Under the pieces are notes generated by a model. That model did not search any database. It saw only the letters and a list, made by a program, of their open reading frames with translations, and was not told the DNA's origin. A stretch of 64,000 nt of DNA from Nemertoderma westbladi (Eukaryota > Animalia > Xenacoelomorpha): NCBI GenBank assembly GCA_032718475.1, contig JAUCBJ010001161.1:1-64000 (forward strand), in the 5' to 3' direction. This document shows, piece by piece, positions 1-64,000 of this stretch. The translations under genes were made by a program, and so were the position numbers. Position 1 is the first letter of the stretch, and the number at the start of each line of letters is the position of its first letter.

Positions 1-654
1 GTAAGGTATACTGACTGACACACAGCCGTTTCACAGCCTTTATATGGTTGGTAACAACTGAACTTCACTTCTACAAATATGGGTGTTAACATTTAGTTCA
101 CTAATTAATGGGCTGTGTGTTCCAAGGGAGATATTATCTATCGCAAATATCTCTGTAATGTAATGTTTGTCATCTTTATACAAGAAAGGGGTGTGTGTAC
201 GTAGAAATCGATTATAATTAATTGAAATCCGTGACTATGTTCCACGAATATGACTCAGGTCATGGGAACCAATAATCTTAACGGAAGTTTCCCATACTGT
301 AAGATAACCAAGGATATAACACCCAGGATATATATTCATCGCCTGTCACCAACATTCATGGTATTTGACAATAAATCTCAGCATAAGTCATGTGATGATG
401 TTTAGTGCTGTTCTTAATAGTCTTTTATGTGGATTTCAATTTGATAGAGAATCAATGGGTGTGGTGAGTTACTGTAACTTTGGCGCTCGTCTAGGAAATA
501 CTACTACTGCTATCAGAGTGCTGCATTGCAGCTGCATTATATATATTACGTATATTAAGTATAATTAAGTATAATACTACTTTGATCACCTGACAAAGAT
601 CGCAACCCCCCCCCCCCCCCCCCCCCTAACTTAATATGTTTCCTAGTGATTCTG

Positions 655-960
655 ACAGTACAGGTAGCCCTAAGTCATCAGCAAATTCTAGATCAGTAAG
701 GTAATTTAATGGATTTATTTATTTGTGGCAGTACAGTAGGTGGAGTTACCATCACCCATAATCATTATGATGATCTAAGGACATGCGTATAACATAGTCA
801 GTCAATCACAATTACGAATAAAAAGAGTGCAAGTGTGTCACCGTGAAGGACTCCCCATAAGACTTCGAATGGATCTGTGTCGCCAACATCAGCAGGAGAC
901 ACTAATGTGGTGGAACCATCGTACAGTGATCGGATAACTGTAATAATTTCTTCTGGCGTC
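655..960 (-). pseudogene. Degenerate RTE/RTEX-like non-LTR reverse transcriptase fragment
   Basis: Minus-strand translation gives GDTDPFEVLWGVLHGDTLALFLFVIVID and LNYLTDLEFADDLG (RT motifs QGD..L.LF and FADD), broken by stops and indels; boundaries approximate. Confidence 0.65.
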
Positions 961-1480
961 CAGAGAACCCAAACCTCTAGCTGTAGATAAACTGCACAAA
1001 CAAATAATAGAACAGCTATTCAAATCAATAACACAGACTAAAACAGTACTGTTACTACGAAGCCCAAAACCACGAACACCTGAGATAAATAGCCTAAATT
1101 TAATCTTAAACAATAAAATAATTGACCAATCAACAGAAATTAAATATCTGGGGGTTATTATAGATAATAAAAATCGATACAGTTTGGGGTAGAGCGGGTT
1201 GACCACAGATGACTAATGAAATGAATAACAAAAGTTATTACAAGTGAGACCCAGACTAACATCAAACAAAAGTTGCTACAATTGTATGTTGTATCAAGAA
1301 TATGATTACCACGCCGGTGACGATAGCGCGAGAATTCCTCCATAATAAAATATCATGAAAGGAACAGCTACATACAACCCAGCAATAAATGTCTATGACA
1401 ATATCATTACTAAGACAGATAAAAGGACAACTACCTCTATTAACGAAACTAATGCTGTATAAAACACTCGTAATGCCCTA
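961..1480 (+). pseudogene. Degenerate LINE ORF2 (post-RT/thumb) fragment
   Basis: KTKTVLL...LNNKIIDQSTEIKYLGVIIDNK and a later YKTLVMP motif, typical of the region after RT in CR1/L2/Jockey LINEs; multiple stops. Confidence 0.5.
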
Positions 1481-1741
1481 CCACAATTAAATACAAAATT
1501 ATGCTCTCCGTATCATATAAAAAAAATACAAGAAAGCACTGGAACTGAACTAAGAACTGTTACAAGACTTCCACACTTAAACGCCCTATGAGTGTTCCAC
1601 TCAACAGAATATCTTTATTCCAAAATTGTAACATTACTCAACGCCGTTAGTATTAACAGCGAATTGTTATTTAGCACTTTCCAACTTTCTAGGACATTAC
1701 AGCATTGTATTGGCCTGTACATTTAGTATTTTATTTGGTGT

Positions 1742-1832
1742 TATTGTTTAGGTGGTAACCCATGACGGCGTTAAGTAATGTCCACTAAGGGGACATTACT
1801 TAACGCCGTCATTGGATACCACGTAAACAATA
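1742..1832. repeat. Long hairpin / foldback (about 42-bp stem, 7-nt loop)
   Basis: ATGACGGCGTTAAGTAATGTCC-actaagg-GGACATTACTTAACGCCGTCAT is a perfect 22-bp inverted repeat, extended with about 3 mismatches to TATTGTTTA...TAAACAATA; a partial third arm lies near 1632-1648. Confidence 0.85.
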
Positions 1833-2316
1833 GGTGGAAATTTTCGTGACAGCCAAATAGTCCTACTGCATTACCTACCGGTAGGCGGGGTAGAGCTATT
1901 AATAACCACTAGGGCCTAGCTATATTATTATAACATGGCTTCAAACGCCACCATAAATATAAGCAACTTATTTATAACATAATTTATGTCATTTTTATAT
2001 TTATTTTTACAGGAAATAATATAATTTATGCAGTTTATATCACTTATAATGTATATGTGCAATCATTTCGTAATCCTATATCCTATATGGAGTCCATCAT
2101 ACAGCTTAAACTTGGTATCTGTTGGATATGTTTGATTGTTAACATTGATTGTTTAATTCTACTCCATTGTTAATTATATTGTTATTGCTAAACTGTATAA
2201 CTAAACTGTTTACCGTGGACCGGCGACATACTTTTTATTTGATTTACCGGTACTACAAATTAATTTATATCTGGCACCCTTTGGGCCGATCTGGATTAGT
2301 ATCTACTACTTTAAGA

Positions 2317-3310
2317 ATGTCGTCGCAGCGGAAAAGAAACAATAACAGCAATGACAACCATCGTCAAAGTATGTCCTTATCTTCTCGTCGTCTCAGCATT
2401 ATTGGAGTTGCAGCTGGGAACCCCAATATAAACGAGCCGAAATCTCAACTACACAAACAATCAAAAGAAGAAAACAAAAGGATAAGCGGGAAATCGTCAA
2501 ATTTGGTCACAGCAACTACTAAATCGGTAGCGGATCCCACAGCAAATCGTGACGATGGACTAACTGAGATTGAGGTGAGTTGCTCTGGCTCCAATTGCGA
2601 TGTATCGATGATTTGCATCGTAAAGATAGGGACGGATTTTGGTCGCATCGACTTCTACTGCGGAAAATGTGTTGGTTGTCGTTTATCTAATTTATCAAAG
2701 GAAATGGAAGCCTTGGAACTGCGAGTAGACCACAATATAACAAAACTCCATGGACAAGTAAATGACTTCGATTCTCGATCTATGATCTTGGAGGTACAGA
2801 TCAAAGATAATAGACGAGCTATGGAGAATGCTTTCAAGAACCTTAGGGTTGAGACAGAAAGTAACATCGAAGAGCTACAAAAGAAACACGATGATATAGA
2901 CCTAGAACTCGAAGATTTAAAATCCGCTGCCAGTAATCGCACGACTGAAAATACGACTACTAATGGTGATACAACAAGTAATGAAGCTTGGCACGTTGAA
3001 AAACGTGTCATATTCCCGCTGCAAAAAACCAAACAATACAACAAACCTCGCTATACTAACACGGCAACTAAAACACGAAGAATCTGAACAAAATAAACGC
3101 AGATCAAACATCGTTATATCCGGTTCCAGTCCGCAAGATAATGACAAAGATCTTATTATCGACATCGCCTCTACTCTCAATGTCACACTAGAAGAGAACG
3201 ATATAAACTTTAAACGTGTGGGGAAACTACGAGAAAACAACTCGCAACCCGTAGTAGTTACATTACCCCCAGAAAAGCGGGCTAAACTACTACAGAAAGA
3301 ACCAGAATAG
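2317..3310 (+). pseudogene. LINE ORF1 (Cys-rich zinc-finger-like motif, coiled coil, RRM-like region), frameshifted
   Basis: CSGSNC...FYCGKC motif, long heptad coiled coil, then after a frameshift EQNKRRSNIVISG...FKRVGK...PVVVTL, typical of CR1/L2 ORF1. Confidence 0.7.
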
Positions 3311-3890
3311 AACGAACCACCTCAGAAAAAGATCTGGGAGTCACCTTCTCATCGAATATTACCTGGACCGCACACGTAACTGAAAAATGCAGTAAAGGAA
3401 ACATGGCCTTCCAACTAATAAAACGTAACTGTGCATCAAATCTTACCGCTCTATCGAAATTAAATATGTACAAATCTATGATTCTACCGATAATAACCTA
3501 TGCATCACCATGTTGGTCTCCAAATAAACACGACCTATCACGTATAGAGAGTCTACAACGACGTGCCACTATCTGGATACTACGAGATAATGAATCGACC
3601 TACACAGATCGGCTCAAATCACTTAACATACTCCCCCTTTCTCTCTACCTACAACTCCTAGATTTGATGACGCTGTCGAAGATTATCGCTGGAAAATGCG
3701 ATATCAACTGGGAAGAACACCTCAAACTAAGCAGACCATCAAACCAAAATACTCGTTCAAATGATCGGATTTTATTTAATGTTGTGCGGCCGAAGAAATG
3801 CAAGTCAGAACAAAACTTTTGGTTCCGAGTACCTTACATTGCAAATGTATTACCTAATCGAATCAATTTCACAAACCATGTAGGGCTTAA
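3305..3890 (+). pseudogene. CR1/L2-type LINE ORF2 C-terminal part, left half (endonuclease and RT core deleted)
   Basis: EKDLGVTFSSNITW...YKSMILPIITYASPCWSP...IESLQRRAT; follows ORF1 directly; cut at TTAA 3887-3890 and resumes in frame at 55679. Confidence 0.85.
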
Positions 3891-3906
3891 GGGGGAGGAC
3901 ACCCCA
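3891..3906. repeat. Left TIR of Kolobok-type transposon
   Basis: GGGGGAGGACACCCCA, reverse complement of the end at 55658-55674 (one extra C there). Confidence 0.9.
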
Positions 3907-4271
3907 GACTATTAAATATTTGCCATTCTAGAGTATATAAGCTGTCATTTTAGAACCATATGTCCGAATAATTTACTTTTTTCACCATATTGTAGCCAAA
4001 AGGTGTATAAATCTCGGAAAAAAATTTTGAAATGAAAAAAAATATTTTTTTCATATTTTTTTCCATTTTTGCACTTTTTTTTACCCAAAATAATGCGAAT
4101 TTTTATAAATGCATCTACTTTTTTGTTTTTCAATATTTTCAAAAAATTTTTTTTTTATTTTGATCAATATCGGGTGGACAATAATCTGAGCAGACAAAAT
4201 GTTGATATTGTTAGTGGTTATCAATTTATGTCATCATTAGTAATAATTACCAGATATTTTCAATATATTTC

Positions 4272-5468
4272 TGTACGCGCTTTTGAAGACCTTTAGCAGT
4301 TTAACCTGCCAAAATTTATATGTCTTTTGGTTTATAAATAGACTTTAGAAATTGACAAATATTTAGTACCAATAAACACAACATTAGCAGAAGCCAGCCT
4401 AGTGCGCGTCCATTCACCCGCTGGATATACCCGGGAGACTGGATTCTGAGGGCTTAGATTATTATTGCAGTGTAAGCTTACTGTATTATTCGATTGATCG
4501 TTAATAAATAATTTCTGACCAATATTATTCACTTTCGGGAAATATTAACAGTTCCTTTAGGACGTGGCGCTCTATCTAGGTAAACAGAGATATGACTTAT
4601 ACTAATCACAACAGTAAGTCGGTAAGGCTTATGATTCACGTATGAGGCGCATTCTTTAGGAAATGCTTAGTTATCAGTCACAATCATGCACACTACCAGT
4701 AACACACAATACTGCTCACTAATTTGCCGACCGTCAATGAATTTTATCATATATAAAGAGAATAGCAACTGACTCATGTAGTGCTTATCAAATAGCATTA
4801 AATTCACTACAAACCACAATAATATAAGTCGCAATCGCTATATGTAACCCGTCTCTCTAACCTGTAGTGTATCAAGAAAATTGGGAAATTTGGGTTCTTT
4901 ATAAATGTTCTCCAAATAATATTCAACCAACTGATACAAAATATGACAACAGTAAAAAGCATTAAGACGGTAGGTTAAGATATGATATGACAAGCAGATT
5001 GATATGTTATGTGAGTTGTGTTATGTTAAGATAACAGTTATACGCTCTATAATCTTAAGCCTACTAATGTTTCTTCTAAAGTCTGAAACGAATTGACTCT
5101 AGAGCCGGTGTTCCTGGCCTAGATAGAAACAACACAACAGTATCAAGAAAAACAGTAAGACTGAACCCTCCTAGCATGATCTGCCAAAATCTCCACATCG
5201 ACAGAAAAAATCGCTCTGATTGGCTGTTAAGCTAAACAAAGAACCATGTGTCCAATGGCCGTTTCCATGTCAGCAACCAGCTGTTAGATGTCGTAATCTG
5301 AATCATTAAGGCTAAGCTGTGCCAGGGTATTTGACGCATTGCGGGTTTTTTGCCTTACCATGTCCACCAAAGCACACATATAGAAGAATGACTTTTATGT
5401 CCGTTAAAACACCTATAACGGTACCTTGCGGGCGAGGGGGACTGAGTATATCCGCAAAAGCTTTTACA
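4272..5468 (-). repeat. 3' LTR of element A
   Basis: Direct repeat of 21528-22724 with about 10 substitutions counted by eye. Confidence 0.96.
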
Positions 5469-5476
5469 CCGCTCCC
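5469..5476 (-). other. Short polypurine tract of element A
   Basis: GGGAGCGG on the minus strand immediately before the 3' LTR; identical in element B at 33466-33473. Confidence 0.6.
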
Positions 5477-5546
5477 AGAAAATGGGATTCAAGTTTATAA
5501 ATATACAAAAATCACAGATTCTAATATATGTAAATACTCTAAACAG

Positions 5547-8500
5547 TTAGTCTTTCTTGCGCGGACGGCGTTTACGCAGTTTTTTAAAGCTAGCCAGAGT
5601 CTTTTTCTCTTTGGGGCGAGCCACTTTACAAGGAGGGCTATAACTCCTGGGTGAAGGGTGCAATATGATTGCATCAGAGGGTGTAGGATTATGGTCGGTG
5701 TATCCGCCAGTCGAAGTACCGGGTTGATTGACATCAACGTCGGGGGAGAGGGGTCTAACGGCTTTGAGAGCTCGTTTTAAGACAGCCGCTCTTACGGGTC
5801 CTTTACGAGTGGTCTGAACGAGAGCCGTGGGTGGACCATAGGCAGTCAGAAACCTCCTGGGTTTAATGGTTCTTTCCAACTCGCGTTCGCGGGCTCGGTA
5901 TTCGTAAGGCCGTCGATATACTTCCTGTAACTCGGGGTGTGAGTTAACAAATACGTCTCCATAGTCCGGATCCTGACGGATATAATTGATTAAGTTATAG
6001 GAATGAAGGTCGCTAGGATTAACACTCCTAAGAAATTTGCGTACGAACTTGGTTGAGATACATTCTCCGACGCGCTTCAGTAGCTCGTAACTCGATATGC
6101 GTGATTTCTGTTCGACCGAAGCGAATAGATAAGGATGGAACGCATAAACTCCTTCGTAAGCGCGTCCGGGATAATAGCGATGGCGCGAATCACAATGTAA
6201 ATCAGCGTTCGCTTCCCAAGCTCTGATGTAACGTAGTGTGATCATTTCATCTACGCTTTTCAAATCGCGATTAAAAGGGCAATCGAAACTGGCGTGTCCC
6301 TTTAGTTGACAATGGTGACATTGAGTCATAAATTGAGGGCAAACCGCAAATATGTGCAAGTTATTGAGTCTGCAATATGCGCAATAAATTTCCATAGTCG
6401 GTTGTTCTTGGAAATAGGAACAGCGGACGTTTGTGTCCATGGGCGTATCATGGTCTCTCGATGCGCATAACTGACAACGTTGCCTAGAAACATAGTTGGC
6501 ATGTCGATAATCGTACGCAGTGAGACACTGTGGACCTTGATACCATTCTATGATGTAATCGTTGTCGCTGTTCCGGGGCGCGATAGGCTGAATCTCCTCA
6601 GATTCTAGACATATTGGTTCGTCTTCCAAGTGCATAGCTGAGGTGGGCGTGTCTGTCTCTTCAGGTGGACCTATTGTCTGAATTTCCACGACAGAATAAC
6701 CTGTGGGGATTCGAGGTCTTTGTATAACAGAGGAGTGCAAGTTCGATATACAAATCTCTTTGAAAATGGTGAATCCAGCTCTATCCAACTTCTCTGCAGC
6801 TGAGTTTCTTAGGCTGAGCTTGGTCAAAGCGCGGTCTTTGAATTGGCTATCCACATTGCGGAACGGGGTTAAAAATCGCCGGAAACATTCGAAACAGATG
6901 AATTTATTATGTTCATCTAGCTTAGCGAGTTTGGTCCCAAGTATTAATGGATGGGCGCGTATAGTACGACTGCACACATCGGCTAGCCAACCGGCAAGTG
7001 CGGTGTTTTCAAAGATCGTGTATATAGCTAAGGAGGGACGGAGTGGAACACTCATGAAGCTATACACTGCGCCAGGTGCGGTCAATGGTCCATCAAAGTA
7101 TAATCGAGAATAATGGTCTCCGTATACTTGTTGATAGTTAATTGGATTTCCGACCTTGAAATTCCATCCGTATTCCTGAAAGGCAAGATGTCCGATGGAA
7201 GTTCGTTGCACCTTTGTAATGTTGCTAGATGTATTAGCATACATGGTGCGGAAGAAACCTCGACCTTCTGCCCAGGGAGCAATCAGCTGAGTATCAACGA
7301 AAGGGTATGGAATGTTCTCCATATTCCGAAAGTCGTTTTGGAGATCTCCATAAACAGCTGAGCCGATTTTAAGGATTCTTTCGTTGAACAACATCTCGAG
7401 TACTGGCTGGGGTAACATCGATCCATCGATACCCATGGCCGGTTTGCGTTCGGTGTCAATGACGTAACATTGCGCGAGTTCGAATTGTCCATGTCGGAGA
7501 TTCTTTTGTGTTTCGGTGAGAGTTTCAAAGGAATAATCAATCACGTCGGAACACGCTCGAGTGAACACATGGGTAGAACCAGCTAATCCGCGTATGTGGA
7601 TCATGCGCGTAGTTCCTAGTTCTCCAACCGGAACGCTACCTTCATTATCGTAGGTGACAACTCCATACATCTCAATAACATTAAGAGTTTCATTCCACTC
7701 CTTGGTGGCGTTCTCTAGAGTCATCCCTACTGGATGCCACAAGGTGGCGCATTGGTTAGCGTCAGGCATATCACTATACTTCATGTGCCGAGTGGTATAC
7801 GTCTCCACATTTCCATATCTTTGTATTTTCTCTTCTTCGAATAATACATCTAGATTCCAATGGACTAATCGAGTTTTAATAAATCCATCGAGATTATAAG
7901 GGGGTTCTATATCTTTCTCGATTCTAGAAATGTTATATGGTTTTCTAAATGAGTTTACTTTTACTAACTGATCCAGATGTTTCTGCAATTGTTCGAGTTC
8001 GACAATGTCTAGAGGATTTATTAGTGGTAGAAACTTTAAATTATGCGTTGGGTCCTCTGGTTTTACCATATAATATTGAGTCAGATTAACGTAATAAGGG
8101 TGGTCTTTAATCCCATAAAACGAGTTTTGTAAAGGTCTAGCGCGTATGTTGACATCGTGTACCATACGACGGACAAGATCCGCTCGATTGTCCGGAGGTT
8201 CAACGAGTATACCGTCAACACGAGCGGCTTCTATCGGCGGACGCTGTAACATAGGGGCGTCAGCGATAAGATTTTGCGATCCTGTACTGATATCAACCGG
8301 TTGAGGTTGTATCGTCGCGAAGAGTTTGTCTCCGAAATGTGGAATCATCGAGGGATGATGAATGGTTTGAGAGTAGAGGTCCGTCATAAGGATTTGAGCT
8401 TCAGGTTGGGCTAAAGCGGCTTCTTCTCTCTCTTCCAGTTTCGTGTGTTTCTCCTCGAGTAGATTTTCTTCCGCTTGTCTCTGTAAGCGTTCATCTAAAA

Positions 8501-9800
8501 ATTCTTGTAGAGAATACGTGCGTCCAAGCTCGATGTCTTCCTCGAGGTTTTGGATTTCTCTATCGAATTGTGGCAAGGCTAACTCCTTCACTGATTGGAC
8601 TTGTTGTTGTAATTTACGTTTCTCTAAACAATCTTGTGTTCCCTTTCCGATCTTCTGTCGAATAGCGTCTAAAGCGTTTCTTATAATGCTCTCCTCGACT
8701 TCCGTGGCGGGTTGCATCGGGTTTAATCCTGGACGATTGTAAGGATCAAAGGGCGATATTAGCTGCCCACGTCCCAATCCAGCTAAGTAGGATGGGCGAA
8801 TGTCTAACGAACCCACTACCGGAGCACCACCGATTAATTGTTCGGGTAACACTAAGTCTTTGAACAGGGAATATAGTTCGGGAGGATCAGTGATACTGTT
8901 AGGATCAAGAGTTTGAGGTCTCACTAGGGAATGAGGAGGCCTGACCGAGTATTCCGGAACTCTGATCATGGGTTTATTCAGTGATCGTTTAAGACGAGCG
9001 ATCGTAGGTGGTACGTCGAACAGGTTTCGCTCGAAACTCCCGTAAGTGTAACGCGTAAAGCTGTGTTAAGCGCAACGTCTCCGCGGATGTTTATGTCTTT
9101 CAGTTTGTTGGTTGGGTCTAGGGCATTCGTCATAGTAATACCAAAGACGTACGTCCTGTAGAGGAAACGCGGGTGATCGTTCTCCAGTTTTGCAATATTC
9201 TTCCATTTGTTCAAAACTATCCGGGATAACAGGTAGTGGACGATCGGCGGTAAGATACATCATCGTGAAATAGAGCCGTTTGAGTTCTACCACAGGGTCA
9301 TGATGTATACCTTGAGGATATCGAGTCTCTAGGTTCTGCTGACTGGCGATGTTGAGATAGGTTTCTCTCAAAATTTCTAGGTATTCGTTGAAGTCGATGC
9401 GTTTATCCGGTTCTTCAACGTTTTCTCTTTCCAGTCTATTACGAATAGAATTTTCGTGATCTATTCTCGGTTTATCGTTACGACTCCGCTGGGTATGATA
9501 TTTAAATAGAACCATTTCCCTCTCTGTATCTACATCGTCCGTATCATGTAAATCGATAGGATGGCCGGTAGTTAAGAAGTCCATATACGTACCATTACGA
9601 TTCGTATAGCGAGCGGTGAATTTTCGATAATCCAATTCACGCGCAAGTTGCTCTTGGGACATCGGCGGTTCGATATAACGACCATCGTCCTCCGTAATGG
9701 TTGGATCGGCTTCACCGCGTATTAAGCTATCCACAAATGCTTGCAAAGGTAGAGTATATCGCTCCCTAATACCAAGATCATCTTCTATCAACTCCGTCAT
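5547..9800 (-). CDS. Accessory ORF3 of element A: DEDDy-type 3'-5' exonuclease-like domain plus CCHC zinc knuckles (about 1417 aa, one in-frame TAA at 9066-9068)
   Basis: The 244-aa and 1140-aa ORFs are in the same frame with one stop between them, and B has AAA at that codon. Motifs: VVTYDNEG (ExoI), LPQPVLEMLFNERILKIGSAVYGD (ExoII), FVDTQLIA, SIGHLAFQEYGWNFK, PLRPSLAIYTIFE (ExoIII-like), CAYC..H....C, CHHCQLKGHASFDC, basic C-terminal tail. Confidence 0.75.
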
Positions 9801-11412
9801 ATCTGCTATCTGAGTTTATTAATATCAAATGAGTTTATGTTTAGGCGAGCGGGCGTCGCTGCCTACCTCTCTTTGCCCCCGGACAGTGGGATTCTCAGCG
9901 CCGATGTACCGTCGTCGCGGTGTTACATGTAGCAACAGCACGACAACGATAACCGGCACAAGTCACTCCACTGTCCGTCCCAAAGGCTTGGATCCACTTG
10001 AGGTTCTTTCTATAGGAGAGTTGGGCTACTTTTGCAATTGCGACTAGCTACTGTAAACATACTTTAGCAGTAACATTCACCTATAAACACACAAATTCCA
10101 CACAACTGTCACCAATTGTACACATACAGGCCATTTGTCCGTTAGTCAGTGCCTTCCAGAATGTCACGTTATTACTGTGTATCCTTGGATACTAACAGTG
10201 TGCTATGTATTCTCTATGCTATGCAATGGGACAAGCTTTCTATTGTTCTTTTAACTTGCTTCGAATTCTAGCGTGGGTGTTGCTATGGTGACATTATGGA
10301 AAGCTAGCGGTAGAATTAGGGTAATTCTCATGCATACAGATCTGGAATGCTATTTAATAGTAATTCTTTAATTGTCAATATCCTCTTTATGCATGATTTT
10401 ATTAATTTTATCGGCTATTGACTATATGTTGGAGATTCTCGCACTCTAATACACTCAATAGGATGAATCTCCGCTCCCATGATCTATTAATTAATGGAAT
10501 TTTGGGAATGTTATAAATTGCACAAAAACGACAATTTATGAAATTCATTTAAAATATGAATTTAAATTTATTCCCGTGAATTTTATTATTTGATGTTAAA
10601 ATTGACACAATTTGATTCCAGAGCAGGTCTGGGGACATAGGATCCTTAATTCTATGAAAATTGTCTTTTAAGAGTATCGGTAAGTGCTGCGATATCTTAA
10701 TTGACTAGAAATTTAAAGGATCTGAATTTTACAGATTTTAATAAATATTAAATTAATATTTAAGATGGGCACCGATTTATTCCAGAACTTGTCTGGGGAC
10801 GTTAACCACTGATTCTAGAATTTGTCTTTCAAGTATATCGGTGGGTGCCGCGATATCTTAATCGACTAGAATTACAGATGGTCAAAAGGTTTAACAGATT
10901 TATTTGCGTTTTACGCTACTGTTATAGGGACATCACGCTACTATATGTATTATTTAATATAAGGTAGAAGAGCAATATCGCACGAAGCAATGTCAGTGTG
11001 AAGAGGCAAGTCGTTTCCAAGGCCTACCCAGAGCTTGGTTTAGCCGAGACACGAGGATCTGAACTTTGCATTCCTAATACTCTGCCTACCAATAATACTT
11101 AAATATAGTAGTGGCTTTATTGTACTTTAATAAGTACGGACATTTCATCTTACTGTAGTCACGTATTTATAATATGATACGGACAGTAAGGAAAGAGAAA
11201 AATTATTTCTCGCCGTCACACTAAATATATATTATATATGTAATTACGTAATAAACAATAATGTATTGCACTAACCTACTAAATAATCTAAAATAACATT
11301 CTACTAAATAAAATTGAATAAAAACGATTATAATAAAGTACATAATAATGTTCACGTATAAAATATAATAAAATAGATAAAATAATATAGTCATACACCC
11401 ACTCCAGACGTA

Positions 11413-14400
11413 TCACGTTGGGGAGTCCCTAGATGTTTGAGGAATTAGGGAGGTGGTAGTGGGAAGAGTGTCTTGCCTTCCATAGTTTCCGGAGAGTTCT
11501 CTGTCTCTTTCCAGTAAACATAAACGACCAACTGGGCGATTGAGTTGTTGCGTCTCAAAGATTATGCCTGGCTTCTTGAAGTTACGCCGCATGACGATGA
11601 GTTCTACTGAGCGTACTAAACCATCATCCGAGATGTGGGTCTCGATGATACGACCTGTCTGCCACCGTTTACGTGGGAGGTCTGGATCTACAATAAGCAC
11701 CATATCTCCGGCGCTGACGTTTTCTTGCTGCGCAAACCACTTAGTTCGAAGTTGTAGCGTGGGCAGATAATGTTTCTCGAAATGGTCAGCGAAACGACGG
11801 GATAGCAACTGCATAAGTTGCCAAGTTCGACGGCAGTATTCGTCTCCGTCGGCAATCTCCGATCGTGGGAGCATGGTTACAGGTTTCTTCAGTAGGAAGT
11901 GCGCGGGTGTTAGCGCTTCCAGGGAATCGGGACTCGATGAGACTGGCATAAGCGGTCTCTCGTTGAGATAGGCAGCTATTTCCTCCATTAACGTCCGCAA
12001 AAGTTCGTCGGTGAGATACGCGAGGCATGACACTATAAAGTGAAATGCGGTCTTGACACTTCTAATTAATCTCTCCCAACTTCCTCCCCACCAAGGTGCG
12101 TCGGCGGCGTTGAAGGTCCAGCTAGACGCTGTTATCCTTAGCTGATCGTCCACCTGTCTTTGGTTCCAGTCCTTCACGTAAGCCTGTATTTCGTTATTGG
12201 CACCAATGAAGTTCGTTCCCTTATCCGATCTCATGGTATTACTCGTCCCGAAACGAGCGATCCGTTGGCGTAAACTTAAGACGAAGCTGTTGTTAGATAG
12301 ATCGTTCACCATATCGAGATGGATGGCTCTACAAGTCATGCATACGAAGATGACACACCATCTCTTGACTATAGTCCTAGCACGATATACTTCAATAGGG
12401 CCAAATAAATCTACACCAGTATTAGTAAAAGGTGGTTCATAGAAGCTTACTCGTTCCCTAGGTAATTCTGCCTCTCGCTGTGTTAAAGGCCTACTGAATG
12501 CTTTCCTACAGGGTATGCAGTTCCTAAGAACTTGGTTCAGAGCTCTACGGGGTTTATCAAAATAATAGCGAGTTCGAATTTCGCTAAGAACTCGTTCTCT
12601 ACCAGCATGATAAAGTTTACTGTGAACATCTACAATCATCTTGATTTGTACTTCAAGATTTCTAATGAGTATGGGAAATTTAGTGTCAAAGGATAAGGGC
12701 GCGTTGGTGAGCCTTCCTCCAACACGTATTAACCCATCTATCATTGTGCTAGAGAATCGATCCCTTAAGCGCATCTGCGGATTTCTCAACAACAGGAAAT
12801 ACTTTTCGGAATCCTCATAGCATTGCAGGAGTCTCAGTATCTGCTTATTGGTTTCTTCATGCTCCTGGTGACTAATTTTCTCCTTTAGAAAACGGTCAGA
12901 TGTCTTATATTTTGGTAAATTTTTAATAACATGAACTTGCGCAGATGTCAATGGAGCGATATCACTAATGGTCTTCGTCCTGGAGTAGTGATGATGAAAA
13001 CATCTCCTTAAATACGTGATGGCTTTACAGAGCCGATTCCAGGAACTGTAGTGATGCATTGTTTGCTGCAGCAGGGGTGAGATTCCTTGCGAGATGTCAG
13101 GTATTTCAGATTTCCAGTCTCTATCTCTAATTTCCACAACAGACTTATTTGTGTTGAGGGATTGTGGATCCGAAGCATCATTCCCGGAAGTATGTAATAC
13201 AGATAGATCGATAGTCGGTTTAAATAACTTCGATTTACTCGCCCGGGTTTTAGGTTTGACTGTCTCCGCTCCCTTGGCTTGTCTAATATCCGCCGTAGTA
13301 AGGTGAGGAGGCCATTCATCCTCTTCCTTGCTCAGGAAGTCGGGTCCACCCAACCAGTCTGGAGTATCTATCAGTTCCTGTGGAGTTGCTCCCCGAGAGG
13401 CGATATCGGCTGGATTAATCGTACCAGGGCAATGTCTCCATTGATCTATCTTTGTGCGACTAAGAATAATAGCTACCCTGTTAGTAACAAAAACGCTGAA
13501 CTGGCAGACTTCATTGGTTAGATACTCCAACACGAGTAAAGCGTCGGTCCAATAAACCGTTTTCTCCAGTGGATAGTCGATTTGTTCCGTTATGTTCCGG
13601 CCGATGGCTGTAGCGTATAAAGCCGCCTTTAACTCCGCTCGAGGAACCTTTAACTTGTTGTTAATCAATGCCTTAGAGGTAACCAAGGCGACTTTGATTC
13701 CATCCGGAGTTTCGACTCGCAGATATGCTACTATACCTATTCCCATGTCGCTGGCGTCTCCAAACACATGGAGTTGATAGGAATACGTAGGAAGAACATG
13801 ACCAAAATATGCACGGGAAATTATAAAGTTCTCGATGGCAGGTAGAGAATCTTCCCATTTCATCCATTTCTTTAACAGTTCTCCCTTAAGCGGATCGTCC
13901 CATGAGTGGTTTTCAAGCCACATTTGTTGTACTAAACTCCGAGCAATCAATATAACTGGGCTAATAAATCCCAATGGGTCGAAATAAGTGCTCAGGATAC
14001 TTAAACAAATCCGTTTGGTCCGAACTGGATTATCTCGCTGTTTTAGCTGAAAAAACAGGATGTCTCTTTCAGTGTCCCACTTCAAGCCAAGCGTCTTGGT
14101 TTCTGGAAGATCGTCCTTTATTAAGTCTAGGTCTTTCGTTCCTCGGTCTTCTACCGGTATCGCTTCCAGAAACTCACGGGAGTTGCTAGTGAATTTCGTC
14201 AGTCGAAATCCACCTCTTTTCAAACACTCTACCGTTCCTTTCGCGACATCAATGGCTTCTTCTACTGATGGAAGGGACCTTAAATTATCGTCCATGTATA
14301 TATTACGCTTGATGTTGTCTATCACCTCTTTTGAGAAGGAGTCTCGGTTGTCATTCGCAGTGGTTCGCACCACGGAGCAGGCGTTGGAAGGACTAGATAT

Positions 14401-17400
14401 GATCCCAAAAGCCTGGATGGTCATCCAGTACTCTATCGGTTTCTGATTGAGGTCTCCTTCAGGCCACCACAGAAATCTCAGGCTGTCTCTATCTCTATCC
14501 AGCGCCTTGACTTGTAAGAACATTCCTTCTATATCGGAGGCGAACGCGATGGAATATTGTCTTAATCTTAAAAGTATTCCCAACAAAGATTGGAGTAAGT
14601 TGGGTCCTGGTAACAACTCGGAATTGAGGGATTGGCCCATATATAGCGCGGAGCCATCGAATACGACTCGTACTTCATGGGGTTTACCGGGTTTGGGAAC
14701 GTAATGATGTGTTAAGTAATACGTTCTCTCCGTCACTGGTGTTCCTTCCGGTACTCGCTCCGCGTATCCCTTTGTTATAAATTTCTTCAGCTGAGTTTGG
14801 TACATTTCTTTAGCTGAAGCATTAGCCGTAAGGCGTCGATGCAATTGAGCGATTCTTTTCTCTGCCAAGGGTCTGTTATTTATAAATCTAGGTTCTCGTT
14901 TTCGAAATGGTAGGCCGATTTCATATCTACCTTGGTCCTTTAAAAAACGTGTAGTTGTTTCCTGGATTTGCTTGGCTCTTTCTTCTTCTATCGATAGAGC
15001 CTTATCGTATGAATTGGGCTCTACCAGTTCTTGAGTAAAGAATCGTACGGCTAGTTCGTCCCGAGTTCTAGCGTTGTAGCGCTCTATCTCATCGTTTAGT
15101 TCGTCATTGTAAGCAATGGGTTCCGATGGGCGAATCAGTTGACATAGGTTCACCTGATTTTTCCAAGTTTGGTTTTCTGTAAGTAGGTTGATTGTGTTCT
15201 CTTCTTCAAAGAGTTGGTAGATGTCGTCATTATCTGAGGAGTATGGTGTTCCCTCAGTTAGTTCGTCCACCTCACTGCTCTCCACTTCCCAATCGTTTAC
15301 TTGGTATATTTGTTCTTGTGGCATTCTCTTTTCGAGAGTCCTGCGGGAAGGGCCAGTAAAGTACCAACCTACTCTAGTTCTTACCGCATAGGTTTGCAGT
15401 GGCTGCGGTTGAGCAGGCCGTTTCTCCAATGTCTCGAGCGCCTCATGCGCGTTTTGGCCGATGAGTATTTGCACTCCAGGATAATCTGTCTGGAATCGAG
15501 GTATCTTAAGATGTTGGATGCTCTCATCCTCGTCCCAATTATAAAGGTCTGCTTGAGTAGTAGCGAAGTTCTTTATAGCCACCATTTTTACCGACCTTAT
15601 ACCTTGTGCTCCTAATTTATCCTGGGGGGTGGACAACACACCTACATAGTAATCTGCCGTTAGGGTAGATTTCCAAACCTGCATAATTCCTGACATATTC
15701 AATTTAGTCCGGAATTTAGGTTGTCCAGCAAAGATATCTTCGGCTAGTTCTTGATCGATGAATGTTCCTGTGCTGCCGGAGTCAAGGAGTACGTTCACTA
15801 TGTAACTTTTGTTAGGACCGTGAACTCTTACCTGCACTACAGGAAATTCTATGATTCCTACGTTGGAAGTTGGAGCTTTCCAAGATGGTTGTCTGGCAAA
15901 AGTAGTTGGGGGAAACTCATTGTTGGTGTCCTTTTCATAAGTAAGTTCTCGATACACCGCGGTATTGATTAGATAACAGGATTCGTTGGCGTCGGAGAAT
16001 TCGTCAGTATAGAATCCTTCCATCTCAGATTCTTGATCAGTGTCATTTACATCACTGAATTGGACAATATGTAGTTCGGGCTCACTTACCTGACTCGGGT
16101 TGTCTCGTTCGAACTCACTGTGTAACAAGATGTGATGTTTCGCGCTACACTTTGCACACTTTACGTCGGAGTAACAGGTTCGCCGTTGGTGTCCTGGTCT
16201 GAGGCAATTATAGCATAACCGCTTATCCCACACGACTGCACGTCTGTGTACAAGAGATTTCTTTAGAAATTCAGCACACGCACTCAAACGGTGGGTCCCG
16301 TCGCACAGCGCACAGTTAGGTTTTATGTTACTCACTTTACCTTGGGTAACCTGATGCACTCTCATTCTTTCTTCGGGCTTTCTTCCGTGCATTCTGTTAG
16401 GAGACTGAGGAGGGGTCTTGGCAACCTGTTCTCTCCTATCGTTGGTTCGAGCCTTATATTTACTTACGTCTTTTGGGGTTTTGTTAACGTAGTAAAATTT
16501 GTCAGTGTCTTTCCCGCTGTCCTCTTCTTGAGAAGCTTGGCTTTCGCCGTCGTCAGTGTAACACACCGGTGTGACTCTTCTCCTAGAAACGGGTTTCTCA
16601 CTTACCTTATTTTCCGATGTTTTTTCTCTGGACTGCTTGATGAGTTGTAGTTTCACTTCACCATCTAAGAAGGACATGAGATCAGTCATGGTAGGGCTTC
16701 GTCGTTGCTGTTCATTCATGTACAACACTTTCTTGTCCCAACGGGTACATACTCCACCCTTTGGTAAAGTAGAGACTACTGCTCCAATAACCATGGAACT
16801 CTGATATTCATGAGACTTACCTAACCAGTCCAATTGTCTACAGATCTCCTGAATCTCATCGGAAAACTCTATAATCACGCTACTAAGGAAGTTTCGGGGG
16901 GCTACTAATTTTGCATACAAATACTTAGCTATGTTATCCTTGTTACCATACCTGATGTTTAATGTATCCCAAACTTGTCTTAATCCTTCTGGATGTCCAA
17001 TAAACTTTAACGCCATTAACTTGGGAGGTCCTTCCAAGCACTTGATGAGGAACCTAAGTTTCTCGCCGTTAGATAGCACAGAGTTCTGTATGCTGTCTTT
17101 GTAATATTCGTTGAAAGGTAACCATTTCATCTCATCTCCATTGAATTTGACGATCTCTCCCACTTTGACCGCTTGGCGGGCTTCTGTTCTAGCCATCTGA
17201 TGCGTAAAGCTTTCTTGGGCCATCGTGTTATTTAATATCGAATTATCGGTATATAAATTTCTCGGATCATTATCAGGTCTATAGGGAATATCATTAACAA
17301 CAGGTCTATAATCACCCTTAATAGGGTTTGCTATAGGAGTTTCTACTTCACTAGCAGTATAGATGCGTGTAGGCTCCACACCTTGCGCATGTAATACTTC

Positions 17401-18189
17401 AGACCTAACAGGTTGACACAATTTTACAGGGGGTATTGGTATACCATTTTGTATATTGACTAATTTGTCGCGTTCTAGCGCGATACTTTGCTGCACTTCT
17501 TGCAATTCTGCCCTACCTTCCCTTACGGTTCCCTTAAGTTGGTGGACAGTCTCCTGCATCTGTCCGAGCAGGAGATTCATCCCCCGCCGTCCCTCCTCTA
17601 CCCACTCGACCGCCGAAGCGGGAGTCGCCAACATTGTAGCGGGCTGACGCGGGACGACAGGAGACAAATCTTTGATTTCTCTCTCAGCTTCCAGGACAGG
17701 GATATTCTCATGGACTGTTCTACCGGGTACAGGCAGTGTAGTACTGTGTAAAGGGAATTTAGAGTTAAGCTCTGGAAGTACTGGGGTCTCTAGCACAGGA
17801 GTGACTTTGGGAACGACAGGCCTAATTATTTCAGGCTCATCAACTATGGTAGGGAGTTTTTTGACCTTAATAATTTGGTCTGTAGGTTCTATACTACTTA
17901 AGTCTGTGCTAGCTAGTTGCCTTCTAACAGCTGGGGGCAAATCAGGCAATTTGTGACGGTAAGATGTTTTTCTACGCCTGCTTAGACGAGATCTATTTCC
18001 TCCGCCTTCAGGATCGGTGGTTTCGCTTTCCTCCGATGATGTATATCCCTGGCGTTTGGGAGTAGATCTTCTCATCATCTGCATGTGACTAGCAGTTAAC
18101 TGTTTATTTATGTTGTCTTGCGTCTCTTGCAGATTTTCCAACTCTAGTTGGGTAGTCTCCTCAGACGCTCTCAGTTCTGCTTCTGCCAC
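11413..18189 (-). CDS. Gag-Pol polyprotein of BEL/Pao element A (gag, three Zn knuckles, protease, RT, RNase H, integrase)
   Basis: 2258 aa uninterrupted; KFNGDEMKW gag motif, CALC/CYNC/CAKC knuckles, LLDSGS, YMDD, LHVFGDAS, HHCC, VDLFG/SDKGTNF/GSWER; true start uncertain (see +1 frameshift finding). Confidence 0.96.
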   Translation of the reverse strand: MAEAELRASEETTQLELENLQETQDNINKQLTASHMQMMRRSTPKRQGYTSSEESETTDPEGGGNRSRLSRRRKTSYRHKLPDLPPAVRRQLASTDLSSIEPTDQIIKVKKLPTIVDEPEIIRPVVPKVTPVLETPVLPELNSKFPLHSTTLPVPGRTVHENIPVLEAEREIKDLSPVVPRQPATMLATPASAVEWVEEGRRGMNLLLGQMQETVHQLKGTVREGRAELQEVQQSIALERDKLVNIQNGIPIPPVKLCQPVRSEVLHAQGVEPTRIYTASEVETPIANPIKGDYRPVVNDIPYRPDNDPRNLYTDNSILNNTMAQESFTHQMARTEARQAVKVGEIVKFNGDEMKWLPFNEYYKDSIQNSVLSNGEKLRFLIKCLEGPPKLMALKFIGHPEGLRQVWDTLNIRYGNKDNIAKYLYAKLVAPRNFLSSVIIEFSDEIQEICRQLDWLGKSHEYQSSMVIGAVVSTLPKGGVCTRWDKKVLYMNEQQRRSPTMTDLMSFLDGEVKLQLIKQSREKTSENKVSEKPVSRRRVTPVCYTDDGESQASQEEDSGKDTDKFYYVNKTPKDVSKYKARTNDRREQVAKTPPQSPNRMHGRKPEERMRVHQVTQGKVSNIKPNCALCDGTHRLSACAEFLKKSLVHRRAVVWDKRLCYNCLRPGHQRRTCYSDVKCAKCSAKHHILLHSEFERDNPSQVSEPELHIVQFSDVNDTDQESEMEGFYTDEFSDANESCYLINTAVYRELTYEKDTNNEFPPTTFARQPSWKAPTSNVGIIEFPVVQVRVHGPNKSYIVNVLLDSGSTGTFIDQELAEDIFAGQPKFRTKLNMSGIMQVWKSTLTADYYVGVLSTPQDKLGAQGIRSVKMVAIKNFATTQADLYNWDEDESIQHLKIPRFQTDYPGVQILIGQNAHEALETLEKRPAQPQPLQTYAVRTRVGWYFTGPSRRTLEKRMPQEQIYQVNDWEVESSEVDELTEGTPYSSDNDDIYQLFEEENTINLLTENQTWKNQVNLCQLIRPSEPIAYNDELNDEIERYNARTRDELAVRFFTQELVEPNSYDKALSIEEERAKQIQETTTRFLKDQGRYEIGLPFRKREPRFINNRPLAEKRIAQLHRRLTANASAKEMYQTQLKKFITKGYAERVPEGTPVTERTYYLTHHYVPKPGKPHEVRVVFDGSALYMGQSLNSELLPGPNLLQSLLGILLRLRQYSIAFASDIEGMFLQVKALDRDRDSLRFLWWPEGDLNQKPIEYWMTIQAFGIISSPSNACSVVRTTANDNRDSFSKEVIDNIKRNIYMDDNLRSLPSVEEAIDVAKGTVECLKRGGFRLTKFTSNSREFLEAIPVEDRGTKDLDLIKDDLPETKTLGLKWDTERDILFFQLKQRDNPVRTKRICLSILSTYFDPLGFISPVILIARSLVQQMWLENHSWDDPLKGELLKKWMKWEDSLPAIENFIISRAYFGHVLPTYSYQLHVFGDASDMGIGIVAYLRVETPDGIKVALVTSKALINNKLKVPRAELKAALYATAIGRNITEQIDYPLEKTVYWTDALLVLEYLTNEVCQFSVFVTNRVAIILSRTKIDQWRHCPGTINPADIASRGATPQELIDTPDWLGGPDFLSKEEDEWPPHLTTADIRQAKGAETVKPKTRASKSKLFKPTIDLSVLHTSGNDASDPQSLNTNKSVVEIRDRDWKSEIPDISQGISPLLQQTMHHYSSWNRLCKAITYLRRCFHHHYSRTKTISDIAPLTSAQVHVIKNLPKYKTSDRFLKEKISHQEHEETNKQILRLLQCYEDSEKYFLLLRNPQMRLRDRFSSTMIDGLIRVGGRLTNAPLSFDTKFPILIRNLEVQIKMIVDVHSKLYHAGRERVLSEIRTRYYFDKPRRALNQVLRNCIPCRKAFSRPLTQREAELPRERVSFYEPPFTNTGVDLFGPIEVYRARTIVKRWCVIFVCMTCRAIHLDMVNDLSNNSFVLSLRQRIARFGTSNTMRSDKGTNFIGANNEIQAYVKDWNQRQVDDQLRITASSWTFNAADAPWWGGSWERLIRSVKTAFHFIVSCLAYLTDELLRTLMEEIAAYLNERPLMPVSSSPDSLEALTPAHFLLKKPVTMLPRSEIADGDEYCRRTWQLMQLLSRRFADHFEKHYLPTLQLRTKWFAQQENVSAGDMVLIVDPDLPRKRWQTGRIIETHISDDGLVRSVELIVMRRNFKKPGIIFETQQLNRPVGRLCLLERDRELSGNYGRQDTLPTTTSLIPQTSRDSPT

Positions 18190-19468
18190 CGCTGCCTTTT
18201 CTTTCTGCTTCTGCTGCTGCTGCTGCCTTTGCTGCTTCTGCTGCTGCCTTTGCTGCTTCTGCTTCTGCCGCCGTTACTGCTGCTGCCTTTCGGTCCTCTA
18301 TCCGTTTTTTCTTTACTTGTTCTTCTTGGACTCTAGCGAGGCGGAGTTTTTCATCAAATTTAGCTTGGTTTGCAGCTAACATTTCCGCATCGATTGCGTC
18401 CAACACAAGCTTGGTTCCTTCACTATTAGGGCGAAGTCCAGACAGTCGTCTCCTCAACTCTTCGTCTCCTAGGAATCGTTGATAGTCTGACAGATAGATG
18501 TCTATGGCGTCTCTCGAGGGCGGCTTCTCTGCTGGTGTCTCTTCGCTTTCCATTTGAGAAAGGGTGGCATCGGTTGGTTCTTCATAGGTTGGTCTCTCAG
18601 TCAGCTGGGATTTCCACTGAACCGTTTCTTGAACTTTGAGACCTACCCGCTGGAACCAAGTCTTGACAGCAACTTGCAGCGACGTGTCCTGTCTTCTTTT
18701 GGAAGTTTCCTCAAAGGCTGATAGGATTAGTCTAATGCGTAGGGTTCTTTCACGTACTTGATATAGCAGCTCTTCCTGCTCTTGAGGTCCTTGGGGTTGT
18801 CGAAACAGTTGTTCTTCTAATCGCTCTAAGGAGCCGAAGAATCCCTGCACATATCCTGCTGCCGACCTCTTCCAAACAGCTGGATCCATCGTATCTTTAG
18901 CCACTCCCATCCTGTGTATCTCTTCCCAAGTAGCTTCGGACAAATCTAACGGGAGTCCGGGTCCGGGAAAGTTCCATTGTGACTCGACAATAGACATCAA
19001 TTCTTCCCTGGCGTATCCCGCATAACTATCTTGGGTCGCTCGCTTACTTCTCGCCCAATCGGCTTGATGTTCCTCCACCGCCATCAATATAGTAGTTAGT
19101 ACTGCGGCAGGAAGGGTGAGAAGGGGATCCGAGTAGGCTGTAGCCGCCATCTGCACTCCGCGTTCGGGGGTCAGCTCTACAGTATCCGAACTACTGGAGC
19201 TATCTGATCGCTGGGAACAAGTTTCTTGACTAGGATGTTGCTGCGGTTGGACAGCTGCTTCCTGGTTCCGTTTGACTTGGGCCCGAGTGCCGATGATAGA
19301 CCTACGGTGTTGGATTAGCTTAGGGTCTGATACTACTACTGGAGGGATGACCTTTCTTTCAGTAGGAGGTGAGCTGAACTCCTTTCTTAATCGCTCCACA
19401 CTCCTATCTGTGTCACAGATGGTTGTATCGATCAGACTGTCTGACAGGTTTTGCTGGGTGTCAGACAT
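18161..19468 (-). CDS. Upstream ORF1 of element A (helical/coiled-coil; probable N-terminal part of Gag)
   Basis: 435 aa starting with ATG; homologous ORF in B (50901-51734); overlaps Gag-Pol, which is in the +1 frame. Confidence 0.8.
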   Translation of the reverse strand: MSDTQQNLSDSLIDTTICDTDRSVERLRKEFSSPPTERKVIPPVVVSDPKLIQHRRSIIGTRAQVKRNQEAAVQPQQHPSQETCSQRSDSSSSSDTVELTPERGVQMAATAYSDPLLTLPAAVLTTILMAVEEHQADWARSKRATQDSYAGYAREELMSIVESQWNFPGPGLPLDLSEATWEEIHRMGVAKDTMDPAVWKRSAAGYVQGFFGSLERLEEQLFRQPQGPQEQEELLYQVRERTLRIRLILSAFEETSKRRQDTSLQVAVKTWFQRVGLKVQETVQWKSQLTERPTYEEPTDATLSQMESEETPAEKPPSRDAIDIYLSDYQRFLGDEELRRRLSGLRPNSEGTKLVLDAIDAEMLAANQAKFDEKLRLARVQEEQVKKKRIEDRKAAAVTAAEAEAAKAAAEAAKAAAAAEAERKGSGGRSRTESV

Positions 19469-21237
19469 GTTTAGCTATACGGTTGAATGCCTACTGCTAT
19501 AGTTACAGTTAAAGCACGTCTAGTAATTCAGTATGACCGTTGGCCTAGTACCGGTAATTTATTGCAGTATATTAGAATACCGATATACACCTATAGTATA
19601 TATAAGTATTGTAAACTAGGTTTGTCACAGAGTACCGGTATATAGTTTTAACACAAATATATAAATATATAATAGGCCTATCGTGAATACCGGTATACAG
19701 CTTACACTTATAGTATATATAAGTATAATTATGAACTAGAATTAATTACAGAATACAGGTATGATTTCAGCCCAAATTTATAGAAATAAATATAATAGGC
19801 CTATGGTAAATACCGGTATGACAATTATTTTAGAATAATTGAATTTCTGAATATTTTAGGGTTACTTGGTTACTTTAACTTACTTTATTACCGTTATTTA
19901 AGCAGCAGCCCAACCGATATTGAGACCTAGTTGTTGTATGGCAGGCCTACTACTTATAAATCGTTTGAGTTGATTTATAATATTTATATACCCGTTTAAA
20001 ATGGGTTTTGTCAATATTTGAAATAAATGTTATTATTTCTGGGGGGTCACTACACAGAAGCTGTGCGCTCTCAGTGAAGTGCTATTTATTGGACACTAAA
20101 ACAGATAATTCTAATTTACCTAAGTTACTTAATACTACAAATTACTTACGATACGGGTGAGATTAAATCTCTAATTAAACACAACAAAAATATTACGTAC
20201 GAAATTTTAGGGTAATTTTACAGGAAGTCTACAAACCAGCCTAACAAAGGGTTAGAATTCTGGTTATTACAACGGACAGGGTACTATGGTATTTGAAAAT
20301 AATAAGTAGTAGTAAATATATTGCACTGTCCAGATAGGAAAATACCACCGCCTGACGACCTATAGCCGTATCGCTATAGGTACTACGTTATGTATCACGG
20401 AGTGTTCCTACCTGGAAGTTAATTACCGCGGACTACCAGATCCAACGTGCCTATTAACCACTTTACAACACAAATATACTGCCTACACACTAATTACTTT
20501 CGGAAAGCACTGTACACTAAACCCTAAATTAGGTACAAGTACTGGTACAACAAATAATCAGTAGTTAAATATACTTGAACAGTTAAAAGAACCACGGCAT
20601 CTGCTGGAGTGACCGGAGCACAAAGTCACCAGTCTTTACCTACGCCAAGCAGCCCGTGTAGTACCGGGGTTAATTTAACTATAACGGTATGTGTAACAAG
20701 CACAATTACTGTAGGAATAAACTTGGGGACATGAATGTTGCGAATAATCGCATAAACTCTGAATAATAAATATTACGCTACCCGTACAGAATACTCAAAC
20801 AAAATACAAACCAAATGCTGGCAGACTACCACCAAGCCTAAATAAACTACAGTATGTGCAGATTCCAAAATGGTTAGTTACTATGCGTTCTAACACGGTA
20901 GTACGACTTATTCTTTAAGAGGGGATTGACCTTACAGCTATGGCTGCCCCAACTTACTAACTGGCACTCTATCGGACAAACTCTACACACGCCGCAATCT
21001 CTCCAAACCCAACAACAATCCGACAACAGTCCGGCCTACAGTTATCTGAACAATCTGAGCAGACTTACACGTCTTCAGCTCAATATTAACTTACTAGGAA
21101 ATAAAACTGACAGAAATAGACCTAAGTAAAATCCCAATAAAAACCAGGCGTCCCCGATTTAATATCGAGACCTACCGGTATATAATTATCAAAATCGAAT
21201 AATACTAATGTACTTATACTGGAAGTACCGGTTAGGA

Positions 21238-21462
21238 CAGTTGGGCCTACGGACCTACAGCAGTACCGATTCTGGCAGTTAGGCCTACGGACCTACAGCA
21301 GTACCGGTTCTGGCAGTTGGGCCTACGGACCTACAGCAGTACCGATTCTGGCAGTTGGGCCTATGGACCTACAGCAGTACCGATTCTGGCAGTTGGGCCT
21401 ACGGACCTACAGCAGTACCGATTCTGGCAGTTGGGCCTACGGACCTACAGCAGTACCGGTTC
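21238..21462. repeat. 38-bp tandem repeat (about 6 units) in the leader of element A
   Basis: CAGTTGGGCCTACGGACCTACAGCAGTACCGATTCTGG at 21238, 21276, 21314, 21352, 21390, 21428. Confidence 0.95.
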
Positions 21463-21516
21463 AGGTTTACCGGTCGACCGGTACTTTCAACTTTATTGCT
21501 TACTGCAATAAAGACA

Positions 21517-21527
21517 ATAACTGTTAT
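21517..21527 (-). promoter_or_regulatory. Non-tRNA primer-binding-position 11-mer of element A, complementary to LTR site 22287-22297
   Basis: Minus strand ATAACAGTTAT directly after the 5' LTR with no TGG; exact complement inside the LTR. Confidence 0.7.
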
Positions 21528-22724
21528 TGTACGCGCTTTTGAAGACCTTTAGCAGTTTAACCTGCCAAAATTTATATGTCTTTTGGTTTATAAATAGACT
21601 TTAGAAATTGACAAATATTTAGTACCAATAAACACAACATTAGCAGAAGCCAGCCTAGTGCGCGTCCATTCACCCGCTGGATATACCCGGGAGACTGGAT
21701 TCTGAGGGCTTAGATTATTATTGCAGTGTAAGCTTACTGTATTATTCGATTGATCGTTAATAAATAATTTCTGACCAATATTATTCACTTTCGGGAAATA
21801 TTAACAGTTCCTTTAGGACGTGGCGCTCTATCTAGGTAAACAGAGATATGACTTATACTAATCACAACGGTAAGTCGGTAAGGCTTATGATTCACGTATG
21901 AGGCGCATTCTTTAGGAAATGCTTAGTTATCAGTCACAATCATGCACACTACCGGTAACACACAATACTGCTCACTAATTTGCCGACCATCAATGAATTT
22001 TATCATATATAAAGAGAATAGCAACTGACTCATGTAGTGCTTATCAAATAGCATTAAATTCACTACAAACCACAATAATATAAGTCGCAATCGCTATATG
22101 TAACCCATCTCTCTAACCTGTAGTGTATCAAGAAAATTGGGAAATTTGGGTTCTTTATAAATGTTCTCCAAATAATATTCAACCAACTGATACAAAATAT
22201 GACAATAGTAAAAAGCATTAAGACAGTAGGTTAAGATATGATATGACAAGCAGATTGATATGTTATGTGAGTTGTGTTATGTTAAGATAACAGTTATACG
22301 CTCTATAATCTTAAGCCTACTAATGTTTCTTCTAAAGTCTGAAACGAATTGACTCTAGAGCCGGTGTTCCTGGCCTAGATAGAAACAACACAACAGTATC
22401 AAGAAAAACAGTAAGACTGAACCCTACTAGCATGATCTGCCAAAATGTCCACATCGACAGAAAAAATCGCTCTGATTGGCTGTTAAGCTAAACAAAGAAC
22501 CATGTGTCCAATGGCCGTTTCCATGTCAGCTACCAGCTGTTAGATGTCGTAATCTGAATCATCAAGGCTAAGCTGTGCCAGGGTATTTGACGCATTGCGG
22601 GTTTTTTGCCTTACCATGTCCACCAAAGCACACATATAGAAGAATGACTTTTATGTCCGTTAAAACACCTATAACGGTACCTTGCGGGCGAGGGGGACTG
22701 AGTATATCCGCAAAAGCTTTTACA
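21528..22724 (-). repeat. 5' LTR of element A
   Basis: 1197 bp, TG...CA; CCAATCAG box on the minus strand near 22473-22480. Confidence 0.96.
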
Positions 22725-23123
22725 ATTTCAAAACTTTTGACACAAAAAATCGAAAAAAAAATTTTATATATGTTTTTACAAAATTTTGTCTGTTCAGATT
22801 TTACAGTTATGTAAGGGCTACAATATAGTGAAATCAGAATCAAAATCGGCTGAGCAGTTCAGAAGTACTGTAGATCGACAAAATGTGCAAAATTATTTCA
22901 TTTTGAGAAAAATGTATTTGAAAGTGAAACATACTTAAATAGGGCCTACAGTATATTATATACTGTATAATTTACAAAAAAATTATTCTGGTGTATATTT
23001 CATGTGTTATATTATTTACTATTAATTAGGACATGACGAATCTAACTGAACAGGTTTCAACAGTCTGTTATAAAGCAAATATAGATTTATGGGGACTTCG
23101 TAGTAACAAACTGAAATAAATTT

Positions 23124-24857
23124 CTAAAACCCTCCAGGTTTGTAAGCGGAATCGTTGTTTTCCTGGCGGAATTTCTTTGATCTGCGTTTGAGGAGGCTTC
23201 GTGAAGTTCTCTTGCGGTCTCTCACCTTGCACCCTGTCGCCATCTTCACCCCAGGCCCCAGGCCCAACTTCATATACAGTATCTGAGCTGCAGATGAACC
23301 CCTGTTGTGCACAAGTGCAGTATAATATGCATGGAATTCCAATGTTGTTCTTCCCTGGAACTTATCCTTCCCACATTTGTTCCAAAGTCGACCATGAATA
23401 GATTCGTTTTGGTTCTGCGTGAGACCAGGAAGGCAATGCTTCAATAGATTCCGATCTGTAAGTCTATTGTATACGGGCATAATGTGGGCATGCCACTCCG
23501 GCTTGATGAAGGATTTGTCCTTGTAGGTTTGGTCTTTCTGGATCGCTTTGCACCACCGTATTGGACAATCCTCATGTTTTCTTTCCCGCTGAAATTCTGG
23601 GTAATTCGTGTAATGAAATACAGTAGCTTTCACCTCGCGTATTATGGTGTCAATGAGGTTCTCCAGTTCGTCTGGGTCTATTGTTCGGTAGTCTACAGAA
23701 GATACATGGTGAACAACAGTGTTCCGGTAATAACTGGCTAGTTGTCTGATCCGTGGCTGAGAGAGCCCATTCACACCACCGATCCTTTTTTCTTTACGGA
23801 CTGATTCAAGGCCATTGGTTACTCGTTTAGCGATATGGTTAATACACTCATATTTCTTTACTGGGTGCTCGATGCCATATGGAGGGTTCTCTCGGAGCTC
23901 TTTGAAAACAGAACTGTCTCCATCGCTTAGCAGCTCTGTATATCGCAACCTGTTCCTTTCAATGGATCTTGCCCAAAGTTGCTTCGCAGCAAAAGTTTCC
24001 ATGGCATTGCTACTGCCACGGAATTTTACGTCACAATTATGTTGCGGTACGTGTATAGTACAAAGTTTAGAATAATGGCGGCAAATATAACATGATTTGC
24101 TGACAACAAAAATATCTAGAACTGCGCCGGTATCAGCAGACATCACATAGGCCACACAGTAAAGGGACATATGCCCACGTTTCTGCCAAGTGGCATCAAA
24201 AGTAACAGATACATTGTATATTGACTCACTATTACCAGAGATAGGGTTACCTGTATCTGCCCCATACTTATTACGCAGCTTCTGAGCTTCATTGTAACAA
24301 TTACCAATCGACAGGTTTCTAACAGCATCAGTAATTCGCCTAAGAGTAACTCTCCAGCGACTATGATTGACAGGATTTGGCATTTCCATCGCCTCCGAAA
24401 ATCTTCGAGCAGTGTCATGTGTTCCCCCAATCATAAGAAACGCTAATATACAGTAGTACGAGTGTTTATACGGCGCTTTGACTCATTAGGATGATTGCTT
24501 ATATCATTGACTACATTTTCGAATTTATAAATATATTCACATGTCTCACATTCAAGAAATATATTGAAATAAAATCCGTTTTGGAGATTTGGAGTAAACT
24601 TCAGAACACCGCCGCAGTGATGTCGATGAATGTCGGACATACAATCCTTCATGGTTGAATATTCGACAAACTGGAATCCTTCACTTCCAATAAGAGGACC
24701 CTTATGCATCCCCAGTCACTCCAAGACGATCAGTCGTATGGGAACTCTGATTCGCTTCGGGAATCAGATCTGACTCCTCAACTGGTAGATTAACATTTAC
24801 GATTTCCTGTTTTCTAGTACCTGCAAAAGTCCCCTTCCGCCCACCCAGTTTTGGCAT
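23124..24857 (-). pseudogene. Kolobok / Mutator-like DDE transposase, frameshifted in the N-terminal part
   Basis: VTFDATWQKRGH...TGAVLD..VVSKSC, SSNAME, LLSDGDSS, ECINHIAKR, TQNQNES; N-terminal pieces at 24443-24709 and up to ATG 24857 are in other frames. Confidence 0.85.
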
Positions 24858-25460
24858 TCTTGTTCGCGCTTTTAGACCTTTGGCAGTTTAACCCGCCAAA
24901 TTAGGATGTCTTCTAGATAATAAATCGATTTTAGCCTCTGACAAGTATTTGATTCACTACACTAGTCGAAACCAATCTGTGCGCGATCATTCACCCGCTG
25001 GATATACCCGGGAGATTGGGTTCGACGGCTTAATCATATTGCTATGTAAGCCTACTGTATTATTCGACTGATCGTGTTATATAATCTCTGACAATATTAT
25101 TCACCTTCGGGGAATATTAGCAGTTCCTTTAGGACGTGGCGCTCTATCTATATAAACAGAGTTATGACTTAAACTACTCACAACGATATGGCTTAGTTAT
25201 AATTCACATATATGGCGCATTCTTTAGGAAATGCTTCGTTATCAGTCTCACTCATACACAATGCTGCACAATACTGCACACTAATCTGCCGATCTTCACT
25301 GATTTTAGTCACATATAAAAGGAACACAGACCGACTCATGTAGGGTCTATCAAATAACATTAGATTCACTTCAAACCACTTTAACATAAGTCGCAATCGT
25401 TATATGTAACCTGTCTCTCTTACCTTCGGTATATCAAGAATATTGGGGTTTCGGGGTTAT

Positions 25461-25930
25461 TGTGATAGAAACCCTCTATCATTGGTCTATATAGGACCTA
25501 ACTGTTAATAATGTTTGTGTTCATTTATAATTCAAATTAAGTATATTCACATTCAGTAATCATAATCAGTGTTTTGTCAGTGTTATAAAGTATTTAGTGT
25601 ACTGCTGTACTGCCTACAGCAATTACTGCTGTAGGCCTATATATTCGTACCTAACATGTCTGTATGTGGTATGTGTTGTTAGCCTATTATATAATATGGG
25701 AGTAGGTGAATGGGTACATCTACCTATAAAGATTAAAGGATTAATATAACTTTATGTTTATGTAAATATTCATTATTATCATTTGTCAGAAGTCTGAACC
25801 TTGATATAGGAACTTATATGGATATATCATACAGTCATAATGCTGTCCTGCTGTCAGCTGTAATGTCATATCAGCAATCAGCATATCTTATACAGTTATA
25901 ATCATACTTCTGCACTCAATATCCATGACA
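25461..25930 (+). repeat. 5' LTR of element C
   Basis: TGTGATAG...CATGACA, repeated at 32371-32840. Confidence 0.97.
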
Positions 25931-25946
25931 TGGCGCCCGATAAGGG
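25931..25946 (+). promoter_or_regulatory. Canonical tRNA primer-binding site of C (Lys-like)
   Basis: TGGCGCCCGAtAAGGG directly after the LTR; resembles the tRNA-Lys PBS TGGCGCCCGAACAGGG. Confidence 0.8.
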
Positions 25947-26602
25947 GAAGGCTACCGGTACGGACAAGTAAAGACAAAGTAAAGAGTAAAGACTTGGACT
26001 GATGGTGAGTTTCTATGTTCTATTCCAGTATTTAGAAACGTCGGCTGAAACAAGAACAAGTTTGTACCGGTGTGTTATTCTACATTCCAGTATTGCTGCA
26101 ATTTCATTGACTTCTGAACTTTGATTAGGCAGTTAGGCCTAAGTGCTAAGGCTGTAAGGGTAAGGTATCCCTGCAATTTCGGCTTTTATTGAAAGTACAG
26201 CTGTCTGGATGTACCGTACATCAGGCCAGGCTCCCATGATTGAGAGGCCAGTCTGACACTGACAGTGCGGTGTGTAATCAATATTAATTATTCACTAATT
26301 TATATGAGAGTATAGCTTATACTGGGACACGCCCAGGCTACCAGGCCTATTGCAGTTAGACTGGTGACTGGTAACTATTGTCTGATTGTTTCAGCATTAT
26401 ACTAGCAATTTACATTCATCAAATTTATCAATCACAAATCAATGCTGAAAAATGAGAATGGTTGCAAATTTAATTAATGAGACACAGCAGAACTGATCAT
26501 AGGACCGGTTCATTACTAAATTTAAAACATACCTATACACTATGCTATACCTACCATACAGCCATAGGCAGCTAGCTAGCTAGGAAAGGAAGACACAGAA
26601 TA

Positions 26603-29600
26603 ATGGCTACACAAATAAATGAATTGGTGAAACTAAAACGCAAACGCAGTGGGCTGAGATCCACTGTAACAACAATTAGAAACAAATTTAACCCTGATGA
26701 CACAATAGAGACAAATCGAATTACTTTAGACAGACTCGGACTCCTTTTACCGCGCCTAGACGCCATAAATGAGGACATTTGGGGACATCTTGACCCAGAA
26801 ACCCAAGAATTTGAGAATGATGTTGCAGTAGCTGGGGATTATGAGACTGCTATTCGCTCATTAATAAAACAGATAGAGCCAATAATAGTACCAGCAAGTG
26901 TGAGTGTAAATCTTAATGACAGCAATGCAGCTGCTATGGCAGACCTATCATCAGTGGTACAAACTCAACAATCATATTTTGACTCTCGTCTTTTGGCACA
27001 ACAAGTTTTGCCAAAATTGGCGCCACCTACTTTTGATGGAAATTTGTTAAATTATGAAGGGTGGAAAAATGCTTTTACAGCTGCTGTGGAAGATTCCAAA
27101 CTTCCTAACATAATCAAATTCCAGTATTTATTGGAAAGCTTGAAAGGACCGGCCAAAGCAGTAGTGGCAGGTCTACCAATTAATGAAGGAAATTATTATG
27201 TAGCAATGCAGCTATTAACTACCCGCTATGGAGATAAGGAGGCAATAATTTCTGCACATATCGAAGAGATAAGGAAAATTGGTCGATCTACAACAAAACT
27301 TAGGGATATAAGTGATAAATGTTTGACACATGTAAGAGCATTAGAGGCTTTGGGAATTTCGCCGGTCGAATATCAACGTGTAGTCATTCCTGATATAACA
27401 GCTGGGGTTAGTGATACTATAATGTTGAAATTGCTGGCAGAAAAACGTTCAATTACTGATTTAGATTGGCTAATAACAAAATTGCAAAAATTTGCATTGG
27501 CTGAGGAATCTCTCAGCTTAATAAGACAAGATTCACAAAGAAGTAAATGGTCATCAAGCAAAGAAAAACAAGCGGTACCAACGTATTCAAAACCAATAAA
27601 TCAGCCAGCTATTGCTTCTCTTGTGGCTCCATCACACTCGAAATCTGGGAAAACTATTTACAATTCATCCTATAAACAGAATAAAGCAACAAATAGTACC
27701 CCAAATTCATCACAACCTCAACCTAGATTACAAAACTCATCATCATCAAGCCAACCATTTGTAATAACATGTGTTTATTGTAACCAGAATCATTATTCAG
27801 ACAATTGCCGAATAGTTCAAGATAATATACTCCGACGAAATTCATTAGAAGAAAAGGGGCTGTGTAAAATTTGCATTAGGGGAAATCACAAAACATGGGA
27901 ATGTAGAGCGACATGTAGATGTTACTATTGTAAAGCTACTTCTCACCATTCAAGTATTTGTCCTAATAAAGTATATACTGGAACAAATGCATCTAAATCA
28001 CCAATAGTAACTTCAACAAACACTCAACCTAATGTAAATTCAGATTTAGTTACCAAATCAAAGTCTTCAACATCTGTTGTCGCCATAAGCCATAAATGTG
28101 TGGATCAAAGTTGCGCCAACTCTGAAGATGTATTATTACAAACCGCAATTTTGGATTGCGAAGGTAATGATCTTCCTTACAACTTAAATGCTTTATTTGA
28201 TGGTGGAAGTCAGAAAACGTATATTATCAGATCAGTTGTGAATCAGTACAGATTACAGGTCATAGGCAGTGAAGAGGTTAACATAAGTGGGTTTGGAAAT
28301 ACATCAATGCCATTGACATGTGAAATAGTGCAGGTTAATGTAAAACTTCGTTCACAAGGTATTGAAACTCTCCAAGCTTGTGTAGTTGATTCAATTTGTA
28401 AACCAATATACAATGGATTTGTATTAAATGACAAATTAACCAATTTAATGGAAGAGTTGGACTTAGCTGACCCATCATTGCGTTCACCTGGTAACTTATT
28501 TCCAATTGAACTTCTAATAGGAGGAGACCAGTATTGGTCAATAGTTTCAGGGTCTATTTTGCGTAAATCAGCTACTCTACCAGTGGCACTCCATTCATCA
28601 GTTGGTTGGTTGCTATCTGGTCCTGTTCCTCATACAGTTAGTGAGGCACAAGAACTTACTATTATTCCAACCTCAATGACAATGTGCACGTCCACAGTAA
28701 ATGTCAATAACACAAATAATCACAATTTAAACAAAAATTTATATCAATTAATTGAGTCATTTTGGTCAATGGAATCAATTGGAATAACAGACGGGGTAAA
28801 TGATGAGGAAACAGTGGATTTAGGAATTACTAAGTCAAACAGCATATATTATGTCAAGTTACCATGGAAAATGCCAAAGAATGTACTTGTTGATAATTTC
28901 AATCATAGTTACAACATTTTATTGTCATTGATAAAGAGATTAAATAAATCTGGTTTATTGTCAAAATATAATGATGTTATGATGGAACACTTAAAACATG
29001 GCTACATAGAACATGTCAGCATTGACTCTCCAGTTGAAAATGGTAGAATAAAACATTACATTCCTCACCATGGAGTTATCCGAGAAACAGCAACCACAAC
29101 TAAACTAAGAGTTGTATTCAATGCTTCATTTAAACCGTTGCGTCACACACTGTCATTAAACGATTGTTTACACAGAGGTCCAAATTTGTTGCCTAATTTG
29201 GTAACTACTTTAATTCGCTGGAGGCTATATCGCATTGGTATCATAGCCGATTTAAAACAAGCGTTTATGCAGTGTGGAGTAGTTGAAGAAGACAGAGATG
29301 TACTGCGATTTCTGTGGGTGGATGATATTGATAAAGTGAAAACAGGTCAACAGCAAATCATAGCATATCGATACACAAGAGCAATGTTTGGAGTGACAAG
29401 TTCACCTTACATTTTGAGAAAAGTTTGTACAGAGCATCTAGAAGAAGAAAGAAATATATGTAAGGTAGAAGAAGTTGAAAGGTTAGATACTATAAATAAA
29501 TTAAAAGATCTTTATATGGATGATCTTGCAACTGGAGTAAATACTGAACAGGAAGGTATAAACTTATATAAAATAGCAAAAGAAATAATGAAAAAGGCAA

Positions 29601-32293
29601 ACTTTGAAATTCATAAATGGAATACAAATAGTAATGTATTACGTCATTATTTTCATTTAGAAGAAAATGGTTCAGCCACTATGGTAATAAACTCATCAGT
29701 TCCATTGATATTTGAGGATAATGAAACTTATGCAAAGAGCACATTACCAATTCCTCAATCAACTAATAGCAATGTCACAAGAGTACTGGGTCAACCTTGG
29801 AATGTTGATAGTGATATTCTGACATTTGATTTTAAGGAGGTTTATAATTATGCATTAAAAATTCCAGTAACTAAACGAGCAATTGTACAGATTTCCGCTC
29901 GTCTGTATGATCCAATTGGATTTATTGCACCCTTTGTTACACCATTCAAAATAATATTCAGGAAATTATGTATTGATGGTGGTGACTGGGATGATAAACT
30001 ATCAGAAGAATTGAAACAAAAATGGTCAAAGTTAATTCAAGATTTGCCATTATTGAACCAGATTGCGATCCCCCGATATTTATTCACAGGCAAATCTATA
30101 GTATATGCTGATATACATGGGTTTTCCGATGCAAGTTGTAACATGTATGCTGGTGTTATTTATCTTCGCACGTTCTACACTGACAATACAGTGTCTGTAT
30201 TATTTGTTATAGCAAAGGCTAAGATTGCACCTAAATCTCAACCATCCATTCAAATTCTGGAGTTGCTTGGGGCTCTTATTACTTCCCAATTGATTGACTT
30301 CGCACATAAATCAATTACAATTCCCATTCGTAACACCATTCTTTGGATTGATGCATTGGATGTCATATATTGGTTGAATATAGAGAACCCAGACTATAAG
30401 CAATTTGTTAGAAATCGAGCAACTAAAATAAAGCAAATTGGAAGTAAATTTAATATGAGGACCAGATATGTACCAGGAAATGAGAACCCCGCGGATGCCC
30501 CAACTCGGGGTTTGTCAGCTAAACAATTAATTGAATCCAAACCTTGGTTGAATGGTCCAGAATTTCTCTGTAAATCAGAAGATTGTTGGCCTTCTATTCC
30601 TTCACAATTTCAACAAGAGGATACTTCAAAAGAAGTATCATCGGAAAGTAACCTAATACACACAACTCTAATATCATTAGCTTCATCAATGGAAAATAAA
30701 ATAACAACTGGGTTGTTCAATATCATTCAAATGGAAAATTACTCACTGTATGACCCTAGATCTAAACAAAGATTACTTGCTGTAATAGCTTGGATTTGTC
30801 GTTGGAGTAATAATATTAAATCAAAAATTTCAAACTCAGGATGTAATATATCTTTTCCCTATCTTGCTGCTAAAGAAATATACATGGCAGAAATTGTGGT
30901 AATTGTAGCTACACAGAGTGTATACTATTCTAAAGAATGTAATTATCTGAAGAGTGGAGAAAACAAACAAATAGAGAAGATACCTCCGCTTGTAAAACAG
31001 CTAGGTTTATTCTTGGATAATAATAACGGAGTCATGAGATGTAAAGGACGAATTACAAACTGCTCTATATCATGGTATACTCAAAACCCAATTATACTGC
31101 ATCCTGAAAGTTGTTATACTCAAATGTTAATACTAGATGCACATATTCAGATGTGCCATGCTAGAACAAGAGAAACATTAGTACAATTAAGAGAAAGATT
31201 TTGGCTACCAAGAGGACGACAAGTAATTAATCGTATATTGAAACATTGTTATGTGTGTATGAAAGAATCAGCAAAGCCCTACACTGAACCGGAAGTTAGC
31301 CCACTACCTGCTTCAAGAGTTTCAATTGGTGTGGGAGTATTTGAACATACAGGAGTTGATTTTTGTGGTTCTTTCAATGTGGTTGAAGATCCCTTAAATC
31401 TAGCTTTACACAAAGGAAAATGTTACATATCTATATTCACTTGTGCAGTAGTAAGATATTTGCATATAGAAGTGGTTCCATCATTATCTGCTAAAGCGTT
31501 TATTAACTGTCTAAACCGATTTATTGGTAGACGAAGAATCCCAACCCTCCTTTACAGTGACAATGCATCAAACTTTAAAGCAACTGCAAAGGAACTACGG
31601 GTTTATAAGTTGTTCTTTGAAGACCCAAATGTTGTCCGAACTTTTGGTAAACTAAATATGCAGCATGAATTTAATGTTGCGAGGAAACCATCTGCTTTTG
31701 GATTTATTGAAAGAATGGTAGGAACCTTGAAAAACTGTCTTCGTAAAGTTATTGGTCGTTCCATTCTAACATTAGACGAAATTCAAACAGTGGCTGTTGG
31801 CATAGAAGCTATGATAAACAGTCGGCCATTGACGTATGTAAACGACTCACTTGATGATTTTTCGATGTTAACACCAGCTCACTTTATTACTGGTAAACGT
31901 CTTTGCTCATTACCAAATCCGACTATGAAAGTTACCAAACAATTAACAACTCACACCAAACTACAAAATCGACTTCAATATCGTGAGATAGCGATGAACA
32001 CATTCTGGTGCCTTTGGAGGGATGAGTACTTGAAGGAGTTACGAAATCAACACAGATATAACCATCATGCGGAACCAGGTGATCGAGTTCCGGTAGTAAA
32101 TGATATTTGTATTCTACGAGATAGTAACTTGCCAAGATGTATGTGGAAATTATGTAGGATTGAAGAGTGCATCTTATCAAGAGATGGACGAATACGTAAA
32201 GTTCGTGTTGTTATAGCCACTAGAGGGAAAGAAGCTACGTCGCTAGTAAAACCATTGCATTTACTTTATCCTCTCGAAGTCAGGAACATTTAG
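26603..32293 (+). CDS. Gag-Pol polyprotein of BEL/Pao element C
   Basis: 1896 aa; PTFDGN gag motif, three Zn knuckles, LFDGGS, YMDD, IHGFSDAS, HHCC, VDFCG/SDNASNF/GFIER. Confidence 0.97.
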   Translation: MATQINELVKLKRKRSGLRSTVTTIRNKFNPDDTIETNRITLDRLGLLLPRLDAINEDIWGHLDPETQEFENDVAVAGDYETAIRSLIKQIEPIIVPASVSVNLNDSNAAAMADLSSVVQTQQSYFDSRLLAQQVLPKLAPPTFDGNLLNYEGWKNAFTAAVEDSKLPNIIKFQYLLESLKGPAKAVVAGLPINEGNYYVAMQLLTTRYGDKEAIISAHIEEIRKIGRSTTKLRDISDKCLTHVRALEALGISPVEYQRVVIPDITAGVSDTIMLKLLAEKRSITDLDWLITKLQKFALAEESLSLIRQDSQRSKWSSSKEKQAVPTYSKPINQPAIASLVAPSHSKSGKTIYNSSYKQNKATNSTPNSSQPQPRLQNSSSSSQPFVITCVYCNQNHYSDNCRIVQDNILRRNSLEEKGLCKICIRGNHKTWECRATCRCYYCKATSHHSSICPNKVYTGTNASKSPIVTSTNTQPNVNSDLVTKSKSSTSVVAISHKCVDQSCANSEDVLLQTAILDCEGNDLPYNLNALFDGGSQKTYIIRSVVNQYRLQVIGSEEVNISGFGNTSMPLTCEIVQVNVKLRSQGIETLQACVVDSICKPIYNGFVLNDKLTNLMEELDLADPSLRSPGNLFPIELLIGGDQYWSIVSGSILRKSATLPVALHSSVGWLLSGPVPHTVSEAQELTIIPTSMTMCTSTVNVNNTNNHNLNKNLYQLIESFWSMESIGITDGVNDEETVDLGITKSNSIYYVKLPWKMPKNVLVDNFNHSYNILLSLIKRLNKSGLLSKYNDVMMEHLKHGYIEHVSIDSPVENGRIKHYIPHHGVIRETATTTKLRVVFNASFKPLRHTLSLNDCLHRGPNLLPNLVTTLIRWRLYRIGIIADLKQAFMQCGVVEEDRDVLRFLWVDDIDKVKTGQQQIIAYRYTRAMFGVTSSPYILRKVCTEHLEEERNICKVEEVERLDTINKLKDLYMDDLATGVNTEQEGINLYKIAKEIMKKANFEIHKWNTNSNVLRHYFHLEENGSATMVINSSVPLIFEDNETYAKSTLPIPQSTNSNVTRVLGQPWNVDSDILTFDFKEVYNYALKIPVTKRAIVQISARLYDPIGFIAPFVTPFKIIFRKLCIDGGDWDDKLSEELKQKWSKLIQDLPLLNQIAIPRYLFTGKSIVYADIHGFSDASCNMYAGVIYLRTFYTDNTVSVLFVIAKAKIAPKSQPSIQILELLGALITSQLIDFAHKSITIPIRNTILWIDALDVIYWLNIENPDYKQFVRNRATKIKQIGSKFNMRTRYVPGNENPADAPTRGLSAKQLIESKPWLNGPEFLCKSEDCWPSIPSQFQQEDTSKEVSSESNLIHTTLISLASSMENKITTGLFNIIQMENYSLYDPRSKQRLLAVIAWICRWSNNIKSKISNSGCNISFPYLAAKEIYMAEIVVIVATQSVYYSKECNYLKSGENKQIEKIPPLVKQLGLFLDNNNGVMRCKGRITNCSISWYTQNPIILHPESCYTQMLILDAHIQMCHARTRETLVQLRERFWLPRGRQVINRILKHCYVCMKESAKPYTEPEVSPLPASRVSIGVGVFEHTGVDFCGSFNVVEDPLNLALHKGKCYISIFTCAVVRYLHIEVVPSLSAKAFINCLNRFIGRRRIPTLLYSDNASNFKATAKELRVYKLFFEDPNVVRTFGKLNMQHEFNVARKPSAFGFIERMVGTLKNCLRKVIGRSILTLDEIQTVAVGIEAMINSRPLTYVNDSLDDFSMLTPAHFITGKRLCSLPNPTMKVTKQLTTHTKLQNRLQYREIAMNTFWCLWRDEYLKELRNQHRYNHHAEPGDRVPVVNDICILRDSNLPRCMWKLCRIEECILSRDGRIRKVRVVIATRGKEATSLVKPLHLLYPLEVRNI

Positions 32294-32360
32294 ATCAAAC
32301 TCTAATCAAATTTAGCCAAAGATTAAATGACTTTAATCAATTATTGAGACTGCAAGTCTC

Positions 32361-32370
32361 AAAGGGGGAA
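32361..32370 (+). other. Polypurine tract of C
   Basis: AAAGGGGGAA immediately before the 3' LTR. Confidence 0.85.
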
Positions 32371-32840
32371 TGTGATAGAAACCCTCTATCATTGGTCTAT
32401 ATAGGACCTAACTGTTAATAATGTTTGTGTTCATTTATAATTCAAATTAAGTATATTCACATTCAGTAATCATAATCAGTGTTTTGTCAGTGTTATAAAG
32501 TATTTAGTGTACTGCTGTACTGCCTACAGCAATTACTGCTGTAGGCCTATATATTCGTACCTAACATGTCTGTATGTGGTATGTGTTGTTAGCCTATTAT
32601 ATAATATGGGAGTAGGTGAATGGGTACATCTACCTATAAAGATTAAAGGATTAATATAACTTTATGTTTATGTAAATATTCATTATTATCATTTGTCAGA
32701 AGTCTGAACCTTGATATAGGAACTTATATGGATATATCATACAGTCATAATGCTGTCCTGCTGTCAGCTGTAATGTCATATCAGCAATCAGCATATCTTA
32801 TACAGTTATAATCATACTTCTGCACTCAATATCCATGACA
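32371..32840 (+). repeat. 3' LTR of element C
   Basis: Copy of 25461-25930. Confidence 0.97.
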
Positions 32841-33543
32841 GTTATTTCTCGTTATTCCAATATAATATTTCATCACCATATAATGAATAATCGACAGTAA
32901 ATAGCAGTATAACAATATAAAAGTATGTACAACAAGATATATGCATTGCCCAGTTGAGTTAGGTTAGTAGGTAAGTATTGAGTTGCACAGATAACGGATA
33001 TATGTCCTTATAATTAAGCCTACTAGTGTTAGGCTAAAAGCAGAACAGCACAAAATATTCCAAAGCCGTTCTTCCTGGCTCAGGACAGAATGATAACACT
33101 GCCCATAATGCATTGCGTGATTTCTCGGAAATTTCTGTACAAGAGCCATAAAAACGCTCTGATTGGTTGACTGAACTAAGAGAAGCCGTAGAACAAAGAA
33201 AATCGACACGTATGAATATCAGCTGTTAACCGTCGTCATAGTAACTACTGTTCAAGAGTATCTAGCCCCTTTTGCGTCATAGAATTGCCATAGAATCACC
33301 AACCATGTCTTCCAAAGTACACATACGGAAGAAATAGCTCTTAGGTCCTCTAAAAAACACCGATACAGCAATAATACGGCCTCTTACGCCTACTAAACCA
33401 ACTACAGAGTATTTTACGGGAAAAATAAGGAAAAATAACCGGGCAATTCCGCAAAAGCTTTTACACCGCTCCCAGAAAATGGGATTTTCAGTCTATAAAA
33501 TATAAAAATCACAGTTTCTAAAACATAAAGATACTCTAAACAG

Positions 33544-35061
33544 TTAGTTTTTCTTGCGCGGACGGCGTTCACGCAGTTTCCCGAGGCCAGCAAGAGTCCT
33601 TTTCTCTTTGGGGCGAGCCACTTTACTAGAAAGGCTATAACTCCTGGGTAAAGGGTGCAATACAATTGCATTATAAGGTTTGGGTTTACGGTCGGTGTCT
33701 CGTCCATTTCGATATGCTTCTCCTCGAGCTGATTTTCCTCCGCTTGTCATGGGATACGTTCGTCCAAAACTCTCGCAGAGAATAGGGTTTTCTAAGCTTG
33801 ATATCTTCTTAGAGATTCGAGATTTCCCAATCGAACTGAGATAAGGCCAATTCGTTTATCGATTGGACTTACTGTTATAACTTACGTTTATCTGAACAAA
33901 CGCAGGTTTCTTTTTTGATCTTTATAGAATAGCATTTAACTCGTTTCGTACAACGCTCTCCTTCACCTTGATGAAGGGTTGTATCGCGTTAAACGGGAAC
34001 GACCATACGGTTGGATAGTGATATTAGGTGTCCGCGTCACAATCCGGCTAGGTAAGATGGGCGGCTAGCTAGAAATCACTGTCGGAGTGTTACCGATTAA
34101 TTGTTAGGGTAGCACTAGATCTTTGAACAGTGAATACAGTCCGCGAGGATCCGCGACACCACCAGGATCGCAGGTCTGAGGTCCAACTAAGGAATGAGGA
34201 GGTTTGACCGAGTATTCCGGGACTCTGATCGTAGGTTTACTCCAGGATCGTTCGAGCCGAGTGAGCATAGGTGATACGTCAAACAAGTTTCGCTCGAAAC
34301 TCCAGTAAATATAACGAGCACAACTGTGTTTAACACAACGTTTCCGTGGATGTTTATGTCTTTCCGTTTATTGGCTGGGTCTAGGGCATTTATCGTAATA
34401 ATACCAAAGACGCACGTCTTGAAGGGGAAACGCGGGTGATCGCTCTCCAGTTTTACAATATTCCTCCATCTGTTCGAAGCTATCTGGAACGACAGGTAGC
34501 AGTCGATCGGCGGTAAGATACATCATCGTAAAATAGAGCCGTTTGAGTTCCATCATAGGGTCTGGATGTATACCTTGAGGATATCGAGTTTCGAGGTTTT
34601 GTTGACTGGCAATATTGAGATAGGTCTCTCTTAGGAATTCTAGATAATCGTTGAAGTCGCGACGTTTATCAGGTTCTTCAACGTCTTCCCTCTCGAGTCT
34701 GTTTCGAATAGAGTTCTCGTGTTCTATTCTCGCTTTATCGTTTCGACTCCGCTGGGTATGATATTTAAATAAAACCATTTCCCTTTCGGTGTCTATATCG
34801 TCGGTGTCGTGTAAATCAATAGGATGACCAGTAGTCAAGAAGTCCATATACGTACCATTACGATGCGTATAGCGAGCGGTGAATTTTCCATAGTCCAATT
34901 CACGCGTAAGTTACTTCCAGGAAATCGTAGGTTCGATATAACGACCATCATCCCCCGTAGTAGTTGGGCTAGTATCACCGCGTATCAAGCTATCAACAAA
35001 CGCTTGAAAGTAGAGTATATCGCTCCCTGATACCAAGACCATCTTCTATCAACTCCGTCAT
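33544..35061 (-). pseudogene. Remnant of ORF3 in element B (exonuclease and Zn-knuckle region deleted)
   Basis: Homologous to A 8450-9800 and 5547-5700, joined near 33710; stops and frameshifts. Confidence 0.88.
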
Positions 35062-36719
35062 ATCTGCTATATATGAGTTTATTAATATTATAATGAGTTT
35101 ATATTTAGGCTAGCGAGCGTCGCTGCCTACCCCAATCAGCCCCCGGACAGTGCGAGATCCTCAGCGCCGATGTGTCGTCGCCGCTGTACTTTCGCCAACG
35201 ACGTAGCCGCACAACGACAACGACAACCGGCACAAGTCACTCGACTGTCCGTCCCAATTGCTTAGATACACCTCAGGTTCTTACTGGAGAGTTAGGGTTA
35301 CTTTCACAATTGCGACTCGCTACTGTAAACACACCTTAGTAGTAACATTCGCCTATAAACTCACAAATACCACACACACAACTTGTCACAAATTACACAC
35401 ACTCGGGTCACTTGTCCGTTAGTCAGTGCCTTCCAGAATGTCACGTTATTATCATGTATCCTTGGATACTAGCAGTGCGCTATTTATTCCCTATGCTATT
35501 CAATGGGACAAGCTTTCTATTGTTCTTTTAACTCAATTCTAATTCTAGCGTGGTTGTTGCTATGGTGACATTATGTAAAGCTAGCAGTAGAATTAGGGTA
35601 ATTCTCATGCATACAGATCTGGGATGTTATTTAATAGTAATTCTTTAATGGTCAATGTCCTGTTTTATACATGGCTTTATGAATTTTATCGGCTATTGAC
35701 TATGTTTGGGAGACTTTCGCACACTCATACGCATAATAAGATAAATCTCCGCTCCCTTGATCTATTAATTAATGGAATTTTGGGAATGTTATAAATTGCG
35801 TAAAAATGGCAATTTATTAAATTCATTAAAAGGCATGAATTTAAATTTATTCCCTGAAATTTTATTATTTGATAATTAAATTGACATATTTTGATTCTAG
35901 AACATGTCTGGGGACACGAGATCCTTAATTCTATGAAAATTGTCCTTTTAAGAATATCGGTAAATGCTACGATATCTTAATTGACTAGAATTGTTGAAGG
36001 ATCTGAATTTTACAGATTTTGATTTATTAGATTTGCAAATATTAAATAATTAATATTTGAGATGGGCACCGATTTATTCCAGAACTTGTCTGGGGACGTT
36101 AACCACTGATTCTAAAATTTGTCTTTCAAGTATATCGGTGGGTGCCGCGATATCTTAATCGACTAGAATTGCAGATGGTCAAAGGGTTTAACACATTAAT
36201 TTGCGTTGTACGCTACTGTTAAAGGGACATCACGCTACTATATGTATTATTTAATATTCGGTATGAGAGCAATATCGCACGAAGCAATGTCAGTGTGAAG
36301 AGGCAAGTCGTTTCCAAGGTCTACCCAGAGCTTGGTTTAGCCGAGACACGAGGATCTGAACTTTGCATTCCTAATACTCTGCCTACCAATAATACTTAAA
36401 TATAGTAGTGGCTTTATTGTACTTTAATAAGTACGGACATTTCATCTTACTGTAGTCACGTATTTATAATATGATACGGACAGTAAGGAAAGAGAAAAAT
36501 AATTATTTCTTGCCGTCGCATTAAATATAATATATATGTAATTAAGTAATAAACGCGAATATATATTGCACTAATCTACTAAATAATCGCTAAAATAACA
36601 TTCTACTATATAAAATTAAAGAAAACGATTATAATAAAATTACATAGTAATACATACAGAAATATAAAAATAATAAAATAATATAAAATAATAGAGTCAC
36701 ACACCCACTCCATATGTTG

Positions 36720-37407
36720 TTACGTTATGGAGTCCCTAGATGTTTGAAGGATTAGGGAGGTGGTCGTGGGAAGAGAATCTTGCCTTCCACAGTTTCCGGA
36801 GAGTCCTCCATTCCCTTCCGGTAAACACAAACGACCGACTGGGTGATTGAGTCGCTGCATCCCGAATACAATTCCAGGTTTCCTCTTCGTCCTGGAATAG
36901 TGACGATAGAAACATCGCTCAAAGTATATGACGGCGTTACAAAGCCGATTCCAGGAGCTATAGTGGTCCGTCGCTCCCTGCAGGAGAGGTAAGAGTCCCT
37001 GCGAGACGTCTGATGTTCCAGAGCTCCAATCGCTCCCTCTGATCTTCATGAAGGATCCACTCGCGGTGGGGAGGTCCAGATCCACGGCGTCGTCCCTGGC
37101 AATATGTAATACCGACAGATCTATCCCGGGTTCAAATAACTCCGATCCACCCGTCCGGGTTTTAGGTTTGACTTTCTCCGCTCCCTTGGCTTGTCTAATC
37201 TCAGCCGGAGTAAGATGGGGAGGCCATTCATCCTCCTTACTCAGGAAGTCGGGTTCACCTAGCCGGTCTGGAGTATCTGTCAGTTCTTGAGGAGTTGCTC
37301 CTCTGGAAGCGATGTCGGCTATATTCATCGTCTTGGGGCAATATCTCCATTGATCTACATTGGAGTTAAGATTGTCATTATCTGAGGAGTGTGGTGTTCC
37401 CTCAGTT
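36720..37407 (-). pseudogene. Deleted pol remnant of B (PR-RT linker joined to end of RNase H, joined to integrase C-terminal tail)
   Basis: SSDND|VDQWRYCP...ADIASRG...HYSRTK|RKPGIVF...PVGRLCL: two large deletions relative to A, both in frame. Confidence 0.88.
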
Positions 37408-37412
37408 GGGTC

Positions 37413-37946
37413 TGTTAGCTTATCCAATTCCGCTAACACAAACCCATAGAGTGAGCCATAAAGCAATATTGGGAGCACGAGGTTGATTACCAATCAACCT
37501 CGTGTCAGCCCAGTAAACGGGGACAATAGGCCCCAAAGGAGACACACACAATAGGGGTCAGGGGCCAAACCCCTAACCGAGAGAGAATACAGGGAGTGAA
37601 GGGAAACACTCCAAAGGGTGCCAACAGGGGTATCAACCAATCAGAGGGGGGAAAGGCATCGATTGAGTAGCAATAAGGCCACCGTGCAATATAACCAGTA
37701 ACCTGTAATCATTCATTCAGTTTACTCAGTCAGATCAGTAGGGTGGAACGGGGACTTCTGTCACCGTCCGCTACCGCCATTATATATTACCTGTTGTGTC
37801 ATACTATACTATACTGCTATATATCTCAGACTATTATACCTTTATGCATATTACCGAACATCAGAACTCTTTTACCTTTCACACACGGCGGGGACGCGTG
37901 GATAGAAAACCCAACGGATAAACCGGGATCCGTAGATCCCGTCACA
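37413..37946 (+). repeat. 5' LTR of element D
   Basis: TGTTAGC...CGTCACA, repeated at 47371-47904. Confidence 0.96.
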
Positions 37947-38075
37947 GTGACAGAACTAGATCCGCCCAGCTGCCCTGACAGAGATAGAATCATAGCAGCT
38001 GCCCTAACAGTCTGACAGTGATAGAACTAGATCTAACCAACTGACAGACTGTGGCTGCCAGCTACCAAAGGCGAG

Positions 38076-38576
38076 ATGAGTCGAGAGAAAGGAACGACAC
38101 CGCCGCGGACCCCGGACGACGATCTAACGATCCGCGAGGCCACGGCGAGGCGATACGAACCCACGACGCCGGTCGATGCTACGCCGACCACGTCGATGCA
38201 GGTTGACGCTACGTCGATAACGAGCAACACGGCGAACCAAAATGTGGGGGGTCGTCTACCAGGAGAGAGCGAGTCGAGTAGAGGAGACGAGTCGGGAGGA
38301 GAAGAGAAAGACGAGTCGACGCGGAGCGAGGGTCGACGTACCGATGTCGCCGGTCCGCCACAGGCCGAGGGCGACGGACGGCCCACCGGAACGGCAACGG
38401 TGGAGCCGCCGGTACGACGTCGGACCCGGAGAGACAGAGGAGAGGTCGGCGACGAGGACGTCGGGGTTTCTGATCGACTTCGACGGGCCTACAACGCGAC
38501 CCGGGAACTACTAAAGGAGGCCAGCCAAGGAGGGGGCGAAGATAGACGAGGTGAGACTGAGAAAGCGACTAGGTGA
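38076..38576 (+). CDS. Upstream ORF1 of element D
   Basis: 166 aa from ATG; overlaps the following gag ORF, which is in the +1 frame. Confidence 0.6.
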   Translation: MSREKGTTPPRTPDDDLTIREATARRYEPTTPVDATPTTSMQVDATSITSNTANQNVGGRLPGESESSRGDESGGEEKDESTRSEGRRTDVAGPPQAEGDGRPTGTATVEPPVRRRTRRDRGEVGDEDVGVSDRLRRAYNATRELLKEASQGGGEDRRGETEKATR

Positions 38577-40848
38577 GTCGAACAGATACTTTGATCACCT
38601 AGTGTGTTCTGGACAGAGAGAACTAGCAGAGTTGAGGGCGTGGGGAGTTGCCTTCGAACTGTTTAAACTATGGGAATGTGGGGGTATGGAACCTAGTGTA
38701 GTGTACATAGGGCCATACTTAGTCGATGCCCAGGATACAAAATTAGTGGGTTGGAAGAGACCTGAGGAGGGCGAATCCGAGGTTAAACCCGAGGATTCGG
38801 TCTCGTCGGTCGGAGGAAGTTCCGGGAGGCGGGGGAAAGTTAGTAGGACGGAGGGGCGGCGGGAGTCCGTCGCAACCGATAAGTCTGCTACATCCTCCGC
38901 AAAAGAAAGACGGGTGCGAGAGAGTGAACGCATGGCATATAAATTAAAAATGGAAGAATTAGAGTGGCGACTGAGGGGAAGGAAGGAGCGAGAGAGTGAG
39001 CGTGAGGCAAGAGAACAGAGCGTGCGGTACACTTACAGTACGCATAGTAGCCGTACGGGCAAGGGGGGTAGTAGTAGTGCGTTAGGAAATATTGGTATTA
39101 ATAGTACCGTAGTAAATAACCCTAATCCCTTTATTACAGGAAATATTTTACCCGGTAGTAGTAATTTAAGTTTAAATTCAAATAATAATATTAATTCAAA
39201 TATTCAGAATAATCAAAATAATTCAAATAATTCGAATAGCAATTTAAATTTTGAAAATAATAATAATTCTAACTTAAATAATTTAAATAATAATCCCGTT
39301 TCAAATTCTAATGGTTCTAATAATTTAATTAAATTAACAAATAATATTGGGAATGGTGCTATTAATGTGAACGCGTCAGACGTGTATAGCCCGGCAGACG
39401 GCGGCCTGGTAGGCCACGTAGTTAGTAGGCAGGAAGTGGCGCGGTTGAGCCAACCCGAGGTGAGCCTGGTAGGCCTCGCAGTAGTAGAGAGAGAGGCGGG
39501 GGTGAATAGACCCAGCCGTAGTAGAGACAGTGTGTCGACTAGAGAGGGGTGTAGAGACGAAGTAAGAGATATTGAAGTTAGATGTGGCGGGTGGGGGGGG
39601 GGGGCTACGGGCGCCCCACCACAGAAGATTAGTGGCGAGAGAAAGGGGGTAGAGAGTGTCCGACAAGAGGGACGCAGAAGTGTAGTAAGAGATAGTGAAG
39701 TTAGAAGTAGCGGGTGGGGGGGGGGGGGGGGGGCTACGGGCACCCCACCGCGAGGGATTAGTAGCGAGAGAGGGGGGGCAGGGAGTGTCCCACAGGCGTC
39801 AGCGGATAATGCGCGGGCCGAATCAGGTAAACCGCAACACCCGGCGACGGAGAGTAATAGGGGGATTGCGAGTATCCCCAGCGGCGTGCGATCGAGCAGA
39901 GAGAAGCAGGTTGACGTCGCGAGAGGGCAGACGAAGCGTCGAGCCCGACCAGAAGAGGGAAGAAGAACAGTGGAGTTTAACCGGGGGGTCGACGAGAGAC
40001 CTCACGAGCCGGAATACTACACAGAAAAGAGAAGAAGAGAAGATAGTAGAAGAAGTGTCGCCACGAACGATAGGAGTGTGAGGACGGATAGCGGACCGTC
40101 GATAGTAGAGATGGAGTTAGGGAGTCAGTGGGGTCGAACTTCGGGAGATTGCCGTCGCCCCGGAGAAACGCACCGCACACTAAGAGAGGGGTACAGGACA
40201 TACCAATATAAAGCTGAGAGCAGGATAGGGGATCGAAGGGAAACTTCCCGACGTGATATAGCTGCCGATCGAGAGTACGGTAGTCGCGGGGAGATTCGAG
40301 ATTCGCGAAGAATAAACTTCGGTTCGGAAGGGCACATGCAGACTGCAGGACATACTGTAGGCCTTACTGCACATACTATTATAGGCCATGCTGGGAGAGA
40401 TAGAGTAGGCGATAGGGTAGCGCGAACGACGGGATTAAACCCGGAAGTCGCGGAGTACATACCGGTAGGTAGGCGAGAGGTAGGTAGGCCTATATCGGTA
40501 CAGCAGCATGACTATAATACACAGGGACATAACATATATCCAGGGGAGGGGAGAGTTATTGGAGATAGATGTATGGGCCCCAATATATTAACATCAACCC
40601 CAGTACCAAACATACCGGTGGGAGGGGGACAGGGTGACATTCCCCCATCACAATATCAACAATATACCCCAATAGGAGCGAGAACATCGAACCCCTTGGA
40701 CGAGAACATATCATGCGACACGGAAATATGGAGGGGGCCGTTACCCCCAATGATATATCCGACGCAACAAATAAAATCAACAGATAGGACGGACGGACCG
40801 TACCCAACAGGAGAAACTATACAACATCCATCGAACCCATTAGAAGCG
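38551..40848 (+). CDS. Gag N-terminal region of D (disordered, Asn-rich), interrupted by element E
   Basis: Removing 40849-43703 gives the in-frame join ...NPLEA-MGMATLIDAL with 43704. Confidence 0.8.
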
Positions 40849-43697
40849 CAACCCGGGTTGAGAATCGTATCATATTAGTAAAGTACTACCTAATGGCAAG
40901 GTACTGGCATGATACTTTTACTAAATTTTTACAATTACCACATTTTGCATTATTTGTTAAGGAATTAAAAAATACTTGCCAAGTACAGTATAGATTTTAA
41001 GAAATATTTGGGTGGGCACTTATCATGCAATGCACTTACCAAATTCTTAACAAATTTTGTATACCTAGAACATACTTTCGTTGACTTTATAACTTGACAA
41101 AAATTTAATAAGAACTTTAGTGGTGCTTGACACGCATTGCAATTAAAAATCAGTCACATGATCCACCGCCAATAAATGACTCATACAGTCATTTTGTCGT
41201 CAGTAGGCCTACTGCTGTACTGCAGAGTTGCGTTTATTGAGTTTTCTTTATTTACGTTTAATTGTTTAATGAGTTTTGCTTACTTTAATAAATAGTGTAT
41301 AAGGTTTTGTTACTTTAATTTATACTGGTAGCTTTATTGCTGTTTGTTTACTTCAATTCAATTGTTTATTGTATTTTGTACTCTTTAATTTTGTTATTCT
41401 TTATAGAGTTTTGTAATCTTTAATTGTTTAGTGCCTGTTGTATACTTGTTTTGTTTATTGTTTATTTGTTTTGTTTGTACTGTCTATATCGTTAATGAAA
41501 TATTTATGGTTTGCCTAATTGTCCGATTGTTGCTAATTGACAATTTAATTGAATTAATGCCTAATTGATACAATTAAAATTCAAATGTTTTGAATGTTAG
41601 TGAAATTTGATTAATAACAATTGACTTTGGAAGAATTGGAATTTAAAAAAGGCCTCATAATCCAAAGACATATATTGAACTCCGTGATGTTGTTGGGGAT
41701 CTGGCCTCTCTAGCATTTGGACCACGAAACGTGACAGTCGGAACCCATAGTCAGAGACCAGCCTGGATTAAGTGGAGAGGCAGGACTTGGTGTGATGTAT
41801 GAGTTCGGGGGCATTCAACCGGCAGACTCAGGCGTTGTTAGATATCAGGGTCGTAAACCTTGACGCCAAGCCATATGCGGGACGCCCCCCGATGAGGGTC
41901 CTAGAATCTGTGGAGGACGCTAAAACCGCACTATATGTGGAACCAGCGAGACAGAGGAGAGCGGACTTTTGCACCCTTCGTAGTCTCTTGTCTCTCCGTA
42001 GAATGGAGTTCTGGCACCGCATGCCAACAAGCTCCCGAGTATCTTCGCTGATAGGTTACACCACAACTGGGACAGACCTTATAGCACCGTCATGGAGTGG
42101 GTTCGCCGCCGTGTGCAGTTCGCCATAGTTCGAGGGGCTTCTCATTGCATCAGGGAGTCGAGGCTAAAGTGGCACAGTGGTCTGGGTACGGAGGATGGAG
42201 CTGGATTGCCGATCACTCCACTCGTCTGACGCTGTAAACTGAATCTGTAAACTATGTAATGTGTTGTGCTTTCTCTTATTTGTATCTGTGTTATCTATTT
42301 GGCATTATAGTTACTGTAGGTTCTTGTAAAACTCTCAGAGTATAATATTAATTGTAATTTTGCTTTATATTATATTATTGTTAAAGCCGTTTCATTGTAC
42401 TAAACGGGGGTCTGGGGTTTGGGAGCGGCAGCTCCAAATAAAAAATAACAAAATGAAGATAAAAAAGTAGGCCTACTTTAAAAATATTTTCCCTGATTTT
42501 TTATTCTGTTTTTTCCAGACATTTTCCCAAGGAAACCGTCTTTTCTCACAGACACCGGGTAGTACCGGTAACGAAATTGTAAAAAAAAATGCCCTAAAAT
42601 TCAACTGGACCACCACAATGAACCGCTAGTTATCCTGCATCTAATCTCAATAATAACCTTATATCTATATCGTATTACAATACCAGTACTATGAATGGTA
42701 GCCGTAGCACTTCATTATTTGGAATTCCTTGTATTAATGATTTTGAACATGTCTAAAATCATTTTTAATGTTTCTGTGTATGTATTTCTAATTTTAATTT
42801 ATTCATTGAACCACTATTTTCGTTGGGAAAAGTTAACCCTAATGTTCAAAATACAATTGCTGCAATCCATATAGTTATATATATAATATGATGATGTTAT
42901 TGGTAACTTTATATGACGGGTGATAAATTTTCTATTTTATTTCGTGCTCAAATCGTAATCTACTGTAGCGCTTGATAAGATTACAAATTTGAATTAAATA
43001 GTTTTATTGCATAAACAGAAATGAGGAATACCATTTTTGAACTTTTTGGATAAATTTTTCCGACGTAACTGTGTTTTAGTGTAGACCTACAGTATTTGCG
43101 CGTTTATATCTGATGTGTATATATCTATGTAACGTACAGTAATAATATGTTTGTTTATATGTTGTTTATATTAAAAACATTGATTCTCTGTATTAATTTG
43201 TTTACATATGTCATGGGGGGGGGGGGGGGGGGGGGGGGTTGCAACAAAGAGTATCAAACCAAACACATGTGCATACATCACTCACTATGATGATGTTCCA
43301 TGTGTTGTTTCTCTTGTCTGATGGGAGGGGAGGGGGGGGGGGGGAGGGCGCAGGTCTGCGTCGCAAATTTGCGACACAGGTTCGAACTAGTGCCGGGAAT
43401 ATATAAGATACAGATATATGCTAGATTTGTAATGCGCATGTTATTAGTTCATTACACTTGCAAAGTGCTTGCATATATCATCGGTTACATATAAAGCACG
43501 TTTATATATCCTGTAATACTTGTCAGTCACATTGCAACAACTTGCTAAACATTATAAACTTGCAATGTCCTTTTTATGAAATTGGAAAATTTGTTAAGTA
43601 CTTTACTCACCCTTTGCACCAGCGTTGCTAAGCGTTCTAAGCCTTTCTAAGCAGACTTGTTTAGAACTTAGGAAATATACTAAGAATCTCAACCCGG
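40849..43697. mobile_element. Non-autonomous DNA element E with short terminal repeats
   Basis: GAAGCG duplicated at 40843-40848 and 43698-43703 (or AAGCG, 5 bp); ends CAACCCGGGTTGAGAATC and GAATCTCAACCCGG(G); AT-rich interior; its removal restores the D reading frame. Confidence 0.8.
41642..42230 (+). pseudogene. 5'-truncated CRE-like non-LTR retrotransposon (restriction-like endonuclease end) inside E
   Basis: KKGLIIQRHIELRD...ALLDIRVVNLDA...RRADF...VMEWVRRRVQFAIVRG; homologous to 57088-57700. Confidence 0.7.
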
Positions 43698-43703
43698 GAA
43701 GCG

Positions 43704-45890
43704 ATGGGAATGGCCACATTGATCGATGCGTTAAAAACTAGGATCGAGTTACCACCTGTGGAACCATTTAAATTCGATGGGAGTAGGCCGGAAGAATATC
43801 TACAGTTTCGGCGCATGTATAGTAACGAAATATTAAGTAAGAACTTGACGCAGGCGGAGTGCCTAAAATATCTGCAAGTATATACAGGAGGCCCAGCATA
43901 CGACATCGTGAGGCAATACCAGGGCATCGAGGGCGGCTTCACGACAGCATGGCGGGCGCTAGATAGGGAATACGGGCACCCGGCCAAGATCATCCGGCAA
44001 ACCCTGAGAGGCATAACATCGGGTGGCCTACAGGATAATCCCGTTAGCATAAAGACCTTTGCGAACAAGGTCGAGAAGGCGTTAATCGTGTTGAAGACGC
44101 TAGACGCACCATACGAACTCAACGCGTCTAACAACATCACCACGATAGCGCAGGCACTGCCGATCTGGTTACGAAGGAAGTGGAGGAAGATAGCCTTCTC
44201 CACACGGGAGAAGAAGGGTGCGGAACCGGGCTTAGAAGAGATGTCGAGCTTCCTCAACTATGAAGCCGAATTAATAACAGACCCAGTCTATAGCGAGGAT
44301 AGTTTGGGGACAAGCCATAAACCCGAACACGATCCTGCAGATCCATTCCCGAGAGTAGGACAATCACTACCACATGCGGCCACACAGGGGACTGCTAGTC
44401 CACAGTTAGCTGGTAGCAGGGCCACACCGTGGCAGGGACAGAAAGAAAATAACACCATAAATAAACATAATCCCAATGTACCCAGTAGGCCGAATACAGA
44501 CAACCAAAACACTAAATCGGTACATATAAACCTAGGCGCGATACGTGAGGGACTATACAGGGAACGCTATAATCCAGGATTCGAATGTCAATTACATCGG
44601 GACGGAACACATAAGACCAGGAGTTGTAAGCACTGGCAAGCGTTGCCCAAACAAGATCGTATAGCCTACACAGACGCGAACGGACTATGTCATCGATGTG
44701 TGGTAGAAGGACACAGGTCCGGAGAGTGTAGAGAAACAGCAGTTAGAGAGTCCGAGACTGGAGGCCAGGCAATGGCCACAAGCACGACAGAAGAGGAGAA
44801 GAAGAGAAAAGTACTACTCGGGGTAGTACCAGTAAAGATATCAGGAGAGGGCGGTCGATCAGTAACGACATTAATGCTGGTCGACAGCGGAGCAGCCTTC
44901 ACGCTGGTGGAGAACTGGGTGGCCGAAGAGATAGGGCTAAAGACAAGGCCGAATAGAATGGCGGTGACTACCGTCTCGAGTAAAGATGAGGTCCTGGAGA
45001 CGAGGGCGGGGCGGTGCAGGATAGCAGCGATTGCACCGGGATACGACTATGGGGCGACGATCGACCCCATCCATGTCATAGAATCGATAAACATCAACGC
45101 CAGGCGACCAACCAACATTGAGGTCGAACAATATAGATTCCTGGACGGTATCGATTTCTCAATACCAAAGGTGGACGTTAGGAAGGTGTCCATTATAGTA
45201 GGGATGGACTGCCCGACGGCCCACGAGAGAACGAAGACGGTCTTCGGCGAAGACAGGCAGCGGGATCCGACGGCGATCCTCACGCCGTTCGGGTGGATGC
45301 TTAGCGGCCCAGTTAAAACTAAGATCCCATGCAGTGTGACAGAGACATCAGGGTGCATGTTACCAGGCACCGCAGGCGCAGAGGACGAAGAGGAGAAACA
45401 GGAGATAGTAGAGCCAGATAGGGAGGTGACAGTAAGAAAGTGGGCAGAGGAGAGTAGGTTTCCCAGCAAGCATCGGTATGGAGATGGAGCGGAGCGGATG
45501 GCGAGGTGTCCGGAGGACAACACTCCGGGGGAGTGTCCAGAGGAGTGTCCGGAAGAGACGCAGGTCCGGTTTGGAGGCATACCGACAAGGGGGAAGTCGA
45601 GAAGGAAGGCAGGATGGAAAGGGGTAGGACTACTGTTGTACCTCCTGTTCTGCCTGTTCTTTCACTTTCTATTCATTCTGCCGGCGGGAGACAACAAGGA
45701 GGGAGGTGGCATTTTGATGCCAGGAGACGAGCTAGTTAAGAAGACGATGGAGAGACCCAACCTTAGGGTGGTGAAAGGGGGAGAACCAATTCCTGGTCAG
45801 GTGGAATTGGCAGAAGAGGGTGTGGCAAAGAGTAAGAGGACATATAGGAGGGCAGTGGGAGTGTGCCAACTGGAAGAAGGGGCACCTTAG
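43704..45890 (+). CDS. Gag capsid, Zn knuckles and aspartic protease of D, ending in an integrase-tail-like peptide
   Basis: FKFDGSRPEEY gag motif, CQLH/CHRCVVEGH knuckles, MLVDSGA, TPFGWMLSGP; terminal RTYRRAVGVCQLE resembles the Pao C-terminal RP..KLC.LE. Confidence 0.85.
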   Translation: MGMATLIDALKTRIELPPVEPFKFDGSRPEEYLQFRRMYSNEILSKNLTQAECLKYLQVYTGGPAYDIVRQYQGIEGGFTTAWRALDREYGHPAKIIRQTLRGITSGGLQDNPVSIKTFANKVEKALIVLKTLDAPYELNASNNITTIAQALPIWLRRKWRKIAFSTREKKGAEPGLEEMSSFLNYEAELITDPVYSEDSLGTSHKPEHDPADPFPRVGQSLPHAATQGTASPQLAGSRATPWQGQKENNTINKHNPNVPSRPNTDNQNTKSVHINLGAIREGLYRERYNPGFECQLHRDGTHKTRSCKHWQALPKQDRIAYTDANGLCHRCVVEGHRSGECRETAVRESETGGQAMATSTTEEEKKRKVLLGVVPVKISGEGGRSVTTLMLVDSGAAFTLVENWVAEEIGLKTRPNRMAVTTVSSKDEVLETRAGRCRIAAIAPGYDYGATIDPIHVIESININARRPTNIEVEQYRFLDGIDFSIPKVDVRKVSIIVGMDCPTAHERTKTVFGEDRQRDPTAILTPFGWMLSGPVKTKIPCSVTETSGCMLPGTAGAEDEEEKQEIVEPDREVTVRKWAEESRFPSKHRYGDGAERMARCPEDNTPGECPEECPEETQVRFGGIPTRGKSRRKAGWKGVGLLLYLLFCLFFHFLFILPAGDNKEGGGILMPGDELVKKTMERPNLRVVKGGEPIPGQVELAEEGVAKSKRTYRRAVGVCQLEEGAP

Positions 45891-46119
45891 AGTTTAGTCG
45901 TCCAATATTTGGACTGAGGGGGGTGGGAATGAGGGCGAGACGCCCTTCCCACAAGAAATTAATTATTTAATTAAAAATAAAAATAAATAATAATAAATAA
46001 TTAAATAATTAAAATAATAGTTAGTAGAAGTAAGAGGTAGTTCGAAGATAGGAGAGTAGAGTTAGAAGGCGGCGGGGCAAGGGAGTGTGGCATATTGTCA
46101 TGCCACGAGTAGTAGTAGT

Positions 46120-46790
46120 GGGGTTGTGGGCACCGTAAGCGCCACGTAGAAGGAGAGTAGGTTAGAAGGCGGCGGGGTAAGGGAGTCTGGCATATTGTCA
46201 TGCCACGAGTAGTAGTAGGGGGGTCGTGGGCACCGGAAGCGCCACGTAGAAAGTAGTAGGAGAGAGTGGTTGTGGGCACCGGAAGCGCCACGTAGAAAGT
46301 AGTAGCAGGGAGTGGTTGTGGGCACCGCAAGCGCCACGTAGATAGAGGTATTAGTTGAGGTAGTAGAGTTAGAGTGTTAGAGGTAGTAGAGAGGGCACAT
46401 AGGGTGCCAGAGAGTAGAGTAGTAGAGAGGGCACATAGGGTGCCAGGTAGTAGAGTAGTAGAGGGTAGATAGTAGAGTGGTTGTGGGCACCACGAGCGCC
46501 ACGTAGATAGAGGGTTTTAGTTAGAGTTAGTAGTAGAGTGGTTGTGGGCACCGTTAGCGCCACGTAGATGGAGGTAGAGTTAGTAAGAGGGTACGTAGTA
46601 CCGGTTGTGGTTGTGGGCACCGTTAGCGCCACGTAGATGGAGATAGAGTTAGTAAGAGGGTACGTAGTACCGGTTGTGGTTGTGGGCACCGTTAGCGCCA
46701 CGTAGATGGAGATAGAGTTAGTAAGAGGGTACGTAGTACCGGTTGTGGTTGTGGGCACCGTTAGCGCCACGTAGATAGAGATAGAGTTAG
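46120..46790. repeat. Array of nine GTGGGCACC-NNN-AGCGCCACGTAG motifs in the 3' region of D; the last four form 69-bp tandem units
   Basis: Motif near 46126, 46226, 46272, 46317, 46482, 46542, 46612, 46681, 46750 in purine-rich spacers. Confidence 0.9.
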
Positions 46791-47370
46791 TTGGAGGATT
46801 TTAGTCAGAGTTAGAAAAGAGTTAGTAGACTTAGCAGAAAGTTAGAGAGTTCTAGTTAGAGTTAGTAGAAAGTTAGAGGCTTTTAGTTAGAGCTAAAAGT
46901 AGTAAGAGTTAGCAGAGAGTAGAGTTAGTAGTTAGTAGAGTTAGATAGTTAGAGTTAGTAAGTTAGATAAGGTAGATAGTATGATAGCACAGGGGTAGCA
47001 TTAGAGGTCAGGGCCTTAGAGAGTGGCAGAGATTAGAGAGGAGATAGTGAGAGGAGCTGTTGGCGAGAAGTTAGAGTGCGATTCAGGTGTGGGGAGAGTG
47101 TAAGAGTGGGGAGAGAGCGAGTTGAGTTAGAGAGCGAAGTTAGAGTGGCGAGAGTGTTGGGGAAACAAAAATTGTGTGAGAGAAGCGCACGATCGGCCCG
47201 ACACGAGACGCCAGAGGGTAGTGACATCATACCCATAGGGAGCGGCCTGGAAAGCCGACTCCAAGAAAATAACCCCACCCCACACCCGATAATAGATCGA
47301 GTTCCAGCGGAATTGTAGCGCACTTTAGTTGGATGCTATCTTCTTACCGGGAAGATAGCATGGGGGGGAG

Positions 47371-47904
47371 TGTTAGCTTATCCAATTCCGCTAACACAAA
47401 CCCATAGAGTGAGCCATAAAGCAATATTGGGAGCACGAGGTTGATTACCAATCAACCTCGTGTCAGCCCAGTAAACGGGGACAATAGGCCCCAAAGGAGA
47501 CACACACAATAGGGGTCAGGGGCCAAACCCCTAACCGAGAGAGAATACAGGGAGTGAAGGGAAACACTCCAAAGGGTGCCAACAGGGGTATCAACCAATC
47601 AGAGGGGGGAAAGGCATCGATTGAGTAGCAATAAGGCCACCGTGCAATATAACCAGTAACCTGTAATCATTCATTCAGTTTACTCAGTCAGATCAGTAGG
47701 GTGGAACGGGGACTTCTGTCACCGTCCGCTACCGCCATTATATATTACCTGTTGTGTCATACTATACTATACTGCTATATATCTCAGACTATTATACCTT
47801 TATGCATATTACCGAACATCAGAACTCTTTTACCTTTCACACACGGCGGGGACGCGTGGATAGAAAACCCAACGGATAAACCGGGATCCGTAGATCCCGT
47901 CACA
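47371..47904 (+). repeat. 3' LTR of element D
   Basis: Copy of 37413-37946. Confidence 0.96.
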
Positions 47905-47909
47905 GGGTC

Positions 47910-50900
47910 GTCTCCCTCACTAGTATCGTCTTCCCATTCACTCACCTGGCAGACGCGATCTTGAAGCAGTCTTTCCCTGAGCGTTCTACGGGAAGGTCCA
48001 GTAAGGTACCAACCTACTCTAGTTCTTACCGCATAGGTCTGAAGTGGTTGCGGTTGAGTAGGTCGTTTCTCTAATGTCTCCAGCGCCTCATGCGCGTTTT
48101 GACCAATTAATATTTGTACTCCAGGATAATCGGTGTCGAATCTAGGGATGTTAAGTTGTTGGACATGATCATCTTCGTCCCAATTATAAGGTTCCACTTG
48201 GGTGGTAGCGAAGTTCTTTATTGCCACCATTTTTACTGACCTTATACTGTATTCTCCTAGTTTATCCTGTGGAGTGGACAACTCACCTATATAATAGTCG
48301 GCAGCTACAGTAGAATTCCAAACCTGCATGATCCCTGACATGTTTAGCTTGGTTCGGAACTTGGGTTGTCCAGCAAAGATGACTTCGGCTAGTTCTTTAT
48401 CGATGAATGTTCCTGTGCTACCGGAGTCCAGGAGGGCGTTCACTATATAGCTCTTCTGAGGTCCGTGGACCCGTAACTGGACTACAGGAAATTCTCGGAT
48501 TCCTATATTGGAAGTTGGCGCTTTCCAAGATGGTTGTTGATCAGAAGTAGTTAAGGTAAGGTCGCTGTCTGTGTCTTTCTCATGCATGAGTGCTCGATAC
48601 ACTGCGGTGGTGTTTATTAGGTAACAGGATTCGTTTTGGTCGGAGAATTCGTCCGTATAGAATCCTTCCATTTCAGAACTTTGGTCGGAGAATTCGTCCG
48701 TATAGAATCCTTCCATCTCAGAACTTTGGTCAGTGTCGTTCACATCACTGAATTGGACATGTAGTTCGGACTCACTTACCTGACTCGAGCTGTTTCGTTC
48801 GAATTCAGTGTGCAACAAGATATGATGTTTTGCACCGCACTTTGCACACCTTGCGTCGGAGTAACAGGTTCGCCGTTGGTGTCCTCGTCTGAGGCAATTA
48901 TAACACAACCGCTTATCCCACATGACTTCACGTCTATCCTCGAGTGATTTCCTCAGGAATTCATCACACACATTCAAACGGTGGGGCCCGTCGCACAGCA
49001 CACATTATGGTTTGATGTTACTTACCTTACTTTGAGTAACGTTGTGCACACTCGTTCTTTCTTCGGGCTTTCTTACTTGAATTCTCTTAGGAGACGTAGG
49101 AGGAGTTTTTCTTACCTGTTCTCTCCTGTCATTGGTTCGAGACTTGAATTTACTTACGTCCTAGTCGCTTTGTTGTCATAGTAAGATCTTTCAGTGTCTT
49201 TCCCGCTGTCTTCCTCTTGAGAAGCCTGGCTTTCGCCGTCGTCTGTATAACACACTGGTATTACTCTTCTCATAGAAACGGGTTTCTCACTTACCTTGCT
49301 TTCCGATGTCTTCTCTCTGGACTGTTTTAAGAGCTGTAATTTCACTTCACCATCCGAGAATGACATGAGATCAGCCATGGTAGGGTCTCGTTGTTGTTGT
49401 TCCATCATATATAACACCTTCTTGTCCCAGCGTGTACCTACTCCACCCTTCGGTAAATTAGATGTTAAGGCTCCTACAACCATAGAATTCTGGTATTCAT
49501 GAGACTTACCTAACCAATCTAGTTGTCTACAGATCTCCTGAATCTCATCGGAAAACTCTATAATCCCGCTGCTAAGAAACTTTCGGGGCGCCATTAATTT
49601 TGCATATAAATACCTAGCTATGTTAGTCCTATTACCATACCTGATGTTTAGTGTATCCCAAACTTGTCTTAATCCATCTGGATGTCCAATAAATTTTAAC
49701 GCCATTGACTTGGGAGATCCTTCCAAGCACTCGATGAGGAATCTAAGTTTCTCTCCGTTGGATAGCACAGAGTCCCGTATGTTATCCTTGTAATATTCAT
49801 TAAAAGGTAACCATTTCATCTCATCTCCATTAAACTTGACGATCTCTCCCACCTTTACCGCTTGCCGGGCTTCGGTTCTAGCCATTTGACGTGTAAAACT
49901 TTCTTGGGCCATCGTATTATTTAATATCGAATTATCGGTATATAAATTTCTCGGATTATGATCAGGTCTATATGGAATATCGCTATCAACAGGTTTATAA
50001 TTACCCTTAATAGGGTTTCCTATAGGAGTTTCTACTTTGCTAGCCGTATAGATGCGTGTAGGCTCCACACCTTGCGCATGGGATACTTCAGACCTAACGG
50101 GTTGACACATTGTTACAGAGGGTGGTGGTATACCCTTTTGTAAGTTTACTAATTTATCGCGTTCTAACGCGATACTTTGCTGCACTTCTTGCAACTCAAA
50201 CTTACTTTCCCTCACTGTTCCCTTAAGTTGGTGAACAGTCCCTTCCAAATCTCGGACCTGCCGGGAGGAACATTCCTGTTGTTCCCTCAGCTGCCCGAGC
50301 AAGAGACCAATCTCCCGTCGTCCCTCATCCACCCAATCCGCCGCCGAAGCGGGGTCCGCCAACGTTGTAGCGGGCAGACGAGGGACAACGGGCGATAAAT
50401 CTTTAATATCTCGCTCGTTGTCCAAAACTGGAAGTGACTTGCGAACAGTCTTACTAGGCACAGAGGGCACAGATAGTTTGGTGCTCTGCAAAGGGAATCT
50501 AGAGGTTATTTCAGGTAGTACAGGTGTCTCTAGCACCGAAGGGGTGGCTTCGAGAACAGGCCTAATTATTTCAGGCTCATCTACTATAGTAGGGAGTCTT
50601 TCTATTTTAATTATTTGGTCTGTGGGTTCTGTACTACCTAATCCTGCGCTAGTTAGTTGTCTTTTAACAGCTGGGGGCAAATCAGGCAATTTCTGACGGC
50701 GGGATGTTCTTTTACGTCTGCTTAGACGAGATCTATTTCCTTTGCCTTCAGTATCGGTGGTATCGCCTTCCTCAGATGATGTATATCCTTGTCTTTTGGG
50801 AGTAGATCGATTCATCATCTGCATATTACTAGCTGCTAACTGTTTATTTATGCAGTCTTGATTCTCCTGAATGTTTTCCAATTCTAATTGGGTGGTTTCT

Positions 50901-50989
50901 TCAGCCGCTCTCCGTTCTGCTTCTGCCACTGCCATTGCCGCTTTTCTTTTCATTTCGGCTGCTTTTCTTTTCGCTTCTGCCTCTGCCAC
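47910..50989 (-). pseudogene. Gag-protease region of element B (1-nt frameshift near 49160)
   Basis: Closely homologous to the A Gag-PR (KFNGDEMKW, CYNCLRRGH, LLDSGS); 45-bp internal duplication DQSSEMEGFYTDEFS; cut by D. Confidence 0.9.
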
Positions 50990-51734
50990 TGCCGCTGCCG
51001 CTTTTCGCTTTACTTTCCTCTTCGGCTGCTTTCCTTTCCGCTTCGGCAGCTGCTACTGCTGCTTTCTTTCTGTCTTCTATACGTTTTTTCTTTACTTGTT
51101 CTTCTTGGACTCGTGTGATGCGGAGTTGTTCATCAAATTTAGCCTGGTTCGCAGCCCTCATTTCCACATCGATGGCATCCAACACACGCTGAGTTCCTTC
51201 ACTATTAGGGCTAAGTCCATCTAACCTTCTCCTCAACTCGTCATCACCTAAAAAACGTTGATAGTCTGACAGATAGATGTCAATGGCATCCCTCTTATGC
51301 GGTTTCTCTGCTGTCGCTTCGCTTTCTTCTTGAGAAAAGGTTGATTCTTCATAGGTTGGCCGTTCATCATAAACCGTATCCGCCATCTTCGCTCCGCGTT
51401 CGGGCGTCCGCTCAACAGTATCCGAACTACTGGAGCTCTCGGGCTGCTGAGAACTAGGTTCTTGGCTAGGAGGTTGCTGCTGTTTGGCAGCTGCTTCTTG
51501 ATCCCGCTTAACTTGGGCCCAAGTACCGATGATAGACCTACGGCGCTTCACTAACTTCGCGAATTGCGAAATTGCTTCTACTAACCTAGGTTCTGACACA
51601 GCTACTGTAGGGGTTGTCTTTCTTACAGTAGGAGGGGTTTCAGACCTCGGTCTGGGATTCTCTATACTCCTATCTGAGAAACAGACTGTTGTTTCTAGGA
51701 GACTATCTGACAGAGTTTGCCTTGTGTCAGACAT
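50901..51734 (-). CDS. Upstream ORF1 of element B
   Basis: 277 aa homologue of A ORF1 with an in-frame internal deletion; overlaps gag in the +1 frame. Confidence 0.75.
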   Translation of the reverse strand: MSDTRQTLSDSLLETTVCFSDRSIENPRPRSETPPTVRKTTPTVAVSEPRLVEAISQFAKLVKRRRSIIGTWAQVKRDQEAAAKQQQPPSQEPSSQQPESSSSSDTVERTPERGAKMADTVYDERPTYEESTFSQEESEATAEKPHKRDAIDIYLSDYQRFLGDDELRRRLDGLSPNSEGTQRVLDAIDVEMRAANQAKFDEQLRITRVQEEQVKKKRIEDRKKAAVAAAEAERKAAEEESKAKSGSGSGRGRSEKKSSRNEKKSGNGSGRSRTESG

Positions 51735-53074
51735 GTTTGTTTGTACAGTTGGATGCCTACTGCTATATTACAGTCTAAGCAAGTCTAGTAATTCAGTATT
51801 AACTGTTAGCCTAGTAATTAATTACCGATACAGCTACTCAGTGTAGCGCGATATATATATAATATATTAGAATACCGGTATGCTTATAGTATATATATAA
51901 GTATTATTACAGACTAGGTTTATCACAGAATATCGGTATATAATTTTAGCACAAATATATATAAATATATAATAGGCCTATCGGGAATACCGGTATACAG
52001 CTTACACTTATAGTATATATAAGTATAATTCTGGACTAGAATTAATTACAGAGTACCGGTATGATTTCAGCTTAAATTTATAGAAATAAATATAATAAGC
52101 CTATTGCAAATACCGGTATGTCAATTATTTTAAATAATTGAATTTCTGAATTTTAGGAGTTACTTAGGTTACTTAGTTACTTTTCTTACTCTATTACCGT
52201 TACTTGAGCAATAGTCCAACTGATATTGAGACCTAATTGTTGTATGGCAGGCCTACTATTTATAAATCGTTTGAGTTGATTTATAATAAATATATACCCG
52301 TTTAAATGGGTTTTGTCAATGTTTGAAATAAATGTTATTATTTCTGGGGAGTAATCACTACACAAAGCGGTGCGCTTTCAGTGAAGTGCTACTTATAGGA
52401 CACTAAAACAAATAATTCTACTTTCTAAGTTACTTATCTACAAATTACTTACGATAAGACACGGGTGAGATTAAATCTCTTATTGAACACAATAAAATAT
52501 TACGTACGAAATTTTAGGGTAATTTAACAGGGAACTACAAACCAGTCTAACAGAAGGTTAGAATTTCTGGTTATTACAACGGACAGGATACTACGGTAGG
52601 TGAAAATAATAAGTAGTAGTAAATATACTGCGCTGTCCAGATAGGAAAATACCACCGTCTGACGACCTATAGCCGTAGCGCTATAGGTACTACGTTATGT
52701 ATCACGGAGTGTCCCTACCTAGAAGTTAATTACCGCGGTCTACCAGAACCAACGTGCCTATTAACCACTTTACAACACAAATATACTGCCTACACACTAA
52801 TTACCTTCGGAAAGCACTGTACACTAAACCCTAAATTAGGTACGAGTACTTGTACAACAGATAATCAGTAGTTAAAAATACTTGAACAGCTAAAAGAACC
52901 ACGGCATCTGCTGGAGTGACCGGTGCACAAAATCACCAGTCTTTACCTACGCCAAGCAGCCCGTGTAGTACCGGGGTTAATTTAACTATAGCGGTATATA
53001 TAACAAGCACAATTACTGTAGGAATAAACTTGGGGAATGAATGTTGCGAATAATAGCATAAACTCTGAATAATA

Positions 53075-53640
53075 AATATTACGCTATGCGTACAAACTAC
53101 TCAAACAAAATGCAGACCAAACACTGACAGACTACTATCAAGCCTAAACAAACTACGGTATGTGCAGACTCCGAAACGGTTAGTTAGTATGCGCGCTAAC
53201 CGAGTAGTACGACTTATTCTTTAAGAGGGGGTTTACCTCACAGCACTGGAAGCCCCTACTTACTAACTGGCACTTTATCGGACATGCACTCTACACACAA
53301 CGCAATCCCTCAGACCTAATAACAGCTAGGCAACAATTCAGCCTACAGATTATCAAAATAAGAATATTATGCTACCCGTACAGACTACACAAACAAAGTA
53401 CAGACCAAACGCTGTCAGCCTACTATCAAGCCTAAATAAACCACAGTACATGCAGACTCCAAAATGGTTAGTTAGTATGCGCGCTAACCGAGTAGTACGA
53501 CTTATTCTTTAAGAGGGGGTTTACCTCACAGCACTGGAAGCCCCTACTTACTAACTGGCACTTTATTGGACATACACTCTACACACACTACAGTCCTTCA
53601 GACTTAACAACAGTCAGACAACAGCTCAGCCTACAAATTC
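53075..53640. repeat. Diverged tandem duplication of about 288 bp in the leader of B
   Basis: AATATTAyGCTA...GTACGACTTATTCTTTAAGAGGGGGTTTACCTCACAGCACTGGAAGCCCC occurs twice; single copy in A near 20770-21050. Confidence 0.85.
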
Positions 53641-53984
53641 TCTATACAATCTGAACAGGCTTACACGCCTTCTGCTCAATATTGGCCTACAAACAAATAA
53701 AACTGACAGAAATAAGTAAACCATACAAAGGAATAAGGGGTGATCAATCCCTAATCCCTTAGCAGCCTACAATATACAATATATCACAATCGAAATAATA
53801 CTGCTGTACCTGTACTGCAGTAAGTACCGGTATGGGTGATCAGGCAGTCAGGCCTACTGGTTAACGTCGACCGGTACTTTAGCTTTATTGCCTACCGCAA
53901 TACAGAAGCAATATCTGCTATTGTTCTTTACCAGAACAATATTGCAATAACTGCATTTAGTGCCTACACTGCAATACAGACTAG

Positions 53985-53995
53985 ATATCCGTTAT
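53985..53995 (-). promoter_or_regulatory. Non-tRNA primer-binding-position 11-mer of element B, complementary to LTR site 54741-54751
   Basis: Minus strand ATAACGGATAT directly after the 5' LTR; exact complement inside the LTR. Confidence 0.7.
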
Positions 53996-55215
53996 TGTTC
54001 GCGCTTTTAGACCTTTGGCAGTTTAACCCGCCAAATTAGGATGTCTTCTAGATAATAAATTGCTTTTAGCCTCTGACAAGTATTTGATTCACTACACTAG
54101 TCGAAACCAATCTGTGCGCGATCATTCACCCGCTGGATATACCCGGGAGATTGGGTTCGACGGCTTAATCGTATTGCTATGTAAGCCTACTGTATTATTC
54201 GACTGATCGTGTTATATAATCTCTGACAATATTATTCACCTTCGGGGAATATTAGCAGTTCCTTTAGGACGTGGTGCTCTATCTATATAAACAGAGTTAT
54301 GACTTAAACTACTCACAACGATATGGCTTACTTATAATTCACATATATGGCGCATTCTTTAGGAAATGCTTCGTTATCAGTCTCACTCATACACAATGCT
54401 GCACAATACTGCACACTAATCTGCCGATCTTCACTGATTTTAGTCACATATAAAAGGAACACAGACCGACTCATGTAGGGTCTATCAAATAACATTAGAT
54501 TCACTTCAAACCACTTTAACATAAGTCGCAATCGTTATATGTAACCTGTCTCTCTTACCTTCGGTATATCAAGAATATTGGGGTTTCGGGGTTATTTCTC
54601 GTTATTCCAATATAATATTTCATCACCATATAATGAATAATCGACAGTAAATAGCAGTATAACAATATAAAAGTATGTACAACAAGATATATGCATTGCC
54701 CAGTTGAGTTAGGTTAGTAGGTAAGTATTGAGTTGCACAGATAACGGATATATGTCCTTATAATTAAGCCTACTAGTGTTAGGCTAAAAGCAGAACAGCA
54801 CAAAATATTCCAAAGCCGTTCTTCCTGGCTCAGGACAGAATGATAACACTGCCCATAATGCATTGCGTGATTTCTCGGAAATTTCTGTACAAGAGCCGTA
54901 AAAACGCTCTGATTGGTTGACTGAACTAAGAGAAGCCATAGAACAAAGAAAATCGACACGTATGAATATCAGCTGTTAACCGTCGTCATAGTAACTACTG
55001 TTCAAGAGTATCTAGCCCCTTTTGCGTCATAGAATTGCCATAGAATCACCAACCATGTCTTCCAAAGTACACATACGGAAGAAATAGCTCTTAGGTCCTC
55101 TAAAAAACACCGATACAGCAATAATACGGCCTCTTATGCCTACTAAACCAACTACAGAGTATTTTACGGGAAAAATAAGGAAAAATAACCGGGCAATTCC
55201 GCAAAAGCTTTTACA
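53996..55215 (-). repeat. 5' LTR of element B
   Basis: 1220 bp, TG...CA; shares terminal blocks with the A LTR. Confidence 0.95.
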
Positions 55216-55657
55216 ATTCTTGTTGACAATATTACGCTATTTATATTGCAAAAATATATACGAATAAAGGTAGAAGTGGATAGGTTACATTACAGTTTAC
55301 CGTGTAGGTAACCGTTTACATGAATTACAGCAGTACGAGTTAATCAAACGGGTTTAACTAGGCCTACTATAAATATACACTGTAAACCTATAAATATTAA
55401 TTTCAAATTTCCCTCCAAAATGTTAAATTGATTGGAGATCGCAATACTGTATTTCTTTGAGTGCAGCATTGAATTTATTTGTCCAAAACGGAAAAAATGT
55501 CGATTTTTTGATAATTTTTGTAACTGACAGCACATTTTTGAACTTCTGTAATTCAAAAACTAGAAGAGATATTAAAATACCGATTTCAAATTTGAAATCG
55601 CCGTTAATTTCTGTACAAAAAAACGCAATAATGTTATTTTCGATAAAAAAAAATATT

Positions 55658-55674
55658 TGGGGTGTCCTCCCCCC
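55658..55674. repeat. Right TIR of Kolobok-type transposon
   Basis: TGGGGTGTCCTCCCCCC followed by TTAA. Confidence 0.9.
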
Positions 55675-55678
55675 TTAA

Positions 55679-55820
55679 ATCTCGTCTGATCGATTTATTT
55701 TGGAGGTACTTCATTAAACACTACTCAATTGATATTCCCTGTAGCTGGTCGGTGTGCTGCAGCTGCGTCTTGATGAACTGTAGAAATAATAACTCTCGTC
55801 TCGATGATTTATACCCATAG
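55679..55820 (+). pseudogene. C-terminus of the LINE ORF2 interrupted at 3890
   Basis: Rejoined read is NHVGLK-SRLIDLFWRYFIKHYSIDIPCSWSVCCSCVLMNCRNNNSRLDDLYP*, a Cys-rich CR1/L2-type end. Confidence 0.88.
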
Positions 55821-56353
55821 ATAACGACTTATATTCTATAATGCTTTATTTAATTAATACAAATTTTATTACATTTCACATCCACTCTGACCCTTTTAAT
55901 ACGTATTTACTGCATCTCATTTTAAATTTATACGCATATATTTAATCTCATTTTTACGACATCAGAGACCGACCCTTTTATTAATACGTATATATATATT
56001 TCATCTTATTTTAATACAAATATTTCTATCTAATTTCATATAACATCCAGTCTTCTGACCCTTTTAACTTCTTCGTTTAATCTCATAATTAGCACGGCCT
56101 TTTTAGACCAATTACATACAGTAATAATTTTAACTCGATGTATTTTAATGTACCTTAAATAATTATTAACTCATATTTTAAACTAAGTAATGTATGAAAT
56201 GTATGTAATGTATCTTTTATGGGGGAAACCCCATCACCATATAATACTATAGTTAAATTGTCTATGCAGTCTTTGTTCAGTTCTAAGTTATGGTGTAAAT
56301 TTATATTAATAATAATAATAATAATAATGTTAAAATTTTGGAATAAAACTACA

Positions 56354-56490
56354 TACATACTTGTGGCAAAGTACTTTACAGTGTTCTGATCCTCGTGGCT
56401 TTATTTTCAATCACTCACTAACGTTCGTTCGTGTAACAAAGCCACTCTGATCATCACACTGTAAAGTGCTACTTTACACACAAGTATGTA
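56354..56490. mobile_element. Small foldback / MITE-like element
   Basis: Nested inverted repeats TACATACTTGTG/CACAAGTATGTA, CTTTACAGTGT/ACACTGTAAAG and GTGGCTTT/AAAGCCAC. Confidence 0.65.
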
Positions 56491-57087
56491 AATAGTTATT
56501 ACAGGTACATGTTAGATCTGATTCCTGCATTACACACGGCTTCCTTTTATTGACCAACTAAAAAACACCACATAGCAAATAAATATTAGAACCAAGACAA
56601 TAAAAATACTTATGATACGAAACAAATATGGTTACAATACATTCCTAATATCAGCAGCCAAAATGTATAACTCGCTCTATAACTATAAAATTAACTATAA
56701 CTCTATGTTAATGACTCACTATAGGATATTATTACTATTACTATATTAATATGGATACTATTATGGTACACTTATTGCAATTATCTCCATAAATATAAAT
56801 AATCTACATCTATTATTAAGATGGTATAGTATTAATGTAGTTAATTTACATTTTACTAGTTTGAGATAGTTAGCCCGGTTGGAACATGATCTTTTTAATT
56901 TTCAGTTGTGCGGTAATTAATTGTTACTGTTTAACCTGCCTACCCGTACTTAATTATTCAGATATAATTACAAACTTCAAAAACAAGAATTAAATCTAAC
57001 AAATAATCATGAAGAGTTTATATACAATAGTTTGAGTTAGTATTTCCACTCCTTCCCTGTTGTTACTTGGCATTACACCATACAGTT

Positions 57088-59300
57088 TCAGATACGTAAA
57101 CCTAAGGGGATTCCAGCACCATGCTCTGCCCCAATACTACGCCACTTTGTCCTCGACGCCCTTAAGCAGGCACAAGTTGCCCTCAGCACCCCAAACGAGA
57201 GGCGCGCCCTCACCCATCCCATGACACAGCTGTAAGGCTTTGCCAATTTCTTGGATATTTTATTTGCCAATTTCTGGCCTGTCGGCCAGCCTCTATAACG
57301 CCATGGAGTACTCAGGGGCGAGCAAGCCATCCACCGTTACCACAAGAGGGGTAAAATCGGCCTGACGAAGGGCACAGGCGTCGTGGTATTTCGTCTTCTT
57401 CTCATGCTCAGCATCAATCAGTATGGAGGCCGTCAGAAGCGACACGTATGAGGGGGCACCAGGGTCAACGTCCCGAACATCGAATAATGCCCGTCTCTGT
57501 GGCTGCCAATAGCCCCTTACCGAAAGGTCTGCACGTAGACCCACCACCCCATGTCACCTCACGAATCACTGGCTCCCATGCTATGCATGACTCAGGGAAG
57601 GCGAGACTGAACAGGTCGCCCTGGATGTCCCGAACCTCATTGTGGCGGAGGGTTACCAGGCGCCCCTTCTTGCAATCGAGCGCGTGGGTTGTGGTAAATA
57701 CTTCCCTGCAACCATCACACCTCGCATGGGCACCAACCAGGGGACGTCCATATCGGAGGTAAAGACCATCCCGGAATTCATTGGCAGACAGGTAAAAGTG
57801 GTGACATCAGACTGGGGCGACCGTGAACCAGCCTGAGGTCCGTTCCGAAGCAGCCTGCTCAATCGTGCGAACTCATTCAGGGGGGGGGGGGGGGGGCGTC
57901 GGACACTTTCCCAATCACCTCCTCCTCCTTGGGCTGTTTCTGGAGACGTTGTTTGTTCTTGGCTTCCTTCAGGCAACTCATGTGGTCTGCATGTGAGAAA
58001 ACGGTGTCACCTTTGATAGCAGCGACTGCCACTGCAGTACCTTCATGCAAAGTCGTGTAAGAGAGTGAAGCTGTCTCACAAGGGTTCCAGATAACCAGGC
58101 CCCCAGATCGCGGTGGTAGTGCGAAAAACTCTCGCTCTAAAGCAGTTGACAGAGCGTCTAGGATGGCAGGGATGAACGAATCTGCAACTACTCGTTCAAT
58201 GGATGTATAGGGCGAAGGGTCCTAATCCAACGTGACAGGAATGACTCGCTGTAGGTAGTCCCATTCACATTGCAGACTCCTGGTGAATGCAGCATAAGCA
58301 GCCTGTGGCTGATTGGTAGCAACACTGGCTAATCTAGACACTGCACACTCCCATGTCGCTACCTTCCCGGAGATATACTCGGCCTGGAGGGAAGCATCAC
58401 CCACAAAGCCGCCCAGAGTACGAGTGCCCTTTACAATTCCTCGTCCATCCACCCTAACCCCAAGGTCACGGAACAACTCTTGGGCTAGGGTAACATCACA
58501 GTCCTCAACAACCAACATACACTTGTCAGGCTCTGGGTAATAGCTGTAGGAGGGGCCGAGCTCCTTGAGGAGAATAAACCACTCGAGCAAGTCAGATAAT
58601 GTAGTGGCATTCTGAGCATCGTCAGCGAACCATACTTGAGTCCATGCCACTGAATTCTTTAGCTTAATGATGAGGGAATACACCGCGACCGCGTAACCTA
58701 GCATCGCAAAGGGGTCCCCCTGCGTCCAACCTTCCCTACTAGGTAGGGTGACCGCCCCTCGCTCACCATGGATAATCAGGGAGGCATACCCCCGGTATGT
58801 GTTGAACAAGAAGCGGGACTCGCGTGGCCAAAGCATACGAAAGTTCCAGAGTGCTGTCACTCGGTTTACTGCGTTAAAAGCGTTTCTAGCGTCGACTAGT
58901 AAAACGCCCCAACCATCACCCTGGTGTTCCTCCCATAAGCCCCCTACCGCATGAACTGCGGCTTCGATGCCAGCCGACAAGCCACTACATAACTGGTCCA
59001 TTCCACACAGTGTCTGTACATCAGCCTGCGTGGTTTCCGCCATACACTTTCCGAGAACTCTACACAGTGACTCCCCGACCCCAATTGCGCGTACACCTGG
59101 GCACTTGTCCAATGCAATTAATCTGCAAGCCATCAGTGCGCGAATTGACTCCCATTCAACAACTTGGTTGGCCAGACGACGTACTAGGCTGGCAATTGCC
59201 TCTCTGAGTCGGGAACTGCCTGTTCTGCGGTAGAGGAGCATATCCTGCCAATGCACTGAGTCTGCGCCACCCGGTCCAGACGGGCCACAGTCTGTATTAT
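57088..59300 (-). pseudogene. CRE-like non-LTR retrotransposon (RT, CCHC and restriction-like endonuclease), 5'-truncated and frameshifted
   Basis: RLIALDKCPGVRAIGVGE, LLVDARNAFN, TQGDP, WFADD, then CKKG...RHNEVRD, RADLSVRGYW...ALFDVR, HEKKTKY. Confidence 0.82.
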
Positions 59301-59319
59301 AGAAGGCAGTCACCTGCCT

Positions 59320-59540
59320 TCTATAATGCATTTTGCAACACAGAAGTTTTAAGATCACAATTATATTGAGCATATTGGAAGTGTGCTGAACATACGTGGT
59401 CGGGAGACTGAATAAAAGGCCTTGAAGAAGTCAACAAAGATGCCAGACAGATGCCCGTCTTTCTTTTTTGATAACTCTTCAATTATCCTTCTAAGTGCTA
59501 AAATGGGCTCCTTTGTCCCACGACCTTTTCGGCTGCATTG
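59320..59540 (-). pseudogene. RTE-like RT fragment
   Basis: RKGRGTKEPILALRRIIEE...IFVDFFKAFYSVSR. Confidence 0.7.
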
Positions 59541-59904
59541 CGAATAGCATTGCGTGTTTTTATAATTTTTATGCGTAGAGGAGCCGTTGTTTCTCATACG
59601 TAGTTTACAACTTTACGAGTACACTGACTATATGCAATATATTCTTTCGGTATTTAAATATTATTTTACTACTCTTTGTTTTTGGTGGTTAAACTATTCT
59701 AATTATTTTTGGTGCTATTTAAGTCTTAAAAATTCTATATCTTTAGTGCTTAAAAGATATTTCTAGAACTCGTTTGACGGTCACTAACAGAGATAGGCGT
59801 AGCATTAAACATTATTTAAAATTATTTCTAGGTTGGCCTTTCCAAGACCTACCGGTAACAACAACCGCTGTTGTAGCATTTTACATTATCTTAATCTGTT
59901 AGAT

Positions 59905-60190
59905 TTATGTGCTGACTCCCTTACGTATTCGAAGGTCCTCACCTGACTTCCGGATCCATGATCCTAGGTAACAGAAGTCGTCCACATGCTCAAGCATACC
60001 ATCCTTTGAGCTTATGCTCATCCGATCAGAGACTTGCTGAGGACTTTCAAAGTTAACTGTCAAAATTTTGGTCTTTCTGGAGTTAATAAAAAGACCAACA
60101 CTAGAAGCAGCATGTTCTAATGAGCGGAGGAGCCGTTGGGCTCCCTCTAATGATTCTGAGAATACTCCTAAGTCATCATCATGTAGGTGG
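59905..60190 (-). pseudogene. RTE-like RT fragment (DD motif and thumb)
   Basis: DDDLGVFSESLEGAQRLL...GLFINSRKTKIL...LEHVDDFCYLGSWI. Confidence 0.7.
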
Positions 60191-60610
60191 CAAATTTTCT
60201 TGATCATTGACCTAGAATACCTGACATGACCTTTAATAAGAATTCGTCATATTTCATTTATAATTTATAATATTTGTGTAATTCAACTTTCAATTATATA
60301 TTAAATAAATACATGTTACTCACTCTCACACGTTCTATCAATCAAAATGATGATGTTTTCTGCAATTATTTTATAAAAAATGGTTCATAATTTCGATTTA
60401 AATATCCTACTGTTAATATATTCAAAGTTAATAAAACGTCAATGATTTTATTTAATTGGCATTTTAAAGTACCAATACTGTGGATGGATTTATCCCACTG
60501 GTTTTGCAAGAAATACTATAATTATATTTTTGACATGTAAAATTAATTGTAAATAAATTGAATATAAGTAGAACTCCACAATACTAATCCACTATCGATA
60601 ATCTATAATT

Positions 60611-60799
60611 TAGTTTTAGTTTTATGCCTGGAGCTGGACTGTATGGTGTGGTGTGGTGTCTGTATGTGATCCTAAAGAGTGAACATATATGGTTGAGCGA
60701 CTAGTTTTAGTTTTATGCCTGGAGCTGGACTGTATGGTGTGGTGTGGTGTCTGTATGTGATCCTAAAGAGTGAACATATATGGTTGAGCGACTAGTTTT
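60611..60799. repeat. 91-bp perfect tandem duplication
   Basis: TAGTTTTAGTTTTATGCCTGGAGCTGG...GAGCGAC at 60611 and 60702. Confidence 0.92.
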
Positions 60800-60950
60800 G
60801 GTTAGGTTAGGTTTATGTTCTTCTATCATTGTATGTATCAGTAGCTTAGCTGGTGACCTATGCTGATAGGTTTGGAATGCAACTGTGTGCTTTCGATTTT
60901 CGCCATCCGTTTGGCAAGCTAGTTGAGATACGTCTGTCTAATTGTCTGTA

Positions 60951-61233
60951 CATTTATTATAGGAAGGGATCTAGGGGTCTTAACCTCGAATGATAAGTTT
61001 ATTTTACCGAAAATATCTTATCTTTTATTGGCGCAATTGTAGGACTAATCCCATCACATGCGTACTTTTTAACCGGGTAGTGTACAAATTTAGGAATCGC
61101 GTAATTTTTCTTGAAATTAATATCTCATAACTCTCCAAACCACGTACATAAAAAGATAAAAGATAAGTTATTTTCGGTAAAATAAACTTATCATTCGAGG
61201 TTAAGACCCCTAGATCCCTTCCTATAATAAATG
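60951..61233. mobile_element. MITE with about 65-bp TIRs and TA flanks
   Basis: CATTTATTATAGGAAGGGATCTAGGGGTCTTAACCTCGAATGATAAGTTTATTTTACCGAAAATA and its reverse complement ending at 61233; TA on both sides. Confidence 0.85.
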
Positions 61234-61509
61234 TATAATAACAAATACCTCGATAAATACAGCTTGCCAACACATTGTTGCTATCAATAATTGTCTGTAG
61301 TGTGTTCTGTTCAATAGGCCCAAGAGTCAGACTCTATCAGCAGTCAAATGAAACTGTAATAGTTGACCTACAATAATCTTGTGTCTAGCAGGATGTATAC
61401 AGGGTAAGGACAGGCAGATCACCGCCAATAAATAATTCTGGCTTATTCTCTCTCTGCTGCATTACAAAACTCGATCCAATTGGCCACTCGGCAACAAATC
61501 ATTTATCAT

Positions 61510-62140
61510 TGATAGAGTCCCGGACCGAACCCAGGGGGTGGACAGAGAGCCGGACCGAACCAAGGGGGCGGACAGAGTCCCGGACCGAACAAGGGGGCGG
61601 ACAGAGTCCCGGAACGAACCCAGGGGGTGGACAGAGACCCGGGCCGAATCAAGGGGGCGGACAGAGACCCGGACCGAACCAAGGCAAGGGGGCGGACAAT
61701 TACCCACAGTTGGCTTATGGGGCGGACAGAGACCCGAACCGAACCCAGGTGGTGGACAGAGACCCGGATCGAACCAAGGGGCGGACAGAGACCCGGACCG
61801 AACCAAGGGGGCGGACAGAGACGCGGACCGAACCAAGGGGGCGGACAGAGACGCGGACCGAACCAATGGGGCGGACAAATACTCAGTTATCTTAGGGGGC
61901 GGACAGAGACCCGGACCGAACCAAGGGGGCGGACAGTGTCACGGACCGAACCCAGGGCGCAGACAAAGTCATGGACCGAACCAGGGTGTGGACAGAATGC
62001 CAGACCGAACCCAGGGGTGGACAGAGACCCGGACCGATCCAAGGGGGCGGACAGAGACCCGGACAGAACCAAGGGGGCAGACAATTACCCACAGTTGGCT
62101 TATGGGGCAGACAGAGACCCGAACCGAACCCAGGGGCGGC
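61510..62140. repeat. GC-rich minisatellite of about 29-30 bp
   Basis: GGACAGAGACCCGGACCGAACCAAGGGGGC repeated about 20 times, with two CAATTACCCACAGTTGGCTTATGGGG variants. Confidence 0.92.
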
Positions 62141-62189
62141 GGCCCGCCCGCCCGGTGGCGGCGGCCCGGACAGCCACACAGTGGATTCT

Positions 62190-62620
62190 AGACAATGTAC
62201 AGTAACACATAAAGATGAAAGTTCACTTACTCAAAAATGGTACGCTATGGTGATGGAAGCGTTGCTGGGCGACCTAAATAGTTAAGAGATTATTGGGAGG
62301 TGGTGAACTCAATAGGGCCAGGATATGGGTATTTCCCATATCATATGAAATCTACTTTATCGTAAAGGAAGAGCACAGAGCTCAGGCAGAGGCGATTATA
62401 GCAGGAACCGGCATCCAACTTCCCTATGGACACCGGGTACTTGGATCTGTAATAGGATCTCAGCCAGCCTGTCAGACATTCATATCACAGCGAGTCGGCC
62501 AACTACAAAAGGAGTTACCTTGATTAAATGATTTCGCAGGTTCAGCCCCACACCCCGTTTACAGCTGCCTAATGTATGCAGCCAAAGTTTACTTATCTCT
62601 CTCGTACAACCCCAGATTTC
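62190..62620 (+). pseudogene. CRE-like RT fragment
   Basis: LTQKWYA(DD)...IGPGYGYFP...FIVKEEH...GHRVLGSVIGS; homologous to 58300-58650 on the minus strand. Confidence 0.65.
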
Positions 62621-62761
62621 GTGGAAAACTTGTTCCATTTGTGCGTTTGCTTTTGATTTATTATAGCATTGTTATTATTATTTGAAATAATATTATTTAT
62701 TTTGTTCATATATTATATTAAACATTTACAATCTCTTTAGTATAAATTCCTTTCAATAATT

Positions 62762-63388
62762 ATGAAACACTTATTGATTCTTACATCACTTGTGGCAGTT
62801 GGCTACGGTTTGAGTTGCCACAGTGCCGGGCCAGATGGAAAAATGAGTAGAGATGGTTGCGTACGATGTGTTGTAAGTCTTCAGCAATAAATATTAGACT
62901 ATCTGTACAAGTGTAACGGATTGAGGCTGTCAGACTGGGCGGGGTCCATGGTTCCTGGGATGGAGGCTGTCAGACAAGGTGGGGTGGGGTCCATGGTTCT
63001 GGGATGGCGGCATTCAGAGAAGTTAGGGTCCATGGTTCCGTTCATGGAGGTTTCCATACAAATTTCTCCCCTGGCACGCCCTGATGACCCCCCCCCCCCC
63101 CCCCCCCCATTGAATTAATAAATTAAATTATAATTTATTGTATTCGAATGTATTGCTCTGTTGTGTTATTGTACGACAATGTTATTATTTCAGACTATGA
63201 CCATAGTCCACCATGGCGGAATCCCTCCAACCACAATGCCAATGTGTTTACCTAAAGACGCCCCTCTATCTGACACCGAATGCAACACAATAGAGACCTA
63301 CATTTGTGCTGGACAAAGAGGCGACCCTAGTGCACCTCCAGACACTTCTTGTAGTGTCACTTGCTGTGATGAAGACCTTTGCAACTAA
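62762..63388 (+). CDS. Secreted Ly6/uPAR (three-finger fold) protein, 101 aa, two coding exons (62762-62872 and 63194-63388)
   Basis: Signal peptide MKHLLILTSLVAVGYG then LSC; phase-0 GTAAGT...TTTCAG intron; 10 Cys; ends CCDEDLCN*; AATAAA near 63540 and 63609. Confidence 0.85.
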
Positions 63389-63718
63389 AAATTAATTCTT
63401 TAAATAGACTAGGACAATCTACTTTCTTTTTGAATGTTAGGTGATGGAATTTAAAAATAATTAAAAGGTCTAAAAAACAACCAACTGTATTGGGTTAGCC
63501 TGTGTAAAGTAAATACAACTATATATCTTCTTAACAAACAATAAAAATTAATTTTATTGTTAAAAATGCAAAAAAACATTTTCACTTAAATCTGTTCTTT
63601 TATTTGACAATAAATAAAATATGCCTTACCGGTATCTGTCGCTCGTTCCAAAATCAATTTATTTAATGGTTGAACGCTACGATAAACTATATCTAGAGAT
63701 GGGAAGGATAATAAAGTA

Positions 63719-64000
63719 TGTACGCGCTTTTGAAGACCTTTAGCAGTTTAACCTGCCAAAATTTATATGTCTTTTGGTTTATAAATAGACTTTAGTAAAT
63801 GACAAGTATTTAATACTAATAAACACAACATTAGCCGAAGCCAGCCTAGTGCGCGTCCATTCACCCATTGGATATACCCGGGAGACTGGATTCGGATGGG
63901 GCTTAGATTGTTATTGCAGTGTAAGCTTACTGTATTATTCGATTGATCGTTAATAAATAATTTCTGACTAATATTATTCACTTTCGGGAAATATTAACAG
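63719..64000 (-). repeat. Start of another A-family LTR (runs off the window)
   Basis: TGTACGCGCTTTTGAAGACC..., close but not identical to 4272-4550. Confidence 0.93.

Follow-up and report, generated by a model that had tools for sequence, protein, structure and literature searches.

BEL/Pao retrotransposons with a third ORF have been described, in the sections cited, with env-like glycoproteins there (PMC3118150, PMC13524379, PMC4580426). In the 64,000 nucleotides of Nemertoderma westbladi contig JAUCBJ010001161.1 analysed here (the window), one such element carries in the env position a gene, ORF3, that a first-pass annotation had taken for an RNase D/WRN/EXD-type 3'-5' exonuclease followed by Cys/His knuckles, and whose product it thought might make the element's primer. 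What does ORF3 encode, and has it anything to do with how the element starts reverse transcription?

The element (element A, Table 1) occupies 18.5 kb of the minus strand. Its BEL/Pao identity holds: ORF2, whose start is overlapped in a different frame by the 3' part of ORF1, encodes a BEL/Pao gag (DUF1759, knuckles), protease, RT (YMDD at aa 1326), RNase H (PF05380) and integrase, and the order gag-PR-RT-RNase H-IN is marked by PF03564, PF05380 (E=5e-36), PF17921 and PF18701. By name, the Pfam matches of the element include Peptidase_A17 (E=5e-36), DUF1759 and DUF5641; ORF1 matches no Pfam family significantly. The two LTRs are 99.2% identical (10 differences), a 5-bp target duplication, GAAAT, flanks the element on both sides, and the insertion is young and recent. 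The DUF1759 gag, Pao RNase H and integrase order, the TG..CA LTRs and the 5-bp duplication are those of BEL/Pao elements (Belpaoviridae) in general, as the cited sections describe them. However, element A exceeds the 4.2-10 kb usual for the group, and it lacks a site such as the tRNA-Tyr primer-binding site (PBS) of Achilles (PMC3118150, PMC13524379, PMC4580426).

Table 1. Features of element A and of its sister element B in the window.
Feature	Positions	Strand	Basis or remark
Element A, 5' LTR	21528..22724	-	1,197 bp, TG..CA ends
LTR 11-mer, candidate self-primer	22287..22297	-	LTR nt 428-438, exact complement of PBS
U5 stem-loop, predicted	21547..21570	-	just upstream of LTR end
PBS of element A	21517..21527	-	11 nt, directly after 5' LTR
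ORF1	18161..19468	-	435 aa from first ATG
ORF2	11413..18273	-	2,286 codons, no internal stop
ORF3, N-terminal part	9066..9800	-	244 aa from ATG 9800, ends at in-frame stop
ORF3, remainder	5547..9065	-	1,172 codons, open
RNase D/EXD-type (PF01612-like) 3'-5' exonuclease domain, predicted	6990..7700	-	profiles, motifs, ESM Atlas
Three Cys/His knuckles	6279..6476	-	one canonical CCHC, two variant spacings
Basic C-terminal tail of ORF3	5550..5669	-	15 K/R in last 40 aa
Short purine tract	5469..5476	-	sequence reading; directly upstream of 3' LTR
Element A, 3' LTR	4272..5468	-	1,197 bp
Element B, sister family	24861..55215	-	defective, interrupted by two other LTR elements
PBS of element B	53985-53995	-	exact complement of LTR nt 465-475 (54741-54751)

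ORF3 does lie on the sense strand between pol and the 3' LTR. It spans 9800-5547, and the length of 1.4 kaa ascribed to it is right (1,417 aa) only when it is read across an in-frame stop at 9066-9068, which the earlier reading had overlooked; in this copy the frame is not intact. The N-terminal part, up to the stop, has no family match, and the remainder consists of a charged helical stretch, the exonuclease-like domain, three knuckles and a tail that is basic as described. All three knuckles were located, but only the third has the canonical spacing (Cx2Cx4Hx4C); the first is Cx2Cx4Hx10C and the second Cx2Cx5Hx4C. An env reading was rejected: the highest 19-residue Kyte-Doolittle mean is 1.2, below transmembrane strength, in agreement with the reported absence of a transmembrane helix, and Pfam gave no match to a glycoprotein family.

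The exonuclease motifs that had been quoted are all present where they were placed: TYDNEG (7655-7638), LPQPVLEML (7415-7389), ILKIGSAVYGD (7376-7344), FVDTQLIA (7301-7278), SIGHLA (7199-7182), GWNFK (7169-7155) and PLRPSLAIYTIFE (7046-7008). A Pfam search with the entire ORF3 returned no exonuclease match, so the assignment needed more sensitive tests. The NCBIfam RNase D model TIGR01388 matched ORF3 at E=0.0026, below its curated cut-offs, and an RNase D HMM scored 15.0 bits on ORF3 against a best of 0.6 among 500 shuffles. HH-align with 47 bacterial PF01612 domains gave a probability of 95% (E=2.5e-8 over 65 columns; 0.04% for the reversed control), in a test that is partly circular in that 20 of the 50 loci of the template family were chosen by our own profile. 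With a two-sequence profile, 51 of the 201 bacterial genomes searched gave matches at E<=0.1; nine of these 51 were also scanned for PF01612, and there eight matches lay inside that domain. In the ESM Atlas, PF01612 was present in 24 of 30 matches to the ORF3 domain (top 0.94, 178/256 features). The best PDB profile match was EXD2, at E=1.6 only, a single-sequence PDB search gave chance-level matches only, and two AlphaFold runs gave no confident model (pLDDT 30.3 and 29.5). An RNase H-like fold may be expected from the Atlas features, which point to PF01612. Together, the RNase D HMM, HH-align and the ESM Atlas support the prediction that ORF3 encodes a protein of the RNase D/EXD-type exonuclease family with knuckles behind the domain.

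A remote homologue of ORF3, P0001, comes from one 9.4-kb ENA contig (E=3e-7, 27-31% identical). The two appear to share a layout of DxE, the motif-II D, DTQ, YxxxE (in the order DxE..D..YxxxE) and three knuckles. Motif II (K..H/G...D) with DTQ is homologous to the PF01612 family and is the sole motif aligned with statistical support; motifs I and III of the ORF3 domain were placed by pattern. At motif I, of 560 choices of boundaries only 48 aligned TYDNE of ORF3 with SIDVE of P0001, and two alignments that put SIDVE elsewhere were set aside in favour of one other. With P0001 as the HH-align master, SIDVE aligns to the DTE of the PF01612 family; with the ORF3 protein as master, TYDNE is not placed on that motif. 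At motif III, both proteins have YxxxE in place of YxxxD, in low-confidence columns, as the first-pass annotation had remarked for ORF3. The candidate catalytic residues are D473, E475, D574, Y682 and E686 (numbering of the 1,172-aa stretch), and the domain would be, at most, a DEDE variant of a DEDDy enzyme. RNase D and Rrp6 proper have an HRDC domain after the exonuclease domain, and none was detected in ORF3 (probability 0.15% with a profile built from what follows the exonuclease domain in 38 bacterial RNase D proteins; no Pfam HRDC match).

No close cellular relative of ORF3 appeared among 1.84 billion representatives. In searches limited by a length window and shared words, aa 420-960 of ORF3 matched none of 2,859 candidate proteins, the two-sequence profile none of 3,707, and P0001 only itself among 7,996. 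Contig scans of metagenome and viral collections found no relatives, tblastn against phages and plasmids gave no significant match, and the PHROGs search gave weak matches only.

Exonuclease third genes are already in print for rotifer retrotransposons, and the question of their function has stood since 2017. DEDDy exonuclease ORF3s are known from the bdelloid LTR retrotransposons Juno1/2 and Vesta2/5 and from Athena/Terminon elements, a precedent that had been cited correctly (PMC5408684). There, as in element A, the position of env after pol is taken by a separate ORF that has no transmembrane segment and carries an RNase D-like DEDDy domain, predicted in the case of ORF3, with an altered acidic motif. 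The host element differs, being BEL/Pao here, as does the acidic motif, D-E-D-E in ORF3 and DEED in the rotifer ORFs; a length of some 1,400 aa and three knuckles at the C-terminus are not described for the latter, and the PBS, self-complementary in element A, is not mentioned for the rotifer elements (PMC5408684). The same domain layout is found in the RND protein of Trypanosoma brucei, an RNase D-group exonuclease with a linker, several C-terminal CCHC fingers and no HRDC, which trims the 3' ends of guide RNA; its authors call the pairing of exonuclease and CCHC fingers very unusual (PMC7797062, sections cited). In the ESM Atlas, the cluster ranked first for P0001 is a family of this layout from Euglenozoa, PF01612+zf-CCHC (0.86). 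According to the same sections, TbRND is a cellular mitochondrial enzyme of fewer than 400 aa with four fingers and a canonical DEDD, unlike ORF3. Because PDB searches with ORF3 gave no sequence match to TbRND, the likeness may be convergent. The ORF3 layout has in TbRND a solved functional analogue, and the function of ORF3 can be addressed with a protein of 300-500 residues. For an exonuclease in nematode Cer elements we found no support.

The second trait concerns the primer. The site after the 5' LTR lacks a TGG start and in this is not tRNA-like, as had been reported, and the self-complementary site proposed in its stead is supported: PBS and LTR are complementary at 11 of 11 positions in both A and B, at aligned positions and with two compensatory changes. 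An 11-nt complement arose in 75 of 20,000 simulated LTRs for family A and 43 of 20,000 for family B. Family B retains the predicted U5 stem-loop, with changes that leave its pairing intact; when whole leaders were folded, the pairing probability of 11-mer and PBS was about 0.98 in A and 0.03 in B. The window contained no tRNA genes, and the region around the leader of element A no Rfam match. A splice-built primer was rejected: in A, in B and in D, another and distant BEL/Pao element of the window, no GT-AG junction makes the match longer than it is in the contiguous sequence. Reverse transcription of element A is thus likely to be primed by a piece of its own RNA and not by a host tRNA.

This arrangement recalls Tf1, Tf2 and Tj1 of the Tf1/sushi group, which, in the sections cited, have no tRNA site, an 11-nt PBS after the 5' LTR that is complementary to the LTR, a U5 stem-loop near it and RNase H motifs, all of which are seen or predicted in element A too (PMC7175516, PMC4600332). 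However, their pol is of the Ty3/Gypsy type and that of element A is BEL/Pao, which places element A outside that lineage. The 11-mer of Tf1 has been shown to form the 5' end of the RNA, as its first 11 nt, from which RNase H cuts it, whereas in element A, where 11-mer and PBS lie about 760 nt apart, the complementarity is read from sequence; an exonuclease ORF is not mentioned for Tf1 in these sections (PMC7175516, PMC4600332). With its covarying primer site, element A points to self-priming beyond Ty3/Gypsy. We found neither an exonuclease ORF3 nor self-priming in print for BEL/Pao, and an element that carries both lends itself to the question of a link between them.

We favour, tentatively, a reading in which they are separate: ORF3 would be an RNase D-type exonuclease with three knuckles directed against host silencing RNAs, and the element would prime itself with an 11-nt piece cut by RNase H. 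ORF3, which starts 1.6 kb downstream of the pol stop, would be translated from its own message. The knuckles may act like the CCHC fingers, four in number, of trypanosome RND, gripping a 3' tail that is single-stranded and passing it on to a two-metal site of D473/E475/D574/E686. The enzyme would then trim or destroy the short RNAs of host silencing, its substrates perhaps being small RNAs of the host or RNA ends with U tails. Transcription would start at the LTR 11-mer, and the element's RNase H would cut from its own RNA the 11-nt piece that primes. Since unrelated LTR clades and Penelope-like elements carry DEDDy ORF3s as well (PMC5408684), the exonuclease is taken to be independent of priming.

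Alternatively, ORF3 may be an adaptor, its exonuclease fold weakly active or inactive and binding RNA, as in EXD1, Maelstrom and Egalitarian, so that it carries, shields or localises element RNA or decoys piRNA factors. Inactive DEDD derivatives do act in piRNA biology (PMC5408684), motif III has changed from D to E, and some 700 N-terminal residues, the charged helical stretch included, match no family. The ESM Atlas points the same way, with a cluster of Exd1 homologues third for the ORF3 domain (0.94) and second for P0001 (0.77). Still, all four acidic positions and the tyrosine are apparently kept in two proteins as diverged as ORF3 and P0001, as one would sooner expect if the site is active, and we regard the adaptor as unlikely.

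A direct role in priming we consider more doubtful still. An active ORF3 exonuclease might finish the self-primer by trimming a 3' overhang until it reaches the 11-bp duplex, at which an exonuclease specific for single strands would stop. Exonuclease and self-complementary PBS do share one element, A and B both have a duplex of exactly 11 bp, and enzymes of the RNase D type finish structured RNA 3' ends (PMC5408684; PMC7797062, sections cited). Co-occurrence was read from four elements in the window. The sole one with a TGG-type PBS, a tRNA-type BEL/Pao element (25461-32840), has neither ORF3 nor a self-complementary site, which fits a link to priming. In element D, however, which is defective, a self-complementary site of 9 nt (chance level 18 of 20,000) is present, but no exonuclease-like ORF was detected and nothing matched P0001 or ORF3. 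Element B, too, inserted recently with neither exonuclease nor knuckles; lacking RT as well, it must have had help in trans. Moreover, Tf1 releases its equivalent 11-nt primer by RNase H cleavage alone, according to the part cited (PMC7175516), and RNase H acidic motifs are present in element A; a need for the exonuclease in making the primer is therefore not supported, and the exonuclease is probably not its maker. The link between ORF3 and self-priming is unproven, and we doubt that a tRNA-independent BEL/Pao lineage captured a DEDE exonuclease with zinc knuckles to finish an 11-nt primer. Were it true, priming would depend on an accessory enzyme in the env slot, and LTR elements would have a third route to reverse transcription in addition to tRNA and to self-priming by RNase H alone.

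That ORF3 is a captured host or viral passenger gene in decay, as the stop in copy A, the loss of a region from copy B with 10 stops in what remains there, and deletion joints across ORF3 in contigs of run X1 might suggest, is very improbable and largely refuted by the selection on it, by the absence of the stop from copy B and from both X1 contigs covering that position, and by the failure to find a close cellular relative. Indeed, although broken by one stop in copy A, ORF3 is under purifying selection. Variants were taken from 12 X1 contigs, which are of uncertain type; among those listed (40 of 104), 34 of 40 are synonymous against 33% expected (p=1e-11), with a pN/pS of about 0.05. Element A thus extends exonuclease ORF3s to BEL/Pao and adds to them evidence of purifying selection. 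Between A and B, differences in the N-terminal part of ORF3 number 77, 43 and 141 at codon positions 1, 2 and 3.

Element A is a BEL/Pao element. Its second ORF (ORF2; 2,286 codons, no internal stops) matches DUF1759, the Pao RNase H family PF05380 (E=5e-36), an integrase zinc domain and DUF5641 in Pfam, and carries YMDD and the acidic motifs of RNase H and integrase. The LTRs, 1,197 bp each, differ at 10 sites and GAAAT is duplicated on both flanks, marking the insertion as recent. The element is about twice the usual BEL/Pao length, 4.2-10 kb in the portion of PMC3118150 consulted. ORF1 has no significant Pfam match; its overlap with ORF2 (18161-18273) lies in an Ala/Lys/Glu-rich repeat. Long N-terminal extensions precede DUF1759 in both A and D, a further BEL/Pao element. 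A's long non-coding leader (about 2 kb, within 19469-21527) contains a 38-nt tandem repeat at 21186-21489, and a long non-coding spacer (1.6 kb, within 9801-11412) separates pol from ORF3.

Features of the window
Feature	Position	Strand	Remarks
Element A, LTR retrotransposon	22724-4272	-	18,453 bp
A ORF1	18161-19468	-	extra, ahead of the ORF with recognisable gag
Element C, BEL/Pao	25461-32840	+	intact-looking, single ORF (1,905 aa); TGG-type tRNA-like PBS
Element D, BEL/Pao	37413-47904	+	defective; DUF1759 gag and protease; identical 534-bp LTRs
Third LTR of family A	63719-64000	-	95%; cut by window end
Mutator-like transposase ORF	23124-24482	-	PF20700, E=1.5e-41
Non-LTR retrotransposon-like fragment	58222-59430	-	weak RVT_1 match
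Non-LTR retrotransposon-like fragment	2149-3915	+	judged by eye

ORF3, between pol and the 3' LTR, runs from an ATG at 9800 to 5547. The first-pass annotation gave it 1.4 kaa, which is right (1,417 aa) only across an in-frame stop at 9066-9068 in copy A. This stop looks private to the copy: B, a defective sister-family element, has a sense codon there, and both contigs covering the site in X1, a sequencing run with related contigs, differ from the window. Every motif quoted earlier was found where reported, and all three knuckles are present, although only one is canonical. The absence of a transmembrane helix was borne out, the best 19-residue hydropathy being 1.2, so that ORF3 has no env-like anchor.

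ORF3 is a real and selected feature. Twelve X1 contigs, 80-99% alike, cover the exonuclease domain. Among the 40 variants listed (of 104), 34 are synonymous, compared with an expectation of 33% for transitions (p=1e-11; pN/pS near 0.05), and none alters a candidate catalytic residue. Over the N-terminal part, A and B differ 77, 43 and 141 times at codon positions 1, 2 and 3 (about 455 each). Together, the synonymous excess and the codon-position bias show that the whole of ORF3 is kept as protein. The pol-ORF3 spacer is more alike in A and B (87.5% identity) than the coding part (80%).

An exonuclease-family assignment is likely. Pfam gave no exonuclease match to the whole ORF3 or to the domain alone, but four tests agree on the RNase D/EXD class for the DEDDy-type domain proposed earlier. 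NCBIfam RNase D matched ORF3 at E=0.0026, and 24 of 30 ESM Atlas matches were PF01612 (top score 0.94; 178/256 features common). A profile built from ORF3 and P0001, its sole remote homologue, had matches at E<=0.1 in 51 of the 201 bacterial genomes; in the nine of these also scanned for PF01612, eight matches lay inside that domain. HH-align reached a probability of 95% with 47 bacterial domains (E=2.5e-8, 65 columns; reversed control 0.04%), and an RNase D-type family HMM scored ORF3 at 15.0 bits, against 0.6 for the top of 500 shuffles, a test that is partly circular because the profile itself picked 20 of the 50 template loci. The profile's best PDB match was EXD2, though at a weak E=1.6. 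Two AlphaFold predictions yielded no confident fold (pLDDT 30.3, 29.5), and an HRDC domain, looked for in ORF3, was not detected. Confidently aligned are motif II (D574 of the 1,172-aa stretch) and DTQ only. Motif I was placed via P0001, with TYDNE/SIDVE paired in 48 of 560 boundary choices; HH-align sets P0001's SIDVE on the family DTE, but not ORF3's TYDNE with the window protein as master. Motif III, YxxxE, lies in low-confidence columns.

One 9.4-kb ENA contig is the source of P0001 (648 aa, E=3e-7), the only match to ORF3 among 1.84 billion representatives. In this protein DxE, the motif-II D, DTQ and YxxxE are followed by a spacer and three knuckles; this shared YxxxE and layout mark the D-to-E change and the layout as family traits rather than damage to copy A. 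Its top Atlas cluster, a lead only, is a euglenozoan PF01612+zf-CCHC family (0.86). The same layout occurs in TbRND of the RNase D group, whose CCHC fingers grip guide-RNA tails that the exonuclease trims (PMC7797062, in part).

The primer-binding site (PBS) of A, the 11 nt that follow the 5' LTR, complements LTR nt 428-438 at every position. B's PBS carries two changes relative to A, both compensated at the aligned LTR site (nt 465-475), and crossed A/B pairs match at only 6-7 nt. By chance, such complements arose in 75/20,000 (A) and 43/20,000 (B) cases. Both families retain a U5 stem-loop. The pattern is that of Tf1, in which the PBS pairs with the first 11 bases and RNase H cuts between bases 11 and 12 (PMC7175516, in part); Tj1 is a Tf1-like case (PMC4600332, in part). 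We regard this as a strong signature of candidate self-priming in A and B. Whole-leader folding paired 11-mer and PBS at about 0.98 in A but 0.03 in B, the latter counting against the Tf1 pattern, and no splice junction tested improved the PBS match. In D, the 9 nt after the 5' LTR (37947-37955) exactly complement LTR nt 344-352 (37756-37764; 18/20,000 by chance); as its gag is about 22% identical to A's, D is a second, distant candidate. Upstream of the primer 11-mer, short blocks are kept between A (LTR nt ~240-255 and 350-415) and B, namely a CCAAT-containing block, CCAGGAA and TAGTAGGCTTAA, the LTR 5' parts having otherwise diverged; they are possible promoter elements. AATAAA is absent from A's LTR.

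Are ORF3 and self-priming linked, as first supposed? Of the four window elements, A carries both traits; C, with a tRNA-type PBS and no ORF3, fits a link; D has its 9-nt site, no detectable exonuclease ORF and no RT found, but it is defective. B keeps the PBS pairing and has lost the exonuclease region and RT; without RT it needed help in trans, so it carries no weight. A causal link, as proposed, has less than even odds. Weighing these cases with Tf1, which self-primes without an exonuclease (PMC7175516, in part), and with DEDDy ORFs in unrelated retroelement classes (PMC5408684), we tentatively favor, at a little under even chances, an active RNA-trimming accessory nuclease, whose most plausible targets would be small RNAs of the host or RNA ends that carry tails. 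On the same evidence, an RNA-binding adaptor is rather unlikely. That ORF3 finishes the self-primer fits C but sits poorly with Tf1 and the unrelated classes, and is distinctly unlikely; a mere passenger is very improbable.

The rotifer precedent cited earlier stands: Juno and Vesta carry DEDDy ORF3s with a DEED motif (PMC5408684), as restated in the portions seen of PMC5718144, PMC6431247 and PMC6338049. For BEL/Pao, neither an exonuclease nor self-priming is reported in the literature covered, mainly the main texts of open-access papers, including parts of PMC3601003, PMC5443660, PMC5445492, PMC3118150, PMC13524379, PMC4580426, PMC11662393 and PMC3985635. The supplement of PMC3118150 gives element sequences, among which related families could be present.

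The third family-A LTR is followed by no PBS and is thus a solo or 3' LTR. Element C, with identical 470-bp LTRs, sits inside the 3' LTR of B.

Follow-up and report, generated by a model that had tools for sequence, protein, structure and literature searches.

The window analyzed here, a single 64-kb stretch of DNA, is a nest of LTR elements. Element A (4272–22724, minus strand) spans 18.4 kb, and its 5′ LTR (21528–22724) and 3′ LTR (4272–5468), both on the minus strand, are 1197 bp long with TG...CA ends and differ from one another at 10 positions. The element has a 5-bp target-site duplication (ATTTC), and a purine tract lies immediately upstream of the 3′ LTR. Its gag-pol ORF (11413–18273, minus strand; 2286 codons) encodes DUF1759, a protease motif, a reverse transcriptase (RT) with a YMDD motif at 14287–14298, an RNase H region (Peptidase_A17), an integrase and DUF5641. 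Pfam matches were obtained for DUF1759, Peptidase_A17, DUF5641 and the integrase zinc finger, the domain order being PR-RT-RH-IN. PF05380 is present in all 120 of the best homologues listed, and the named best matches come from cnidarians, sea urchins, bivalves and fish. By its domains, LTR ends, target-site duplication and polypurine tract, A is a BEL/Pao element (Belpaoviridae), and the Pfam domains bear out the superfamily assignment made in the original prediction. Pfam returned no chromodomain match in A, which by lineage is not a member of the Tf1/sushi group. The domain order, TG...CA LTRs, 5-bp target duplication and purine tract are all shared with the Belpaoviridae (Semotivirus). According to the ICTV profile (PMC8742986), BEL/Pao elements are primed by host tRNA-Arg or tRNA-Gly at a site of 18 nt and have genomes of 4.2–10 kb; A, by contrast, lacks such a site, is 18.4 kb long and contains two extra ORFs.

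With respect to the remaining coding regions of A, ORF1 (18161–19474, minus strand; 437 codons from stop to stop) gave no match in a Pfam search and overlaps the start of gag-pol. The overlap is in a different frame both in A (18161–18273, minus strand) and in B (50901–51052, minus strand), which points to frameshifting or splicing within the N-terminal part of gag. The two extra ORFs lie at 9066–9815 (minus strand; 249 codons, no Pfam match) and 5547–9065 (minus strand; 1172 codons). The latter contains Cys/His knuckles and is predicted to carry a DEDDy-type 3′–5′ exonuclease-like domain. Specifically, the region at approximately 7005–7463 has an ESM Atlas feature score of 0.93 to PF01612 clusters, and residues resembling the DTE, D and YxxxE motifs were read by eye. 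The A protein gave no Pfam or PDB match; its one homologue, P0121 (E 8.9e-6), showed a weak PF01612 match (E 0.2) that was confined to P0121, and a homologue search with P0121 returned P0121 itself only. Two structure predictions of the exonuclease-like domain had pLDDT values of 29 and 31. According to the available text of PMC5408684, the bdelloid elements Juno and Vesta, which belong to other LTR lineages, have a DEDDy exonuclease ORF3 after pol, like the domain predicted in A; neither a PBS nor priming is discussed in that text.

Element B (24861–55215, minus strand) is approximately 80–86% identical to A across shared internal blocks and is missing RT, RNase H, most of integrase and most of the extra ORF. 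Its 5′ LTR (53996–55215, minus strand; target-site duplication ATTCT) is 1220 bp long, and its 3′ LTR (24861–33465, minus strand) is interrupted by element C and thereby divided into pieces at 24861–25460 and 32841–33465; there are 8 differences between the two LTRs over 1220 positions. Both A and B are retrotransposons that inserted recently. Element C (25461–32840, plus strand) is a BEL/Pao element with a TGG-type primer site at 25931. Element D (37413–47904, plus strand), also BEL/Pao, is nested inside B and has identical LTRs (5′ LTR at 37413–37946, plus strand, 534 bp; 3′ LTR at 47371–47904); Pfam matched its gag and protease and gave no match to an RT.

Several further features were recorded in the window. 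An ORF for a Mutator-like transposase (PF20700) lies between A and B at 23124–24482 (minus strand), and ORFs at 58222–59430 (minus strand) and 2149–3915 (plus strand) appear by eye to be non-LTR retrotransposon fragments, with no Pfam match at E 0.001. A further LTR of the A family (63719–64000, 95% identical) runs into the window end and is truncated there; since no primer site flanks it, this copy is a 3′ or solo LTR. The A leader contains, beyond its primer site in the downstream direction, a tandem array of ~38-bp units (21224–21465), with related repeats in B. The summed contig depth over the A U5 (21760–21861) is very high in two DNA runs, which suggests a large family.

Pairing of the primer-binding position with the LTR in A, B and D

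In A, the 11 nt at the primer-binding position (21517–21527, minus strand) abut the 5′ LTR with no spacer, do not begin with TGG, and are exactly complementary to a candidate self-primer segment at 22287–22297 (minus strand; LTR positions 428–438), after which the next base is C. A second copy of this 11-mer is carried by the 3′ LTR at 5031–5041. In B, the corresponding 11 nt (53985–53995, minus strand), again without TGG, pair exactly with 54741–54751 (minus strand; LTR positions 465–475, followed by C), and the copy in the B 3′ LTR begins at 32991. The segments lie 745–759 nt from the LTR end. These four 11-mers had been proposed as self-pairing partners from the letters of the DNA alone, and the feature itself is confirmed: in both elements, the start of the leader finds its longest own-LTR complement at offset 0, with a length of exactly 11 nt, and the A and B sites align with each other in a global alignment of the two LTRs, as expected of an equivalent position. 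Between A and B, positions 6 and 8 of the primer-binding sequence and positions 6 and 4 of its LTR partner differ, and both differences are compensatory, in agreement with the two co-varying pairs described originally. Likewise, A and B have no TGG-type primer site while neighbor C does; more broadly, no TGG that could mark an 18-nt site for a host tRNA 3′ end was found at or near the LTR end of A, B or D. The conserved box reported upstream of the segment was also recovered, as CCAATCAG at 22472–22479 in A (minus strand) and at 54909 in B.

Given two changes per side placed at random, two compensated changes would arise with a probability of ~0.002 (1 in ~500). The complement was present in 40 of 20,000 first-order Markov LTRs for A and in 17 of 20,000 for B; A and B are relatives, and these figures are thus not two independent chance events. 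Element C, which serves as an internal negative control, showed no own-LTR complement match. The blocks of the A/B LTR alignment are 37–81% identical, and conservation is higher in U5 (71–81%) than in U3 (37–57%). Among the 40 variant rows listed, of 227 from contigs aligned to A, none falls in either 11-mer, a result that is uninformative at this coverage. Of the 15 joint contig rows on A, three (from three runs) stop at 22286, the base immediately beyond the segment, which hints weakly at a divergence of related copies from this point. A splice-built primer was considered for A and B as well and was rejected: the best spliced match is 10 nt, has a non-consensus donor and reuses the contiguous site.

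A shorter pairing of the same type is found in D, an element that the original prediction does not mention, where the 9 nt at the primer-binding position (37947–37955, plus strand; no TGG) have an exact 9-nt complement at 37756–37764 (plus strand), again followed by C. This segment lies downstream of the CCAATCAG box, which in D is at 37637 (plus strand). The 9-nt complement occurred in 13 of 10,000 Markov LTRs; in a looser test that allowed offsets and splicing, 9 nt was reached by 34 of 342 cross-family pairs, and the evidence from D is to that extent weaker. In contigs aligned to D, none of 12 substitution rows falls in either 9-mer or in their flanks, so that they provide no evidence of covariation. 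Positions 72–80 of the D leader are a near-copy of the D primer site.

Self-complements and LTR introns in related elements

A profile of the RT–RNase H region of A retrieved 80 metagenome-contig loci with 38–44% protein identity, which group into 50 nucleotide families; three scans of viral contigs found no relatives. An LTR-like repeat is present at 34 of the 80 loci, the other 46 falling outside the pairing test. At 18 loci (15 families) the 3′ end of the LTR is set by the repeat edge, independently of pairing. The remaining 16 have a repeat without a fixed LTR end, and 12 of these were scanned blind (L048, L056, L062 and L080 were left out). In the fixed-end set, the 3′ LTR copy of 11 of the 15 families contains a self-complement of 10–15 nt, which forms across a GT–AG intron in 10 families and is contiguous in one (L065); L011 has 10 nt of self-complement in its 5′ LTR copy only. 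An own-LTR score of at least 10 was reached by 13 of 19 elements, as compared with 17 of 342 cross-family pairs, four of which are sister families with a common site. The blind scan found 10–14 nt at 9 of 12 loci, values equalled by 0–3 of 30 shuffles, and added five families.

Overall, 17 of 23 testable families are positive, with 10–15 nt, and in 15 of these 17 the complement is spliced, existing only across an LTR intron (L002, L007, L015, L018, L020, L022, L026, L033, L040, L046, L049, L051, L055, L073 and L075). All 10 donors in the fixed-end families read GTAAG, although the search demanded only GT. In L040 (1–214; 6768–7265), a 117-nt GTAAGT...TAG intron is exactly absent from the 5′ LTR copy and kept in the 3′ copy, showing that this intron was really removed, with an assembly chimera being possible; the spliced copy retains 79 nt upstream of the segment. 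No qualifying self-complement was found in 6 of the 23 families (L017, L019, L058, L034, L066 and L070). The two LTR copies of L017 carry lesions in opposite halves of the site, a TGG-type site is present in L019, and the LTR boundary of L058 is unsure; L067, one copy of a positive family, also falls below the score. In a quick, unfinished tree of 52 RT–RNase H rows, A is a long branch that joins a group of all self-complementary relatives (88% SH-aLRT), and C, L019 and L050, the last with a TGG site read by eye, lie outside this group. A single origin of the self-complement is possible.

The borders of the paired segment were compared across A, B, D and the 17 positive families, which are related rather than independent samples and together provide 235 Watson–Crick pairs, exactness having been demanded by the search. 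In each of the 20 families the pairing starts within 0–4 nt of the LTR end, and the 3′ border of the segment is conserved while its interior varies. The segment ends in AC in 17 of 20 families, in AT in A and B and in CT in one, and the following base is C in 16 of 20 against an LTR C content of 0.18. By analogy with Tf1, this A-pyrimidine/C border is suggestive of an RNase H cut site. The first base of the segment is A in 11 of 20 families and never G, and pairing past the 5′ edge is at the level of chance (47 of 180, with 0.26 expected).

In terms of where transcription begins, a block conserved between A and B in the global alignment (22298–22325, minus strand) lies directly upstream of the A segment and is likely a putative promoter or start-site element. 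A GGAYAY motif forms the last 6 nt of this block in B and occupies the same place in L018, L040, L055 and L075, and A is without it; no position-specific start-site signal was established across the 20 families. D has TATAA at 37690 and an initiator-like TCAGTT at 37717, signals that point to a start ~37 nt upstream of its segment. The original prediction had drawn on Tf1, where the first 11 nt of the transcript act as primer, and for D and L040 these sequence features argue against the segment being the very start of the RNA. Given the upstream signals in D and the 79 nt upstream in L040, transcription may begin at or upstream of the segment, and a primer longer than its paired part is conceivable.

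In 8 of 11 relatives, the segment is followed at a distance of 11–128 nt by a poly(A) signal. Neither AATAAA nor ATTAAA is present in the LTRs of A, B or D. Just downstream of the primer site, a local fold places a 9-bp hairpin in the A leader (21491–21513, minus strand) with AATAAA within its stem, a predicted structure that could mask a poly(A) signal. B has a related hairpin.

A proposed self-priming mechanism and its alternatives

In Tf1, the primer site is paired with the first 11 nt, and the RNase H cut falls between bases 11 and 12, as described in the available portion of PMC7175516. Since the LTR end is where a primer has to anneal, and since the element's own complement is the only one found for this position, we infer Tf1-like priming here as well; A and B thus likely prime like Tf1 though they are not Tf1/sushi members. 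The earlier proposal that the elements use their own RNA as primer has gained backing from D and from the 17 of 23 families, 15 of them intron-dependent, and is still one that we infer. A self-complement that forms only across an LTR intron is inexplicable by a tRNA, which strengthens this reading. Of the two routes originally offered, use of the 5′ copy is favored, both by the downstream poly(A) signals in 8 of 11 relatives and by the spliced 5′ copy of L040, and trimming of the 3′ copy is disfavored. We therefore regard it as probable that in A and B the segment of the 5′ LTR copy primes minus-strand synthesis once a predicted cut has freed its 3′ end.

In the mechanism that we propose, transcription would start at or upstream of the segment, and in intron-bearing relatives the 5′ copy would be spliced first, creating a segment that A, B and D would have without any need of splicing. 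The element RNase H would then cut after the paired segment at the common A-pyrimidine/C border, by analogy with Tf1, and the freed 3′-OH would be extended by RT across U5 and R. In LTR elements generally, the primer site is regenerated from the primer during plus-strand synthesis. The same step would here copy the primer back and carry any change in the segment into its partner, which would give exact Watson–Crick pairing and a sharp 5′ edge; since this would recur in each cycle, covariation would reflect copying as well as selection. B and D, being without RT, would be copied in trans while retaining the cis signal.

A different role for the duplex is conceivable, in which it is a structural or regulatory element (for packaging, dimerization or a translation switch, like retroviral U5–leader pairings) and some other primer is used. 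The weakness of the duplex in folding models fits this alternative: with a ~750-nt loop, the equilibrium duplex probability does not exceed 0.08 in A or 0.01 in B, and in D it reaches 0.83 only when the modeled RNA begins at the segment. It is also consistent with the flanking duplexes in A and B, where a search covering ungapped stems and one global fold gave no Tf1-type flanking duplex of at least 9 bp common to the two among the 12 strongest listed for each. Nonetheless, we consider a purely structural role unlikely, as the pairing sits at the primer position, 0–4 nt from the LTR end, in 20 of 20 families, its edge does not fray, its 3′ border is conserved while the interior varies, and A, B and D have no TGG site as a substitute.

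A second alternative retains the element's own RNA as primer and derives it from the copy in the 3′ LTR; the 3′ end of the RNA would be shortened as far as the duplex, perhaps through the exonuclease-like protein of A. The ORF with a predicted DEDDy-type 3′–5′ exonuclease domain would supply such an activity, and the upstream start signals of D and the 79 nt upstream of the L040 segment would fit a longer R. However, this assignment comes from features and motifs only, none of the 80 related loci matches the exonuclease-like ORF while 17 families pair, and B has deleted the domain, so that the ORF is not needed for pairing. Moreover, the 3′ copy of L040 keeps its intron and therefore cannot supply the complement, with the reservation that this contig may be chimeric. 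Trimming of the 3′ copy is accordingly a doubtful route, to which we give little credence.

Priming by a host tRNA or half-tRNA, with the LTR match as a relic or coincidence, appears very improbable. What we take to be a resemblance to anticodon loops in the 3′ seven bases, of aspartate for the D segment and of asparagine for the A segment, would favor it, but the B segment has C at a position where anticodon loops presumably almost always have U. The implied primers end in AC or AT rather than CCA. The primer sites differ from one another, and each finds its complement in the LTR of the same element, in many cases only once an intron is spliced out, a pattern not predicted by tRNA priming. 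ARAGORN and Rfam found no tRNA genes or Rfam families in the 64-kb window. Half-tRNA priming of the Ty5, Osser or Bianca type would call for a primer site complementary to the 5′ half of a tRNA. Half-tRNA priming does exist in some copia lineages, as noted in the available text of PMC6317226. Finally, a chance match in AT-rich sequence can be dismissed almost entirely: the A 11-mer is near-palindromic and AT-rich, and 4 of 960 other A leader positions reach 11–13 nt against the LTR, but the simulated frequencies (40 and 17 of 20,000), the aligned position, the two compensatory pairs and the recurrence in D and 17 families all speak against it.

Relation to known systems and significance

Returning to priming by the segment of the 5′ LTR copy, the closest parallels are Tf1, Tf2, Tj1 and the Tf1/sushi group, which, in the accessible text of PMC7175516 and PMC4600332, resemble A and B in having a non-tRNA primer site directly after the 5′ LTR and ~11 nt of own-LTR complement. 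Unlike these Ty3/gypsy chromoviruses, A and B belong to the BEL/Pao superfamily, their segment lies hundreds of nucleotides (745–759) from the LTR end, and an intron splits the segment in many relatives. They also differ from Tf1 in that the flanking duplexes of its three-duplex 'pretzel' structure, as presented in the available part of 10.1101/2022.12.06.519325, were not found in A or B. Self-priming is a demonstrated process in Tf1 and a proposed one in Tf1/sushi, Tcn1 and the copia TAR lineage, according to the portions of PMC4600332 and PMC6317226 available. For the TAR lineage (Houba, Osr-1) and Tcn1, which are plant copia or gypsy elements, it was likewise deduced from complementarity alone, so far as the accessible text of PMC6317226 indicates. 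Self-priming having arisen outside Tf1/sushi in TAR and Tcn1, a further case is less surprising. Fungal GalEa elements, with their Conserved Hairpin Site, similarly have no tRNA site after the 5′ LTR; in GalEa, however, the inverted repeat lies inside the leader and no LTR complement was found, whereas the partner in A and B is in the LTR (PMC5445492, available text).

No report of self-priming in BEL/Pao was found in the literature covered; subscription papers, Repbase notes and supplements lie outside this coverage and could mention it. The accessible text of the BEL/Pao surveys PMC3118150, PMC6238403 and PMC8556966 does not mention priming, and that of PMC554778 mentions PCR primers only. 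The available portions of further literature, including PMC3601003, PMC5341516, PMC6934838 and PMC8220671, likewise contain no BEL/Pao self-priming case.

Taken together, the observations tilt us slightly toward a broader reading. In this reading, a large clade of BEL/Pao elements from aquatic animals would have abandoned tRNA priming in favor of 9–15 nt of their own 5′ RNA, cut at an A-pyrimidine/C border and recopied in each cycle. Splicing of an LTR intron would build the primer in most families, A, B and D representing the intron-less form. As part of the same reading, with host splicing building the primer in most families, reverse transcription would come under splicing control.

BEL/Pao has received the least study of the LTR superfamilies, and its official description is of tRNA priming. 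If the proposed mechanism is true, it would carry Tf1-type priming into a third superfamily and a broad set of animal elements, and it would explain the missing primer sites in tRNA-based annotation of such elements. It offers a simple diagnostic, namely a complement in the element's own LTR, with or without an intron, and the exact predicted cut border makes the priming step testable through RNA ends. In relatives, the spliced version would tie splicing to the onset of reverse transcription, a connection that has not been reported.
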